Positions 1 through 61,848 of a stretch of 61,848 bases of DNA are shown piece by piece (positions within the stretch are counted from its first letter, which is position 1; each line of letters starts with the position of its first letter). Source of the stretch: Clostridiales bacterium (GTDB taxonomy: Bacteria; Bacillota; Clostridia; Lachnospirales; Lachnospiraceae); assembly GCA_021202175.1 (NCBI GenBank), contig JAJQDO010000010.1, forward strand, positions 1 through 61,848, given 5' to 3'. The notes beneath the pieces are model-generated. The model did no database searches and had not been told where the DNA came from. It saw nothing but the letters and a program-made list of their open reading frames with translations. Made by a program: the position numbers and the translations under genes.

Positions 1-1738
1 TTCCCGTCTCTTTCAGATTATTATCAAACTCCGGCGCCAGCTGCTGCTACTCCGAAGTCAGAAGGCTTAACGGTGGGAAAAAATAGTCTTCATGACCTCC
101 CGGTTTTCTGGTCTTCCTCCCGGCACTCTCCCCCGTCGCCGCCTGGGGATCCGCACTCGCGACCTCCTGCGTTTTCCGAACACCAGATACGACCTGCCGC
201 CGGTCTGCTGCTGCTTGAATACCTTCATGTTTTAAAGAAGCAGCATCCCCTTTTGCAAAAAGCTTCTCTCCGGTGCCAGCTGCATCATCTGCATCCACCG
301 CCCTTCCGGCCAATGATTCCGCGAAGGGCTGCTCATTCATAATACCTTCTTCTATGAGGTTGCCTTCTATCACGCTCTCCGGTTCATGACTCTCCACAAC
401 GGTATGTTCTTCCACTGCACTCTTATCCAGAACATAAGCCTCGGAAGGGATGATTTCTTCCGGCAGTCCCTTTCTTCCTTCTTTCTGCTTTTGTTCTTCT
501 TTTTGCGCGTAAAAAACAGCTTCTTTCTGCTTCTCCATCTCTTCTTCGAATTCTTCCGGTGTTTTTCCGCTGTTAAAAGAAAATGCCGTAAAGTCCAGTC
601 TTCCCTCGAAGGCTTTCGGTTTCCCGTCTTCCGCTGTGAAGGGGTATATCTCCGGATGAAGTTCTCTCACCGAATCTTTCGGTTTTACTTCATCAGAGGA
701 AGTAAAGACCGGTACATGAATCTTAATCTCCGGCTCCTTTTTCGATATCCCATCCTCCGGAGCTTCCACTTCTTCTCCCTCTGCTTCCACCTTCCGGCTC
801 TTTTTTACATCGGATTTCTTTTCTTCCATTTCCTTCAATTTATCTTCACACTGTTTTGTACGGATCTTATCCGAAACCGTTTCCTTCTCTTTTTTCTCTT
901 TCTCTTTTTTCTCCTTCCTCTCCTTGGCTGCCTGGGCATACTTCTCCCTGGTTTCTTTCACTTTGCTCTGCGTAGTATTGACACAATTACGGAAAAATCC
1001 CACAAAGGATCTTTGCGCCAGCACGATCAGAGCCAATAATAAAACGCAAAACAGAATAACCATAGCGCCAGGCGTACCAAACAGATTCTTCAGCAGCAGT
1101 CCGATACCACCGCCGATCATACCTCCTGCATGATGATCCTCCACTGCGGCAGCGAACAGATTATAAAATTCGTTTACCTCGCCCTGATATATGATCTGCG
1201 CAAATGCTGAAATAATCATGAGGACTACAAAACCAGCCACGCATTTTTTCATGGCCAGCACACTGTAATCATTCGCGATCAGTACTGCCACCATAAGAAA
1301 AAAAGCGACCGGCATCACATACTGTACGCATCCGAAAATGCCAAAGAAAAAGCTAGCCAGCCATACACCCACGATCCCGCAATATCCAAAATTACTCAAA
1401 AGAAGAATCAGCATAATTCCAAAAGAAGCAATCAGCTGTATTTCATTTTTCATGGGAATCCCCCGAGATTGCTCTTCTTGCGGCGAAGATGTTCCTTTTT
1501 TATTCTTGGCCTTTCCAGTCTGTCCTTTTGCTGACGCAGACTTTGCCCGGGCATTTCCTCCTGTTTTCTTCGTTGTATTCCTGCTTGTATTGCTCGTCAC
1601 ACTCTTCGCTGTATTTTTATTCGTATGATCTGCTGCGCCTTTCGTTGTACTCTTTTTGGTATGATTCTTTTCTGTCGCTGTCTTTGATTTGTTTTTTTCT
1701 GTATTTGATTCACTGTTCTTTGTACTATTATTCGCCAT
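1..1738 (-). CDS. ftsK: FtsK/SpoIIIE DNA translocase, N-terminal part (membrane domain and linker); continues off the left edge; in-frame TAG at 47-49
   Basis: Basic N-terminus, multi-TM region with GGMIGG motif, long charged linker ending YFFPPLSLL, as seen before the FtsK motor domain. The frame stays open after the TAG (QQLAPEFDNNLKETG). tepA-ftsK order is typical of Firmicutes. Confidence 0.8.
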
Positions 1739-1909
1739 ACCTTATATCCTCTTCATCCATAGCATAGGACAAATTACATTCGCCACTCACTATTTATAAC
1801 AACTATTATCCAACCTCTCTATCATCATAGCATAAATTGCACACAAAAAAAAGTGTTCTTGTCACAAATAACACTTTAATTTCCTAATTTATTACGGATG
1901 GGTAATGAA

Positions 1910-2566
1910 TCACGCGCGGGAGATCGCGCTATGCAGCCATCGCAGCGCGTCCGAAATCCCGCCCACTTCATCAGCGAGACCGACATCCACTGCGTCTTCT
2001 CCCACCAATATGGTTCCCAAATCCTTCGCCATAATCCCCTTGCGGAGCATCATTTCTTCCAGATCTTTCTTTTTCGCCCGGGAATGACTCGCCGTGAAAT
2101 CCAGTATCCTGTCCTGAATCAATTTAAAATATTCAAAAGTCTGCGGTGCTCCGATGACCGTTCCATTCAATCTTACCGGATGGATCAACATCGTCGCCGT
2201 GGGCGCAATAATCGTATGATCCGATGCGACAGACAAGGGCACGCCGATGGAATGACTGTCCCCAATAATAAGGGAAACCACAGGTTTCTGAATGGACGCC
2301 ACCATCTCTGCCACTGCCAGCCCGCAGGAGCAGTCTCCGCCTACTGTATTAATAAGAAGCAATACTCCGTCAACCGCTTCGTCATCCTGCGCCCTGGCCA
2401 ACAGGGGCAGTAAATGTTCGTACTTGGTCGTTTTCGTTCTCTCATTTGCCAGTTCGTATCCTTCGATCTCTCCAATGACCGTTAAAAACAAAATACAATC
2501 CCCGGCTGCATTATTTTTCAGGAATTCCTGGCCAAACTCTATGATAGATTCTCCCTGATTCTGCAT
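1910..2566 (-). CDS. tepA: ClpP-like translocation-enhancing protein TepA
   Basis: IGEIEG..TTKYEHLLP, INTVGGD, SHSIGVP and MLIHPVR motifs. Start moved to ATG 2566, which has an AAGGAGG RBS. Confidence 0.8.
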   Translation of the reverse strand: MQNQGESIIEFGQEFLKNNAAGDCILFLTVIGEIEGYELANERTKTTKYEHLLPLLARAQDDEAVDGVLLLINTVGGDCSCGLAVAEMVASIQKPVVSLIIGDSHSIGVPLSVASDHTIIAPTATMLIHPVRLNGTVIGAPQTFEYFKLIQDRILDFTASHSRAKKKDLEEMMLRKGIMAKDLGTILVGEDAVDVGLADEVGGISDALRWLHSAISRA

Positions 2567-2761
2567 ATTTCCTCCTTTTGACCGACTAAAAACACATCGG
2601 ACATTATGCCTCATTTTCTTATTTTCCAATAAAGAAACTGGAAGAGATTCCTGTCGAAAAATCCTGTTCTCTTTTTTGTGAAAGCAAAAGAAATGATCTG
2701 TATCTGCTACTCTTCATTAGCATATCCAATTCGATCATATTCATGCAGAATCTGTCATCAT

Positions 2762-3520
2762 CTATTCGAAACCGTATTCCTGAATCAGTGCCGCCAGTGT
2801 TCCATCAGACTGTATCTCAGCAAGGCCGTCGGCAATCACATCCGGTATCCCACGTTCTTGCGATGCCGTAAAACAATGAACGCTAAAATATTTCTCACTT
2901 TCTTTTAATTTCTTCAATGTACTTTCCGTCTGTTTCAAGGAGGAGAAGTTCGCCGCATCAATCACAGCCGCCTGGGAATATCCCTTCGTCAGATCTTCCA
3001 CCACATCTGTCACTCTTTGAAACACGATGGACTCGCCATCGTACTCGGATGAAAGATATCTCGCAAAAGATTCCTCTCCTGTTCCTGCCCTTGCGGAGAT
3101 AGAGGCATCCAGCAGATCATCAGTATCCTCCACGCCGCTTCCTTTTATCACAACCAGACAGAGCTTCGTCTCACAGATGATGTCCGACTGAACGTAGTCC
3201 GTGAGATCGCCGACCTCTGTTTCTATGGTTCCCAGATACAGATCACAGGAAGCGTCATCCGCCATATATTCTGCCGCTGACAAGGACACGAATTCATAAG
3301 TAAAATCTTCTTCCTTCTGCAGAGCATCCATCAACTTTACATAAAAACCCGCCGGCTCCCCACTTTCATCTGTGAAATAACATGGGGCGTTATCATTCTC
3401 AACGCCAATGATGACATCTGCACTTTCCGTCTGTGGTTCTTCTTCCTGATTCGAAGAGGAACATCCCGTGAGAAGCAGGATCCCCATCAGAAAAATCATC
3501 CCGTAATTCGTATTTTTCAT
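2762..3520 (-). CDS. Polar amino-acid-type ABC substrate-binding lipoprotein (family 3)
   Basis: Lipobox LLLTGC; IGVENDNAP..GF segment; C-terminal GLAEIQSDGTL. No permease or ATPase adjacent. Confidence 0.7.
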   Translation of the reverse strand: MKNTNYGMIFLMGILLLTGCSSSNQEEEPQTESADVIIGVENDNAPCYFTDESGEPAGFYVKLMDALQKEEDFTYEFVSLSAAEYMADDASCDLYLGTIETEVGDLTDYVQSDIICETKLCLVVIKGSGVEDTDDLLDASISARAGTGEESFARYLSSEYDGESIVFQRVTDVVEDLTKGYSQAAVIDAANFSSLKQTESTLKKLKESEKYFSVHCFTASQERGIPDVIADGLAEIQSDGTLAALIQEYGFE

Positions 3521-3609
3521 TTAAGCCTCCACAAAAACACAAGTTCAAATCTATCATGTTTAAAGTCTTTACAAGTTCAAATCCTTCTGGTTTTAAAACC
3601 TTCGCAAAA

Positions 3610-4977
3610 TCACAGATTCAAATCCCTTTTGTAAATGGAAATCCTTTTTTCAATCTCTTTAAGCTCCCGGTCGATTTCTTCTATCCGTTTTTTCTTTGCA
3701 TCGATATCTACCTTCGCTGTCCTTATTGATTTTGTAATATAACGGGGCAGATTGAGGTTGTAATCATTTTTTGATATCTCCTCCCGCTCTACCCGGCTGC
3801 AAAATCCCGGAACAGATCGTCGCTCTTTCCATGCAATCTCTATGGAATGATACTGCTCTTTTCCCAAACTCTCCATCTCCGAGCAGTCGAAAAACATGAT
3901 ATCCTTCACAATCCGTTTCTTGCGAAACAGAAGAAATACCTCTTTCTGCCCTGCAGATTGAAAAATAAAATCCGGCAGAAGCATCACCGTATCCAGGCAA
4001 TTCAAATCCTCAACAATATATCTGCGAATGGAGGATTCCCTGCCTTCTCTGTAAAGAAGGGCGCTCGGCAATACCGCCGCCATAACGCCTCCCTCGCTCA
4101 TCAGTGAAAAAGCAGAAAGCAGAAAAGGAAATTCGCCCTTCGACGTGGAAGCGGTCTCTCTCAACATTCGTTCCTTCTGTTCTCCGTAAAAAAGCAGTGT
4201 TCCAGCCTCCACGCCTTCCGGCATGAAGATGCCGATGCTGTCAAAAGACGGGCGGCTTTCTTCCGCATCTTCCCACGTGCGTTTATCATATAAATGTACA
4301 GATTCCCGCGATTTTCCGTTCATATAACAGAGGATCTCCACGATCTCCCGAAATCCTTCCTGTTCTTCATATCCGAAGATTTCCGTCCCGGAAGTGTCTC
4401 TTGCCATAGCATCAATTAAAATACCATATTGGAATTCCGGCACAAATATGGTTTCCGGTTTCTTCATGGTTTGCCGATAAAATAATCGATATAGCTGCAA
4501 AAGCTCCTCTGATACATGCGTCTCCTTTTTTGCCCTCGCAAACTCTTTCATCAGATCAGCAAACAACAGCGGATACTGCTTTAACAGCAGATCTTCGCAA
4601 GCCCAGGCGTCCATCTTTTTAATCAGTTTCCGGATAAATCTCGCATAGCTTTTCTGTTTTTCCAGCTGCTGTACATTTTCCAGCTTACGATAGAAGGAGA
4701 GGTCTGTGAGCCGCAGGCATTTACTGCAATGATATATGAAAGGAGATGCCGCGTCAATAAATCGCAAAAAAGATGGTATCTGCAGCTTGCCTCTCACAGC
4801 CATGCGAACCATCGCTTCCAGTTTATAAGCATCCTCCAGTTTCTCCTCATAGCGGAGACAAAGGTACTGATAAAACAGCAAAAAGACACAGCTGTCCCTA
4901 TATTCTTCAAAGGTCAGGCCGGGATGACTCTCCCCGAGAATCGACATAAATTCATAATTCAGTTGTTTTTCATTCAT
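3610..4977 (-). CDS. Type I restriction-modification HsdM-like protein with degenerate catalytic motifs
   Basis: HsdM-like N-terminus (FLLFYQYL) and C-terminus (GGVMAAVLPSALLYREGRESSIRRYIV, NDYNLNLPRYI). Motif I reads IFVPEFQYG and motif IV reads FDSIGIFMP, with no NPPY/F. Confidence 0.75.
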   Translation of the reverse strand: MNEKQLNYEFMSILGESHPGLTFEEYRDSCVFLLFYQYLCLRYEEKLEDAYKLEAMVRMAVRGKLQIPSFLRFIDAASPFIYHCSKCLRLTDLSFYRKLENVQQLEKQKSYARFIRKLIKKMDAWACEDLLLKQYPLLFADLMKEFARAKKETHVSEELLQLYRLFYRQTMKKPETIFVPEFQYGILIDAMARDTSGTEIFGYEEQEGFREIVEILCYMNGKSRESVHLYDKRTWEDAEESRPSFDSIGIFMPEGVEAGTLLFYGEQKERMLRETASTSKGEFPFLLSAFSLMSEGGVMAAVLPSALLYREGRESSIRRYIVEDLNCLDTVMLLPDFIFQSAGQKEVFLLFRKKRIVKDIMFFDCSEMESLGKEQYHSIEIAWKERRSVPGFCSRVEREEISKNDYNLNLPRYITKSIRTAKVDIDAKKKRIEEIDRELKEIEKRISIYKRDLNL

Positions 4978-5001
4978 TCATCTTCACCTTCTCAAAAGTG
5001 A

Positions 5002-5595
5002 TCAAAGTGTCTTCAAGTGCCGCATCATCTCTTCTGACAGGACTGACTGCTCCAGTTTCATCCGTTCCATAAGAAGCAGCTGCTTTTTCTTCTGGTAATA
5101 ATACAGCTTACCGATCGACATCTGTGTGGACAGATCAGGGCACTCGATCATCAGCTGGCGAATCATATGAATCGAGAGAACCTTCACCGAGGAATTCCCC
5201 TGGATCGCGATATCTCTCTGTAATGTAATGTCGAGATGTTCATTAAAATACCACGCGAAATAATAGGGATCCATGATGCCATTGTGGAATTCTATGGATA
5301 CAAAGTTGGAGGGAATGATCTTCCCTTCATGCTGTTTCTCCAGAACCGCTGCCCGATGAAATGAAGTCAATCCTATCACAATACTATGCTCTTTGGCAAT
5401 ATTCAGATTCTTTATCTTTTTTTTATCCACAAAAACAGAAGGAACCTCATAATCCCTGATACCATTCTCTTCATCCAGCAGCTGGCTGATCGACAAAATG
5501 GGATATTCGATCCCTTCACTTTGTACTTTTGACTTTATACGATTCAAAACCACACCATGTGTGATCTGGCTGATCTGTTCAAGCAGAAGTTCCAC
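5002..5595 (-). CDS. Half-size type I specificity subunit (HsdS-like: one TRD plus coiled coil)
   Basis: LEQISQITHG start, DPYYFAWYFN, QGNSSVKVLS..IECPDLSTQ..I and a helical tail; directly upstream of the hsdM-like gene. Confidence 0.65.
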   Translation of the reverse strand: MELLLEQISQITHGVVLNRIKSKVQSEGIEYPILSISQLLDEENGIRDYEVPSVFVDKKKIKNLNIAKEHSIVIGLTSFHRAAVLEKQHEGKIIPSNFVSIEFHNGIMDPYYFAWYFNEHLDITLQRDIAIQGNSSVKVLSIHMIRQLMIECPDLSTQMSIGKLYYYQKKKQLLLMERMKLEQSVLSEEMMRHLKTL

Positions 5596-5783
5596 AACAT
5601 CTACCCCTCTTTCACGTGTTATTTTCCATTATAACTTCTTTTTTTCTTTTCGGCAACAAAAACCGCTATAAAAACAGGATAATATCGTTGAATCTGTATT
5701 TTTTTCGTTTTATAATAAAAAAGAAAGCATAAACCAGAAACCCGCGGTATCAATCCTCGGGTTACGCAGCCTGCAGAAATCAC

Positions 5784-5902
5784 AACATCGCAGTCAATTA
5801 TATATAAACATTCTGTAAATCAGAAATATCATGTACATTCTGCAGCCAAAAGTATCGAAACATTCTGCAGTCAAATATTTTAAACATTTTATAGAAATAT
5901 AA
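5784..5902 (+). repeat. Five degenerate tandem units of about 25 bp (AACATTCTGCAGTCAAATAT-like)
   Basis: Units start at 5784, 5807, 5834, 5859 and 5883. Confidence 0.5.
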
Positions 5903-5919
5903 ATCAGAGAGGAGTTATC

Positions 5920-6723
5920 ATGAAAATATCAAAAGTATTCTGCGCATATTTCAGTCCGGGCGGCACGACAAAAAAAGTGGTGCGCGGCATCGGAGATTCT
6001 TTCAGAGATTATCCGGACTACCCCGTAGAAGAGATCAACCTGACAGATTACAATGTAAGACGGGATCGATTTGAATTCAACGAAAACCATCTGCTCATCA
6101 TCGGTGCTCCCGCTTATGGCGGCCGGATTCCGACCCCGGTCAGCGAGGTTCTCGACCATTTCCACGGCGTCAACACCCCAGTTGTCCTGGTTGCTACGTA
6201 TGGCAACCGGGCCATCGACGACACATTAATGGAATTAAAAATGGAACTGAGCGAGAGAGGATTCATTCCCGTTGCCGCCGCTTCCTTCGTCGGCCAGCAC
6301 ACCTTCTTAAGCGATCTGGCCTTTGGCCGTCCCGATGAAGATGATCTGGCCATCGCCAAGGAATTCGGCGACAAACTGAAAGAATGCCTGCGTCTCGCCG
6401 TCATTTATGATATGAAAAAGCTGGATATTCCAGGAAGCTACCCCTATGCAAAGCAGCCGATGACTTCCTTCCCTTTCAATGTGGAGACGAACGAATATTG
6501 TATCTATTGTATGCTGTGCGCCGATGTCTGTCCGATGCAGGCCATCAGCGACAGCAATCCTTACGACATCGATCACGATACCTGCATCCGCTGCGGCTCC
6601 TGCATCCGCGTCTGTCCGGCCCAGGCGAAATCGTTCACCCAGGGACCATTGGAGCAGTTGCAGGACAATCTTTTGCGGCCTTTATGCGATACAAGGAAAG
6701 AACCATGGTATGTGATCGGATGA
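5920..6723 (+). CDS. Flavodoxin-like / 2x[4Fe-4S] ferredoxin fusion (EFR1-type)
   Basis: YFSPGGTT FMN-loop-like motif, PAYGGRIP, TYGNR; C-terminal CIYCMLCADVCP and CIRCGSCIRVCP. Confidence 0.85.
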   Translation: MKISKVFCAYFSPGGTTKKVVRGIGDSFRDYPDYPVEEINLTDYNVRRDRFEFNENHLLIIGAPAYGGRIPTPVSEVLDHFHGVNTPVVLVATYGNRAIDDTLMELKMELSERGFIPVAAASFVGQHTFLSDLAFGRPDEDDLAIAKEFGDKLKECLRLAVIYDMKKLDIPGSYPYAKQPMTSFPFNVETNEYCIYCMLCADVCPMQAISDSNPYDIDHDTCIRCGSCIRVCPAQAKSFTQGPLEQLQDNLLRPLCDTRKEPWYVIG

Positions 6724-6732
6724 TCCTGCCCG

Positions 6733-8427
6733 TCAGGACGCCTGCTGTGTCAGGTATTCCAGCCATTTTTTGTTAAAACCGCTCAGCCAGTCACCGCACA
6801 GCAACGTCGGATAGGTGAGCGTCGATTCTTCCGTGGCTGTCGATTCGTCGCTCCCCTCTTCGGCGGTTGTTTCTACTGTCGATTTCTCGGCAGTCGTCGT
6901 CTGCGCTGCTTCTTCCCCCGCGGCGGTTGTTTCTGTTGTCGAATCTTCTGCCACCGTTGTCTCTCCAGCCTCCTCTTCTGTTGATTCTGTCTGCACAGTG
7001 ATCATCTGGATATCAAAAGTAACCACTACATGAGACGCATAGTATTTCACCTGATAATCAGACAAGGCATCGGCAAAGAGCAGGGCCTGTTTGCGCGTGA
7101 CGATCTGCGCGGCATTTTTGAAGGAATCATCGATCGCCAATCCATTTTTTATCAGCAGGGCAAAGGCTTCTTTCTCATCATCAGAAAGATTTTCGGTATT
7201 CGTCGTCCCCTCAAGGAGTTCTTCCACCTTCTCATCGGATAAATGTTCCGGATACAGATCGTTGATCAGCTCTGCCAGACGAGCGACCGTCACCTTTCCC
7301 TTTCCGTCGGTATTCCCCTGAACAAAGGTTTTCAGGACAGCGCTTCCACTTAAATTATTAATACCCCGAAGCATCTTCGCCAGCTCTTTCCTCGTGATGG
7401 CCTTATTAGAGCCAAAGGTACCGTTATTATTTCCGGGGTAGCAGTTCAGACTGGCGTATTCATTATAAACTTCCTGCAGTTCTTCATCTTCGGAATACCG
7501 TACATCATAATTACTCTTTGTCAGTTCCAGTTTCCCCTTCTCGTATTTTTCAAAAGTATAATCTAACAGCTTTCGGATGGAAGAAAATGTACTTTCCTTA
7601 CTGACGTTGCCAAAATAAGCGCAGATCACTTCGTGCCCCTCGTCATCGATGGCCGTAGCGATAAATACGTTTCCGGCCGCGTTGGTCGTGCCGGATTTCG
7701 ATCCGATGATCGTATAGGTGTCTTCATCATAGTAAGCCAGCCCGCGCAAAAACCAGTTTGTCGTATTGATGCTCAATTCCAGGCCGGAAGTCACATCATA
7801 ATGGGCCTTCGCCACAGTGGAACGGATGAGCGGAATGGACATGGCATATCGCGTGATCAGCGCCATCTCCGTCGCCGTGGAATAGGTCTCATTAAATCCG
7901 GCGCCGATATCCGATCCCACCGGATTATCAAAACTGGTCTGCGTGAGTCCCAGTTCGGCACATTTGGCGTTCATCGCCTCCACACAGGCACTCTTCGAAC
8001 CAAATACGCCCACTGCCAGAGAATCCGTGGCATCGGCAGCCGAAGACATCAGGCTCATATGCAGAAGATCCTTAAAGGTATACGTCACGCCGGAACCGAT
8101 TCCCAAACTGTACGTGCCATAGGTGGTTCCGTTTACAACCTCGGACTTCGTCTTGATCTTTCCATTCACATCGCCATTTTCCACGCAGACGATGGCCGTC
8201 ATCAGCTTGGCCGTGCTCGCCGGATAAATCATCTTATCCTCATCCTGCCCGAAAAGGACTTCCCCGGAACCGGCATCCATCACTACATAAGCATGGCATT
8301 CCATTTCCGGCGCCTTTACCCTGGCCTCGCTCCGAAGAGGAAACAAAAGGAACGCAACAGCTGCCAGAAAAGCAATCCATCCCCATTTTTCAAATATCCA
8401 GTTATTTTCCTTTGCTGTCCGATTCAA
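6733..8427 (-). CDS. D-alanyl-D-alanine carboxypeptidase (peptidase S11) with SLH-like segments and T/E-rich repeats
   Basis: Signal peptide; PASTAK (SxxK), FDNPVG, KSG; AITRKELA and IVTRKQA SLH-like motifs. Confidence 0.8.
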   Translation of the reverse strand: MNRTAKENNWIFEKWGWIAFLAAVAFLLFPLRSEARVKAPEMECHAYVVMDAGSGEVLFGQDEDKMIYPASTAKLMTAIVCVENGDVNGKIKTKSEVVNGTTYGTYSLGIGSGVTYTFKDLLHMSLMSSAADATDSLAVGVFGSKSACVEAMNAKCAELGLTQTSFDNPVGSDIGAGFNETYSTATEMALITRYAMSIPLIRSTVAKAHYDVTSGLELSINTTNWFLRGLAYYDEDTYTIIGSKSGTTNAAGNVFIATAIDDEGHEVICAYFGNVSKESTFSSIRKLLDYTFEKYEKGKLELTKSNYDVRYSEDEELQEVYNEYASLNCYPGNNNGTFGSNKAITRKELAKMLRGINNLSGSAVLKTFVQGNTDGKGKVTVARLAELINDLYPEHLSDEKVEELLEGTTNTENLSDDEKEAFALLIKNGLAIDDSFKNAAQIVTRKQALLFADALSDYQVKYYASHVVVTFDIQMITVQTESTEEEAGETTVAEDSTTETTAAGEEAAQTTTAEKSTVETTAEEGSDESTATEESTLTYPTLLCGDWLSGFNKKWLEYLTQQAS

Positions 8428-8620
8428 CTTATATCTCCTCCTCTTATGTATTTTAAAATCTTATATGTTTGATTAGAATGTCAAAAGCCATACATTTCCC
8501 TTGCTGGCTATTTTTCCGAATCTTTGACCACAATATCTATCAACGATGCACCAATGTCATTCACTATCACGCCAATCGTGTCCTGTACAAACAGGCAGTG
8601 TCTGTGCCACCAAGTGCACT

Positions 8621-9421
8621 CTACGAAAAATTACCACGGAACCGTTCCTTCTCACAGAAAGAACGGTCATCTTCCGCGAGTGCCTGTGCCATTTCTGTTA
8701 TCATTTTCACGCACAACATCTCGCAGTCTTTATAGTGCCGGTACAGCCCATTGCAGGTCTTTTTGTCCTGGGAATTTATCATATCCTTCCGGAAAAAATA
8801 TTGATATTCGGATTTCGGGGAAAGGTGATTCTCCACAAAACGCACAATCGCTCGTTTCAAGCCGAAATGAGAGTGAAACAGATGATTTAATATGAATCGC
8901 ATGTGGACAAGACTCGTGCGGGTCTGCTTCGCCGTAATCCCATAGTAAGGGGCGATAACAGAAGAATCCACCGCTTTCGGTTTGATATGTCTGGCCGCGC
9001 GATAATGAAGCGGCGACAGTCCATCCTGCTTCATCATCAGATAATCCCAATCCGTCTCAATCTCCGTGTGAGTAATTCCTGTCTCCCGTATCCTTTTATT
9101 CACATAAGGATGACAACTGCTGTCCAGTATAAAATGTGTCATAAATCCGGCAAGATAGGCAAACGCCTCCGCCTTCCTCTGCTGGCTCTCATAAACGTCA
9201 AAAGCATGAACCAGAAAATCATGCATCGGCTCATTGTGCACCTGTACACCATATTGATTAATCTTATTTTTGGAATATGCTCGATAATAAAATAGAATAT
9301 CCGGCCCGTGTACACCGATATTATAATAGTCCATATAAGGCTGTATCCTTTTCTGTAAATCCGGCTTCAACATCCGGAATATCTTCTGACCATAAGCATA
9401 GTGCGTATAGGTTGATGGCAT
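8621..9421 (-). CDS. Zinc-dependent phospholipase C family protein
   Basis: MPSTYTH start, GVHGPD, GFMTHFILDSSCHPY and HTEIE metal-ligand motifs. Confidence 0.8.
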   Translation of the reverse strand: MPSTYTHYAYGQKIFRMLKPDLQKRIQPYMDYYNIGVHGPDILFYYRAYSKNKINQYGVQVHNEPMHDFLVHAFDVYESQQRKAEAFAYLAGFMTHFILDSSCHPYVNKRIRETGITHTEIETDWDYLMMKQDGLSPLHYRAARHIKPKAVDSSVIAPYYGITAKQTRTSLVHMRFILNHLFHSHFGLKRAIVRFVENHLSPKSEYQYFFRKDMINSQDKKTCNGLYRHYKDCEMLCVKMITEMAQALAEDDRSFCEKERFRGNFS

Positions 9422-9814
9422 AAGTAGTTCCCTTCTTTCCTGTAAAATATCTTTCGCTCAAGCCTTTCTATTTTACCATATCATTCCTGTCCTTAACAAT
9501 CCTTAATTTATCAGGATTGGCATTTAATATAATTCTGTTCACGTATATCGTAAACTGTAAATTTTATAGCCTTTCTATGGTTACTATTCATGGGGTAGTG
9601 GATAGTTCATGTGAGAGTAGGATAACCCATGGACAGATGGAAACAGTAAAATCACAGAATCCGTCCGTACAGAAAGGAGAAACGTACGGACCAAAACAGC
9701 GATATCACAGAATCCGTCTGTACAGAAGAAATGAGATAATAACATTCACCCATCAATATCCCGTGAATCAGTAACTTTTTATGATGAGATACATAGTATT
9801 TTAGGCAAAAATAT

Positions 9815-9843
9815 TTGCTCTTTTATCCTGGAACTGCTATAAT
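9815..9843 (+). promoter_or_regulatory. Sigma-70-type promoter of the PFK gene
   Basis: TTGCTC-17bp-TATAAT with TG extended -10. Confidence 0.6.
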
Positions 9844-9890
9844 GAGTTGATTGTTAGTTTTTAATTATTTTTTTAGGAGGTACATCACTC

Positions 9891-11135
9891 ATGAAAGGAA
9901 ATGTTATCGTAGGTCAGTCCGGCGGTCCAACGGCTGTCATCAATTCCAGTCTGGCCGGAGTTATTAAAGCAGCACAGAATAATGGTATCGAAAAGATTTA
10001 TGGTATGCACCATGGCATCGAAGGTTTTTTGAAGGAAGATATTATCGATATCGCTGATTACATTCAGTCTCCTTCTGATCTTTCTCTGTTAAAGAGAACC
10101 CCTTCCGCTTTTTTGGGATCCTGCCGCTATAAACTCCCGAAGATTGAGGGAAATGAAGATGTTTACGATAAAATGTTCGAAATCATGGATAAATATAACA
10201 TCGAATATTTCCTCTACATCGGTGGAAATGATTCCATGGATACGATAAAGATGCTGTCGGATTATGCGGCGAAAAAAGGAAAATCACAGAAGTTCATGGG
10301 CGTCCCCAAAACCATTGACAATGATCTGCCGCTGACTGACCATACGCCAGGTTACGGCTCTGCCGCAAAATATATCGCTACTTCCATGAAAGAGATTATT
10401 CGTGACAATGAAAGCTTTGGCGCATCGAAACCGACGGTCTGCATCGTAGAGATCATGGGACGTCATGCCGGATGGCTGACCGCAGCGGCTGCTCTTTCCA
10501 AGAGCTCGGACTGCGAAGGCCCTGACCTGATCTATCTGCCAGAGGTTCCGTTTGATGTCAATGATTTCATGAAGCGTGTGAAGGAACTGGCCGCCACCAA
10601 GAGTTCTGTTGTTATTGCCGTATCAGAGGGCGTTAAACTGGCCGATGGCCGTTTCGTCTGCGAACTGAGCGCCAGCAGTTCCGATTATGTAGACGCTTTC
10701 GGCCACAAACAGCTTTCCGGAACAGCAGCTTACCTGACGAACCTGGTTACCCAGGAAACCGGCCTGAAATCCCGTGCTATAGAGTTTTCCACTCTGCAAA
10801 GATGCGCGACCCATCTGGCTTCCCGTGCCGACGTCGACGAAGCTTATGACGTGGGATACGTTGCCTGCCAGTCCGCCATCAACGGCGATACCGGCATGAT
10901 GGTCATCATTCAGGTAACCAGCCGCGAACCGTACCTTGTAAACTATAACAAATACGATATCCATGAGATTGCCAATGTAGAGTGGAAGATTCCTCATGAC
11001 TGGATCATCAACGACGGTACTTATGTCAGCAACAAATATCTGGAATACGCCCGTCCATTAATCATCGGAACCATTCTTCCATATTATGCAAGCGGACTGC
11101 CAAAACATCTGACACTCAAGAATAAGAAAAGATAA
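9891..11135 (+). CDS. pfp: 6-phosphofructokinase, probably pyrophosphate-dependent
   Basis: GQSGGPTAVIN, GGNDSMD (Asp) and PKTIDND (Lys), the residues associated with PPi-PFK; EIMGRHAGW. Confidence 0.85.
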   Translation: MKGNVIVGQSGGPTAVINSSLAGVIKAAQNNGIEKIYGMHHGIEGFLKEDIIDIADYIQSPSDLSLLKRTPSAFLGSCRYKLPKIEGNEDVYDKMFEIMDKYNIEYFLYIGGNDSMDTIKMLSDYAAKKGKSQKFMGVPKTIDNDLPLTDHTPGYGSAAKYIATSMKEIIRDNESFGASKPTVCIVEIMGRHAGWLTAAAALSKSSDCEGPDLIYLPEVPFDVNDFMKRVKELAATKSSVVIAVSEGVKLADGRFVCELSASSSDYVDAFGHKQLSGTAAYLTNLVTQETGLKSRAIEFSTLQRCATHLASRADVDEAYDVGYVACQSAINGDTGMMVIIQVTSREPYLVNYNKYDIHEIANVEWKIPHDWIINDGTYVSNKYLEYARPLIIGTILPYYASGLPKHLTLKNKKR

Positions 11136-11154
11136 AGGAAACATATTATCTCCT

Positions 11155-11184
11155 GATGGGATGGTTCTTAGGAAACGTCCCATC
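11155..11184 (+). terminator. Stem-loop after the PFK gene
   Basis: GATGGGATG...CGTCCCATC hairpin 20 nt after the stop; weak U-tract. Confidence 0.45.
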
Positions 11185-11249
11185 ACTTCTCCCTGCGATT
11201 TAACACATCTTTGATGATATCTGAAAACACAGATATACTTAATTGACGA

Positions 11250-11309
11250 TCATCGAATGGCACGTCTATTTAGGCCCACCAATTTTTCCACTTCATTTAA
11301 GCTTTTCAT
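11250..11309 (-). pseudogene. MerR-family regulator 5' remnant
   Basis: MKSLNEVEKLVGLNRRAIR* resembles the first helix-turn-helix of MerR proteins; RBS and promoter (11333-11362) are present. Confidence 0.45.
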
Positions 11310-11625
11310 TTTCACTCACCCCCTGTGCAATCATTCTATGGCTGCACAAGATCTGCAGTCAAGGGCTTTTTTAGATATTCAAGGTTTCCAATTGGTCGGT
11401 TTATCGGTATAATGGCAATATAATCAAAGAAACCATTGTGAATGGCGTAAAGTCGTTTGTTGTGAAAGCGACTTTAAGAGATGTATGTCTGATAACGAAT
11501 ACCGAGAAAGCCTTTTGAAAGAATAAAACGGCTGGTCAGACATTCAATTTGAAAAGAATAGGAAGAAAAGAGCGTAAACTGCATCACGCTCTCATGGTGC
11601 CGTCTACGCTGCTTTATATTTTTGT

Positions 11626-12470
11626 CTATATAATCTGTTGAACAATCTCACGCAGAGTTCGCGTTTCAAAATCAACGTCGATACAGCGGGTGGAAAAGCC
11701 ATACCGAAGCGTTTCAAAATGCACCTGGGGCAGACCACAGGCTGCCATGTACTTCTTAAAGTGGTACTGCAATGTTCGTGGCTCCATGTAGGCTCTTGTC
11801 CCTGTCAGGATAAAAGCATTCTCGTCCTCACGTCGGAATTTCTCGCAGTATGCTTCCGTCAGGTTTGTCAGGCGAATCCTCTGCTCATCCGGTCGGCGCG
11901 TAGATGGACCAATCAGGACAATGGTCTTTGTCTCTGCGTCTGGGGCTAAATTTTGTACACGCTGCATTGTATGGGTAACGGAGATGGTGCGCTCCGGGAT
12001 GGAAATGTCGCTCCATCGCAGAGCGCAGACCTCCCCAATTTGCAAGCCGGCCATTAAAGACAGGAATATGCCAAATTTGCAGTCATCCATATCAATGACC
12101 AGAAATTGAAGAAGACGCTCCTGCTCATCAACAGGCAGGGCCTGTTTTTTTCACGACGAAGTGGGGGATAGGGCATCTGGATACTGGAAAAATCATACCC
12201 AGTTTCCTTCTGAATATAATCCAAAATGGAACGCAAAACAATCAGGATGCTCCGAACGGTTCTGGCAGACAGTTTTTCCTGCAACGTTTTTTTCTTTTCC
12301 AAATGTTCCACCAAATCGATGGAGAGTTCCGATAATTGACAATTCCCCAATTCTGGTCTGATATGCTTCTCCACAATAACATTATATTTTGCGTAGGAAG
12401 CTGGTCTGATCTTTCCTTTTTGCTGTTCCAGCCAACTGGTACAATAGTCGGAAAACAATACTTCTGGCAT
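11626..12470 (-). pseudogene. Catalytically degenerate tyrosine recombinase paralog, split by a frameshift at an A7 run (ORFs 12054-12584 and 11626-12090)
   Basis: Core-binding domain (SWLEQQKGKIRPASYAKY..EKHIRPELG) plus a catalytic domain reading GLQIGE and ETLRY, lacking the second His and the Tyr. One extra A at 12145-12151 joins the two frames. Confidence 0.8.
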
Positions 12471-12597
12471 AGACATCCTCCTTCCGCATTTTTTTATCAA
12501 AGCTGGTTTCATTTCATGAACATAAGCTAAGGCAGGGCTACGAGAAGCAGCGCTGCCCTGGCTTTTAGGATTCAGGGCAAACACTGTCCTGGTTATG

Positions 12598-13545
12598 TTA
12601 ATATGTGACCTTTATTCTTCTGTATAGAACCAACGCTGTGCCGCCGCAGATAAGCAGCCCCATCATGGTGTACAGCCAGGTTCCTTTTCCACCTGCAGCG
12701 GGAAGTTCATAGCCAGGAATATTTTCCACCTCAACGACATTAGAAATCGTGTTTCCTTCAACTTCTTTTGTAGAGCCTTCTGTTGCTTCTGCTGCGCCTT
12801 CCGCCTGGTAGGTGACAGTTCCTTCTTCTGTCAACGTGATTACAATGGCTTTATCCAATAAAGCATATCCATTAGGTGCTTCTGTTTCCTCCAGATAATA
12901 GGTTCCCGGGCCAAGGCCTTCAATATAAATCATGCCATTTTTATCCGTGGTCAGCGTAGTTGCCTCCTCGCGTTCACTCGTCCAACCAGTTAGGGTGTTG
13001 TCTACTACAACAGCATAGTAAATAAGATTTTCTGTCCCATCTGCTTCTCCCAAGTCAACAGTAGTGGTATAGTAGAGGATAAACTTCGCTCCGATCAGCG
13101 ATTCATCGCTGTAATATTTATATACATTTACCTCGTAGACATAGGTCACTGTTGTATCGTGCTCAGAATAAGAATCTGTGCCATAGGAAACATAAGTTTC
13201 ATTCGGGTTGCCCTCCCCGCCAATGACCGCATCAGCTGTGACTGTCGCTCTATAATACACCACAATAACATCAGCGGCGGTCAGGTCTTCTATAACACTG
13301 TTGTCAAATCTGACCTCAAAACTGCACCTATCCTCTGTAGTTGCATCGCTTGTTTTGTAATTGCCTGTATAGTAGATGACTGTATAGCCTGAAGTTAACC
13401 AGGTCTCTGTTTCGTTCCCCTCCGCATCGGTTGTGACAACTGATACACCAGATACATAGGGATCATCCAAACCCTCACTCAATACATCATGCAGCACCAG
13501 ATTGGTTGCTCCAGTCAAATTGCTGATGGTGGATTTGTATTGCAC
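12598..13545 (-). CDS. C-terminal part of the pilus tip adhesin (pilin D2 and SpaA/Cna-B domains, LPAAG sorting signal)
   Basis: GNPNETYVSY, E-box YYLEETEAPNGY, LPAAG plus TM plus basic tail. Joined to the upstream ORF by one extra A at 13604-13609. Confidence 0.8.
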   Translation of the reverse strand: MQYKSTISNLTGATNLVLHDVLSEGLDDPYVSGVSVVTTDAEGNETETWLTSGYTVIYYTGNYKTSDATTEDRCSFEVRFDNSVIEDLTAADVIVVYYRATVTADAVIGGEGNPNETYVSYGTDSYSEHDTTVTYVYEVNVYKYYSDESLIGAKFILYYTTTVDLGEADGTENLIYYAVVVDNTLTGWTSEREEATTLTTDKNGMIYIEGLGPGTYYLEETEAPNGYALLDKAIVITLTEEGTVTYQAEGAAEATEGSTKEVEGNTISNVVEVENIPGYELPAAGGKGTWLYTMMGLLICGGTALVLYRRIKVTY

Positions 13546-16500
13546 GGTATCGCTAATTCCGGCTGTGTTTTCATCCTCCCAGTTGCCATCACTGTCTTTA
13601 ACCTTTTTTCTACCTCAGGGTCTCCGTTGTTGACAATGGTATAATCTTCAGAGCTAGTCCAGTCTGTCTCGTTGCCTTCCGCATCAATCACGATGACAAT
13701 CACTTCATCGTAGGACACCGTCACGGTGTAGGTGTTTGTGCTGGCAGAATATCCCTCTGGAACCGTTGTTTCCGTCAGAATGTAGGTGTGACCGGATGGG
13801 ATATTTGTAAAGGTAACGGTCCCGTTCTCGTCCGAGGTTGCGGTCATATCCTCCAAATCAACAGAGGATGAGCCATCGCCCCGGCAGGCGTTACAGGTAT
13901 CCGTGTTGTGGGATAAAGTAAAGGTTGCTCCCTCCAAGACATCACCGTTCTGATCGACCTTGGTAAAGGTTAGCTCTCCAAGATAACCTTCTACCTTCGG
14001 CACCGGAAACGTAAGGGTTTTTTCCTCCGAAACAGTGGTCACGCCGTCTACCGTTGTTACCGTCTGATATATCAGCGACGCATTTCCGTTTGTAGCGTAG
14101 CTTGTGTCTTCTTCAAACGCATCGGACTCATTTTGTAGCCGCACCCGATAGGTGAGGGTATAGGTATAGGTAGTGGTACCGCTGCTTGTTTTTGCGGTAT
14201 ACCCTGAGTTTTTCAAATCCCAACTGATAGAACTGCTGTCTGCAATATAGGTCGCGGAATTTTCTCCTCCTTCTTCTACCTCTCCAATTAATGTAGATGT
14301 TGGCGGATAAACTTCTAAATCTCCATCGTTTTTATAGAAGCCAAGAAACTCCACGGTCGTGTCTGTGCTGTCAGTAAAGGTTGGGAGCGGGTCGGTCGCT
14401 ACCCACTTGGCCTGAGCACTCTCCTCATTCATGCTCTGAATCTCTTCGAAAATGGATTCATATGCTTCCAACAAGGAAGCCTCATCTGTGCTGTCATAGT
14501 AGTAGCCAGAACCGATCCCTGTTGTATCTGTGCCTTTCAGCCAGCTTTTAAATGCATCAGCAGAACTGGAGCTGCCAATCTCATAGGAGTCGGTTGTACG
14601 ATCGATTACTGAGTACGGCACACCATATCTTTCATAGCCATCTATGGTCTGTCCACCCACGTCGATACCAATGGAGAAAATATTGACGCCGCTCTCTTTA
14701 ATACTAGTCGCCATTTCTCTGGCACGGATTGCCGCCTTATCACTGTAGCTGGTTCCATAACTGCAATAATATCCCCTCACATAGCCATAAAAGACTCCAT
14801 CCGCTCCCTTTGTTCCACTGGATGTATAGGTATCATAACCATCGTACCCACTTTCAATATATGTTGTAGGGAATCCGTCACTCAAAAAGATGATATACTT
14901 ATTTTCGTTGGATGCCTCATCCAGCATGTCTGCTGCTCTTTTCAGGCCAGCCTCAATATTGGTAAATCTATTTGATTTATAATAATCGCTATCCTCTGAA
15001 TACTTTGTTATTATGCTGCCTGTCTCGGTTCGAATTTCATTTTTCAATTCTTCAGCTTCTGTTTCACTTGAGCAACTTGACAAATCAAAAACTTCCATTG
15101 CATCAGAGTTGAATGCGGCAAACCCTACCTGGCTGACACTATTTGTCGCATCGGCAAATTCATCCAGGAAACTTTCCGCAGCTGCTATTGCAGCTTCGTA
15201 TCGCGTGGTATCGCCATATTCACTCGTCATAGAATTGGAAATGTCCATTACAATGACAACTGCCATATCGGGCTCTGTATAAAGTTCAGAAATGTTTGTT
15301 GTCGTTTCAACAGTAAGCGTAATATCAAAGACGTTCTCGGTATCAGATCCGGCAATGCTATTGCTGATTGTCACCCCATCATCGCAGCATTCACTTCCGC
15401 CAGCCTTTGTAATCTGGACAGAAGAGGCTGCATACTCATCTTCCGTTTCTTCATCAACGGATAAAGATGAAACTATGATTTGATCCTCCTCATCAGATGA
15501 CTGGTCGCTCCAATATTCAAAATAACCGCTGTCTGCGAGTGCCTGGATTGCTTCCGGATTACCAGATTCCGCAAGACTGTCGTAATCAATTGTTTCCTGT
15601 CCGACTACCATAACATCTGAAAAAGTACTCAAGTTAAAGGAGATGCTCTGTGTTCCGTCTTCATACCCAGTTTCCGTTTCAATGGTCTCCGTCTCAGTTT
15701 CGCCAAAATGGGTGATGGTAAAACTCTCGCTTTCCATTTCCTGACTCAGATAAGTAATGGTGATCTGTACCTCGGCGGCTGGCTCAATCTCCTCACCGTC
15801 CTCGTTATAGAAGCCAATATTGAACAGGCGGATGTAGCCGGTATAATCCGATTCTTCATTCCAGCCATACAGCTTGGCAGCCTCGGCATAGCGGGAGAGG
15901 TAGACGTCCGAATCCTTTTCATACTCGGTGACGATCAGCTCCACATTTTCAGGCAGTTCCGCATCTTCGTCGCAGGTGGCAGTAACGGTGTAGTCCTCGC
16001 CTTCATATGTCAGAGTTATAACATCGGTTTCAGCCTCATCTTCAACTTCCTGCTCCGGCAGCAGGCCATAGCCGATGATATCGCTGTCGGAAAGACTGTA
16101 TGTATTTTGCTTTACCGCATCGTCGTAATCTCCTTCGATGATGGTAATCTTTCCAGTGTCCTCATCGACCTTCGTCACGATGCCCACATGGTCGGCAGTA
16201 CCGTCGCCGTCGTTGTCAAAAAATACCAGGTCTCCAGCGGAAGGGGTGCAGTCCGTCGCATACAGACCCATGTCATCCAGAGACACCGTCCAGGCATTGA
16301 CACCGGAAGTCTCCGGAAAATCGCTCTCCGGCACACCGGCATAATGCAGGCAGAAGGACACGAACATCGCGCACCAGTCGCCGTATTTATTGCCATACCA
16401 GGCTCCGTAGCGGGTATAGCCTTTATGGGTCTCCCCGTCGTCATCCAGAGTATAGTTGACGATGCTTTCCGTATAACCGATCTGGCTCTCGGCGATGGCA

Positions 16501-17108
16501 ACCACGTCCTCCGCCCATACGCCGGACAGAGCGGGCAGAGTGGCTTCCCAGTCAGAAGCAGTCTCCACGTCGGCAGTCTCATCCACCATGCACTCTATCG
16601 TATGAGTGTGTTCCTCCAGTCCGCAGCTGAGTTGCTCCTCATAACACTCCTCCGTGTGGGTATGCCCTTCAGATTCTTCCAGACCACAGGTCAGCACCTG
16701 CTCCGTCTGATAGCAAGTGTCGCTGTGAGTGTGTCCCTCAGACTCCTCCAGACCGCAGATCAGGTTCCCGTCCTCATCATAACAATCGTCTGTGTGGGTA
16801 TGCCCTTCGGATTCTTCCAGACCACAGACCAAGGTGGTCACAGTCTCATAGCAGGCATCTGTGTGGGTATGCCCCTCACACTCCTCCATTCCGCAGACCA
16901 GCACAGAGGAATAGCACTCCTCCGTATGAGTATGCTCCTCCAGACCGCAGTAGGTCTCGTTGGTCAGGGCAATGCCGGTGGAGTGAAGCTGCCAGGTGAC
17001 ACCTGTAGCCACCAGCAGCGCCAAGGCCAGTAGCAGGGCTACAGCCCGTCGGCTTTTACGCTTTTCCTCCTTGAATTTCCGTACATAGGAATTTACTATG
17101 TTTTTCAT
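13515..17108 (-). CDS. Pilus tip adhesin N-terminal part: His/Cys repeats, CHAP domain, vWA domain, Cna-B domain
   Basis: Signal/TM segment; CGLEE(SEG)HTHT..CY repeats; WCAMFV / DHVGIV / IEG CHAP residues; MIDAS DISNS..T..FLSDG; YILTETTVPEGY. Confidence 0.85.
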   Translation of the reverse strand: MKNIVNSYVRKFKEEKRKSRRAVALLLALALLVATGVTWQLHSTGIALTNETYCGLEEHTHTEECYSSVLVCGMEECEGHTHTDACYETVTTLVCGLEESEGHTHTDDCYDEDGNLICGLEESEGHTHSDTCYQTEQVLTCGLEESEGHTHTEECYEEQLSCGLEEHTHTIECMVDETADVETASDWEATLPALSGVWAEDVVAIAESQIGYTESIVNYTLDDDGETHKGYTRYGAWYGNKYGDWCAMFVSFCLHYAGVPESDFPETSGVNAWTVSLDDMGLYATDCTPSAGDLVFFDNDGDGTADHVGIVTKVDEDTGKITIIEGDYDDAVKQNTYSLSDSDIIGYGLLPEQEVEDEAETDVITLTYEGEDYTVTATCDEDAELPENVELIVTEYEKDSDVYLSRYAEAAKLYGWNEESDYTGYIRLFNIGFYNEDGEEIEPAAEVQITITYLSQEMESESFTITHFGETETETIETETGYEDGTQSISFNLSTFSDVMVVGQETIDYDSLAESGNPEAIQALADSGYFEYWSDQSSDEEDQIIVSSLSVDEETEDEYAASSVQITKAGGSECCDDGVTISNSIAGSDTENVFDITLTVETTTNISELYTEPDMAVVIVMDISNSMTSEYGDTTRYEAAIAAAESFLDEFADATNSVSQVGFAAFNSDAMEVFDLSSCSSETEAEELKNEIRTETGSIITKYSEDSDYYKSNRFTNIEAGLKRAADMLDEASNENKYIIFLSDGFPTTYIESGYDGYDTYTSSGTKGADGVFYGYVRGYYCSYGTSYSDKAAIRAREMATSIKESGVNIFSIGIDVGGQTIDGYERYGVPYSVIDRTTDSYEIGSSSSADAFKSWLKGTDTTGIGSGYYYDSTDEASLLEAYESIFEEIQSMNEESAQAKWVATDPLPTFTDSTDTTVEFLGFYKNDGDLEVYPPTSTLIGEVEEGGENSATYIADSSSISWDLKNSGYTAKTSSGTTTYTYTLTYRVRLQNESDAFEEDTSYATNGNASLIYQTVTTVDGVTTVSEEKTLTFPVPKVEGYLGELTFTKVDQNGDVLEGATFTLSHNTDTCNACRGDGSSSVDLEDMTATSDENGTVTFTNIPSGHTYILTETTVPEGYSASTNTYTVTVSYDEVIVIVIDAEGNETDWTSSEDYTIVNNGDPEVEKRLKTVMATGRMKTQPELAIPCNTNPPSAI
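16589..16953 (-). repeat. Coding tandem repeats (C-G-L-E-E-x0-3-H-T-H-x3-C), six copies
   Basis: Visible in the translation and as recurring GTGTGGGTATGCCC on the + strand. Boundaries are approximate. Confidence 0.75.
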
Positions 17109-17194
17109 AACTGCACCTCTACTTTCATCACGAGGGAGAACCGTTTCAGGGTCCGACCCTTAAAGATTTACTTAACAATTCATTTTGCCCGATG

Positions 17195-17791
17195 TCATTC
17201 TGTCCGGCTGCATCGTACGGTCACTCTTGTCTGACCGCCTATGGTACAGGTGAACAGGGTCAGATTCCACTGTTCGGATTCCTGGCTCACCATTTCCTCC
17301 ACGTCTGTAGGCTGGAGGATGATAATCTCCTCCACCTGATAGTTAAATACGTTGCCACTCACGTCAGTAAATGTAATCTCGTCGCTCGCCTCCAGGTATT
17401 TCAGATTCCCGAAGTGACGCTCATAATTGTGTCCGCATATGATAAGGTCGTCCGTCCATACACTGCCGCTGTAGCGGCCGGGGGCTATCTTCAACCCGGG
17501 ATAGCTCCACTCCGCCATGACGGGCAGCTCCAGTCCGTAGCTGGGGATGGACAAGGTGCCGATGTATTCATATCCGTCAATCTCTATAGTTCCCATTTCA
17601 TCGCTGCTGTTCGCCGTAGGGAAATTGTCCCCTACGGTCTCCTCCTCTTCTTCCTCCAACGCGTCCTGGATGTCGGCCACAGACTGTCCGGCCCGCCAGT
17701 TGTCCCAGCGGTTATAGGCCAGAAGCCCGACAGCGCCAATCAACAGCAGCGCACCCAACGCCATGAGAAACAAACCCAGTTTATTTCTCAT
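17195..17791 (-). CDS. Sortase (short, lid-less, class D-like)
   Basis: N-terminal TM; ICGHN, LTLFTCT and downstream Arg catalytic triad. Confidence 0.85.
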   Translation of the reverse strand: MRNKLGLFLMALGALLLIGAVGLLAYNRWDNWRAGQSVADIQDALEEEEEETVGDNFPTANSSDEMGTIEIDGYEYIGTLSIPSYGLELPVMAEWSYPGLKIAPGRYSGSVWTDDLIICGHNYERHFGNLKYLEASDEITFTDVSGNVFNYQVEEIIILQPTDVEEMVSQESEQWNLTLFTCTIGGQTRVTVRCSRTE

Positions 17792-18506
17792 ATTCCTCCT
17801 GCTTATTGCCGGAGCGTCTCAACGCCCAGCCAAAGAGAAGCAGCACCGAGCTACCACCTGCCATCAACCATACAGGCCAGTTAAGCTGTCCGGTTTTGGG
17901 CAGAGTAGACACAGTCGACGTGGAGTTCTTGGAGGTCTTAGAGGTTGACGTCGACTCTGATTCAGACTCAATGGTTGTGACCTCCCCCACCTTAGGACTA
18001 GCATCCACGGTGTAGACCCACTCGCCGTCGTTGTCGATGGGTACCGTCACCACGAAGGGGTTGATGGTTTCATAATTGTCGGAATCTGTGGTCTGGATAA
18101 TCAGGTACAGCCCCAGCTCCAGGTCGGTGAAGCTCACGGTGCCACCAGAGCCGATACTGGCTGTGGTACCGGAAATGTCCGAATCTTCCACATAGGCCGC
18201 TAGCGTGGCCGCCAGGGACGTGTCCTCCACATCCAGCGTAATTTCGCAGCCGTTGAATGCGTCCGCATACTCATAGACCATGTTGCCGTCGTCCAGATAG
18301 AGGATCGCTACCTGATAGAGCGTCACGGCTCCGCCAGAGACAGCGTTCCCGTCGCTGTCCGCCAGGGTCAGCTCGATGGAGCCGGTCTGGTCAAAGTCCA
18401 GGGATGCGGTATCTGCTGCATAGGCGGTCACGGTCATGGCAAAGATCATAATCAGCGCTAACAGGTACGGTAATATACGGTAGACTGTTTTTAGTGTGGT
18501 TTTCAT
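17781..18506 (-). CDS. Minor/basal pilin
   Basis: Signal peptide, single Ig-like domain with GLYLIIQ and VDASPK pilin Lys, LPKTG plus TM plus basic tail. Start moved to 18506 (GGAGG RBS). Confidence 0.8.
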   Translation of the reverse strand: MKTTLKTVYRILPYLLALIMIFAMTVTAYAADTASLDFDQTGSIELTLADSDGNAVSGGAVTLYQVAILYLDDGNMVYEYADAFNGCEITLDVEDTSLAATLAAYVEDSDISGTTASIGSGGTVSFTDLELGLYLIIQTTDSDNYETINPFVVTVPIDNDGEWVYTVDASPKVGEVTTIESESESTSTSKTSKNSTSTVSTLPKTGQLNWPVWLMAGGSSVLLLFGWALRRSGNKQEEYEK

Positions 18507-18561
18507 AGAGATTCCTCCATTCTTATGATGCATCTGTCGCAATCAATAGTTTTCTTAATAT

Positions 18562-19434
18562 TTACTTCTTCTTTTTTCTGATGCTGACCATCATCCAGAT
18601 GAGCAGGAGCACCAGCATAGGTACTGCTGCAATAGTTGCAACCAGAATGGTGTCGATCTGGTATGCCTCCGCCGTCACGCGGATATGCATGTCATCGGCG
18701 TTGGCTGTCCGCACGCCCCGCACCAGCAGCCGATGACTGTTGACGCCGTAGGGGGTGCAGGTCATCAGTGTGCAATAGTCTTTGCCTTCCTCTATATAAA
18801 GGTTCTCAATCTCATCCGGAAGGACGATGGAAATCTGGTCTACCTCATAGGTCAAAACCTGATTCAACACGGTGATGGTGAAGGCATCGCCTACCTCCAG
18901 CTGGTCAAGATTCGTGAACAGCAGGCTGCTGGGCAGCCCCCGGTGAGCGGAAATCACGCAATGGGTGCTTTCGCCGCCTATCGGAAGACTGCTACCCTCC
19001 AGGTGTCCGGCAGCGATCTGCAAAACGCCTGCGTCCGTACCGTGGTAGACGGGGAGCTGGACGTTGATCTTATCAATGGTGATATAGCCCATGATGCCGG
19101 TGCCGGTGATGTCCAATGTGTCCCAATAGTCTTCGTTCACCAGGTCAGTGTTGACGATGGCAGATGCAGAGCCAATCTCGGCTAACTGCTTGTTATACGC
19201 CTCTGCGGCCTCAAACAGAGCGGTATAATCCGCTTCGTCCATTGCAGATACGGCGGCTTCATAGTTCGCCACCGCTCTGGTCTGCACTCGGGAGTTCCAC
19301 CAATTGCTGACAGAAGGATAGAGCAGGATAATAAGTCCCACCACGAATATGATTACCAGAATGACCGTTCCAATTCGTCCTCGCTTTTTTTGCTTTTTCA
19401 CGACTGTGGCGTTTATTGCCTTTTTTCGCTTCAT
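18562..19434 (-). CDS. srtC: Class C (pilin-polymerising) sortase
   Basis: GHLEGSSLPIGGESTHCVISAHRG, TLMTCTPYGVNSHRLLVRG; N- and C-terminal TMs. Confidence 0.92.
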   Translation of the reverse strand: MKRKKAINATVVKKQKKRGRIGTVILVIIFVVGLIILLYPSVSNWWNSRVQTRAVANYEAAVSAMDEADYTALFEAAEAYNKQLAEIGSASAIVNTDLVNEDYWDTLDITGTGIMGYITIDKINVQLPVYHGTDAGVLQIAAGHLEGSSLPIGGESTHCVISAHRGLPSSLLFTNLDQLEVGDAFTITVLNQVLTYEVDQISIVLPDEIENLYIEEGKDYCTLMTCTPYGVNSHRLLVRGVRTANADDMHIRVTAEAYQIDTILVATIAAVPMLVLLLIWMMVSIRKKKK

Positions 19435-19562
19435 ACGACCATAAGCTCCTCCGGCTTTCCTTTGTCCCGCTCATTCTGTTTGCTCTTAGCTGTCCTCTGC
19501 CGTTTTTTGTGGCAGTGAACACCGAACAGCGAACAGTATTGTTGCTCCTTCATAACCGGTTC

Positions 19563-19593
19563 TCCTGTCCTCGGCCGCAGGGCCGAGGCAGGA
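19563..19593 (-). other. GC-rich stem-loop between the major pilin and srtC
   Basis: TCCTG(T)CCTCGGCC-GCAG-GGCCGAGGCAGGA hairpin. Confidence 0.45.
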
Positions 19594-19680
19594 TTGCCGT
19601 CCGTATTTTTATTTTGCTCATTTGCCTCTTATTTTCCCAGGCACTGCCATTCTCCATTCTGAATCTGCCGAAGGAGAGAA

Positions 19681-21186
19681 TCACTTAGCTGCGCTCATGC
19701 GCTTGCGGGTGATGAGCAGGACAGCCGCACCGAGAACCAACACACCGCCCACGATGTAGAAGATAGTGGTACCCATGCCGCCAGTGGAAGGCAACTCTGA
19801 GCCTTTGTAATTGGTGATGTTCGTAGAAATCGTGCCATCAGAGGTACTGGTGGTAAAAGATAAGCCCGTACCGGAAATGGTGTTGCCATCAGCGTCCTTG
19901 ATGACCAAAGAAGTGATACCATCCTCGGTGTGCGAAGCTTCGATGGTGAAATAGAGGTCATCCATGGTGTTATAGCCATCGGGAGTTGTAGTTTCAACCA
20001 GCTTATACTGGCCATCATCCAAGCCTTCCCAAGTAAAGGTGGTCAGACCATCACCGGTAATTTCTTTTCCCACAACCTCATAGGTTTCAGTGTCGGCATT
20101 ATACTTGTATAAAGTGAAGCCAGCGTCCTTCAGGGCATTACCCTCAGAATCAACCTTGTTCACGGTCAGGGTGAAGGTAAAAACAGTGGTGATATCCTCA
20201 GGCGTAGAGCCAGTGGAGTCTTCATCATATGGATTATTTGAATATTCCACATAGGCCTTGTTATTTTCCTCATAGGAAGCATTGTCATTCAGTCCAGCGG
20301 TGTAGGTCACTACAACTTCGGTGCCGGAGGTAAGGGACAGACCCTCGATATCCAACAGGTCAGAAATAGTGATGGTGATAGTGGTTTCACCGGTAGTCTC
20401 GTCAGTAGTGTAAGCTACAGTGTAGTCCTCCGCACTTAGGGTAACATTGCCGACTTTGACAACCACATCATTATTGAAAGTCAGGCCAGAGGATAGAGTA
20501 TCGTGGAACACCAGTTTGTAACTGGTATAGAGGCTCAGGTCGCTGGGCAAGGTAGCTGTCAGAGTGAAAGGAACATCATCGCCGATGTCGTAGTCAGCGG
20601 AGTCAGTGTCGCCCTGCGTGGTGGTATTGTCGGAATCGTTGACATCAGTAACAGTTTTGTCAAACGTAGGAGTGCCGTTGGTCTTCGGATCTACGTTAAC
20701 ATCGTCAACCACTTCCAAGATGTAATCGGTATACTCACCGTCGGCAGGAACGGTGGTGTTCACAATCAGATAGTAGCCAGCATCATCAACGGTAATGGTG
20801 TAGGTGCCATCACTCTGTTGTACGGAGGTGGTACCGCTGGTCACATAATCGGCCACGATAGCGGCGAATGCAGCAACATCCTCTGCGTCTTCAATCTTCG
20901 CGGCGATTTCAGCAGCGTCAGTCGTGCCATAGGTGTCGTTCAGAGCGGCCAAGAACTGCTCATTAGAAGAACCTATACCAGTGCCCCAGGTGATGTTGGA
21001 CAGAGTATTGCCATCTTCGGAAAGGTCACCAGCAAAAATCTGATAAGCGGTGTACACATAGCCGCTGGTGGAGTTGTTAATGGTAATGGTATAACCATCA
21101 CCATCTGCCGCAAAAGCGGTGACGTTCATGGCGAAAACCATGACCAGAGCCAGCAGAACACTGGCAAACTTTTTCATCTTTCTCAT
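19681..21186 (-). CDS. Major backbone pilin (SpaH/EbpC-like, isopeptide D2 domain)
   Basis: Signal peptide; VDPK pilin motif; FDKTV..ADYDIGD; NNKAYVEYSNNP; E-box YKLVETTTPDGYN; LPSTG plus TM plus RKR. Confidence 0.92.
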   Translation of the reverse strand: MRKMKKFASVLLALVMVFAMNVTAFAADGDGYTITINNSTSGYVYTAYQIFAGDLSEDGNTLSNITWGTGIGSSNEQFLAALNDTYGTTDAAEIAAKIEDAEDVAAFAAIVADYVTSGTTSVQQSDGTYTITVDDAGYYLIVNTTVPADGEYTDYILEVVDDVNVDPKTNGTPTFDKTVTDVNDSDNTTTQGDTDSADYDIGDDVPFTLTATLPSDLSLYTSYKLVFHDTLSSGLTFNNDVVVKVGNVTLSAEDYTVAYTTDETTGETTITITISDLLDIEGLSLTSGTEVVVTYTAGLNDNASYEENNKAYVEYSNNPYDEDSTGSTPEDITTVFTFTLTVNKVDSEGNALKDAGFTLYKYNADTETYEVVGKEITGDGLTTFTWEGLDDGQYKLVETTTPDGYNTMDDLYFTIEASHTEDGITSLVIKDADGNTISGTGLSFTTSTSDGTISTNITNYKGSELPSTGGMGTTIFYIVGGVLVLGAAVLLITRKRMSAAK

Positions 21187-21492
21187 AAAAAAACTCCTTT
21201 ACTTAAAAATGTGTTAAATAGTGGATAGGAACGGGGTATTGTTGCCAGATCCGATGATGGAAAGACGATTTACCCATCAGGTGAGCTTCGCACGATATTC
21301 CTTCTCTTCCTCTGGTGTCTATACAAAAGGCAGATTGCGCCACACAGCAATCCCACCATTGTATATGGATTTTATATGGATCGTTTCCTGTGCTCTGGAT
21401 GCGCAGTTGACGCAAGGTTCCGTCTCGGATGCCCGCGGCACATGCATTTGGAATAACTTTTCATACTGACATTCTCCTCATCCTTTTTGGTT

Positions 21493-22110
21493 TTATCGAA
21501 TCAGGGAGAGGCGATTTAAAGGCCACATCCTGAAAATCACCTTTCCCACGATCTGATCTGTCTCTATACAGCCGATCGCTGTGCTTCGGGAATCTATCGA
21601 AGTGGTTCGGTTGTCCCCCATAACGAAATATCTCCCATCAGGAACCTGATAAGGGTATTCGCGGTCACTTTCACCCAATGCTTTCTCCGTCACATACGAC
21701 TCATTGAGCAACTCATCATTGACATAGACGTTTCCCTTGTCGTCGATATCCACAATGTCCCCCGGCCCGGCGATGACACGCTTTAGCAGCAGCTTGTTCT
21801 GGTAGTAGAATCCCACCAAGTCGCCGGTCTCGAAGTCACCGGTCTTTATCAGAACAATCACATCCCCATCCTCCAGAGTCGGCTCCATGCTAGTGCCGGA
21901 TACCTGCAAAACCGGCAGAAACATGGTTGCAATCAGCACGGCCACCGCTGCCACCACAATCAACGCATAAATCGTTGTCCGGATGGTCTGCCGGTATCTT
22001 TTCTGGTATTGCAATCGTTCTCGTTCGGCGGCTACTTCCTCCGCAGTGGGGATGTCCGTCATCTGTGGGATGCGCTGGCTCATATGCGTATTCTGTTCGT
22101 TCCTGCTCAT
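21493..22110 (-). CDS. Pilus-associated signal peptidase I
   Basis: SGTSMEPTL (Ser), LLKRVIA (Lys), GDNR..SIDSR. Start uncertain (22110 or 22137). Confidence 0.88.
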   Translation of the reverse strand: MSRNEQNTHMSQRIPQMTDIPTAEEVAAERERLQYQKRYRQTIRTTIYALIVVAAVAVLIATMFLPVLQVSGTSMEPTLEDGDVIVLIKTGDFETGDLVGFYYQNKLLLKRVIAGPGDIVDIDDKGNVYVNDELLNESYVTEKALGESDREYPYQVPDGRYFVMGDNRTTSIDSRSTAIGCIETDQIVGKVIFRMWPLNRLSLIR

Positions 22111-22292
22111 TTCACAACCTGCTCCTGAACCGATCAACCGGTACTATTTTGTTGATACTACACTGAGACATTCTACTGCACCTCTTTTACTCCACAGGCA
22201 ACGATCTACTTTCTACCCTCCCGCATATGGGCAGTAAGCTTCGGATACCTTCCCATGATTTTCTTGGCTTCCCGAACAAAGCAGACCTGCTG

Positions 22293-22691
22293 TTACTTGA
22301 CATCCTGCACTGTCTTATCTCGCAACTCATCGTATTCAAGTTCCATCTGCCGGATGCGTTCCGCCGCCCTATCCGCTTCTGTCTGGGCAGCGATTAACAT
22401 CTCATCTGCCTGCCGTTGCGCGTCCGCCAGAATCTCCGCCGCTTCCTCATCAATATTCCACAGGGAATCCAAATACTGTCGGGCAGCGGCCTCGGCATCC
22501 TCAAAAACATGGTTCAGACTCATAGCCGCTTCCGCGATGGACCCCGCATTCTCCATACGCAAGAACTTGTCGTCCAACTGGCAGTGCAGCTTTTCATTTT
22601 CCTCACGCAGTGACCGTTCGTTTTGCTGTAAAGCGTAAATAATCTCAATCAGTTCTGTGCGGTTCATTTTGCGCAATTCTTTGTCTGCCAT
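22293..22691 (-). CDS. DivIVA-like coiled-coil hypothetical protein
   Basis: Helical acidic/basic heptads (AAEILADAQRQADEMLIAAQTEAD); co-oriented with the pilus genes. Confidence 0.6.
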   Translation of the reverse strand: MADKELRKMNRTELIEIIYALQQNERSLREENEKLHCQLDDKFLRMENAGSIAEAAMSLNHVFEDAEAAARQYLDSLWNIDEEAAEILADAQRQADEMLIAAQTEADRAAERIRQMELEYDELRDKTVQDVK

Positions 22692-22826
22692 GGTTATGCC
22701 TCATTTCTTGTTTTTGCTTCCTGTCGTCATCATTTGTTCCGGCTACGCTTAAAACGCAAAAAATCCGGACCGATCTTCTTGTACCATGGGACGCTCACAC
22801 GTTGTATTTCCACAGGTAGTTTAGCC

Positions 22827-22919
22827 TCAGCCTTTTTTGCAGTTTAGACAGACCCATTCTCCCTCCGGCACATATGCACCGCACATAACACAGGTGTCTT
22901 CCATCAAGTAATATTTCAT
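22827..22919 (-). CDS. 30-aa Zn-ribbon micro-protein (not in the ORF track)
   Basis: MKYYLMEDTCVMCGAYVPEGEWVCLNCKKG*; two CxxC pairs; GAAGGTGA RBS before the ATG. Confidence 0.65.
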   Translation of the reverse strand: MKYYLMEDTCVMCGAYVPEGEWVCLNCKKG

Positions 22920-23101
22920 ATCACATCACCTTCAGCGCACATCAATTCTGTTCTCCCTTTTAATTAGGGAATGCGCAAAACACACAACAAATCATGAATA
23001 TTTGTCCCGGTTCTTGGTATAATACAGTCATCGCCGGATACAATGCTCAAATGAAGAAGTCAACGCCTATGTAACGGAGACAATATATGCTTCCGCTTAC
23101 G

Positions 23102-23128
23102 TTGCTCTTTAAGTGTTCACCTATGCGA
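23102..23128 (+). repeat. Left inverted repeat of the invertible segment
   Basis: TTGCTCTTTAAGTGTTCACCTATGCGA matches the reverse complement of 24663-24689 at 25/27 positions. Confidence 0.85.
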
Positions 23129-23152
23129 ACAAAACACCGAAATCCCTGAAAA

Positions 23153-24340
23153 TCAGGCAATCTCCTGATATGCATGACCACTAATCTGACCACCGGCGTG
23201 AAAGCAGGACAGCTTATTGACCTGCGCTTTTTTCATATCCATAGAGGGATGAACGTAGCGCTGCAAGGTGATTTTCACATCAGAGTGCCCCATGATTTCA
23301 CTAAGGGATTTGATGTCCACGCCACTCTCCACGCAGCGGGTTGCGTAGGTGTGGCGGAGCGTATGGAAGGTGTGGTCTGCCACGCCTGCCCTGTGCAGCA
23401 GACGTTTGTAACGTTCAAGGCAGACTCTCGGCTCCATATATTTGGTGGTTCCCGTCACGACATAGCAGTCTCCATCCCTGCGGCGCTCCATTAAATACTG
23501 AAATACCGTAATTGGCAGTGGAATCGTGCGGATGGAACAGTCCGTTTTCGGCGTTCCAATGACCACTTTTGTCTTTGCGCCGTTCTGTCCGTCCATGTCC
23601 GTGATACGGTAAACGGTCTTATTAATCGAGAGTGTTCCGTTTTTGCCGTCAATGTCTTTCCATTGCAGGCCGCATACCTCGCCAATGCGGATACCACCAT
23701 AAAGTGAGAGCAACACGCCAAGGCCGAACGGCGTGTCTTCTTCCAGCACCTTTGCCTCCACCTTCGTCTGCTCCCACGCTGTCAATACGCTGGCGTCAGG
23801 CTGGCGGCTGGTCATGGACGGGCAATCTGGCACAGTGCGGAGCATTCCCTGTTTTTTTGCAAATCGGAGAATCTGCATCAAGACGGTCTTCATATCCGAG
23901 ATTGTCTTATCTGAGAGCGCACCGCCGCCCAGCCGACCACTGATTTTCTTTTTCTCCAGAAATTTTGTCAGGCAGCTGCTGTCAATACTGCTGACAGGAA
24001 GCTCCCCCAACACAGGAAGGATGTGTTTCTCTGCCATGATGCTATAGCAGCTGTAGGTAGATTCCTTGACCCCTGATTTCTTAGAAAGCAACCATCCGGT
24101 CACGACATCCCGAAACGGTGTGTCTTCCATTCCGGTCTTCTCCGGGAGGGATGGGATCACATCCAGCCGCATAAGCTGCCTATTTTCCAAAAAGGATTTC
24201 TTCTTTTGCCGAACATCCTGATAGGAGCTGCCGTAGAAGTATTTGTAGTTAGTCTTTCCACAGATTGGTTTGCCCTGAACTACCCTGGCTTCCCATCTTC
24301 CATCTTGTCTCTTGCGAATGTTTTCTCCTCGTCTGCCCAT
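23153..24340 (-). CDS. Tyrosine recombinase/integrase, intact
   Basis: Arm-binding-type N-terminus (ENIRKRQDGRWEAR), core-binding domain, and catalytic GIRIGE, PKT, HTLRH, MGH, QRYVH. Confidence 0.93.
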   Translation of the reverse strand: MGRRGENIRKRQDGRWEARVVQGKPICGKTNYKYFYGSSYQDVRQKKKSFLENRQLMRLDVIPSLPEKTGMEDTPFRDVVTGWLLSKKSGVKESTYSCYSIMAEKHILPVLGELPVSSIDSSCLTKFLEKKKISGRLGGGALSDKTISDMKTVLMQILRFAKKQGMLRTVPDCPSMTSRQPDASVLTAWEQTKVEAKVLEEDTPFGLGVLLSLYGGIRIGEVCGLQWKDIDGKNGTLSINKTVYRITDMDGQNGAKTKVVIGTPKTDCSIRTIPLPITVFQYLMERRRDGDCYVVTGTTKYMEPRVCLERYKRLLHRAGVADHTFHTLRHTYATRCVESGVDIKSLSEIMGHSDVKITLQRYVHPSMDMKKAQVNKLSCFHAGGQISGHAYQEIA

Positions 24341-24375
24341 TGCTTTGACCTCACTTTCTTTATTTAGCGGCTTTT

Positions 24376-24405
24376 TGTGACAGAAATCGAAATTATACCG
24401 TCACA
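24376..24405 (-). promoter_or_regulatory. Recombinase -10 box inside an inverted repeat (candidate operator)
   Basis: TGTGACAG-N14-CCGTCACA dyad enclosing a minus-strand TATAAT at 24392-24397; no good -35. Confidence 0.45.
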
Positions 24406-24577
24406 TTTTTCTGCACAGATTAAATATGGCGGCGAACCTTGATAAAATAAAAAATGTAATAAGTAGTCAGTCACTCTGACCACGATTTTGACTATTGTCC
24501 CCTTATGTTTCCTATGATTCAGCCGACGGGGTTTCTTTAAAAATACATTTTTTGTAAGAAAATAGCCAAAATGACGA

Positions 24578-24606
24578 TTGACTTCAAAAGAATAAAAGGG
24601 TATAAT
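24578..24606 (+). promoter_or_regulatory. Near-consensus sigma-70 promoter inside the invertible segment
   Basis: TTGACT (24578-83), 17 bp, TATAAT (24601-06); A/T-rich upstream; points at the right IR. Confidence 0.8.
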
Positions 24607-24662
24607 GATGAAGTATGAAGGAATCGTCGTTTGAACCATGTCATTTCTGTTAAAAATTGGAA

Positions 24663-24689
24663 TCGTATAGGTGAACACTTAAGGAGCAA
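24663..24689 (-). repeat. Right inverted repeat of the invertible segment
   Basis: TCGTATAGGTGAACACTTAAGGAGCAA; reverse complement of the left IR with 2 mismatches. Confidence 0.85.
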
Positions 24690-24777
24690 TTGAATTTTAG
24701 TATCGACGTCTGTGGGTTGATTATGGCTTGTGCCAGCACCCAGAGATTTTTTTGCCATACTTTATTATGCAGGCCAA

Positions 24778-25068
24778 TACGAGAAGGAAGAATCTATCGA
24801 TTCATTTACAGACCGATTCTATCGATTCCCAACAAAGTTTGATGTCCATAAATACCGCATCATGGCAGATTTTGCAAACAATCTGCCAGCCGGTACAATA
24901 CTAGATGAGTTGGCCTATGCCATCCAAGGCAAAGGGACTTTCTAGAGATTTAAAGATAATATTCGCTACTATGACATTGAGCAACCGTGATATGATTACC
25001 AAAACGATGCATATAAACAGATTGCCATATGTTGGTACCAGGAAGAATGTCCGGAGTACGAGGAATAG
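24778..25068 (+). pseudogene. UPF0158-like gene remnant (5'-truncated, two in-frame stops)
   Basis: ...FYRFPTKFDVHKYRIMADF..AIQGKGTF*RFKDNIRYYDIEQP*YDYQ..AYKQIAICW..EYEE*. Confidence 0.65.
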
Positions 25069-25178
25069 GCTTCAAAAACGTTTTCAATCTGACGCATCCT
25101 TCTAACGTTGTTTTTGCCGACAAGTTCATTGTGTCGTGTCATTCACATAAAATAAAATTTCCTTTCTGATTTTTGGGC

Positions 25179-25212
25179 AAAAAATAACCGAGTACTGTCT
25201 AATGTACTCGGT
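25179..25212 (-). terminator. Intrinsic terminator/attenuator
   Basis: ACCGAGTAC-loop-GTACTCGGT followed by TATTTTTT on the minus strand. Confidence 0.6.
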
Positions 25213-25643
25213 CTAAAAGCGGAAGCCATGGCCTTCGCAAGAATATTTTTTATTATTTACTCTGTTTTCTTCAGACAAGCTCCTGTAGTTCCAGACGGGC
25301 ATAAACTCACCTCCCGTGTAAAGGACATGCCTACCCTTGTTATCCGGGTGAATTCCCTTGATTAAGAAAAGGATGCACCAAGCAGGCTATGCCCGGAAAC
25401 GGAAATCCGCGGGGTTTCTCCTTTGAATAACAACTACATCTGTCCCATATTAATTCTCCCTTTCTGTAAATGCAGAGCAACAAGGATGATCACGTTTTAC
25501 TGCGCAACTTCCGATTCTTGCGTTTTTCATTTAATATGCTATAATGATGCCTGTATGTCAGATTAAGAACGAGAAAGCGAAAGAAAACACACATGGATTG
25601 TCTAACTCTATGAATATCTTTTGCAGAAAGGTGGAAGCAAATC

Positions 25644-26378
25644 ATGATACTGGAAAGAGATTATCTCCCCATGTTTCGGGAATCGGAGGCCAATGGACTC
25701 ATTGGAATCAAGGGCTATCTCTATTATTTTCAAGATATAACAACGCAGTTTCTGCACAATCTCGGCAAAGGCAATGATACCCTGCCTGAAGAGTACGGCA
25801 TCTGCTGTATGTACGCAAAATACAGAATCCATGTAGAAAAACTAGTTGATTACACTTCTCCTGTGCACATGGAAACCTGGATGGAGAAGACCAACTCCCA
25901 CGCACTGCTCTACCAAGGGTTCACCATTAAAAAAAGCGGAGCCTTGATTGCGGCCGGCAGAGTGGAAAGTTGTTTCTTTGATATGAAACGAGGCCGCTTG
26001 ACAAAACCTTCGGCAGTCGATTTCCCGAAGGGGATGGAAGAAGATCAGCGAAATGACGTGGAGCCGTTCCGAAAGAAAATGCCAAAGTCCATAGACGATA
26101 TGGAATACCGTTACACCCATACCGTCCGCTATACCGATCTCGACAAAATGGGGCATATGACGAACTTAAAATACGTCGACCTTCTGCTCAATGCGTTTGA
26201 CAGCCAATTCTATAAAGCGCATATGGCTACGGATATGGAAATCCATTATGTCAATCAATGCTATGAAAGCGAAGCAATCAAGGTATACGCACAGGTGCAG
26301 GGAGAAAACATCTGGCTGCTCGGTGTGAAGGAAGACGGGGCCATTGCGGTACAGGGAATGTTAAGGACTGCGTCCTAA
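25644..26378 (+). CDS. Acyl-ACP thioesterase (double hot-dog)
   Basis: YFQD..., VHMETW, VRYTDLDKMGHMTNLKY. Confidence 0.85.
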   Translation: MILERDYLPMFRESEANGLIGIKGYLYYFQDITTQFLHNLGKGNDTLPEEYGICCMYAKYRIHVEKLVDYTSPVHMETWMEKTNSHALLYQGFTIKKSGALIAAGRVESCFFDMKRGRLTKPSAVDFPKGMEEDQRNDVEPFRKKMPKSIDDMEYRYTHTVRYTDLDKMGHMTNLKYVDLLLNAFDSQFYKAHMATDMEIHYVNQCYESEAIKVYAQVQGENIWLLGVKEDGAIAVQGMLRTAS

Positions 26379-26405
26379 ATCCCACGAAAAAGAGGTTTGT
26401 TGTAC

Positions 26406-26452
26406 TTTTTGCCACGGCTCACTCCATTCTCCCCAGCATAACTGGGGAGAAT
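26406..26452. repeat. 47-bp hairpin-containing repeat, copy 1
   Basis: 39/47 identical to 26962-27008; ATTCTCCCCAG-CATAA-CTGGGGAGAAT stem. Confidence 0.65.
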
Positions 26453-26521
26453 GCCTGCCGTTTTCTCAGAAAAAGAGGTTTTTTCTCAACAAGTCACGTC
26501 TTTCCTTGAAAAGAAATTTTT

Positions 26522-26875
26522 TCAGTTGAAGTTATCTCGTCCAAATATACAATCAAAGATCAATGTAAATGTGACTACAACGTTATAAACAGGAAAAATT
26601 CCAAACGTCAGACCATTCCAGATATACAGATAATATGATATCCCAAGATTCACTATGGCGCATATTAGAAATAGTCCTGTTTTCACTTCTCGTTTAAGAA
26701 CCAACAGAAAAATTAATAATGACATAAGCGCTGCAAATAAAACTTCAGTTAAAATCATAACCCATCCATTAAAAGTCTTATCTGCATAATTATCAGATAA
26801 TTTATAACAGACTGGATACAAGGTAGCCGCTATGATATTCAATATCAGCAAGACATAGATATTTATTTTTCTCAA
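26522..26875 (-). CDS. Hypothetical membrane protein (about 4 TM)
   Basis: Hydrophobic helices; TTG start with GAGGTG RBS; AT-rich. Confidence 0.6.
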   Translation of the reverse strand: MRKINIYVLLILNIIAATLYPVCYKLSDNYADKTFNGWVMILTEVLFAALMSLLIFLLVLKREVKTGLFLICAIVNLGISYYLYIWNGLTFGIFPVYNVVVTFTLIFDCIFGRDNFN

Positions 26876-26961
26876 CTAATCACCTCTATCTCACATACAA
26901 AAAATTTTAATACTTAATATTCTTACTCAATATTCTTATAGAAAACTTTATTTTATTGTCT

Positions 26962-27008
26962 TTTTTACCACGGTTTACTCTATTCTCCCCGGCATAGCCA
27001 GGGAGAAT
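26962..27008. repeat. 47-bp hairpin-containing repeat, copy 2
   Basis: See copy 1; the stem is retained with compensatory and G-U changes. Confidence 0.65.
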
Positions 27009-27027
27009 AGTTTTCATTTGCAGGTTT

Positions 27028-27926
27028 TTATTTTTTCAGAATAATCTTTCCTTTAAAACCATATTTCCTGACCTGTTTCTGAACAGTTCGGTTCTTTACA
27101 TATATCTTGCAAGTTTTCGGAATGCTGGAAAGGCTGCATTTTTTAATGCTCTTTGCATTGATATATACTTTCTTAAGAGCACTGCTGTTTGTATTGCCGC
27201 CAAAGCTTCCTCCCAGGCTCTTTACATTTTTGGGAAAGGTGAGGGTCTTTAATTTCGGCGTCTGACGGAAGACTCCGTACCCGATTTTTTTCACGGATTT
27301 GCCAATCTTCACAGAAGTCAGATTTTTCATATTTCGGAATGCATCCGCGCCGATAGACTTGACATTCTTGGTAATCACGATGGATTTTATCTGGTCGTCC
27401 CTGTAAAATGCATTTGCCGCGATCTCTGTCACCGTCTTTTTCACCTTATATTCACTCTTCGTACTGGCAACACTGTAGAGTGTCTTTCCATTCTTAGAAT
27501 AGATATCATTGTTAACCACTTTGATATAAGGATTGTCAGCGTCTACGGTAATCTCCACTGCCGGACACTCTCTCACTACCGGATATCTGTTTACATCCTT
27601 GGGAACGCAAAGGCTTTTTAATTTCGTACAGTCATAAAAAACCGCCCCGGAGATATCTGACGGATCTTCAAACACGATCTCTTCCAGATTTATGTAATGA
27701 CAGGCCGGTTCGGAAATGATCACTTCTTCCTGCCCATCCACATCATAAAGGGAGGCATTACAACTGCCGCTCCCAACATAGGCCTCATATCTGACACCAT
27801 TTAACACGAATTCTATTGGGTTGCTGTCTTCGCATTGAGCGTTCCTGCCGGGGAAAGGATGACAAATGCCATAATGGCAAGCGTTGGAAGAATATACATC
27901 CAGCATTTCTTTAAAATCTTATTCAT
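27028..27926 (-). CDS. BspA-type leucine-rich-repeat surface protein; signal peptide separated by a 1-bp frameshift
   Basis: LRR_5 repeats (VKSIGADAF, VKKIGYGVF). ATG 27926 with AAGGAGG RBS gives MNKILKKCWMYILPTLAIMAFVILSPAGTLNA in a different frame from ORF 27028-27906. Confidence 0.75.
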
Positions 27927-28062
27927 CAAGTTTCCTCCTTCTTTATATAATCTCTGGAACTATTGAAGTATTTGTCGTATATACAGTGGCTGAGCATACC
28001 TCTCCATCAGAAGATAAAAAACTATAAGTTGAAGTATTGGTTTTTGTTTTTTTCTTATTCTT

Positions 28063-28494
28063 TTACAACCCAATTATACTGCAATTGTTTACAAAATAAT
28101 CATACAACTCTCGAATAATTGATCGGTCGGTCTTAAACATAATACCATCAACAATTAATGTATTTCCAATAAGACCACATTTAATTTTTTTCGTATTTGT
28201 ACGCAATTCCAGTTCCTCATAGTACTCTACTTCCTTTTTCTTTTCCATTCTTTTGATTTTTATTTCGCGGAGTAAGTCAAAAACTTCTTCAATCTTTTTT
28301 TCATCATCAATGATATAAAGGTAATCATTTCTAACATCCAACCTGATATCAGTGACTTGTTCCTGCAGTTCCTGCGTAAAAACTTTTGACGCATTTTCAT
28401 ATTCGGTTTTTTCATCTAATACAACTACTCCAACAATAATAATTACTAAAAGTATAAAAGAAACTATAATAATCAGATTTCTTTTTTTCTTCAT
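28063..28494 (-). CDS. Hypothetical membrane-anchored protein
   Basis: KKKR plus hydrophobic N-terminal anchor; AT-rich. Confidence 0.6.
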   Translation of the reverse strand: MKKKRNLIIIVSFILLVIIIVGVVVLDEKTEYENASKVFTQELQEQVTDIRLDVRNDYLYIIDDEKKIEEVFDLLREIKIKRMEKKKEVEYYEELELRTNTKKIKCGLIGNTLIVDGIMFKTDRSIIRELYDYFVNNCSIIGL

Positions 28495-28513
28495 AAAAAA
28501 CACCTGTTCCCTA

Positions 28514-29077
28514 TTAATTTATCACGCCCTTTTTTTTGAGAGAATTAAACAATGATTTGGTTATCCTTCTACTTGTGTTGCAATTTTTATTACGGCCCCC
28601 ATGATGAATACCATATACCACGTTACTGTCATTATAAACAGGGCTTCCGCTTTGCCCTTTTTCTGTATCTGCCGAATATCTGATCTCATACTTTGTCACC
28701 TTATATGGAGAAGAATTATCTTTATACATATATACTCTATAACCGAGTACATCAGATTTAGTATCCTTCACCATTTTGTCTGCAGGGTACCCACATATAG
28801 TGAATGTCATCACTTTAAGTTTAGCTTTCGTTGTATAACCTATTGAAAACCAACCAATAGTACTGCCAATATTTGAAGATAATTTCATATAAGCCCAATC
28901 ATTAGCTGTAGATGGAGTTGAAGGATAGGAAGTGCAATAAGAGTAAGATGAAATAGACGCTTTTTTCTTATATGAAGACCCATTTACTCCAAAGTATGCC
29001 GTCACACTCTGAGCTGCTCCGTACTTTTCACTGTACACAACATGTGCTGATGTCATCATATATTTTTTATTTATCAT
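28514..29077 (-). CDS. Trypsin-like S1B (glutamyl-endopeptidase-type) protease catalytic domain; 3' part of a frameshifted gene
   Basis: TSAHVV (His), NDWAYMKL (Asp), GYPADK, GQSGSPV (Ser). Confidence 0.8.
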   Translation of the reverse strand: MINKKYMMTSAHVVYSEKYGAAQSVTAYFGVNGSSYKKKASISSYSYCTSYPSTPSTANDWAYMKLSSNIGSTIGWFSIGYTTKAKLKVMTFTICGYPADKMVKDTKSDVLGYRVYMYKDNSSPYKVTKYEIRYSADTEKGQSGSPVYNDSNVVYGIHHGGRNKNCNTSRRITKSLFNSLKKKGVIN

Positions 29078-29163
29078 AAATCCAGTGGCATACCCTGTTG
29101 CACCACTTTTATACTTAACATAAAGGAAGGCAATTCTATAATACGGAGTGGATGTTACAAGTG

Positions 29164-29949
29164 TTACTTTTTTCTGCTATCTGAATTACCTATAATTTGA
29201 TTGAGATCTATAGAATCATTATCCGATTCAGCTAATTCATTCCCATTTCCGCTAATCTCTATATCTGCTTTGCCATTAGAGTCCGATGATATATCTGACT
29301 CATAATTTTCAGTATTTGTTTGTGATTCATAAACAGTTTCACTAAATATATCAAGAGAAGTACTCCCCGTAGAAACATCATATGTCGTAAAATCAGCAGC
29401 TGAATATATAGAATTTATATATTCTTCATCCGCAGATTCCATATCGGTATCTTTGAAACACCCATAAAGCCGATATTCAAGTTCTGTTCCTGGAAATGAG
29501 TTGCTAAATACTGTTATAGTAAATGTTTTATAATCTGCTACTTCAATTGCATCTTCATCGTTAACAGAGGCTAATGATTTTACTTCGGTATTTTCCACTA
29601 CCTCAACTTCATTAGAATTTATAATCTCATAATCGGCCTCATATGAAATTCCCCAATTATAAACAGGCAAAAACCCTTCATTATATAATGTAAATTGCAA
29701 AGTATATTTATTTCCATTTTTTTTGACTACATCAACTTTGATAGCAACATCTGTTATCTCAAATACTTCTGCTGTATTAGTTGGCTCCTCTTCATCAATA
29801 TCAATCTCTTCAAATGTGTTTCCGATTGAAATACTATCTTCATCTGTTGAAACACCAACATCTGCAAACGTCTGTACCGGCATAATACACATTGCCATTA
29901 CAAAAGCCAAAATCATACATGTTATTTTTTTCATATTTCTTTGTATCAT
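29164..29949 (-). CDS. Secreted protease precursor 5' part (signal peptide, possible CBM2-like domain, acidic pro-region)
   Basis: Ends IIGNSDSRKK; one extra A at 29168-29173 continues KVTLVTSTPYYRIA..ATGFMINKK into the protease ORF. Confidence 0.7.
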   Translation of the reverse strand: MIQRNMKKITCMILAFVMAMCIMPVQTFADVGVSTDEDSISIGNTFEEIDIDEEEPTNTAEVFEITDVAIKVDVVKKNGNKYTLQFTLYNEGFLPVYNWGISYEADYEIINSNEVEVVENTEVKSLASVNDEDAIEVADYKTFTITVFSNSFPGTELEYRLYGCFKDTDMESADEEYINSIYSAADFTTYDVSTGSTSLDIFSETVYESQTNTENYESDISSDSNGKADIEISGNGNELAESDNDSIDLNQIIGNSDSRKK

Positions 29950-30229
29950 AATTCCTCCTTTTGGTAGTTAACGTCGGGTACCAAACTACCTAATAATACA
30001 TATTTTTAATATGTATTCTAATACTCCGATATTTCTTACTAATAAAAAGTCAACCTATCATACGCTCATTTCAACCACCTCTCAATCAAAAATTCCTATC
30101 TCACTTTCACTGTTGTTTAAATCATATCATCTCATACAATTCATGTCAATCAATATTTTGTTGAACAAAATATTGATCTAAATAATATTTGTGATAAAAT
30201 AATTCTATATGAGAAGAAAGGGAATAAGC

Positions 30230-30607
30230 ATGAATGCAAAAAATTATTTCCTGAGTGGCGTAACAGAGCTCTTAATCTTATCTGTTCTAAAAAATCATGA
30301 TGCTTATGTCTACGAGATTGTTAAAACAATCAATGACATGTCTGGTAATTCTTTTTCGATATCGCAAAATACAATCTATGCATCTACTTATAAGTTACAA
30401 GAAGAGAATAAGATTACAGAACACAGTAAACTGGTCGGTAAGAGAAGAACCAGGGTATACTATCACATCGAAAAAAGTGGCCTGGAATACCTCTCTGAAC
30501 TTCTGGAAAACTATCGTGTCACAACATCATGTGTAAACACTATGTTGGACAGTTTAATGAATGGACAAGAGACGGCCGAGGAGGAAGAAAATGAACAAAA
30601 ATTGTAA
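30230..30607 (+). CDS. PadR-family transcriptional regulator
   Basis: ELLILSVL..DAYVYEI, QNTIY..KL, RTRVYYHI..G. Confidence 0.85.
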   Translation: MNAKNYFLSGVTELLILSVLKNHDAYVYEIVKTINDMSGNSFSISQNTIYASTYKLQEENKITEHSKLVGKRRTRVYYHIEKSGLEYLSELLENYRVTTSCVNTMLDSLMNGQETAEEEENEQKL

Positions 30608-30959
30608 AGAGTACATCTCCCAGGTAAAATTGTTATTCCCCATTATGGGCAAACGTGAAAAGAAATATATTGATGATTTATCAATAAACCTCCAAGACAG
30701 TTTTGATGAATCCGTTTCTTTAGAAGACATATATGAAAGCTTTGGCACTCCGGAGGAAACAGTTAATTTATATTTTTCCAATACAGATATGAATTATATA
30801 ATAAAAAGAATCAGACGGTCAAGAATGATAAAAGGCTGTCTGGCAGCCATATCTATCGTAATCATCATAACCTTGATACTCTTTAACATTTACATTTACG
30901 AAGAGCATCAGATATTTAAAAGAGAAGAAATGATAAATATCGAAACCACCATCGAATAA
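30591..30959 (+). CDS. PadR-associated membrane protein (HAAS-like N-terminal domain plus TM)
   Basis: EYISQVK...IYESFGTPEE motif then a TM helix; overlaps the padR stop. Confidence 0.6.
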   Translation: MNKNCKEYISQVKLLFPIMGKREKKYIDDLSINLQDSFDESVSLEDIYESFGTPEETVNLYFSNTDMNYIIKRIRRSRMIKGCLAAISIVIIITLILFNIYIYEEHQIFKREEMINIETTIE

Positions 30960-31035
30960 ACCTTTATACAGAAATACAAAATGGCAATTATATTGCCATT
31001 ATTACACTTAGTTAATGACAATAGGGAGATCAGTA

Positions 31036-31515
31036 ATGAAGAAAACATTATTATTTATAGTTTTCGTAATCACTTTTTTATCAAACTCTATTTTTGTAAA
31101 CGCTGCAGTTATTTCAAAAAACAGCCAAGATACTAACTTTGATAAGGCATTTTATATTGAACACTATATCTATGGCAATTCTGCTGAAGATTCCAATGTT
31201 CAAACCCAAAGCACGACCAAAACCATTACAAAAACAAAGAAGAGCGTCGCCAAAAATTCATCCGGGGACATTCTTTGGTCTGTCACTATCAAGGCAACTT
31301 TTTCTTATGATGGAGAAACATCTAAGTGTACCAGTTATTCGCACAGCACAAGTTCACCTGGAAAATCATGGTCAATAAAAAGTTCATCGTACAGTAAAAG
31401 CGGAAACTCTGCCACAGTGAAAGCAACAGCCATACATAAAGGAACAGACGGTACAGAAAAATCTTACTCTAGATCAGTTACTATTAAATGCAGTCCCAGT
31501 GGGGTGATTTCATAA
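31036..31515 (+). CDS. Secreted hypothetical protein (Ser/Thr-rich, Cys pair)
   Basis: Signal peptide ending VNA; GGGAG RBS. Confidence 0.65.
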   Translation: MKKTLLFIVFVITFLSNSIFVNAAVISKNSQDTNFDKAFYIEHYIYGNSAEDSNVQTQSTTKTITKTKKSVAKNSSGDILWSVTIKATFSYDGETSKCTSYSHSTSSPGKSWSIKSSSYSKSGNSATVKATAIHKGTDGTEKSYSRSVTIKCSPSGVIS

Positions 31516-31542
31516 ATGCAAAGACTCCTTTATGTGATATTG

Positions 31543-31596
31543 TTAGTATATGCAATTTTTAAGATAAATTCAACCTATTTCTGATATTATAGAATA
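31543..31596 (+). repeat. 54-bp direct repeat, left copy
   Basis: 52/54 identical to 32260-32313. Confidence 0.9.
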
Positions 31597-31617
31597 AAAT
31601 ATCAATAAAAACTGACT

Positions 31618-31993
31618 TTAAAGCTGGTGTGTTGCAATCCAGTGAAGCAAATCCTTAAAACCGGATTCTCCCGCAGCTATTTTGAGGAATATATCGGACA
31701 GTTCTTCCTGCGTATAATCAAGCTCAACTTTGTTGAGCGCAAGAAATACAAGCATCGCATGAGCGCCGATGCGTTTGTTTCCGTCAATAAAAGCGTTTCA
31801 TTACAAGACCATAACTAAGTCGGGCTGCTTTTTGCTGAATGGACGGATATGCATCCGTATTTCCAAAGCTATGAAACGGTGCATTTAACGCAGAGTCAAG
31901 CAGCTCGTCATCGCGGATGCCATCGCTGCCGCCGGTTTCTTCCAGAAGCTGTGTGTGCAGTAATAGAATCTGTTCCTTTGAGAGAATAATCAT
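31618..31993 (-). pseudogene. doc: Doc/Fic-family toxin, frameshifted at the catalytic His
   Basis: GGSDGIRD..LLDSAL..P, KAARL; AFIDGNKRIG...WIATHQL* continues in another frame; about 2 bp are missing at the N-H codons (near 31795). Confidence 0.85.
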
Positions 31994-32232
31994 TTGGCCA
32001 ACACCTCATATGCCTCATGATTTTTTGCGACCAGCCGTCTGGATACAGAAAGGACATCCTCATCGCTTGCGGTCTGCTCTTCTTCAGCAGAACTAAAATC
32101 AATAAGCAGATAACGCGGAGTGTTGTTCTTTAAGATGACAACCGCTCCACTTTCATCAACCATGCGGGCAATCCGCGAGAAGTTCTGGTTAGCCTCCGTG
32201 ATGGAGACAAAATTACTGGTGTTTACTTTCAT
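31990..32232 (-). CDS. phd: Phd/YefM-family antitoxin
   Basis: VSITEANQNFSRIARMVDE.GAVVILKNNTPRY; ATGA overlap with doc. Confidence 0.88.
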   Translation of the reverse strand: MKVNTSNFVSITEANQNFSRIARMVDESGAVVILKNNTPRYLLIDFSSAEEEQTASDEDVLSVSRRLVAKNHEAYEVLAK

Positions 32233-32259
32233 GTGTATGACCTCCTTTATTTGATACCA

Positions 32260-32313
32260 TTAGTATATGCAATTTTTAGGAGAAATTCAACCTATTTCTG
32301 ATATTATAGAATA
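32260..32313 (+). repeat. 54-bp direct repeat, right copy, containing the phd-doc promoter
   Basis: Minus strand TTGAAT-17bp-TATACT just upstream of phd. Confidence 0.9.
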
Positions 32314-32362
32314 GGGAACAGTTTTTCTGTTCCCCATCTTTTTTTCTGATATAACAACTTTT

Positions 32363-33682
32363 TTATATTTCCCGGATTCTCCGGCATTCGGTATAGTACC
32401 GCTTATCCTCCGCATGTCCCATAGAAAATGTCTTCCGGGGCAGAGAACCGTCTGCCAGCACTGTGGGGAAGAGCTCTCCCTTTCCCATATCCGGGAGCAG
32501 AAATCCCACGCTGTCCTTCTTCATAGACAAGGTTTCCACTGTGTCAGCTCCGTGGATATAATCCACCTTCGCCGGATGTTCTTTTACATACTCATTCAGG
32601 AAATTCTGCAGGCTTCCTACCGTCAGTTTCGACAGCGGCTTTGTAATCTGCACTCTTTGCTTCCTTCCCTGTCTGACCACCACCATTTCCTGGCTACTAT
32701 CCCTGCGGTCAATCGCTTCGGTTCCTTTGGATTCCGGGATGGAAACCAAACCAAGGCAGGCGGTCATCTCTTTCATCAGATTGTCTCCATCTACCTGTTT
32801 TACGATGCGGTGAATTGCCTCAAATTCCAGAGCCGGGCTGTGTACATTAACAATTTCTGCCAGAGCATAGCGAGCCGGATGGTTGGAAAGATCTTTCCCT
32901 GGATTTTCCGCTTTTAACTGCTCATAGTATTACTTTGCTGATGACAGAGAATGCTTTCCATCCCCCACGCAATACAGCAAAACCGAAGGCACATCCGCTT
33001 TTCGATCTGCGATCACCTGCTGTGCTTTTCTGGCTTCCTCCAAATGCATCTGGTCAATGGCCGCCAGAATCTTCGCCTGCTCACTCTCTCCCAGAAGGTA
33101 TCCCCTGATATGACCGCCGCCCAGCATCAGATCAAAATCATAAAGTAATTTACTTTCATCCTTCATGCCCGCAACGGGCTCCACGATACTTTTTTTATTA
33201 TCATCAATCAAAATCATAATATGCGGAATCTCCATAGGCGCATTTCTGCGCACACGGATTCTCGCCGGAATGCGCTCCACCAAAGTTGCTTCCGTCGCCC
33301 GCACCAGTGAATGGCTTCCTTTATGATAATCATACTGTTCGAGATCAATGCCGCCTACGATGCCGGCCCGCATCTTACCGGTGCTGTCCGTTCTTTCCAC
33401 GTAGATCATCGCATTTTTATATTCTTCAAAAATATCCTCTTCGATATATTTTTCCATGAAATAGCGGATATTTACCAATCGTTTTTCCTCTTCCGGTCCA
33501 TCCAGATAGACCTCCGGCAATATCATTCGCAAAGCAGAAGGATTGTCGCCTACCAGTTCTTCCACTTTTTCCCAATATTCTGGTTCACTGGTAAACTGAT
33601 CACAGGCGATCACAGACCACTTGCTCATGTCTATTCCTTTCTTTGGCAGGATGATGTCCACCGGACAGAACCCTCTTTTCAT
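32363..33682 (-). CDS. DUF1015-family protein, interrupted by an in-frame TAA at 32930-32932
   Basis: WSVIACDQFTS, RATEAT..RIP.R, FDLMLGGGH; after the stop HPARYALAEIVN..FEAIHR; C-terminal LPRKTFSMG. Confidence 0.8.
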
Positions 33683-33757
33683 ATTGTATATCCTCTCTTT
33701 CTTCTCGAATCTTCTGTACAATCCACTATATATCCTCATGCTGTAAACGGAAATCAT

Positions 33758-34447
33758 TTACTCCTGCACAAAATCTCTCCAACTTATCCTGCTGTGTGGC
33801 GGATAAAGGATAATCCGGTCATCCTTCTTCAGGTTTTCGATATCCTGCAACAGATACGCCGTCAGCCAACGCATGTCTCCTTTCAGACACCATAGCTGCA
33901 AATGAAAATCTGCCGCGATTTCTCTTCCTTTTCTGGTAAATGCATCAAAATCTCCCCGGCCGGTGTCAATCAGCGACAAGGATTCATATCCCTGAAATAT
34001 CTGTTCATAAATGCTGTCCGCCACTGCCTGGCCATATCGATCCACCGCTTCTTTATATTGTCTGTGGAGGTTCGCCTCCCCCTGAAGCCACCCTTCTGTA
34101 AGATAATAACTTCGCTGCTTTTTGTCAAGCTCGTTTCTTCTTTCCGCCGAGCCCAAAAGCAAAGTAATACAGTCATGCGTTTTTGGCATCACTGTCTCAT
34201 AATCACCGGTTTCCAAATCATCCGCCATATTTCCACAAAGTCCAAAACAAAGCAAAAGCCGATCGATATGCAGGTCGTCCAATCGCCGCATTTCCCCTCG
34301 CACCGCCTCCTGGAGACGGTCTCTGGTGTGATGCATTCCGGACGGCACGTAAAAAATCGGAGCAATGTCAATGTCTCGCGGATACTCTGCCACAATCTGC
34401 TCTATTTCTCTTTCTATCGTCTGACAGGCAATCAATGCGGTTTTCAT
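33758..34447 (-). CDS. DUF1638-family protein
   Basis: IAC.TI..E, GMH, FGLCGN, HDCITLLLGS, YYLTEGW, LIDTG. Confidence 0.75.
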   Translation of the reverse strand: MKTALIACQTIEREIEQIVAEYPRDIDIAPIFYVPSGMHHTRDRLQEAVRGEMRRLDDLHIDRLLLCFGLCGNMADDLETGDYETVMPKTHDCITLLLGSAERRNELDKKQRSYYLTEGWLQGEANLHRQYKEAVDRYGQAVADSIYEQIFQGYESLSLIDTGRGDFDAFTRKGREIAADFHLQLWCLKGDMRWLTAYLLQDIENLKKDDRIILYPPHSRISWRDFVQE

Positions 34448-34450
34448 TTC

Positions 34451-36325
34451 TTAGATTCCTATTCCATTTTTCTGGTTTTCTATCTGCTCAGCCAAATCCG
34501 TGAGATAGACCCAGCGTTCGGTCTTTTTATCCAGGCGCTCCTGCGTCTCTTCTCTTTTTTGTGTCCACTCATTCAACTTGACGAAATCGGTGGCACATTT
34601 CTCAATCTCCGCATCAATCCCTTGCAGTTCTTCTTCAAGCAAAGCAATATCATCGTCAATGGTCTCGTATTCTTTCTGTTCCGCATACGTAAAGCGCAGC
34701 TTTTGCGGTCTGGATCTGCGACCGGAACCCTTTTCCCCTGTCTTTATATTTTTATCCTGCCCAACCTGTGTCGAATCTCGCTTTGATTCCTTTTTCTTAT
34801 GAACCGTGGCGCTGCCTTCCACATGGGTGATGGCCTGATCCGAAAAACCATCCCGCTTCCTCTTCTCCAGGTATTCCGAATATCCGCCTTCATAAATGAT
34901 AATGCGGCCATCCTCGAAGGAGGCGATGCGGTCCGCGATACGATCCAGAAAATAGCGGTCATGAGATACCACGATCACGATACCCAAAAAGGAATCCAGA
35001 AAATCTTCCAGCGCCTGAAGTGTGGCAATGTCCAGATCGTTCGTAGGCTCATCCAATATCAGCACATTCGGTGAACTCATCAACACACGGAGAAGATACA
35101 ATCTTCTTCTTTCACCGCCAGATATTTTCGATATCGGCGCGTACTGCATGTCCGGACTGAAAAGAAAACGTTCCAGCATCCGAGAAGCCGTAATGTGCCC
35201 CGTGGATGTGCGGATGTATTCCGCCTGATCCTTGATATAATCGATCACGCGCTGTCTCTCGTCCATCACTTCACATTCCTGAGCAAAGTATCCGATTTTA
35301 ATCGTCTCACCCCAGTCGATTGTGCCGCTATCTGGCTCTTCCAGCCCAGCCAGGATGCGCATCAACGTGGATTTCCCACAGCCATTCGTCCCGACAAACC
35401 CGATCCGCTCGTAGCGTTGAAAAATATAGGAAAAATCAGAAACCAGCGTCTTTCCACCGTATCCCTTGGCAATCCGCTGCAGCTCAATCGTCTTCTTGCC
35501 AAGCCGTGCGCCGACCGCTTCCATCTCCACCTGCTTCGCGCTTTGAGGAGACTCCATATTTTTCAAACGCTCATAGCGTTCCAGACGGGCTTTCTGCTTC
35601 GTACTTCTGGCTCTGGCGCCACGCATCACCCACTGCAGCTCGACACGCAAAATACTCTGCCGTTTCTGCTCGGCCGCTCTTTCCATGTCCTCACGCTGCA
35701 TCTTCTGTTCCAGATACCCGGAATAATTGGTCTCATACTGGTACACCTGTCCCCGATCAATCTCCCAAAGGCGATTGGTAACCCGGTCAAGGAAATACCG
35801 ATCATGGGTTACCATCAGCAAAATCTCTTTATAGCGGGTCAGATATCCTTCCAGCCATTCCGTCATACGATTATCCAGGTGGTTTGTCGGCTCATCCAAT
35901 ATCAGGATGTCCGGTTTTTGCAGCAGCACTTTACAAAGAGCCACTCTCTTCCTCTGACCGCCGGAAAGCTGCCCCATCTCGCAGGAAACATCGTAGATCT
36001 CCAGAACATCCAGCATGGACTTTGCCTCACTCTCAAAAGCATAATCCTCCGCAGCATCCCCACACACATAGGAAAGCGCGCTCTCCTCTTCCGCAAATAC
36101 CGGTGTCTGTGGAAGCCAGCCAACGGTCAATCCTCTGGATAACACGATATCTCCGCTGTCTGTCTCCTCGTCCCCGGCAATCAGGCGCAGCAAGGTTGAT
36201 TTTCCCGTACCATTTATACCTATGATTCCTATTTTATCCCCATAATCCACGCTGCAGGATAAATCATCAAGCACCATCCTATCACCGTACAATTTGGAAA
36301 TATGTTCTATATTAATCACACTCAT
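34451..36325 (-). CDS. ABC-F family ATPase (Uup/YfmR-like)
   Basis: Two ABC domains (GINGTGKST, LSGGQ, DEPTNHLD; GTNGCGKST, ISGGE), ARSTKQKAR linker, C-terminal coiled coil, no TM. Confidence 0.92.
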   Translation of the reverse strand: MSVINIEHISKLYGDRMVLDDLSCSVDYGDKIGIIGINGTGKSTLLRLIAGDEETDSGDIVLSRGLTVGWLPQTPVFAEEESALSYVCGDAAEDYAFESEAKSMLDVLEIYDVSCEMGQLSGGQRKRVALCKVLLQKPDILILDEPTNHLDNRMTEWLEGYLTRYKEILLMVTHDRYFLDRVTNRLWEIDRGQVYQYETNYSGYLEQKMQREDMERAAEQKRQSILRVELQWVMRGARARSTKQKARLERYERLKNMESPQSAKQVEMEAVGARLGKKTIELQRIAKGYGGKTLVSDFSYIFQRYERIGFVGTNGCGKSTLMRILAGLEEPDSGTIDWGETIKIGYFAQECEVMDERQRVIDYIKDQAEYIRTSTGHITASRMLERFLFSPDMQYAPISKISGGERRRLYLLRVLMSSPNVLILDEPTNDLDIATLQALEDFLDSFLGIVIVVSHDRYFLDRIADRIASFEDGRIIIYEGGYSEYLEKRKRDGFSDQAITHVEGSATVHKKKESKRDSTQVGQDKNIKTGEKGSGRRSRPQKLRFTYAEQKEYETIDDDIALLEEELQGIDAEIEKCATDFVKLNEWTQKREETQERLDKKTERWVYLTDLAEQIENQKNGIGI

Positions 36326-36623
36326 CGCCGTATCACACTTATCCTGATTCTAATTCCTTAATTCATCGATGAAAATACAGAAAAACGCAACATTTCAACA
36401 TGTCTTATAATGATACATCAATGGCATGTTCAAAAACAAGCCCCGTCACGCTTCCTGCAAAGCCAGAATTATTGTACTTTATCCCTTACATTTCGTCAAC
36501 TACAAAACTACCTTGGAATGCTGATATTTTCGCGTTTTATGCCTGCGTTATTTTTTCAATACCCTCATGCATCCATCTATTATTAACAAAAATATTGAAA
36601 TAATACGACTACCTGCAAAAGAC

Positions 36624-36663
36624 ATGAAAAAGCCGGGAGTCTCTTAACCAAAGTCTCCCGGCT
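36624..36663 (-). terminator. Second intrinsic terminator downstream of the tRNA cluster
   Basis: AGCCGGGAG...CTCCCGGCT followed by TTTT on the minus strand. Confidence 0.55.
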
Positions 36664-36751
36664 GATATAGTTAACAACTTTATGTCGTTTACTACGCTCC
36701 GATCGCTGGCTGCGTAAGCAGTCATTCCCTGTGCAATCGTGTGCATAATAT

Positions 36752-36790
36752 TAATAGGGAACGACAAATTATTTTTGTCGTTCCCTATTA
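36752..36790 (-). terminator. Hairpin immediately after tRNA-Leu
   Basis: TAATAGGGAACGACAAA-loop-TTTGTCGTTCCCTATTA. Confidence 0.6.
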
Positions 36791-36793
36791 ATA

Positions 36794-36875
36794 TGCGGAT
36801 AACAGGACTTGAACCTGCACGGGAATTCCCACCAGAACCTAAATCTGGCGCGTCTGCCAATTCCGCCATATCCGC
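36794..36875 (-). tRNA. tRNA-Leu(TAG)
   Basis: GCGGATATGGCGGAATTGGCAGACGCG-CCAGA-TTTAGGT-TCTGG, long variable arm, GTTCAA. Confidence 0.93.
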
Positions 36876-36891
36876 CCATATTCAGATATAA

Positions 36892-36966
36892 TCGGGGTGA
36901 CAGGATTCGAACCTGCGGCCTCTTGATCCCAAATCAAGCACTCTAGCCAAGCTGAGCCACACCCCG
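36892..36966 (-). tRNA. tRNA-Pro(TGG)
   Basis: CGGGGTG acceptor; CTTGA-TTTGGGA-TCAAG anticodon arm. Confidence 0.95.
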
Positions 36967-37065
36967 GTGCAATAAAAATATATAATCAATGATATACTGT
37001 GAATAACCGCTCTCGGCAGTTAGCATAACATAAAGAGGAATCGCTGCGCAAGCAACGATTCCTGA

Positions 37066-37138
37066 TGAGACATCGGGGATTCGAACCCCGGACAACTTGA
37101 TTAAAAGTCAAGTGCTCTACCAACTGAGCTAATATCCC
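37066..37138 (-). tRNA. tRNA-Lys(TTT)
   Basis: CTTGA-CTTTTAA-TCAAG anticodon arm; GTTCGAATC. Confidence 0.95.
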
Positions 37139-37304
37139 ATATGGACAACACTATAATATAAAAGCATAACAGAATGTCCAACTATACGTCCATGCAAGCA
37201 TAATCGATCGCCGGCCATTCCACAGTGCTTTTACAATAAAAAAAGGAGAGTAGCTTTTACTTTACTCTCACTGACGGACACAGAGACTCGAACCTCCGGT
37301 CCAA

Positions 37305-37376
37305 CTGGACTAGCTGGATTCGAACCAGCGAATGCAGGAGTCAAAGTCCTGTGCCTTACCGCTTGGCGATAGCCCA
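37305..37376 (-). tRNA. tRNA-Gln(TTG)
   Basis: TGGGCTATCGCCAAGCGGTAAGGC; CAGGA-CTTTGAC-TCCTG. Confidence 0.95.
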
Positions 37377-37380
37377 TCAA

Positions 37381-37455
37381 GGTGGGTAGAGGGACTCGAA
37401 CCCTCGGCCTCCAGAGCCACAATCTGGCGCGCTAACCAACTGCGCCACACCCACC
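37381..37455 (-). tRNA. tRNA-His(GTG)
   Basis: CCAGA-TTGTGGC-TCTGG; encoded G-1. Confidence 0.95.
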
Positions 37456-37477
37456 ATAGTCAGGACAGCCTGACAAA

Positions 37478-37551
<74 letters not shown>

Positions 37552-37605
37552 GTACTTATGGATATGATATATATCATATAAAATTGTTCTTCTGCTCATA
37601 GCAGA

Positions 37606-37676
37606 AGCGGGTGATGGGAATCAAACCCACGTGTCCAGCTTGGAAGGCTGGTGTTCTACCATTGAACTACACCCGC
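37606..37676 (-). tRNA. tRNA-Gly(TCC)
   Basis: CCAGC-CTTCCAA-GCTGG; the T-loop reads TTTGATT. Confidence 0.9.
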
Positions 37677-37682
37677 AGAATC

Positions 37683-37757
37683 TCGGGGTGACAGGATTCG
37701 AACCTGCGGCCTCTTGATCCCAAATCAAGCACTCTAGCCAAGCTGAGCCACACCCCG
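37683..37757 (-). tRNA. tRNA-Pro(TGG), identical to 36892-36966
   Basis: Same sequence as the other Pro gene. Confidence 0.95.
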
Positions 37758-37824
37758 ACGTAATCTCTTACGCTGGCGCACAATCACACGAACATCCTGT
37801 CTGTTTTTTGCGCTAACAGATAGA

Positions 37825-37853
37825 ATTATATAACAGCCAAAAACAAATGTCAA
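37825..37853 (-). promoter_or_regulatory. tRNA operon promoter
   Basis: Perfect TTGACA-17bp-TATAAT on the minus strand. Confidence 0.85.
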
Positions 37854-38072
37854 CAACTATTTCATCTTTTTTCTATTGTTTCAATTATATGTATTTTTTA
37901 TACAATTCATACAAGTCTGACGGGAGCAACGATACATTCGCAGTAAAATCATTATGTGGATATGTATCTTTTGCAAAACATTTCTTTACCGGAATAAGCT
38001 GTCCATTCTAATTATTAAAAGATTTAAAAAGGGATATGATGTCTCCACCATATCCGCGTCTGTCAGATCGTC

Positions 38073-38372
38073 TTATTCCTCTGCAGCTTCTTCAGCAGCT
38101 TCTTCCGATTCTTCCTTCTCCTCTTCCTCTTCTTCGTCATCATCATCAAAGAAGTCTTCTTCGTCAAAGTCGTCAAAATCTTCGTCTACATCATCAATAT
38201 AGTCCGGGGATAAATATTTATATACCAACGCTGCAATGGCTGCGACAGCGGCGATGGCACCGATAATGGTCAGCACCCATAATACTTTCTTGGATTCATC
38301 CTCTTTCTCTTTCTGATTAGTGATAAGATTAGATAACTTGACAGCCTCGATGAACTCATCAATATTTTTCAT
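38073..38372 (-). CDS. Small membrane protein with an acidic tail
   Basis: One TM, then PDY..D..EDFDD and poly-E/D; AAGGAGG RBS. Confidence 0.7.
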   Translation of the reverse strand: MKNIDEFIEAVKLSNLITNQKEKEDESKKVLWVLTIIGAIAAVAAIAALVYKYLSPDYIDDVDEDFDDFDEEDFFDDDDEEEEEEKEESEEAAEEAAEE

Positions 38373-38472
38373 TATTGTGTTCCTCCTTAAAGTTTTTTCT
38401 TATTATAACACGTCCATGCATTCTTTACCAACAAATTTTATGGCAAGATGCAAAAACTTTTTAAACTTGTTT

Positions 38473-40680
38473 TCACAGTACTTTTTTTAATTTGGCAAAG
38501 GATGCGAACATCCTCTTGCGGCCAACTTTATCGAAATCTACAGCAACCTCAAAATCCTTGCCTCCTCGGACAATCTCAAGGACAACGCCTTCTCCAAACT
38601 TAATATGTCTCACTCGATCCCCGACGTCATAATCCAGGGTGCTGAGTGGTTTTACCCTGTACTCATCCAAATGATATGGCTTTTTCCTGGCAACCTCTCC
38701 CCTAGTCTGTATTTTTTCCCTGGTCTCCACAGGTAAAGGATGAGCAAGGGAAACATCCGTACATTCCTCAGGAATCTCACGAACGAACCGAGATACCGCG
38801 TTAAACTGCGCCTGACCCCGCTGCATCCTCCTTCTGGCCGCGCTCAGATACAGCCGCTCTTTTGCTCTGGTGATGCCTACATAGCAGAGACGCCGCTCTT
38901 CCTCGATCTCCGTTTCATCCCCGAATGTCGTCGCTCCGTAACCCGGAAAGACATTTTCCTCCATTCCTCCGAGAAATACGTTGGAAAACTCCAGACCCTT
39001 TGCATTATGAAGAGTCATCAGCAGAACCTTATTCGAATCGGTATCCACATTATCAATCCCGGCATTGAGGGTATACATATCTTTTTCCATCAGAAAATCA
39101 GTCAATGTCGGTTTTTCATTCTGTTCCTCGTAATAGGCTATATCGCTGAACAGCTCATCGATATCTTCCAGGCGGCTGCGGGATTCATCGGTGTTCTCCA
39201 GCTCGAGATCTCTTTTGTACTCTGTTTCTTCTATTATAAAGTTCATTAACTCAGAAATATCATGCTCCAGAGCATACTCACGGAAATTGCGAATGGTGTC
39301 GCCAAACTTTTTGATCTTGGATGCAGCCCTTCCAATATCCGGAATCTTATCCACGCGGAAAACAGCTTCCAGAAAGCTTATCTGATTCAGTATCGCATAG
39401 GTCTGAATCCGATCCACCGAAACCTGACCGATTCCTCTCTTCGGCACATTGATGATCCGCTTTACCGCCAGATCGTCACTACCGTTATCCACAACTTTCA
39501 GATAAGCCATCAGGTCTTTGATCTCCTTACGGTCATAAAAGCTGACACCCCGAACAATCGTATAGGGAATCGCCCTTTGCTTTAATTTTTCCTCGAAAAG
39601 ACGAGATTGGGCATTGGTGCGGTAAAGGATCGCCATATCTTCATAAGCGACGCCCCGCATCGCCAGAAAACTAATATAAGAAGCTACTCCTTCCGCCTCA
39701 TCATAATCTGAATCATATTGTTTAAAATGTACCAGCTCTCCCTTTGCGTTTTCTGTCCAAAGAGATTTCTCCTTCCTGGTTGCATTGTTGGCAATCACTC
39801 CGTTGGCGGCATTCAAAATATTCTGCGTCGAACGGTAATTCTGCTCTAAACGAATCACCTTCGCTTCCGGAAAATATTTCTCAAAATTCAAAATATTATA
39901 AATATTGGCGCCGCGGAACTTGTAAATGGATTGATCGTCATCTCCCACGACACAGAGATTACGATATTTGGAGGCCAGCATACGGACCAGAATAAACTGT
40001 ACCGTGTTGGTATCCTGATATTCGTCCACCAAAATGTAACGAAATCGATTCTGATAGTATTCAAGCACATCAGGATTCGCCTGAAAGAGCTGTACGGTCT
40101 TCATGAGGAGATCGTCGAAATCCAGCGCGTCATTTTCCTTCAGTCGCTTCTGATACTCTTCATAAATCTTGCTGATCTCGGTACGCCTAAAATCACCTTC
40201 ACTTTCATTTCGATAATCCAGTGGCGTCTTACATTCATTTTTTGCTCTGGAAATCTCGGACAATACCGTCTTCTCCGTAAAATAATCTTTATTGATTTTC
40301 ATGGATTTCAAAATCTCCTTCATCAGAGATTTCTGATCACTGGTATCATAAATCGTGAAATTCCGGTTATATCCAAGCAAATCAATATTTCTTCGAAGTA
40401 TCCTGCTGCAGGTCGCATGAAATGTGCTGATCCACAGGTCCTCCGAACCCGGACCAACCAGGGAACAGGTGCGTTCCTTCATCTCCTGTGCCGCCTTATT
40501 GGTAAAGGTAATGGCAAGGATATTCCACGGATTCACCCCCATCTCCTCAATCATGTAAACTATTCGATGGGTCAGGGAACGGGTCTTCCCCGTCCCTGCT
40601 CCCGCAAGCATCAACAGAGGGCCTTCCGTACAGAAAACCGCCTCTCTCTGCTCTTTGTTTAAAGAATCATAAATGCTCAT
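38473..40680 (-). CDS. pcrA: ATP-dependent DNA helicase PcrA/UvrD
   Basis: AGAGTGKT, VDEYQD, VGDDDQSIY, LEQNYRS, TLHNAKGLEF, EEERRLCYVGITRA; Tudor-like C-terminus. Confidence 0.95.
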   Translation of the reverse strand: MSIYDSLNKEQREAVFCTEGPLLMLAGAGTGKTRSLTHRIVYMIEEMGVNPWNILAITFTNKAAQEMKERTCSLVGPGSEDLWISTFHATCSRILRRNIDLLGYNRNFTIYDTSDQKSLMKEILKSMKINKDYFTEKTVLSEISRAKNECKTPLDYRNESEGDFRRTEISKIYEEYQKRLKENDALDFDDLLMKTVQLFQANPDVLEYYQNRFRYILVDEYQDTNTVQFILVRMLASKYRNLCVVGDDDQSIYKFRGANIYNILNFEKYFPEAKVIRLEQNYRSTQNILNAANGVIANNATRKEKSLWTENAKGELVHFKQYDSDYDEAEGVASYISFLAMRGVAYEDMAILYRTNAQSRLFEEKLKQRAIPYTIVRGVSFYDRKEIKDLMAYLKVVDNGSDDLAVKRIINVPKRGIGQVSVDRIQTYAILNQISFLEAVFRVDKIPDIGRAASKIKKFGDTIRNFREYALEHDISELMNFIIEETEYKRDLELENTDESRSRLEDIDELFSDIAYYEEQNEKPTLTDFLMEKDMYTLNAGIDNVDTDSNKVLLMTLHNAKGLEFSNVFLGGMEENVFPGYGATTFGDETEIEEERRLCYVGITRAKERLYLSAARRRMQRGQAQFNAVSRFVREIPEECTDVSLAHPLPVETREKIQTRGEVARKKPYHLDEYRVKPLSTLDYDVGDRVRHIKFGEGVVLEIVRGGKDFEVAVDFDKVGRKRMFASFAKLKKVL

Positions 40681-40855
40681 ATAAGCCCTTTCTAACAGAA
40701 AAAACTCCCTTTTCCACTAAAATATATCGTTTCCACGCCTGGCAGGTTGTGAAACGTTACGCTAATTTTGTCAAATTACAAGCATAGCAGTTAGAATCAC
40801 TTCCACTTCAATCGGAGCACGAAAACGTTACACTAATTTTGTCGGCATTGAAACG

Positions 40856-41989
40856 TTACACCAGTTTCTGTCCGCAATTTGAACAGAAATTCGCCCCATT
40901 CGTTTTTTGTCCGCAGTTCGGGCAAAAATTCGGAACGGCTCGCGCCCCTTCCGCCTGCCTGTCATCCTCTCTACTCTGATTGGCAACAGGAATCTGGGAT
41001 GCATTGCTCTGTCCGGGACAAGAACCATTTGCCGTCGGAGCACTATTCTGCGTTCCATATCCTTGTCTGGAGTAAGAATCGCTTGCCGTCGGTGCGCCAT
41101 TCTGCGTCCCATATCCCTGTCCGGAGTAAGACGCATTCATCGCCGGTGGCTTCATCTGGTTCCTCAGCTGCTGCGCCATCGCCATCCCCATCTGCATGGA
41201 AGCCATGTCAGCAGCGATGTGACCACCCTGGGTATTCCCGTTCGTCATCGAATCCAGCACGGCCATCTGCTGATAGCGATTCATATCACCGACCATACTC
41301 TGGCTGGCTACCTTGGTGATCATCTTCTGAATCTCTTCCGGATAGCTGACAGTATTAATCTGAAAGCCGGTCATGGCAAGGCCGATATCGCGAAGTTCTT
41401 TATCCAGATCTGCCATGATGCCTGCGGATATCTCCCGGGCATTGGCCTGGATATTAAACATATCCTTCCCTTCCCGGACGATCCACTGCAAAAGCAGCTG
41501 ATCTAGCACTGAGAGAACTCTCTCCCGCACTTCCTCCGTCGTGAACTGCTTCTTCACGCCGGCGATTCTGTTGATCAATATCTCATAATCTCCCACTTTA
41601 AACTGAAACGTCCCGTTAGCGCGGATGGGCATACCGCCCGGCAGCGAAGGATTCGGTAAATTAATCGCCTGTTTCGTCCCCCACTTCATCACGAACTCCT
41701 TCGTGTTGACAAAAAGAACTTCGGCGCGTAACCCACTGTTAAATCCAAATCGAAACCCTTTTAAAGAAGAAAGAAACGGGATGATATCGGATTCGATATC
41801 ATAATTTCCCTCCTCCTTAAATATACCTTCCGTCCTGCCATTATACATAAATATCGCATCCTGTCCCGGACGGATAATCAGGCGGGATCCCCTTTTTATC
41901 TCATCATTATTCCATTTATAAAAAATGACGTCATCTCTCGTTTCCTGCCACTCCACTACGTTGGCAAGCTGCCCCTTAAAAAGTCCCAT
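40856..41989 (-). CDS. SPFH-domain protein (YdjI-like) with 18-aa repeats and a C-terminal double Zn ribbon
   Basis: NVVEW..., GSRLIIRPGQ.AIF, KWGT; FCPNCG..FCSNCG. Start moved to 41989 (AGGGGTG RBS). Confidence 0.8.
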   Translation of the reverse strand: MGLFKGQLANVVEWQETRDDVIFYKWNNDEIKRGSRLIIRPGQDAIFMYNGRTEGIFKEEGNYDIESDIIPFLSSLKGFRFGFNSGLRAEVLFVNTKEFVMKWGTKQAINLPNPSLPGGMPIRANGTFQFKVGDYEILINRIAGVKKQFTTEEVRERVLSVLDQLLLQWIVREGKDMFNIQANAREISAGIMADLDKELRDIGLAMTGFQINTVSYPEEIQKMITKVASQSMVGDMNRYQQMAVLDSMTNGNTQGGHIAADMASMQMGMAMAQQLRNQMKPPAMNASYSGQGYGTQNGAPTASDSYSRQGYGTQNSAPTANGSCPGQSNASQIPVANQSREDDRQAEGARAVPNFCPNCGQKTNGANFCSNCGQKLV

Positions 41990-42325
41990 AAAATCACCCC
42001 TTTCATTCGATTCGTGTGCTGATATCAATGATGCCGTACACCAGACAATCATTATACAACAACAGACGTAGATTGTCACTATCTTTCAACATCGTAAAAT
42101 ACTGTAAAATATCAATAATAATCTATCTGAAAAAAATAATTTCCCCTTGTCATCTGGTTATAAAAACCATATAATGATACAAAGATAAACAGGAATCCGA
42201 TACTCAGCTTTCGATTTCTGTCTTCGAGACCCGCATCAACACCACTATGACATCATGCTATCGGAATTCAAAGATATTTGGCTCCAATGGTATCCATGAT
42301 CTATCAGAACACAGGAGGCGATTTT

Positions 42326-43024
42326 TTGAACAAAGATACCAACGAATGGCTGCACGATATATTAAAGGATGTCCAGATTCCCTCGGAAGATATTCCGAAT
42401 ATCGATCTGTATATGGATCAGGTCACAACATTTATGGATACCCGTCTGGCAGAAACCAGAAGATATCCGGAAGATAAGATTCTGACAAAAACCATGATCA
42501 ATAACTACGCGAAGAATCATCTGCTTCCCCCTTCGGAAAAGAAAAAGTATTCCAAAGAACATATCCTTCTTCTCATCATCATATACCGGTTAAAAAATAT
42601 GCTTTCCATCACGGACATCCAGAACCTGCTTGAACCATTGACAGAAAAATATTTTCCCGAAAATGATTCCAAAGACTTATCTATGAAGGAAATATATGAC
42701 AAGCTTTTACAGGAAACAACAAAAAGACATCCCGACATCGAAGAACAGGTGCTGAAAGACTGGTCGGATTCCAGAGATTCCTTTTCTGATCACATTCTCT
42801 CTCAGGAGGATTCCGATTATCTGGACGACTTAGTCTTTATCTATAAATTATGCTATGACATTTACATCCGGAAGCAGACGATTGAGAAAATAATCGATTA
42901 CCGTCGGCAACAGCAGGCTTCTGCTGATCAGGACCAGTCAGCTTCTGTCACAGCCTCTGATAAAAAGTCCGCCGACAAAAGGAAAGGGAAAGCCGCAAAA
43001 AAACCCCCCACATCCTTATTGTAA
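42326..43024 (+). CDS. DUF1836-family protein
   Basis: DIPNIDLYMDQV, LTKTMINNYAK, KKKYSKEH; TTG start after GGAGG. Confidence 0.85.
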   Translation: MNKDTNEWLHDILKDVQIPSEDIPNIDLYMDQVTTFMDTRLAETRRYPEDKILTKTMINNYAKNHLLPPSEKKKYSKEHILLLIIIYRLKNMLSITDIQNLLEPLTEKYFPENDSKDLSMKEIYDKLLQETTKRHPDIEEQVLKDWSDSRDSFSDHILSQEDSDYLDDLVFIYKLCYDIYIRKQTIEKIIDYRRQQQASADQDQSASVTASDKKSADKRKGKAAKKPPTSLL

Positions 43025-43351
43025 TCCTTTTGATTCTTCCTGTTCTGCCTGTTTTTTCTCTTCTTTTTGCCGTAAGCGTTCTATCACCAGCTCGTAGCCG
43101 TCCGCACCATAGTTTAAGCAACGGTTTACGCGGCTGATGGTAGCCGTCGACGCTCCGGTTCTTTCCGCCACTTCATTGTATGTACAACGACCTAGCAGCA
43201 TATTCGCCACCTCAAAACGTTGTCCCAGGGAAAGCAGTTCACTGACCGTACACAAATCCTCAAAAAAAGCATAACACTCCTCTACCGTTTCCAGACAAGT
43301 GATTCCTTCAAACAGCTTCTCAACCTCGGGCGTATGTATATTCTTTCCCAT
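43016..43351 (-). CDS. TrpR-related YerC/YecD protein
   Basis: ECYAFFEDLCT..E..QR, TGASTATISRVNRCL.YG. Confidence 0.9.
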   Translation of the reverse strand: MGKNIHTPEVEKLFEGITCLETVEECYAFFEDLCTVSELLSLGQRFEVANMLLGRCTYNEVAERTGASTATISRVNRCLNYGADGYELVIERLRQKEEKKQAEQEESKGLQ

Positions 43352-43480
43352 AATATATCCTCTCTCCTTTTCCGGCTATAGATGATTGAAAACTGTAGCC
43401 ACAACATTCCGATTCTCATTCTGCCACATTATCAAAGCTGATGGCACAATCGATTGATGGCGTTTATCGTTTGCATGGTA

Positions 43481-44206
43481 TTATTCAAACTGCTTCTTCT
43501 TGTTAATATAATCCTTAAACACATCCACAGAACGATTTACAATCAGTTCTTCCGGAAAGTTCAGTTCTTCAATCAATTTCTCAGAAAAGTCGCGGCGCGC
43601 CACATCAGCAAACACATGGGCGTCACTGTTCATAACGACCGGCTGCTTATATTCTCTGCAAAGTTCCAGCATGGTAATCAGATTCCCACGGGTATGTTTT
43701 CGCGAACCCCGGGGATTCAGGGAATTATTATTCACCTCAAGCAACGTACCGGTCTCCTTCGCCGCCTCCACGATGGGTTTATAATCTAGCGGATACAAGC
43801 CGTCATCAGGATGACCGATGATATCGATCATCGGATTATGAATCGCAGCAAGTACAGCACGGGTATTTTCTTCCTTCGTTCCCGGACGGATACAGACACC
43901 GTGAAGGCTGGCAATCTTCAGATCAAGCTGTCGCATCGAAGGCAGATCAAGATCCACGTGGCCATCATAATCCAGGATATTCAGTTCCACGCCCAACATA
44001 ACCTCAATTCCACACAGCGTTCGCGGCACTACCTTTAAATTATGGAAATAAAGATTACCGCAACTGCCCGGCATCATGGGCGCATGTTCCGTAATCCCAA
44101 GAAGCTTCAGCCCCTTATCAAAACCTGCCTTTGCCATTTCCATCATACTGTTATAAGCATGCCCACTGGCAATCGTGTGGGTATGTACATCAAGTAAATA
44201 TTCCAT
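43481..44206 (-). CDS. PHP-domain phosphatase (YcdX-like)
   Basis: DVHTHTIASGHAY, ITEH, GVELNI, IGHPD, SDAH. Confidence 0.88.
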   Translation of the reverse strand: MEYLLDVHTHTIASGHAYNSMMEMAKAGFDKGLKLLGITEHAPMMPGSCGNLYFHNLKVVPRTLCGIEVMLGVELNILDYDGHVDLDLPSMRQLDLKIASLHGVCIRPGTKEENTRAVLAAIHNPMIDIIGHPDDGLYPLDYKPIVEAAKETGTLLEVNNNSLNPRGSRKHTRGNLITMLELCREYKQPVVMNSDAHVFADVARRDFSEKLIEELNFPEELIVNRSVDVFKDYINKKKQFE

Positions 44207-44359
44207 AACGACTCCTTAATTAAAATCTATCTTTAGCATTTATTTAGTATAACATAAAAATATATGATTTAAAAGATGAAGAAATTATTACGGAAAGAAA
44301 GACTGTAAGATTGTGTTATAGTTCATGAGCTATAGCCAAAAAAGCGACACTTCAGATTA

Positions 44360-44394
44360 GGGTCCGTATCATCTTTTTTGATACGGACCTTTTT
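44360..44394. terminator. Hairpin downstream of ldh
   Basis: GGTCCGTATCA-loop-TGATACGGACC with a flanking T run. Confidence 0.5.
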
Positions 44395-44438
44395 GCTGTT
44401 TCCCGCGTTATGGCGCGAATTTCCTTATGCTTACCTGT

Positions 44439-45383
44439 TTATAATTCCTGGTAAGTCTGTGATAAAGTCTCACAGGATAAATGGAGTCTGTTTTTTTCCT
44501 CCGGTCCCAGGGTGCATTCGATGATGCGCGCGATGCCCAGCCGATTCACTACACACGGAACGCCGATAAAGATATCTTTCTCTCCGTATTCTCCCTGTAG
44601 CATGGCTGAAACGGTGAGAACGCTGTGCTCATTTCCGAAAATCGCTTTCGTGATTCTGGCCATCGCCATACCAATTCCGTAGTAGGTCGCCTTTTTGGCC
44701 TCGATAATCTTGTAGGCGGCCATGCGCACTTCCTCCTCCACTTCGAGGAGTTCCTGAAAGTGACAGCCTTCCGTCTCACTACAAAGCTCGAAAATCGGTT
44801 TGGTCGCCATCATCGCCTGGCTCCAGGGCACGAACTCGCTGTCTCCATGTTCTCCCATCACATAGGCGTGCATGTTTCTCGGATCAATCATAAATTTTTC
44901 TCCGAGCAGATAACGAAGCCTCGCCGTATCCAGGGCAGTGCCGGTACCAATCACTTTTCCGGGCGGAAACCCGCTGATTTCATAGACGATTCTGGCCATG
45001 AGATCTACTGGATTGGTGGCGACCAGGAAAATACCATGAAATCCGCTTTCCAATACTGACTCCAGGATGGTGTGAAACACCTTTCGGTTCTCCCGAAGCA
45101 GATCCAGGCGGCTTTGTCCTTCTTTCTGGGGTAATCCGGCGGTCAGCACCACCATATCGGCATCATGGCAATCTGTATATTCTCCTGCGTATATCTCCAT
45201 ATTTCCACCGCTAAAAGGTACGCCATGGTTTAAATCCATAGCTTCGCCCTCTGCCTTTTTCTGATTGATATCTATGAGGACCAGTTCATCGCAAAGATTC
45301 TGATTCAACAAAGCATAAGCGTAGCTCGTGCCAACCATTCCGGTTCCCACCAGCACAATCTTTCTTCGATCATTGCCCTTCAT
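44439..45383 (-). CDS. ldh: L-lactate dehydrogenase
   Basis: GTGMVG, TAGLPQKEGQSRLDL, ATNPVD, LDTAR, GEHGDS, ATYYGI. Confidence 0.95.
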   Translation of the reverse strand: MKGNDRRKIVLVGTGMVGTSYAYALLNQNLCDELVLIDINQKKAEGEAMDLNHGVPFSGGNMEIYAGEYTDCHDADMVVLTAGLPQKEGQSRLDLLRENRKVFHTILESVLESGFHGIFLVATNPVDLMARIVYEISGFPPGKVIGTGTALDTARLRYLLGEKFMIDPRNMHAYVMGEHGDSEFVPWSQAMMATKPIFELCSETEGCHFQELLEVEEEVRMAAYKIIEAKKATYYGIGMAMARITKAIFGNEHSVLTVSAMLQGEYGEKDIFIGVPCVVNRLGIARIIECTLGPEEKNRLHLSCETLSQTYQEL

Positions 45384-45427
45384 ATCTGTTCTCCTTTACA
45401 AATACTATCTCATCTTTTATTTCGTTC

Positions 45428-47137
45428 TTAAATATTTTCCAGAATAATCTGAATCAGCTCCTCCGCATTTTTCTTCCCGTAAAATGTTTTATCGCCGTTG
45501 ATCAGAAGAAAGGGAACACTGAATATCTGATGCTTTTCTTTGTAATCTGGAAACTGCGCGATATTAATCAAATGCGTCTCCACCATAGGCGTGATCGCGG
45601 CGATCGCCATGGCACTAGCGGCCAAAACGGGGCATTTTGTGCAGCCTAACGTAACGCCGACTTCCAGACGGACCGGTGTTTTTACGCCTTGTACCTGTTC
45701 CTGTACTTCCACGCTCAACGGTTTTCCGGGTCCCGCTGCCTGATAGAGAGCCGACAGGAAGCTGGAAAATTCGTGACCGCCCGGCGTCCCGTGGAAATAC
45801 ATGCCCTGCCGTTTCCCGTCCTCGGAGGAAATGCTGATGGATGGAAATATTTTCCCTTGTTGCGCAGCCACATTTTCATAGTAGAAGCGGGCCTTCGGCA
45901 TCACACTTTCCAAGTCTTTCATAAAAGCCCGGACATTTTTTGAAACATCGGAGTCATCCAACGAGACTTTACAATGAGGGTTCGTTGCGAAATGGCGTTC
46001 CATCTCCCTGATTTCGAAATATACCTCTTTAAACGGGGAATCCGGTCGCAGTACTCCATCCACCCAATCTTCTTTCTGATTCTGAAACTGCTCTTTACGT
46101 TCACTCCTATCGTTTTTTGTATCTCCCTGCGTCTGGAACTGCTCTTCCAGTTCATTCTCATTGTCCTTTATCCCAGAAGCAACAGAATGCGGAGAAATCG
46201 CAACGGACATCTGTTCCAAAGGATAATCCGCCACAATGGTCTCCGCGGCAGCAGCGCCGTCAGCAACAGCTGTCACGACCTGGCGCAGCCGTTTCTGACA
46301 TACATCCCCGGCGCCATAGACGCCTTCCACGTTCGTACGTTTTCCTTCGTCGGTGACGAGATACCCCTGGCTGTCGCATACAAGCTGCTTTTTTACAATC
46401 TCTGTCTGGGGAAGATAACCGGCAAATATAAAGATTCCGATTGTATCTTCACTTTCAAAAGACCACTCCTTGTCATCGGCTGAATTTTTCAATACGATTT
46501 TTTTTACCGTGGTATCTCCCTCTACCCGCACGATTTCCGTATTGAATTCAATCTGAATGTCTGGATGTGCCTTTACCTTATCAGCGATGCTCTTGGCACA
46601 GGTAAATTCCGGTTCCCGGACAATCATGGTCACCGGTCTGGAATATCTGGTCAGGAACATGGCCTCTTCAGCAGCGGCATAGCCGCCGCCCACGACAAAA
46701 ATCGGTTTATCCTTAAATAGTTCACCGTCACAGGTCGCACAGTAAGCAATCCCTCTCCCCGCAAACCTGCCTTCTCCAGGAAAATCCAGTTTCCGCGGTA
46801 CCGATCCGGCCGCATAAATGACCACCGGGGCTTCGTAATGTCCTTTTTCTGTCTGAACAATCTTATCTGTATTTTTTAATGAGACGCTGAGAACAGTTTC
46901 CCGCCGAATATCTGCCCCAAAATTCACCGCCTGGCGCCGCATGGTTTCCATCAAAGCCTCGCCGTCGGTCTGCTCTATGCCAGGATAATTAACGACCTCC
47001 TCCGAGATTCGAATCTGTCCACCCTCCTCTTCCTTCTCAAAAAGAAGCACCTCATATCCAGCCCGGCACAGATAAATAGCCGCTGTCAGCCCGGCGGGAC
47101 CGCCGCCGATAATGATCGTCTGATGTTTCTCTGTCAT
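45428..47137 (-). CDS. AhpF-like thioredoxin reductase with C-terminal thioredoxin-like domains
   Basis: GGGPAG, CATCDG, GAGDV; C-terminal PGGHEFSSF and CTKC; coupled to ahpC. Confidence 0.85.
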   Translation of the reverse strand: MTEKHQTIIIGGGPAGLTAAIYLCRAGYEVLLFEKEEEGGQIRISEEVVNYPGIEQTDGEALMETMRRQAVNFGADIRRETVLSVSLKNTDKIVQTEKGHYEAPVVIYAAGSVPRKLDFPGEGRFAGRGIAYCATCDGELFKDKPIFVVGGGYAAAEEAMFLTRYSRPVTMIVREPEFTCAKSIADKVKAHPDIQIEFNTEIVRVEGDTTVKKIVLKNSADDKEWSFESEDTIGIFIFAGYLPQTEIVKKQLVCDSQGYLVTDEGKRTNVEGVYGAGDVCQKRLRQVVTAVADGAAAAETIVADYPLEQMSVAISPHSVASGIKDNENELEEQFQTQGDTKNDRSERKEQFQNQKEDWVDGVLRPDSPFKEVYFEIREMERHFATNPHCKVSLDDSDVSKNVRAFMKDLESVMPKARFYYENVAAQQGKIFPSISISSEDGKRQGMYFHGTPGGHEFSSFLSALYQAAGPGKPLSVEVQEQVQGVKTPVRLEVGVTLGCTKCPVLAASAMAIAAITPMVETHLINIAQFPDYKEKHQIFSVPFLLINGDKTFYGKKNAEELIQIILENI

Positions 47138-47700
47138 TACAATATCCCCACTAAATCAATACCTGGTTTCAAGGTTTCTTCTCCCGGTCTCCATTTTGCC
47201 GGACATACATCTTCTCCGTGCTGTGCTACAAATTGCAGTGCCTGCACCCGACGGATAATCTCTTCTGCATTTCTTCCCACATTCCCGTCAATCACCTCAT
47301 AGGCTTTAATCGTACATTCGGGATCTACGATAAAGGTTCCTCGTTCTGCCATGCCATCACTCTCGATCATGATATCCAAATCTCTCACCAGATGCCCGGT
47401 GGGATCGGCCACCAGAGGATAGCAAAGCTTTCCGATTCGTTCAGAATGATCATGCCAGGCCTTATGCACAAAATGAGAGTCACAAGACACGCCATAAACT
47501 TCACATCCGGTATTCCGAAACTCCTCATAATGGTCCTGCAAGTCTTCCAGCTCCGTCGGGCAGACAAAAGTGAAGTCTGCCGGATAGAAAAACAGCACAG
47601 ACCAGTGTCCTTTCAAGTCCTCTTTCTTTAAAGTTTTAAACTCGCCTTTCACAAATGTCTGCAATTCAAATTCGCACACGCTTTTTCCAATATAAGACAT
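47137..47700 (-). CDS. ahpC: Peroxiredoxin AhpC
   Basis: FYPADFTFVCPTE; resolving VCPAKW; LKPGIDLVG. Confidence 0.95.
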   Translation of the reverse strand: MSYIGKSVCEFELQTFVKGEFKTLKKEDLKGHWSVLFFYPADFTFVCPTELEDLQDHYEEFRNTGCEVYGVSCDSHFVHKAWHDHSERIGKLCYPLVADPTGHLVRDLDIMIESDGMAERGTFIVDPECTIKAYEVIDGNVGRNAEEIIRRVQALQFVAQHGEDVCPAKWRPGEETLKPGIDLVGIL

Positions 47701-47800
47701 AAAAAATACCTCCTTACGGAGGTAGTATTTGTGCTTTATGGAAAACTATGCACATCTTTCTGTGCGAATTCTCTCGTTTAATTTATTTGTCAGGGTTATT

Positions 47801-48475
47801 TCAATTCGCCTCATAAGGACGAACCCGCAGGACCAGGCCATTATCATCGCAAACCTTCTGACAGGCAGCCACTTCCTCTTCTCCAATAACGTCCACAACT
47901 GTCATCACGACATGCGGTACATAATTCTGGCAATCTTTCGCATAATCGATCATCGCCTGATAAGATTGGAGGCCAAAACGGTTGCGCGTCACATCAAGAT
48001 ATTTCTGGACATCCGAAGAATTCAGGCTGACAGAAACGGTATCCATCACTCCTTCAAACAGATGCGCTGTCGGTTTTCCAAACACCAGATCGGTGAGGCC
48101 ATTGGTGTTGATGCGTATCGGGATGTCCGGATGAATGCTCTTTAACCAGCGCCCAATCTCAATCACATCATCAAGGCGCATAGTTGGCTCGCCAAATCCA
48201 CAGAAAATAAGCTCCTTCACTTTCGACCAGTCATATTTTTCATATTCCGCCTTTACTTCCTCCACCGTCGGCTCCTCTTTCAGCCACAGACTGTTATGTT
48301 CATTAAACTCTTTCAGGCTCCGTAAGCAAAAAGTACAGGAACAAGAACAACGATTCGTCAGATTCATATATATCTTGTTCGGGAAACCATTCTCTCCCAA
48401 ATCAGATAAATCCGGTTTAAAATCTTCCAGATTATAATAAACACCATCGCGTACTGTATATAATATCATTCTCAT
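47801..48475 (-). CDS. Radical SAM protein (TatD-associated type)
   Basis: YMNLTNRCSCSCTFCLR, LWLKEEP, FCGFGEP, RINTNG. Confidence 0.85.
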   Translation of the reverse strand: MRMILYTVRDGVYYNLEDFKPDLSDLGENGFPNKIYMNLTNRCSCSCTFCLRSLKEFNEHNSLWLKEEPTVEEVKAEYEKYDWSKVKELIFCGFGEPTMRLDDVIEIGRWLKSIHPDIPIRINTNGLTDLVFGKPTAHLFEGVMDTVSVSLNSSDVQKYLDVTRNRFGLQSYQAMIDYAKDCQNYVPHVVMTVVDVIGEEEVAACQKVCDDNGLVLRVRPYEAN

Positions 48476-48539
48476 CTTCCTTTCAAATATTATGCCGTCG
48501 GCTAGTATGCTGTATCATTGATATTCATTTTATTGTTAT

Positions 48540-49370
48540 CTACAGCTCATCCAGGTATTCTTCAAAGCAAATGCCGTAATTCCAGGGAAGCTCCTGTTTC
48601 GCCGTATAAGCAATCGCCTTATCTAAAAACCGAATCGCCCGTCGAACTGCTGTCTCAAAGTCATCACCCTGAATTAATGCCCCGGTCACGACGGAAGAAA
48701 AGACATCTCCGGTACCGGAGCGATCACCGCCTATCTTTCTCATGGCAATCAGTTTCGCATTCTTATTTTTCTCATAAACATAATTAAAAATCTGTGCTCC
48801 CTGCTGTAATCCGGTAATCACCACCCGGTCCGGCCCCATCTCGCTTAAGCCATCCGCAATATCATACAGTGCATCCTGAGAGATATCCGCGCTGTGATAA
48901 TCCAGATCCAGCAGACGACAAGCCTCCGTCAGATTCGGCGTGAGCACGTCCGCGCGGGGCAATAACCGCTTCATCTCGTGACACAGCTCATCCGTATAAG
49001 AGGAATACAGCTTCCCATAATCCCCCATCACCGGATCGACCACCACCAATGTTTCCTCTTTCTTAAAACGCTCAAAAAAATCAACCACGATATCAATCTG
49101 TTCTTTGGAGCCGATGAAACCGGAAGCTATCCCATCAAAAGATATCCCTGTCCGCTCCCAATTATCTACATATGTCTTTAGATATGGCGTAAAATCATGC
49201 AAAAAGTAATCCGGAAAACCGGTGTGTACTGATAAAATCGCCGTCGGCACCACGCAGCACTGTATTTTCATAGCCGAGATGATCGGCTGAGCTACGGCAG
49301 CAGAACACCGTCCGAACCCGGTCACATCATTGATGACCGCCACTCTTTTTTGTCTTGTCATACGAATCAC
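48540..49370 (-). CDS. pdxK: Pyridoxal/pyridoxamine kinase
   Basis: ND.TGFGRCS, PTAILS.HTG, DPVMGD.GKLY, TPNLTEA, GTGDVF. Confidence 0.88.
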   Translation of the reverse strand: MIRMTRQKRVAVINDVTGFGRCSAAVAQPIISAMKIQCCVVPTAILSVHTGFPDYFLHDFTPYLKTYVDNWERTGISFDGIASGFIGSKEQIDIVVDFFERFKKEETLVVVDPVMGDYGKLYSSYTDELCHEMKRLLPRADVLTPNLTEACRLLDLDYHSADISQDALYDIADGLSEMGPDRVVITGLQQGAQIFNYVYEKNKNAKLIAMRKIGGDRSGTGDVFSSVVTGALIQGDDFETAVRRAIRFLDKAIAYTAKQELPWNYGICFEEYLDEL

Positions 49371-49464
49371 CTATCTCGTCGCTATAAAAGCAACCTTCTT
49401 ATAAATCAGATTTTATCATAACACAAACTGACCCTACCCAAAATAACCAATTTAAGTTCTTTTT

Positions 49465-49962
49465 TCAGGTCAGCCGATAAAAATGCGGTTCTATCTCCCC
49501 ATCATCCTTTAATTCTACTACCAAAAAACTCGGAACCGGCGGATCCTGTCTGGGCAAAGCGACACTACCCGGATTTAAAATCGTCACGCCCTCTTCCTCA
49601 TAAACATGATAGGCCGGGCAATGGGTATGTCCATAGAACACGATATCCGCACCCATTTCCAATGCCCGATCTAGCAGCTCATCCTCACTCCAATTGACGC
49701 CATATTGATTTCCATGCGTCACAAAACAAACATGACCTGCCAATTCAAAGATATCCTCACTGTCCGCGGCAAAATCGTAATCACAATTCCCTTCTGCCAT
49801 ATACACAGGACAGCCTGCCATGCTGCGAAGCATGTCCGGCGTAAATTCCGAATCTCCACAATGGACCATCACATCCATTTTCCCTTTCATATAATCAATC
49901 ACCATCTCCAGATTGGACATGTTTCCATGATTATCACTGACTACTAAAATCGTTTTCCCCAT
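49465..49962 (-). CDS. Metallophosphoesterase (YfcE/MJ0936 type)
   Basis: SDNHG, HCGD, GNCD, THG, GHTH, NPGS. Confidence 0.9.
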   Translation of the reverse strand: MGKTILVVSDNHGNMSNLEMVIDYMKGKMDVMVHCGDSEFTPDMLRSMAGCPVYMAEGNCDYDFAADSEDIFELAGHVCFVTHGNQYGVNWSEDELLDRALEMGADIVFYGHTHCPAYHVYEEEGVTILNPGSVALPRQDPPVPSFLVVELKDDGEIEPHFYRLT

Positions 49963-50022
49963 GATCCTTCTCCTTTTCCCCCTCAATATAAATCTATAGA
50001 CAGATATTTCCCTTCATTACTA

Positions 50023-50197
50023 TTCGCAGCGAATCTGACACTTGCTGTCAGGTTACACTCCAATTACTTTAGAGTACCAGATTTTGCCCCCTGCGTCGTT
50101 AGTCGCACTTAAAATGGGGCAAAATCATTACTGTTCACGGTACGTGAACGGTAATGATTTTCGACTAACTTTGTTATTATACTTGATTTCCTGCGAA
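50023..50197. repeat. Nested palindromic MITE/REP-like element
   Basis: 13-bp terminal IR (11/13); internal pairs GATTTTGCCCC/GGGGCAAAATC and GTTAGTCG/CGACTAAC; 41-nt hairpin at 50121-50161. Confidence 0.55.
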
Positions 50198-50303
50198 AAA
50201 GAAACTATTATTATTGAGAACTGGCAATCAATCTGAAACCGGACGCTGTTCGAACGCAACCGAGAGCGATACTATAATAATAATCACACCATTGGAGGAT
50301 ATT

Positions 50304-51080
50304 ATGGCACAGATTACAGACCCCATTGCTGTCTTCGATTCCGGCATGGGCGGCATTAGTGTACTAAAAGAAATGACCCGAATGATGCCAAAAGAAGATT
50401 TCATCTATTTTGGCGACTCTCTGCATGCGCCTTATGGAACAAAAACCACAGAAGAAGTCCGTCAATTGACAATCGGACATATAGCAGATTTTATCGAAAA
50501 TAAACATGCGAAAGCCATTGCCGTAGCCTGCAATACAGCAACCAGCGCGGCAGTACGGATTTTACGGGAAATGTATCCAGACGTCCCTCTTGTAGGAGTG
50601 GAACCAGCCATCAAGCCTGCCGTCCTCGACTGCAAGCATCCCCGGGTACTGGTCATGGCAACGCCTGTCACATTAAAAGAAGAGAAATTCCACAATCTGG
50701 AAGCCATCTATGATGCACAGGCGGACATCATCCCCGTCCCTTGCCCCGGTCTGATGGAGTTCATCGAACAGGGCATCCTGGAAGGTGAAGAACTGGATTC
50801 CTATTTAAAGGATAAATTATCTCCCTATCTTCATACTAATATCACCGGTATCGTCCTTGGCTGTACTCATTATCCTTTCGTAAAAAAGGATATTCAGGCC
50901 ATCGTCGGCCCTTCCGTCAAAATCTTTGACGGAAGCTTTGGTACCGCAAAAGAACTTCGTCGCCGGGTCACGGAAGCCGGCCTTTTGCGCTCTGACGAAC
51001 ACGCCGGTACCGTAGCCTTTCTAAACAGCTCGGATGATCCGGATAAGATCAGGCTGTCTGAATATCTGTACTCCATATAA
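50304..51080 (+). CDS. murI: Glutamate racemase
   Basis: VFDSGMGG, APYGTK, VACNTAT, LGCTHYP; start moved to 50304 (GGAGG RBS). Confidence 0.95.
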   Translation: MAQITDPIAVFDSGMGGISVLKEMTRMMPKEDFIYFGDSLHAPYGTKTTEEVRQLTIGHIADFIENKHAKAIAVACNTATSAAVRILREMYPDVPLVGVEPAIKPAVLDCKHPRVLVMATPVTLKEEKFHNLEAIYDAQADIIPVPCPGLMEFIEQGILEGEELDSYLKDKLSPYLHTNITGIVLGCTHYPFVKKDIQAIVGPSVKIFDGSFGTAKELRRRVTEAGLLRSDEHAGTVAFLNSSDDPDKIRLSEYLYSI

Positions 51081-51219
51081 AGATATCATTGATTGACAAA
51101 AAAGGGCAACCTTACTGAAGACACCATCACTGTTCTTGATATATGCAGTCAGTGACGAGTGCCCTTTCTGTAAGGTTGTCCCGTTGTTTGTTCTTTCATG
51201 TCTTAATAATGATATATGA

Positions 51220-51252
51220 TGAACTACCCATTGTCTAAAGCCAATGGGCTTG
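51220..51252 (+). mobile_element. Isolated IS200/IS605-like terminal hairpin remnant
   Basis: TGAACTA-CCCATTG-TCTAAAGC-CAATGGG-CTTG fits the AACTACCC..TAAAG..GGGCTT end motif; no transposase nearby. Confidence 0.55.
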
Positions 51253-51294
51253 CAATCAACTTATTTCAAGTTATTTCAGGTATTTTGTCCATGA

Positions 51295-52179
51295 CTAATA
51301 CACGATAATATCATAAGACTTTTCAAAAATCCCGCCCGACTCCAGCACATTGATGCCCGGTTTCTCAGAAATATCCTGATCAAATCCACAATTGTCCGTC
51401 CGGCCACACCAGGGTTCCAGGCATACATACGGTGCTCCCGGCTTAGACCAGATGCCGAAATTCGGAAAATCTCTGCTCTCTACCGCTACATAAGGGGAGC
51501 CATCCGGCAATGCCAGCCCGGCCCACGATATCTGACCGCCGTCGAACACCAGCGCGTCCTTGTCAAACATATCCTTCCGCAGGCGGAAAGTATGATTATG
51601 TAAAGCCATCGGCCATTCTTTCTCAACAATTGCCGTTCCACTGTTGGTGTCAAGGAGCACATAGGAAAGCTTCTCTACATTTTCTTCAAAGCAGAGGAAA
51701 TAGTCATCGAAGCGCGTGTTCGGCAGCACCTGTACGTTAAAGGCAGGATGCCCACCGATGGTAAAATACATCATGTTTTCCCCTGGGTTCGTCACCTTCC
51801 ACTGTACCGTGAGTCGGTTCTCCGCCAGTTTCTGGGTTACTTCCAGCTGAAAATCAAATGGATAGATTTTCTTGGTCTCCTCATCCGCTGTCAGACGGTG
51901 TGTCACCTGGAATTCCTTTTCTTCCACCCGCTTAAATTCCTTGTCTCTGGCAAATCCGTGTTGTCCGGTCGGGTATTTATTTCCCTGATAAGAATATGCC
52001 CCGCCATAATGTTTCCCTACATTCGGGAAAAGAATCGGCGCATGGCGATTCCAGAAAGACGGGTCTGCCTGCCAGATAATCTCTCTCTGATTCTCCTTGT
52101 CAAAAATGCTTATGAGTTCTGCGCCATGGTCTGCAATCGTCACAGACATCTTTTCATTTTCCATCGTGTAATTTCCCAT
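51295..52179 (-). CDS. Aldose 1-epimerase family protein (LacX-like)
   Basis: GAELISI, WQAD..W.RHAPILFP.VG, HGFARD, IGGHPAF, VCLEPW.G. Confidence 0.9.
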   Translation of the reverse strand: MGNYTMENEKMSVTIADHGAELISIFDKENQREIIWQADPSFWNRHAPILFPNVGKHYGGAYSYQGNKYPTGQHGFARDKEFKRVEEKEFQVTHRLTADEETKKIYPFDFQLEVTQKLAENRLTVQWKVTNPGENMMYFTIGGHPAFNVQVLPNTRFDDYFLCFEENVEKLSYVLLDTNSGTAIVEKEWPMALHNHTFRLRKDMFDKDALVFDGGQISWAGLALPDGSPYVAVESRDFPNFGIWSKPGAPYVCLEPWCGRTDNCGFDQDISEKPGINVLESGGIFEKSYDIIVY

Positions 52180-52387
52180 GGTAATCCTCCCCAAATATCT
52201 CTGTACATTCTTTGTCCATTACTAACACAAATAGCTTAACACAGGACAGACAAGGATTCAAGTTGATATCCTCGTAAAATTGAATGACCCATACGCCATA
52301 ACAAGCCCCAAAATTCAGGTACTGTTCACAACAATATATGAACAATACCTGATTTTGTGCCCTCTTAAGCACATCTATCCTTTCGCC

Positions 52388-53428
52388 TTATTTTCCCGAA
52401 AACTCCGTAGTGACCAAGTCCTCATAAGGCACCCGTTCCGAAAGTTCGCCGGCTTCTTCCAGGATATCTTCTAACAATGTAAAACTGTCTTCTTCAAAGC
52501 AGGTATTCGTTTTATAGCTATCCTGATTGGCATAGCGCTCCACGATTTTTTCAATGGTCTCCACATCGGTATCGGTAAATTGTGGGGCAATGACCTTCGC
52601 CACCTCGGCAGCCGTATGTTCTTCTACATATTTCTGTCCTTTTTCGATGGCATTGGTGAAGGCCTGCAGCAATGCCCTGTTTTCTTCCAGAAAACTTTTC
52701 TTTACACTGTATGCCGTGTAGGGAACATATCCACTCTCCATCCCTACCGAAGCAACTACATAACCTTCTCCCTGTTCTTCAATCAGGGTTGCCGACGGTT
52801 CGAATTCTACGGTATAATCGCCGGTTCCGCCGATAAATGCCCCGGATGTGTTATTAAAATCAATGTTTTGCACCAGCGTAAGGTCCGTCTCCGAGTCAAT
52901 GTTATGTTTCTTTAACACATATTCCAGCACCATCTCCGGCATTCCACCTGCTCGGCCACCAATCACTTCTTTCCCGATCAGGTCTTCCCACTCAAAATCC
53001 GTGTCTTCCGTACGGCTTACCACAAAGTTCCCCGCCCGCTGGGTCAGCTGCGCGAAGTTCACGAAGTAATCTTCATTTCCTTCGATATACTGGTAGATGG
53101 TCGCCTCCGGCCCCATAAAGGCGATATCGGCATCGCCACTGATCACGGCCGTCGCCGTCTTATCCGCCCCGAATCCGGTATCAACCTGAAGGTCGATTCC
53201 TTCCCCTTTAAAATACCCTAATTCCATAGCTACATATTGCGGCGCATAGAAAATGGAATGGGCGACTTCATTCAGACGGACCTCGGTTAAATCAGATTTT
53301 TTTCCTCCACAGCCGACGAGTCCCACAGTCACCAGTAAAAACAACACAATGCCAGGCGCAGCATAAGCTGTGATTCGCCTGGCATTTTTTCTGACATTTT
53401 TGGTATCATTGTGATCCTTCATTTCCAC
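52388..53428 (-). CDS. NMT1/THI5-like ABC substrate-binding lipoprotein
   Basis: LVGC lipobox, EVAHSIFYAPQYVA, GGRAGGMPEM, FEPSAT. Confidence 0.85.
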   Translation of the reverse strand: MEMKDHNDTKNVRKNARRITAYAAPGIVLFLLVTVGLVGCGGKKSDLTEVRLNEVAHSIFYAPQYVAMELGYFKGEGIDLQVDTGFGADKTATAVISGDADIAFMGPEATIYQYIEGNEDYFVNFAQLTQRAGNFVVSRTEDTDFEWEDLIGKEVIGGRAGGMPEMVLEYVLKKHNIDSETDLTLVQNIDFNNTSGAFIGGTGDYTVEFEPSATLIEEQGEGYVVASVGMESGYVPYTAYSVKKSFLEENRALLQAFTNAIEKGQKYVEEHTAAEVAKVIAPQFTDTDVETIEKIVERYANQDSYKTNTCFEEDSFTLLEDILEEAGELSERVPYEDLVTTEFSGK

Positions 53429-53511
53429 TGCTCCAAAATTTGTTCTAAGTTAGAGTATGTGGAAATGAAGGGATGTGTGAATTTATATCATTTATTATAT
53501 TTTATTCTTTT

Positions 53512-53967
53512 CTATACAGATGGCTTACATTTCTGAGCATGAAAGAAATTCGTCAGAGCATCCAGAGATTTCATCCATATATTCAGTTCTTCCGTTGTAA
53601 GGCAGGATATAAGCGCCTCCGTCATATCTTCATGAAATTTCCTGTGATGTTCAAAAGCCGCCATCCCCTTATCAAGGAGACGAACATTGACAACCCGCCG
53701 GTCATTCTCATTACGGCTTCGCTCAACATATCCTTTTTTTACCAGGCTGTTCATGGACGTCGTCAGAGAGCCAACGGTTATATTCAATTTCTTCGCTATG
53801 TCAGTCATCCTGGATTCGGACGTATTTCCGATTGCCTCAATGATGTGCATATCGTTATTGCTGATATCTTTGAACTCATCAGTGATGATGGCTTTTTCTT
53901 CCAATTCCAGCAGCTCATGAAATGTGCTCACCAACATTGTATTAATCTTTTCCCTTATTTCATCCAT
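53512..53967 (-). CDS. MarR-family regulator (FabT-like)
   Basis: HIIEAIG, IAKKLNITVGSLT..N.LVKKGYVER, DRRVV, HHRKFH; at the end of the fab operon. Confidence 0.85.
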   Translation of the reverse strand: MDEIREKINTMLVSTFHELLELEEKAIITDEFKDISNNDMHIIEAIGNTSESRMTDIAKKLNITVGSLTTSMNSLVKKGYVERSRNENDRRVVNVRLLDKGMAAFEHHRKFHEDMTEALISCLTTEELNIWMKSLDALTNFFHAQKCKPSV

Positions 53968-54030
53968 GTATTTGCACCTGCAACTTCTTACGTTCCTTTT
54001 TTATACTAAAAACAAGCCTGCATATTTATT

Positions 54031-55776
54031 TTACATCCTCCGGAAACGGTCATATCTGGCTGCGACCAGGACTTCCTCTGGCAGATTCATTTTTTCTTTC
54101 AGGAAAGCACAGATCATATCATCAAGATGCACACAGATATCCAGCATCGTATCCAGTGTATAATTTTCCGGTTCCGGAATAATCGTTTCCACAAAACCAG
54201 CCTTATAAAGATCATAAGAGGTCAACCGCATGGCTTTTGCCGCTTTCTGCGCCAGGCTCGCATCCTTCCAGAGGATACTGGCATAACCTTCCGGGGACAG
54301 GATGGAATAAATCGCGTTTTCCAACATCCACACTTCATCGGCTACCGCCATGGCCAATGCGCCGCCGCTGCCGCCTTCCCCGATCAAAATCGAAAGAATC
54401 GGAGTTTTCAGGTCGGACATCTCATATAAATTCGATGCAATGGCCTCGCCCTGACAGCGTTCTTCCGCGCCGATTCCCGGATAAGCACCCGGCGTATCGA
54501 CGAAACAGATGATCGGACGATGGAATTTCTCTGCCTGTTTCATCAGGCGCAGGGACTTCCGATAACCTTCGGGCATCGGCATGCCGAAGTTTCTCTTTAC
54601 ATTTTCCTGGGTATTTTTCCCTTTCATCTGCGCGATGACCGTGACAGGCTGGCCGTGGAAGGTCGCGATGCCGCCACAGATGGCCTGGTCGTCGCCATAA
54701 TATCTGTCTCCATGCATTTCGATGAAATTATCAAAAAGTCCATTGATATAATCCTCGCCCACTGGACGACCTTTGGCACGAGCCAATTCCACTCTCTCCC
54801 AGGCGGTCTTATCTTTCGCATGTTCAGTGTTCACCTTATAAGGCGGCTTGTATGCTCCCTGCAGCTTTACTTCCTCACTGATCTCCTCGATGTCTGCTGT
54901 GACATCTCCTCGCTGCTCCTGACGATGCAGGTCAAGAAGATAGCATAGCTCCTCTTTCATATAATGACGGTCCACGATGCGATCTACAAAGCCATGTTCC
55001 AGAAGGAACTCCGAACGCCGAAATCCTTTGGGCAGCTTCTGGCCAATCGTCTGCTCGATGACACGCGGTCCGGCAAAACCAACCAATGCCTTCGGTTCCG
55101 CAAGGATGATATCTCCGAGAGTGGCAAAACTGGCTGTCACGCCACCGGTTGTCGGGTCGGTCAGCACGGAAATATAGAGCAGTCCCGCTTCACTGTGCCG
55201 TTTCAGGGCCGCGGATGTTTTGGCCATCTGCATCAGGGAGGTCATGCCTTCCTGCATTCTGGCGCCGCCGGAACAGGTAAAGATGACCACCGGCAGTCTC
55301 TCGCTCGTCGCTCTCTCAACGGCTCGGGTAATCTTTTCTCCCACGACAGCACCCATACTGGCTGTAAGGAATCTTCCATCCATAACCATTAATACGACGT
55401 CGTTTTCGCCGATTTTGGCCCTGCCGGTCACGACAGCCTCGTCAAGGCCGGCCTTTTCCTGCAGTTCCTTTACCTTATCGGGATATCCTTTCATGCGCAG
55501 AGGATTCGTGTTGACCAGACCAGTATCCCATTCCTCAAAGGAACCTTCTTCTGCTACCAGGGCTATTCTCCTGTGGGCTGGCATTCGAAAATAGCCGCCA
55601 CATTTTGGACAAATATAAAGGTTATTCTTATATTCTTCCGTAAAAAGCCCTTTGCCGCATTTATTACATTTTTTCATGATGCCCTGGGGCGCTTCGGGTT
55701 TCTGTTCGCCTTCGACCGGTTCCGTTTCCGGTTCCTTATTAATCGAAGTCTTTTTAAACATCGTTTTTAAATCCAT
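54031..55776 (-). CDS. accDA: Acetyl-CoA carboxyltransferase, fused beta-alpha subunits (AccD-AccA)
   Basis: CNKC..CPKC Zn finger, SGGARMQEG, PTTGGV.ASFA; then GDRYYGDD, DTPGAYPG, GEGGSGGAL, ILSPEG in one ORF. Confidence 0.92.
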   Translation of the reverse strand: MDLKTMFKKTSINKEPETEPVEGEQKPEAPQGIMKKCNKCGKGLFTEEYKNNLYICPKCGGYFRMPAHRRIALVAEEGSFEEWDTGLVNTNPLRMKGYPDKVKELQEKAGLDEAVVTGRAKIGENDVVLMVMDGRFLTASMGAVVGEKITRAVERATSERLPVVIFTCSGGARMQEGMTSLMQMAKTSAALKRHSEAGLLYISVLTDPTTGGVTASFATLGDIILAEPKALVGFAGPRVIEQTIGQKLPKGFRRSEFLLEHGFVDRIVDRHYMKEELCYLLDLHRQEQRGDVTADIEEISEEVKLQGAYKPPYKVNTEHAKDKTAWERVELARAKGRPVGEDYINGLFDNFIEMHGDRYYGDDQAICGGIATFHGQPVTVIAQMKGKNTQENVKRNFGMPMPEGYRKSLRLMKQAEKFHRPIICFVDTPGAYPGIGAEERCQGEAIASNLYEMSDLKTPILSILIGEGGSGGALAMAVADEVWMLENAIYSILSPEGYASILWKDASLAQKAAKAMRLTSYDLYKAGFVETIIPEPENYTLDTMLDICVHLDDMICAFLKEKMNLPEEVLVAARYDRFRRM

Positions 55777-57134
55777 TTACGCTCCTCCTGCATCTCCTTC
55801 ATCACCTGATCCATGTAGGAAATGGTAATGTCTCCTTCCTGATAATCATCTCGTTCCATGATATCATACAGAAAATCTATATTTGTGGTAACGCCCTCAA
55901 TGATGACCTCGCCGAGGGCACTGTGCATTTTCGCGATCGCTTCCTTCCGGTTTTTCGCAAACACGATCAGCTTCGCGATCATGGAATCATAATACGGCGA
56001 TACTGTGCAGCCGCTGTAAATAGCGCTGTCTAGGCGGATTCCCTTCCCTCCTGGCAGATACATATCCGTAATCTTTCCCGGACAAGGGTGGAAATTATGT
56101 TTCGGGTCTTCCGCGTTGATACGGCATTCAATGGCGTGTCCTGTCATCTGCACGTCATTTTGCGTGTAGGACAGATGCCTTCCACTCGCAATACGAATCT
56201 GCTCTTTGATAAGGTCGACTCCCGTCACCCACTCTGTCACCGGATGTTCTACCTGAATCCGGGTGTTCATTTCCATAAAATAAAAGTTTTCGTTATCCTC
56301 CAGTAAGAACTCAATGGTCCCCGCATTGGTATATCCGGCCGCTTTTGCCGCCTTGACAGCTGCCTTTCCCATTTTCTTACGCAGTTTATCATCGATGATA
56401 GAAGAAGGAGATTCCTCAATCATTTTCTGATGATTTCTCTGGATAGAACAGTCTCTTTCTCCCAGATGGATCACATTGCCATAGTGATCAGCCAGAATCT
56501 GAAACTCGATATGATGTGGATTCTCCACATAATGTTCCAGATACATATGATTATCGCCAAATGCCTGGGAGGACTCCTTTTGCGCGGTCAAAAATTCCTT
56601 TTCAAACTCTTCCGCAAAATGTGCTACCCGCATTCCTTTGCCACCGCCACCAAGGACGGCTTTAATGATCACCGGAAAGCCGATCTCTTTGGCAACCGCA
56701 AGGGCCTGTTTACTGTCAGTGATAGACTCATCACTTCCCGGAATCACCGGCACGCCAGCCTCCACCATCGTTTTTCTCGCCATCGCTTTATTCCCGAGTT
56801 TTGCCATGGTTTTGGAATCCGGACCGATAAACGTGATGTTGCAGGCCTCACAGTGCTCAGCGAAACGACTATTCTCAGATAAAAAGCCATATCCTGGGTG
56901 GACAGCGTCCGCTCCGGTAAGAATCGTTGCACTGATAATCTGCTCCATATTCAGATAACTGTCTTTCGCCGTAGCCGGTCCAATGCAGACCGCCTCATCG
57001 GCAAGCTGCGCATGAAGTGCGTCCCGATCTGCTTCGGAATACACTGCAACGGTCTCAATTCCCATCTCTCTGCAGGCCCGGATAATGCGGATGGCAATCT
57101 CTCCCCGGTTTGCAATTAATATTTTCCGAATCAT
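55767..57134 (-). CDS. accC: Biotin carboxylase
   Basis: KILIANRGEIA, HPGYGFLSE, GGGGKGMR, EMNTRIQVEH, YDSMIAK. Confidence 0.96.
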   Translation of the reverse strand: MIRKILIANRGEIAIRIIRACREMGIETVAVYSEADRDALHAQLADEAVCIGPATAKDSYLNMEQIISATILTGADAVHPGYGFLSENSRFAEHCEACNITFIGPDSKTMAKLGNKAMARKTMVEAGVPVIPGSDESITDSKQALAVAKEIGFPVIIKAVLGGGGKGMRVAHFAEEFEKEFLTAQKESSQAFGDNHMYLEHYVENPHHIEFQILADHYGNVIHLGERDCSIQRNHQKMIEESPSSIIDDKLRKKMGKAAVKAAKAAGYTNAGTIEFLLEDNENFYFMEMNTRIQVEHPVTEWVTGVDLIKEQIRIASGRHLSYTQNDVQMTGHAIECRINAEDPKHNFHPCPGKITDMYLPGGKGIRLDSAIYSGCTVSPYYDSMIAKLIVFAKNRKEAIAKMHSALGEVIIEGVTTNIDFLYDIMERDDYQEGDITISYMDQVMKEMQEERKWI

Positions 57135-57162
57135 ATTGTCTCCTTTATCCAATCACAAATGT

Positions 57163-57588
57163 TTAGCCAACCATAAAGGTAAGCTCTGCTTTTACGACAA
57201 CCTTGCCGTCTACACTGGCAACGGCCTCTCCAACACCCATGGGGCCTTTTACTTTGATAATCTTTGTTTCCAGACGCAGCTTATCGCCCGGCACAACCTT
57301 GCCACGGAAACGGCACTTGTTGATGCCTCCAAAATAAGCCGTCTTTCCTTTATTTTCTTCCATGGAAAGAATCGCCACAGCTCCAACCTGCGCCAGCGCT
57401 TCTATCGTCAATACGCCCGGCATCACCGGTTCCTGCGGAAAATGTCCCTGGAAAAAGTCTTCCCGATAGGTCACACATTTATAACCGACCGCGCCAACGC
57501 CCGGCTCCAACTCCTCGATGTAATCTACCAGAAGAAATGGATGCCTGTGTGGAAGAATCTCCTGTATCTCTTTAATCCCTAATCTCAT
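57163..57588 (-). CDS. fabZ: 3-hydroxyacyl-ACP dehydratase
   Basis: [30 protein letters not shown]. Confidence 0.96.
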
Positions 57589-57622
57589 CTTTTCATCTCC
57601 TAATTATCATACATTTCTATTC

Positions 57623-58204
57623 TTACTCAATGCGAAACAGCGGCTGTCCGTATTCGACCATCTCTTCGTTCTTTACAAGGACTTCTGTCACCACGCCATC
57701 GTACTCACACTCGATCTCATTCATCAGCTTCATGGCCTCCACGATAGCGACTGTCTGCCCTTTTGTCACGGTATCACCTACCTTTACAAAGGCCGGCGCA
57801 TCTTCCGATGGTGCCGCGTAAAATGTACCGACTAACGGAGATGTCACGAGATTACCAGCTTTCTCTGCAGGTGCCGCTGGAGTCTCCTCTGCCGACGCGG
57901 ATGCTGTCTGAACTGGTGCAGCCGGCTGTTCCTGTACCGGTGCCGGGGCAACCGGTTGCATGGCGACAGGATTTGCAGGACCGCAGCCTGCCGGCGGCAT
58001 CGGTGGATTATTCATCGGACCCGGACCACCCATCGGCGGCATCATCGGACCTTGTCCTCCCATCGGCGGTGGTCCCATCGGTGGCATCTTCTGTGGTTTT
58101 TCACAACTCATGACAATATGAATGTTTCCTTCTGTATATTCGAATTTGGAAAGCTTTGCTTCCGAAACGGCTTGCACTAATTTTAAAATCTCTTCGTATT
58201 GCAT
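57623..58204 (-). CDS. accB: Biotin carboxyl carrier protein
   Basis: SPLVGTFY, EAMKLMNE biotinylation site; Pro/Met/Gly-rich linker; start moved to 58204 (GGAGG). Confidence 0.95.
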   Translation of the reverse strand: MQYEEILKLVQAVSEAKLSKFEYTEGNIHIVMSCEKPQKMPPMGPPPMGGQGPMMPPMGGPGPMNNPPMPPAGCGPANPVAMQPVAPAPVQEQPAAPVQTASASAEETPAAPAEKAGNLVTSPLVGTFYAAPSEDAPAFVKVGDTVTKGQTVAIVEAMKLMNEIECEYDGVVTEVLVKNEEMVEYGQPLFRIE

Positions 58205-58379
58205 AAAATCCTCCATTCCGCCGTAACTTATCTGACGGCACAAATCGTGATAAAAATGTATCTTTCTATACAGATTTTCTTATATTTCATTCCTGACCCA
58301 CTCCTGATTCAGGACAACCTGGGATTGAAAAAAAATCCATTCCTTCCAGACAACTTGGAAATGGAAGGAAACACATCCC

Positions 58380-59630
58380 CTACTGGTTATATTTTTTCAA
58401 AAGAAGGGTCGCATTGTGGCCGCCGAATCCAAGGGAATTGGTGAGCGCCACGTTGACGTCCTGGTGAACCGGCTCGCCAATGACATAATCGAGATCGCAT
58501 CCTTCACCCGGTTCTGTGGTGCCCACCGTCTGATGGATATAGCCTTCCTCGATGGATTTCACACAGGTGATCACTTCCACGGCACCGGCGGCCCCGAGCA
58601 GATGGCCGATCATGGATTTGGTAGAATTCACCTTCAACGAGGAGGCCGCGTCGCCAAATGCTGCATGAACGGCTCTGGTCTCAAACAGATCGTTGTGATG
58701 GGTTCCTGTTCCGTGAGCATTGACATAATCCACTTCTTCCGGCTTCACGCCAGCTTCTTCCATGGCCAGCTCCATCGCTTTAGCCGCACCGCTGCCGTCG
58801 TCGATCGGCGCTGTGATATGATAGGCATCACAGGTGCTGCCATAGCCGCAAAGCTCCGCATATATCTTCGCGCCACGTTTCTTCGCATGTTCCAACTCTT
58901 CCAGAACAACTACGCCGGCACCTTCTCCCATGACAAAGCCGCTGCGATTTTTATCAAAAGGAAGGGAGGCTTTCATCGGATCCTCTTCCGTACTCAATGC
59001 GGTCAGATTGGTAAATCCCGCGACAGCGACCCGTACGATACAGCTCTCGGTTCCACCCGCAAACATTACATCCGCATCGCCGTACTGAATCGCACGCAGC
59101 GCGTCGCCGATGGAATTCGTTCCCGTCGCACAGGCTGTCACAACATCGGTACACTTTCCCTTGCATCCAAATGCGATCGCCACGTTTCCAGCCGCCATAT
59201 TAGAGATCATCATTGGCACCATCAGCGGATTTACCCGCTTTGGTCCCTTTGTGATGACCTTATCATATTCTTTTTCCATGACGTCAAGACCGCCGATACC
59301 GGAACCGATGATGACACCGACTCGGTAAGGATCTTCCTCATCCATGTTGATCCCTGCCATATCTTTTGCTTCCTGGGCAGCCGCCACCGCGTACTGGGTG
59401 AAGACATCCATTCTCCGGGAAGCTTTTACATCCATCCTTTCCTTTGCCACAAAGCCTTTTACTTCCGCGGCAATCTTCACTTTGTATTCTGTCGTATCAA
59501 ACTTTGTGATCGGGCCGATGCCCACTTTCTGTTCTTTGACACTGTTCCAGAACGCGTCTACTGTATTTCCAATCGGAGTCACAGCGCCCATACCGGTGAT
59601 TACAACTCTTCTCTTCATCAAATTATACAT
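58380..59630 (-). CDS. fabF: 3-oxoacyl-ACP synthase II
   Basis: RRVVITGMG, TACATG, NAHGTGT, TKSMIGHLLGAAG, GFGGHN; start may be 59618. Confidence 0.96.
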   Translation of the reverse strand: MYNLMKRRVVITGMGAVTPIGNTVDAFWNSVKEQKVGIGPITKFDTTEYKVKIAAEVKGFVAKERMDVKASRRMDVFTQYAVAAAQEAKDMAGINMDEEDPYRVGVIIGSGIGGLDVMEKEYDKVITKGPKRVNPLMVPMMISNMAAGNVAIAFGCKGKCTDVVTACATGTNSIGDALRAIQYGDADVMFAGGTESCIVRVAVAGFTNLTALSTEEDPMKASLPFDKNRSGFVMGEGAGVVVLEELEHAKKRGAKIYAELCGYGSTCDAYHITAPIDDGSGAAKAMELAMEEAGVKPEEVDYVNAHGTGTHHNDLFETRAVHAAFGDAASSLKVNSTKSMIGHLLGAAGAVEVITCVKSIEEGYIHQTVGTTEPGEGCDLDYVIGEPVHQDVNVALTNSLGFGGHNATLLLKKYNQ

Positions 59631-59665
59631 CCTTTCTTAACATAGGCATTCCTTATGTGGAATCC

Positions 59666-60406
59666 TTACATTACCATGCCGCCATCTACAGAAAGCACCT
59701 GCCCAGTGATATAAGACGCCATATCGGACGCCAGAAACAGGGCCGCATTGGCGATATCCTCCGGCTCGGCAAAGCGATGCAGCGGAATCTGTGCCATCGA
59801 GGCTTCCTTCACTTCATCACTTAACACATCTGTCATCTCCGTCTTGACAAAACCTGGAGCAATGGCGTTGGCCGTGATATTTCTCGAAGCCAGTTCTTTG
59901 GCCACAGACTTGGTAAGCCCGATGATGCCTGCCTTGGAAGCACTGTAATTCGCCTGTCCGGCATTTCCCGCGATACCGACTACCGATGTAATGTTGATGA
60001 TACATCCAAATCTCTTGCGCATCATCTGACGGCTGGCGAATCGGATGCAATTGAAGCATCCCTTGAGGTTGGTATCTATAACATCATCAAAGTCCTTTTC
60101 CGACATCCCCATGATCAGACCATCTCTGGTGATTCCCGCGTTATTGACCAGGATATCAATCCTGCCAAAGGTTTTCACCACGCTTTTGATGAAAGCATCA
60201 CAAGCGTCAAAATCAGCCACATTACACCGGAAGATCTCCGCCTTTCCGCCGGCTTCTTCAATCTCCGCCTTCACCGCAGCCGCTTTGGCTTCATTTCCAT
60301 TATAATGAACAGCCACGCTGGCTCCTGCCTTGCCGTAGGCCACGGCAATAGCTCTTCCAATCCCACCGGATGCGCCGGTAACTACTGCGACTTTTCCTTC
60401 TAACAT
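59666..60406 (-). CDS. fabG: 3-oxoacyl-ACP reductase
   Basis: [28 protein letters not shown]. Confidence 0.96.
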
Positions 60407-61336
60407 TTACATAAGCTCCTTTATCTTTTCTACCACTGTAACCATTTCCTCCACAGTACCAATCTTAAACATATTTACTTTTCTATCGATCTTCCGCATA
60501 AAGCCGGACAATGTCTTACCCGGTCCGATTTCCACGAAAATATCCACGCCCTCCGCGATCATCCGGCGTACACTCTGCTCCCACATCACGGAGCTGGAGA
60601 CCTGGTCTCTTAACAGTTCCTTGGTCTGGCTGATATCGGTGATGACCTCAGCTGTCACATTGGTCACATAAGGGATGGAAAGCGGTCTCCAGTCTACCGT
60701 TTCCAATGTCTCATAGAGTTCTTCTCCCGCGCCTTTTAAAAATGGAGAATGGAAGGGTCCGCTGACCTTGACCGGAATCACCCGCTTGGCGCCGGCTTCT
60801 TTAAAGGCAGGCGTCGCCTGCTCGATGGCATCCTTTTTCCCGGTGACCACGATCTGGCCCGGACAATTATAATTGGCGACGGTTACATTTTCAACCGTGT
60901 CCGTCACTGCCTTCACCTGTTCCCCGGAAAGTCCTAAGACCGCTGCCATGCCGCCGGAGCCGTCCGGAACCGCATTGTGCATCAGATTACCACGTACCCA
61001 GATGGTCTTGACCGCGTCCTCATAGCTCATGCCGCCCGCCGCGACAATCGCGCAATACTCGCCCAGGCTTAGTCCCGCTGCCATATCCGGGTGAATCCCC
61101 TGATTCTCAATCTCCCTGGTCATGGCCAGACAAGTTGTGACCAGAGCAGCCTGCGTATAATCCGTACGATTCAGCAAGTCATTCTCCTCAAAGCATATCG
61201 AAGTGATATCGAAACTGAGCAAGGCGTTGCTCTGCTCATACGCATCCTTTGCCAGAGAGCTCTGCTCATAAAAATCCTTACCCATGCCAACCGTCTGGGC
61301 GCCCTGTCCCGGATAAAGAAATCCTATCTTACTCAT
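60407..61336 (-). CDS. fabD: Malonyl-CoA:ACP transacylase
   Basis: PGQGAQ, GLSLGEY, ANYNCPGQ, VSGPFHS, EIGPGKTL. Confidence 0.96.
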   Translation of the reverse strand: MSKIGFLYPGQGAQTVGMGKDFYEQSSLAKDAYEQSNALLSFDITSICFEENDLLNRTDYTQAALVTTCLAMTREIENQGIHPDMAAGLSLGEYCAIVAAGGMSYEDAVKTIWVRGNLMHNAVPDGSGGMAAVLGLSGEQVKAVTDTVENVTVANYNCPGQIVVTGKKDAIEQATPAFKEAGAKRVIPVKVSGPFHSPFLKGAGEELYETLETVDWRPLSIPYVTNVTAEVITDISQTKELLRDQVSSSVMWEQSVRRMIAEGVDIFVEIGPGKTLSGFMRKIDRKVNMFKIGTVEEMVTVVEKIKELM

Positions 61337-61848
61337 AAATCTTCGTTCCTTTCAAAAGTGATTCTGCCTGCGCGTTGAGGCTCTCTATGATGTCCTTGCA
61401 GCTTCTGACTTCCTTTATCATGCCGGCAATCTGTCCTGCCATGATACTGCCATGAATCACGTCGCCATCGACAACAGCTCTACGCAGGCCGCCGAGTGTC
61501 AGCTGTTCCAGCTCCTCCATCGAGGCTCCCGCTGCCTCCAGGCGAAGATACTCCTGTGTCTGTTTGTTGCGGAGCAAGCGACCCGGAGAACCGACGCTTC
61601 TTCCGGTCCCTTTCGTTTCAATGTCACTCGCTTTGATAAGCTTTTTCTTATAAGCCTCGTGTACGATGGATTCCTCCGATGCCACGAAGATGGTTCCCAT
61701 CTGCACCGCCTTGGCTCCCAGCATAAACGCGGCGGCAATTCCGCGTCCGTCAGCGATACCACCAGCGGCAACGACCGGGATGGATACGGCATCCACCACC
61801 TGCGGAACCACCGCCATCGTCGTGGTCTCCCCAACATGGCCGCCGGAT
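61329..61848 (-). CDS. fabK: Enoyl-ACP reductase FabK, C-terminal part (5' end outside the window)
   Basis: GGHVG.TTTM, AAGGIADGRG, VQMGT, MAGQIAG. Confidence 0.9.
   Translation of the reverse strand, partial: SGGHVGETTTMAVVPQVVDAVSIPVVAAGGIADGRGIAAAFMLGAKAVQMGTIFVASEESIVHEAYKKKLIKASDIETKGTGRSVGSPGRLLRNKQTQEYLRLEAAGASMEELEQLTLGGLRRAVVDGDVIHGSIMAGQIAGMIKEVRSCKDIIESLNAQAESLLKGTKIYE

Follow-up and report, generated by a model that had tools for sequence, protein, structure and literature searches.

An integrase-type recombinase inside its own inverted repeats forms a probable self-inverting promoter cassette beside a sortase pilus operon in a Clostridiales bacterium

A 1.59-kb cassette, within which lie the gene of an integrase-type tyrosine recombinase and a promoter motif directed outward, likely inverts itself, and by doing so switches a sortase pilus operon; as assembled, the operon is likely in an off or low state. 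This reading is drawn from sequence comparison. The cassette lies in a contig of a Lachnospiraceae genome (Clostridiales bacterium, GCA_021202175.1, JAJQDO010000010.1), and the window referred to below is the whole stretch of 61,848 nucleotides that was analysed. An earlier note, made from the letters of the window alone, had proposed that a gene resembling a phage integrase is here an invertase that phase-varies the pilus. Comparison with a large family of related recombinases supports that proposal family-wide, while for the window copy itself we infer inversion.

The two repeats are as the earlier note described them, 27 nt long and complementary at 25 of 27 positions, and a search allowing up to 6 mismatches finds both of them unique in the 3.85-Mb assembly. 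The spacer of the left one reads TGTTCAC and that of the right one is its reverse complement; the two mismatches between the repeats both lie in the arms and none in the spacer. The flanking repeat score is 21, which none of 500 ORFs of 300-500 aa, drawn at random from 885 in the same genome, attained, and a score of at least 15 was found at only one of them. The recombinase between the repeats is intact, with 395 aa, a Phage_integrase match (E=6.5e-23), a SAM-like domain and all six catalytic residues (R218, K265, H326, R329, H352 and Y362), and its gene ends 24 nt from the left repeat. The promoter motif was likewise confirmed; it matches the sigma-70 type at 11 of 12 positions and points away from the pilus operon. 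It is the best of 6 motif matches in 22000-26000, where 6.1 are expected by chance, so that the number of matches is uninformative. In the present orientation it faces a UPF0158-like fragment, which with its two in-frame stops is the dead gene remnant that had been reported there. In-silico inversion agrees with the prediction that the -10 box would move to 23185-23190 and face the operon; the whole motif would then occupy 23185-23213, 266 nt from the small leader ORF and 494 nt from the gene of the 132-aa protein. A search for the cassette DNA in 36 genomes of the genus gave, outside its own genome, only short partial matches.

Table 1. Features of the cassette and of the adjoining operon, in window coordinates
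Feature	Position	Strand	Remarks
Left recombination-site candidate	23102..23128	.	Imperfect dyad, 7-bp spacer 23114-23120; top family-matrix score in window
Right recombination-site candidate	24663..24689	.	Identical 7-bp spacer, inverted, 24671-24677
Tyrosine recombinase, integrase type	23153..24340	-	Predicted N-terminal three-strand/one-helix, core-binding and catalytic domains
Candidate arm-type site, upstream copy	24477..24495	-	Tandem GTCA-N8-GTCA
Candidate arm-type site, downstream copy	23175..23193	-	Within last codons of recombinase gene
Outward sigma-70-type promoter motif	24578..24606	+	TTGACT-17-TATAAT, 56 nt inside right repeat
UPF0158-like gene remnant	24742..25068	+	Two in-frame stops; weak match E=0.002, below Pfam cut-off
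30-codon ORF in operon leader	22827..22919	-	Two CxxC motifs (zinc-ribbon-like); weak match E=0.0015, below cut-off
First conserved operon gene, 132-aa helical protein	22293..22691	-	No Pfam family
S26 signal-peptidase-like protein	21493..22137	-	SipA-like by position
Backbone pilin	19681..21186	-	SpaH/EbpB family, LPXTG anchor; profile match
Class C (pilus) sortase	18562..19434	-	276 bits vs cut-off 160
Minor pilin-like protein with sorting signal	17781..18542	-	
Second sortase	17195..17791	-	Whole ORF
Tip-pilin-like gene (CHAP, vWA, Ig-like, SpaA)	12598..17108	-	Two ORFs, frame break at A-run near 13605
Catalytically dead recombinase paralogue, operon end	11626..12584	-	No N-terminal domain, no C-terminal His/Tyr; frameshifted near 12150

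The identification of a sortase pilus operon to the left of the cassette, on the minus strand from 22691 to 12598, is borne out by SpaH/EbpB pilin and class C sortase matches above the NCBIfam cut-offs. The S26 signal-peptidase-like protein we take, from its position, to be SipA-like. The 132-aa protein has a 73% identical match behind the cassette of the closest homologous locus, L039, which is without the zinc-ribbon-like ORF at that place. The frame break in the tip-pilin-like gene may be real decay, slippage or an assembly error; if slippage, the gene could undergo a further phase variation of that type in addition to the inversion. The N-terminal part of the same protein has a Cys/His-rich repeat (CGLEESEGHTH-like) encoded by four 69-bp repeats at 16635-16896. 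Elsewhere in the window, two consecutive minus-strand ORFs at 32363-33757 resemble by eye one split gene, possibly a further frameshift in the contig.

Of 7458 candidates, 4692 are homologues of the recombinase at E<=1e-40; the named ones come from Clostridiales, Lachnospiraceae and Oscillospiraceae and are called 'site-specific integrase'. Loci were examined for the best 80 of 594 genome and the best 80 of 534 metagenome confirmed homologues, together with 6 from a search of relatives (own locus included); 7 of these 166 were too short and 146 had full flanks. The earlier note had suggested looking for inverted repeats around homologous recombinases, and with a score of at least 15, one arm no more than 600 nt upstream and one no more than 350 nt downstream of the gene, they are present at 122 of the 146 loci, that of the window included. 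Shuffled flanks gave such repeats at none of the 146, and more distant integrases at none of 86 complete loci (102 tested, 16 incomplete). Of the other 24 family loci, where this first test found no repeat, 2 have inverted pairs on either side of the gene according to a matrix scan; also among the 24 are L092 and L107, with segments of about 140-150 bp between inverted core sites downstream of the recombinase gene, and judging from these the clade of switch recombinases also includes layouts with the recombinase outside. A midpoint-rooted FastTree phylogeny of 105 proteins groups all of the repeat-bearing proteins sampled, 35 in number, in a single clade (support 0.98). The same clade holds 17 family loci in which no repeat was detected, 3 dead paralogues and, from the 50 controls, L199 and L200; the remaining 48 controls lie outside. 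On this tree, bearing repeats is a property of one clade, though it does not extend to all of its members.

Catalytic residues are kept with few exceptions: across 142 family ORFs, R218 and K265 are present in all, H326 and R329 in 141, Y362 in 140 and H352 in 139. At 86 of the 122 repeat-bearing loci the stretch from the upstream repeat to the start codon contains an outward promoter motif matching at least 10 of 12 positions; an inward one was seen at a single locus, and none at the downstream end. Plasmids of cultured strains also carry repeat-flanked homologues (L314, L315 and L316); the repeat is perfect on those of Ruminococcus albus 7 (20 bp) and Vescimonas fastidiosa (29 bp), and that of an Enterococcus gilvus plasmid (29 bp, 86%) stands before a WxL/LPXTG cluster. 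Several genomes hold 2-4 family genes, and some loci lie beside conjugation or phage-like genes (L134 and L082). The window locus is therefore not alone in its architecture; it belongs to a large family whose targets are of many kinds. Among the variants, a genome of the same genus (L031, G032:C14:56000-75900) has two cassettes 10 kb apart, each before a large surface-protein gene at which its recombinase points. Long inverted repeats of 105-166 bp occur in L032 (G047:C14, 4512-12630), where they surround a recombinase between two divergent polysaccharide-type operons, and in L034 (G059:C1, 1593-6611), where they surround a 5-kb multi-gene segment.

Each family repeat is an imperfect dyad, with the half-site consensus TTCGTAGAG and a 7-bp centre. 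Among the 87 cassettes examined are 79 non-redundant ones with a clear dyad, and in 77 of these the spacer is exactly the same in both copies, even though the 79 have 68 different spacers between them. Mismatches between the copies amount to 0.4% in spacers as against 8.2% in arms, a statistic partly inflated by the alignment-based detection of repeats, which somewhat favours central identity. This is the pattern to be expected, on the evidence of the aligned sites, if the two sites of a cassette must recombine with each other. The core sites are inverted here, not direct, and with tyrosine recombinases matching spacers in inverted orientation give inversion. No direct pair with the same spacer was found around the gene in the 24 family loci without repeats.

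Inside the two ends there is a further conserved element, a tandem GTCA-N8-GTCA on the strand of the gene, which is found upstream in 59 of 87 cassettes, downstream in 58 and on both sides in 43; on the opposite strand it never occurs. Shuffles give an expectation of about 1. We read these motifs as candidate arm-type sites. The first 60 residues of the recombinase are predicted to form three strands and a helix and have no Pfam match; a fold search with this isolated domain returned nothing at E<=0.001, the best weak match being an AP2/GCC-box domain (E=0.4). By both sequence and fold the closest solved structure is the Tn1549 integrase, followed, in fold comparison of full-length chains, by lambda integrase.

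Evidence for inversion comes from groups of cassettes at least 90% identical, 9 of 13 of which contain both orientations between the same flanks, as seen in assemblies rather than reads; one of the 9 (L060/L061) is a pair of paralogous loci within a single genome. When one member is flipped in silico, the identity rises from 0.86 to 0.999 for L185/L192 (cassette plus 300 nt on either side) and from 0.85 to 0.996 for L055/L167. These pairs are distant from the window copy, at 35-42% protein identity, and the only close homologue with context, L039 (79% identical enzyme), has the same orientation as the window and the same first genes.

According to crude ORF calls on 89 non-redundant loci, 85 have an outward-pointing gene starting on at least one flank. 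Where there is a single such gene, the promoter end faces it at 28 loci and faces away from it at 43; outward-starting genes stand on both sides at 14 loci and on neither at 4. A Pfam scan of 171 flanking proteins (first 330 residues) from 85 loci placed polysaccharide-synthesis domains at 15 loci and also met PqqD/radical SAM, Tad, LRR, dockerin/cohesin, vWA and kinase genes, many proteins having no match. Surface-protein operons, which the earlier note proposed to look for beside homologues, are among the neighbours: pilus-type operons follow the cassettes of L039, L065, L043, L074 and L118, although in L043, L065 and L074 no sortase lies within the flank fetched. The cassette faces the operon in L043, L074 and the second cassette of L118 (pilin and sortase matches), and faces away from it in the window, L039 and L065. 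In L074 the cassette stands between two copies of the gene that opens the target operon (6948-7400 and 9298-9657), and there is a 77-bp repeat, as well as a third core-like site near 9997, an arrangement in which nested inversions possibly choose between gene variants. In L095, from Clostridium sp. AF27-2AA, an rRNA adenine dimethylase gene (9566-10351; RrnaAD, E=1.9e-82), which may be Erm-like, stands two genes from the cassette.

The following course of events would account for these features. The recombinase would be made from inside the segment in either orientation, and the lack of a strong inward promoter motif would fit a low level of expression. Its N-terminal domain would bind the tandem GTCA motifs inside each end and bridge to the core sites, as lambda-type integrases do, and strand exchange across the matching spacers would invert the segment. 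Since both arm-type motifs lie inside the segment, the product would have the same layout as the substrate, and reversal would then need no excisionase. In the assembled state the promoter would fire into the dead remnant. As to origin, the cassette may be what is left of an integrative element that lost its cargo and kept its two ends, with one spacer reversed: an integrated lambda-type element has its arms inside, its cores at the ends and its spacers direct, and a single reversed spacer would turn excision into inversion. Whether an integrative element, shrunk to its integrase and two attachment sites with one 7-bp spacer reversed, has become a large undescribed family of portable, self-contained and freely reversible promoter cassettes, kept largely independent of each other by their spacers and serving throughout the gut Clostridia for the phase variation of operons, those of sortase pili and surface polysaccharides among them, seems to us an evenly balanced question; the same proposal has the dead paralogue of this locus perhaps feeding back on the switching.

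The earlier note had called the switch captured OFF. The promoter does face away from the operon, but 'off' may be 'low': the recombinase gene is directed at the operon, no clear terminator was seen between them, and some read-through would be possible. Taken further, this leads to an unlikely alternative, in which the cassette is of the invertible family and the window copy has become a dimmer or a relic. Either its operon would be transcribed in the present orientation, by read-through out of the recombinase gene or from some weak promoter that is fixed, or the locus would be decaying and would no longer switch a working pilus. The recombinase gene does end close to the left repeat, no U-tailed hairpin was found between its stop and the operon, and the operon leader has 410 nt as compared with about 105 nt in L039; frameshifts affect the tip pilin and the dead paralogue, the right-hand remnant has its stops, and the two repeats differ by two mismatches. 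Such mismatches in the arms are, however, common in the family at the rate given above, and the spacer, the catalytic residues, both arm-type motifs and the promoter motif are intact; the backbone pilin and both sortases are whole ORFs. Nor is there an obvious fixed promoter to read the operon: as the earlier note held, the only candidate is TTGACT-17-TATCCG at 23063-23035, with a -10 matching at only 3 of 6 positions, and no motif above 8/12 was found on the minus strand in the leader (22692-23101) or upstream of the recombinase. Beyond the right repeat a hairpin is insignificant as a terminator (z -1.0), a clear one (z -3.2) lies at 25186-25213, and an Rfam search of 11000-27500 gave no match.

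It is very improbable that the cassette is instead a small mobile element whose terminal inverted repeats and fixed outward promoter are delivered to operons, the orientation differences reflecting independent insertions. Cassettes do stand beside many unrelated operons and on plasmids, several genomes hold 2-4 family genes, and some loci lie next to conjugation or phage-like genes, all of which a mobile element might explain; yet the window's genome has a single copy, the spacers are specific to their loci, the repeats are dyad core sites and not transposase ends, and opposite orientations share both flanks right up to the repeats, which independent insertions would seldom produce. Least credible of all is that the opposite orientations of relatives are assembly mis-joins at the repeats, which would then be only autoregulatory binding sites. 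All the orientation evidence does come from short-read assemblies, but the repeats of 20-30 bp are shorter than usual reads and final k-mers, and recombination, unlike assembly error, predicts that spacers agree within a locus and diverge between loci and that the promoter stands at one end only. A prophage or tRNA-linked island was rejected as well, the nearest tRNA genes being 12 kb away; among the best 20 matches in a phage collection, 35-37% is reached by faecal contigs that bear no annotation, and about 28% by annotated phage integrases.

The self-inverting cassette may be set beside several known systems. The H segment of Salmonella (hixL/hixR, fljBA promoter) holds both recombinase gene and promoter and switches a surface appendage, and the window cassette likewise has its recombinase gene and outward promoter motif inside the segment. 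In place of a serine recombinase, however, it has a tyrosine enzyme of the integrase type (Phage_integrase, R-K-H-R-H-Y), with 7-bp-spacer dyads, candidate arm-type sites instead of a Fis enhancer, and a Gram-positive sortase pilus as its target. With fimS of E. coli it would share a tyrosine recombinase inverting the promoter of a pilus operon, but FimB and FimE are short and encoded outside the fimS switch, whereas the window enzyme has 395 aa and its gene lies inside, and against the NCBIfam model of tyrosine-type DNA invertases (NF007371) it scores 18.9 bits, with a cut-off of 222. In layout the cassette works as Hin/hix does and in chemistry as fimS does; it belongs to neither. Hin is described as a serine invertase acting on hix (PMC11868660). 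The catalytic and core-binding domains are common to the window enzyme and to the integrases of lambda and Tn1549/Tn916, its best PDB matches in sequence and fold, and there is also a site beside the 3' end of the gene; the likeness would extend to the predicted extra N-terminal domain and to the tandem motifs inside both ends, as candidate arm-type sites; lambda-type integrases bind distant arm sites through their N-terminal domain (PMC4880445). The differences are that the core sites are inverted, not direct, that an outward promoter is conserved, and that no cargo or excisionase-like gene was seen within the segment.

Control of Gram-positive surface structures by recombinase inversion has been described for the RecV switches of C. 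difficile and the SZO08560 invertible promoter of S. zooepidemicus (PMC5903667, PMC2654543), where, in contrast to the window, the segments are short and the recombinase is remote (RecV) or adjacent (SZO08550, CDR20291_3416). The likeliest overlap is with inverton group 139 of Jin et al. 2025 (PMC11892184), which comprises 33 invertons, 32 of them from Clostridia, with a novel repeat motif and a link to a group of tyrosine-type recombinase/integrase invertases (group 35). It may be the same family, by comparison with the published description only; that description lists the recombinase as enriched near the invertons and 'non-regulatable', without placing it inside, where the window's gene lies. 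Recombinases in general are stated to be encoded near or inside invertible regions (PMC9881135). In the literature covered, from which subscription papers were mostly absent and in which the supplementary inverton tables may hold instances, we found no account of this cassette family and none of inversion control of a sortase pilus; the sortase-pilus case that was found is reported to use slippage (PMC9187656).

The principle is a classical one, and the interest lies in the family and in its integrase-derived anatomy: the cassette would exemplify how altering the geometry of 7 bp of DNA makes an invertase of an integrase. In the gut, phase variation by inversion has mostly been described for Bacteroidota. 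One inverton predictor was trained only on segments shorter than 300 bases (PMC11602134), so that cassettes of 1.4-1.8 kb labelled 'site-specific integrase' are easily missed. Cultured carriers exist in Ruminococcus albus 7 (plasmid pRUMAL02), Vescimonas fastidiosa (pMM35_02) and Butyricicoccus pullicaecorum DSM 23266, which makes the claim directly testable, and the natural diversity of spacers could supply independent memory switches for Gram-positive hosts.

The catalytically dead paralogue at the end of the pilus operon has a counterpart in the same genome, a second copy (G000:C305:11294-12238, L037) that is truncated in the same way, having neither the N-terminal domain nor the C-terminal His/Tyr, and likewise stands at the end of a surface-protein operon; in both the catalytic His is replaced by Glu, and four more proteins at 70-84% have the same truncation or the same C-terminal end. 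The frameshift in the window copy may be real decay, slippage or an assembly error. Over 262 codons the two copies differ at 147 third positions, as against 64 first and 49 second positions, an excess which suggests that the dead enzyme has been under selection. In the tree the dead paralogue and the switch recombinase arise in different parts of the family. As a family-wide feature it was rejected, only 5 close proteins being present among 37 matches, and it was found in none of 10 genomes with close cassettes and, among 399 scored genomes of the class, in none but its own. The operon of the second copy starts, near the contig end, with a small gene that is PqqD-like by eye (G000:C305:19120-19703); PqqD/radical SAM operons follow cassettes in L052, L123 and L124, and an unassembled cassette may precede this one as well.
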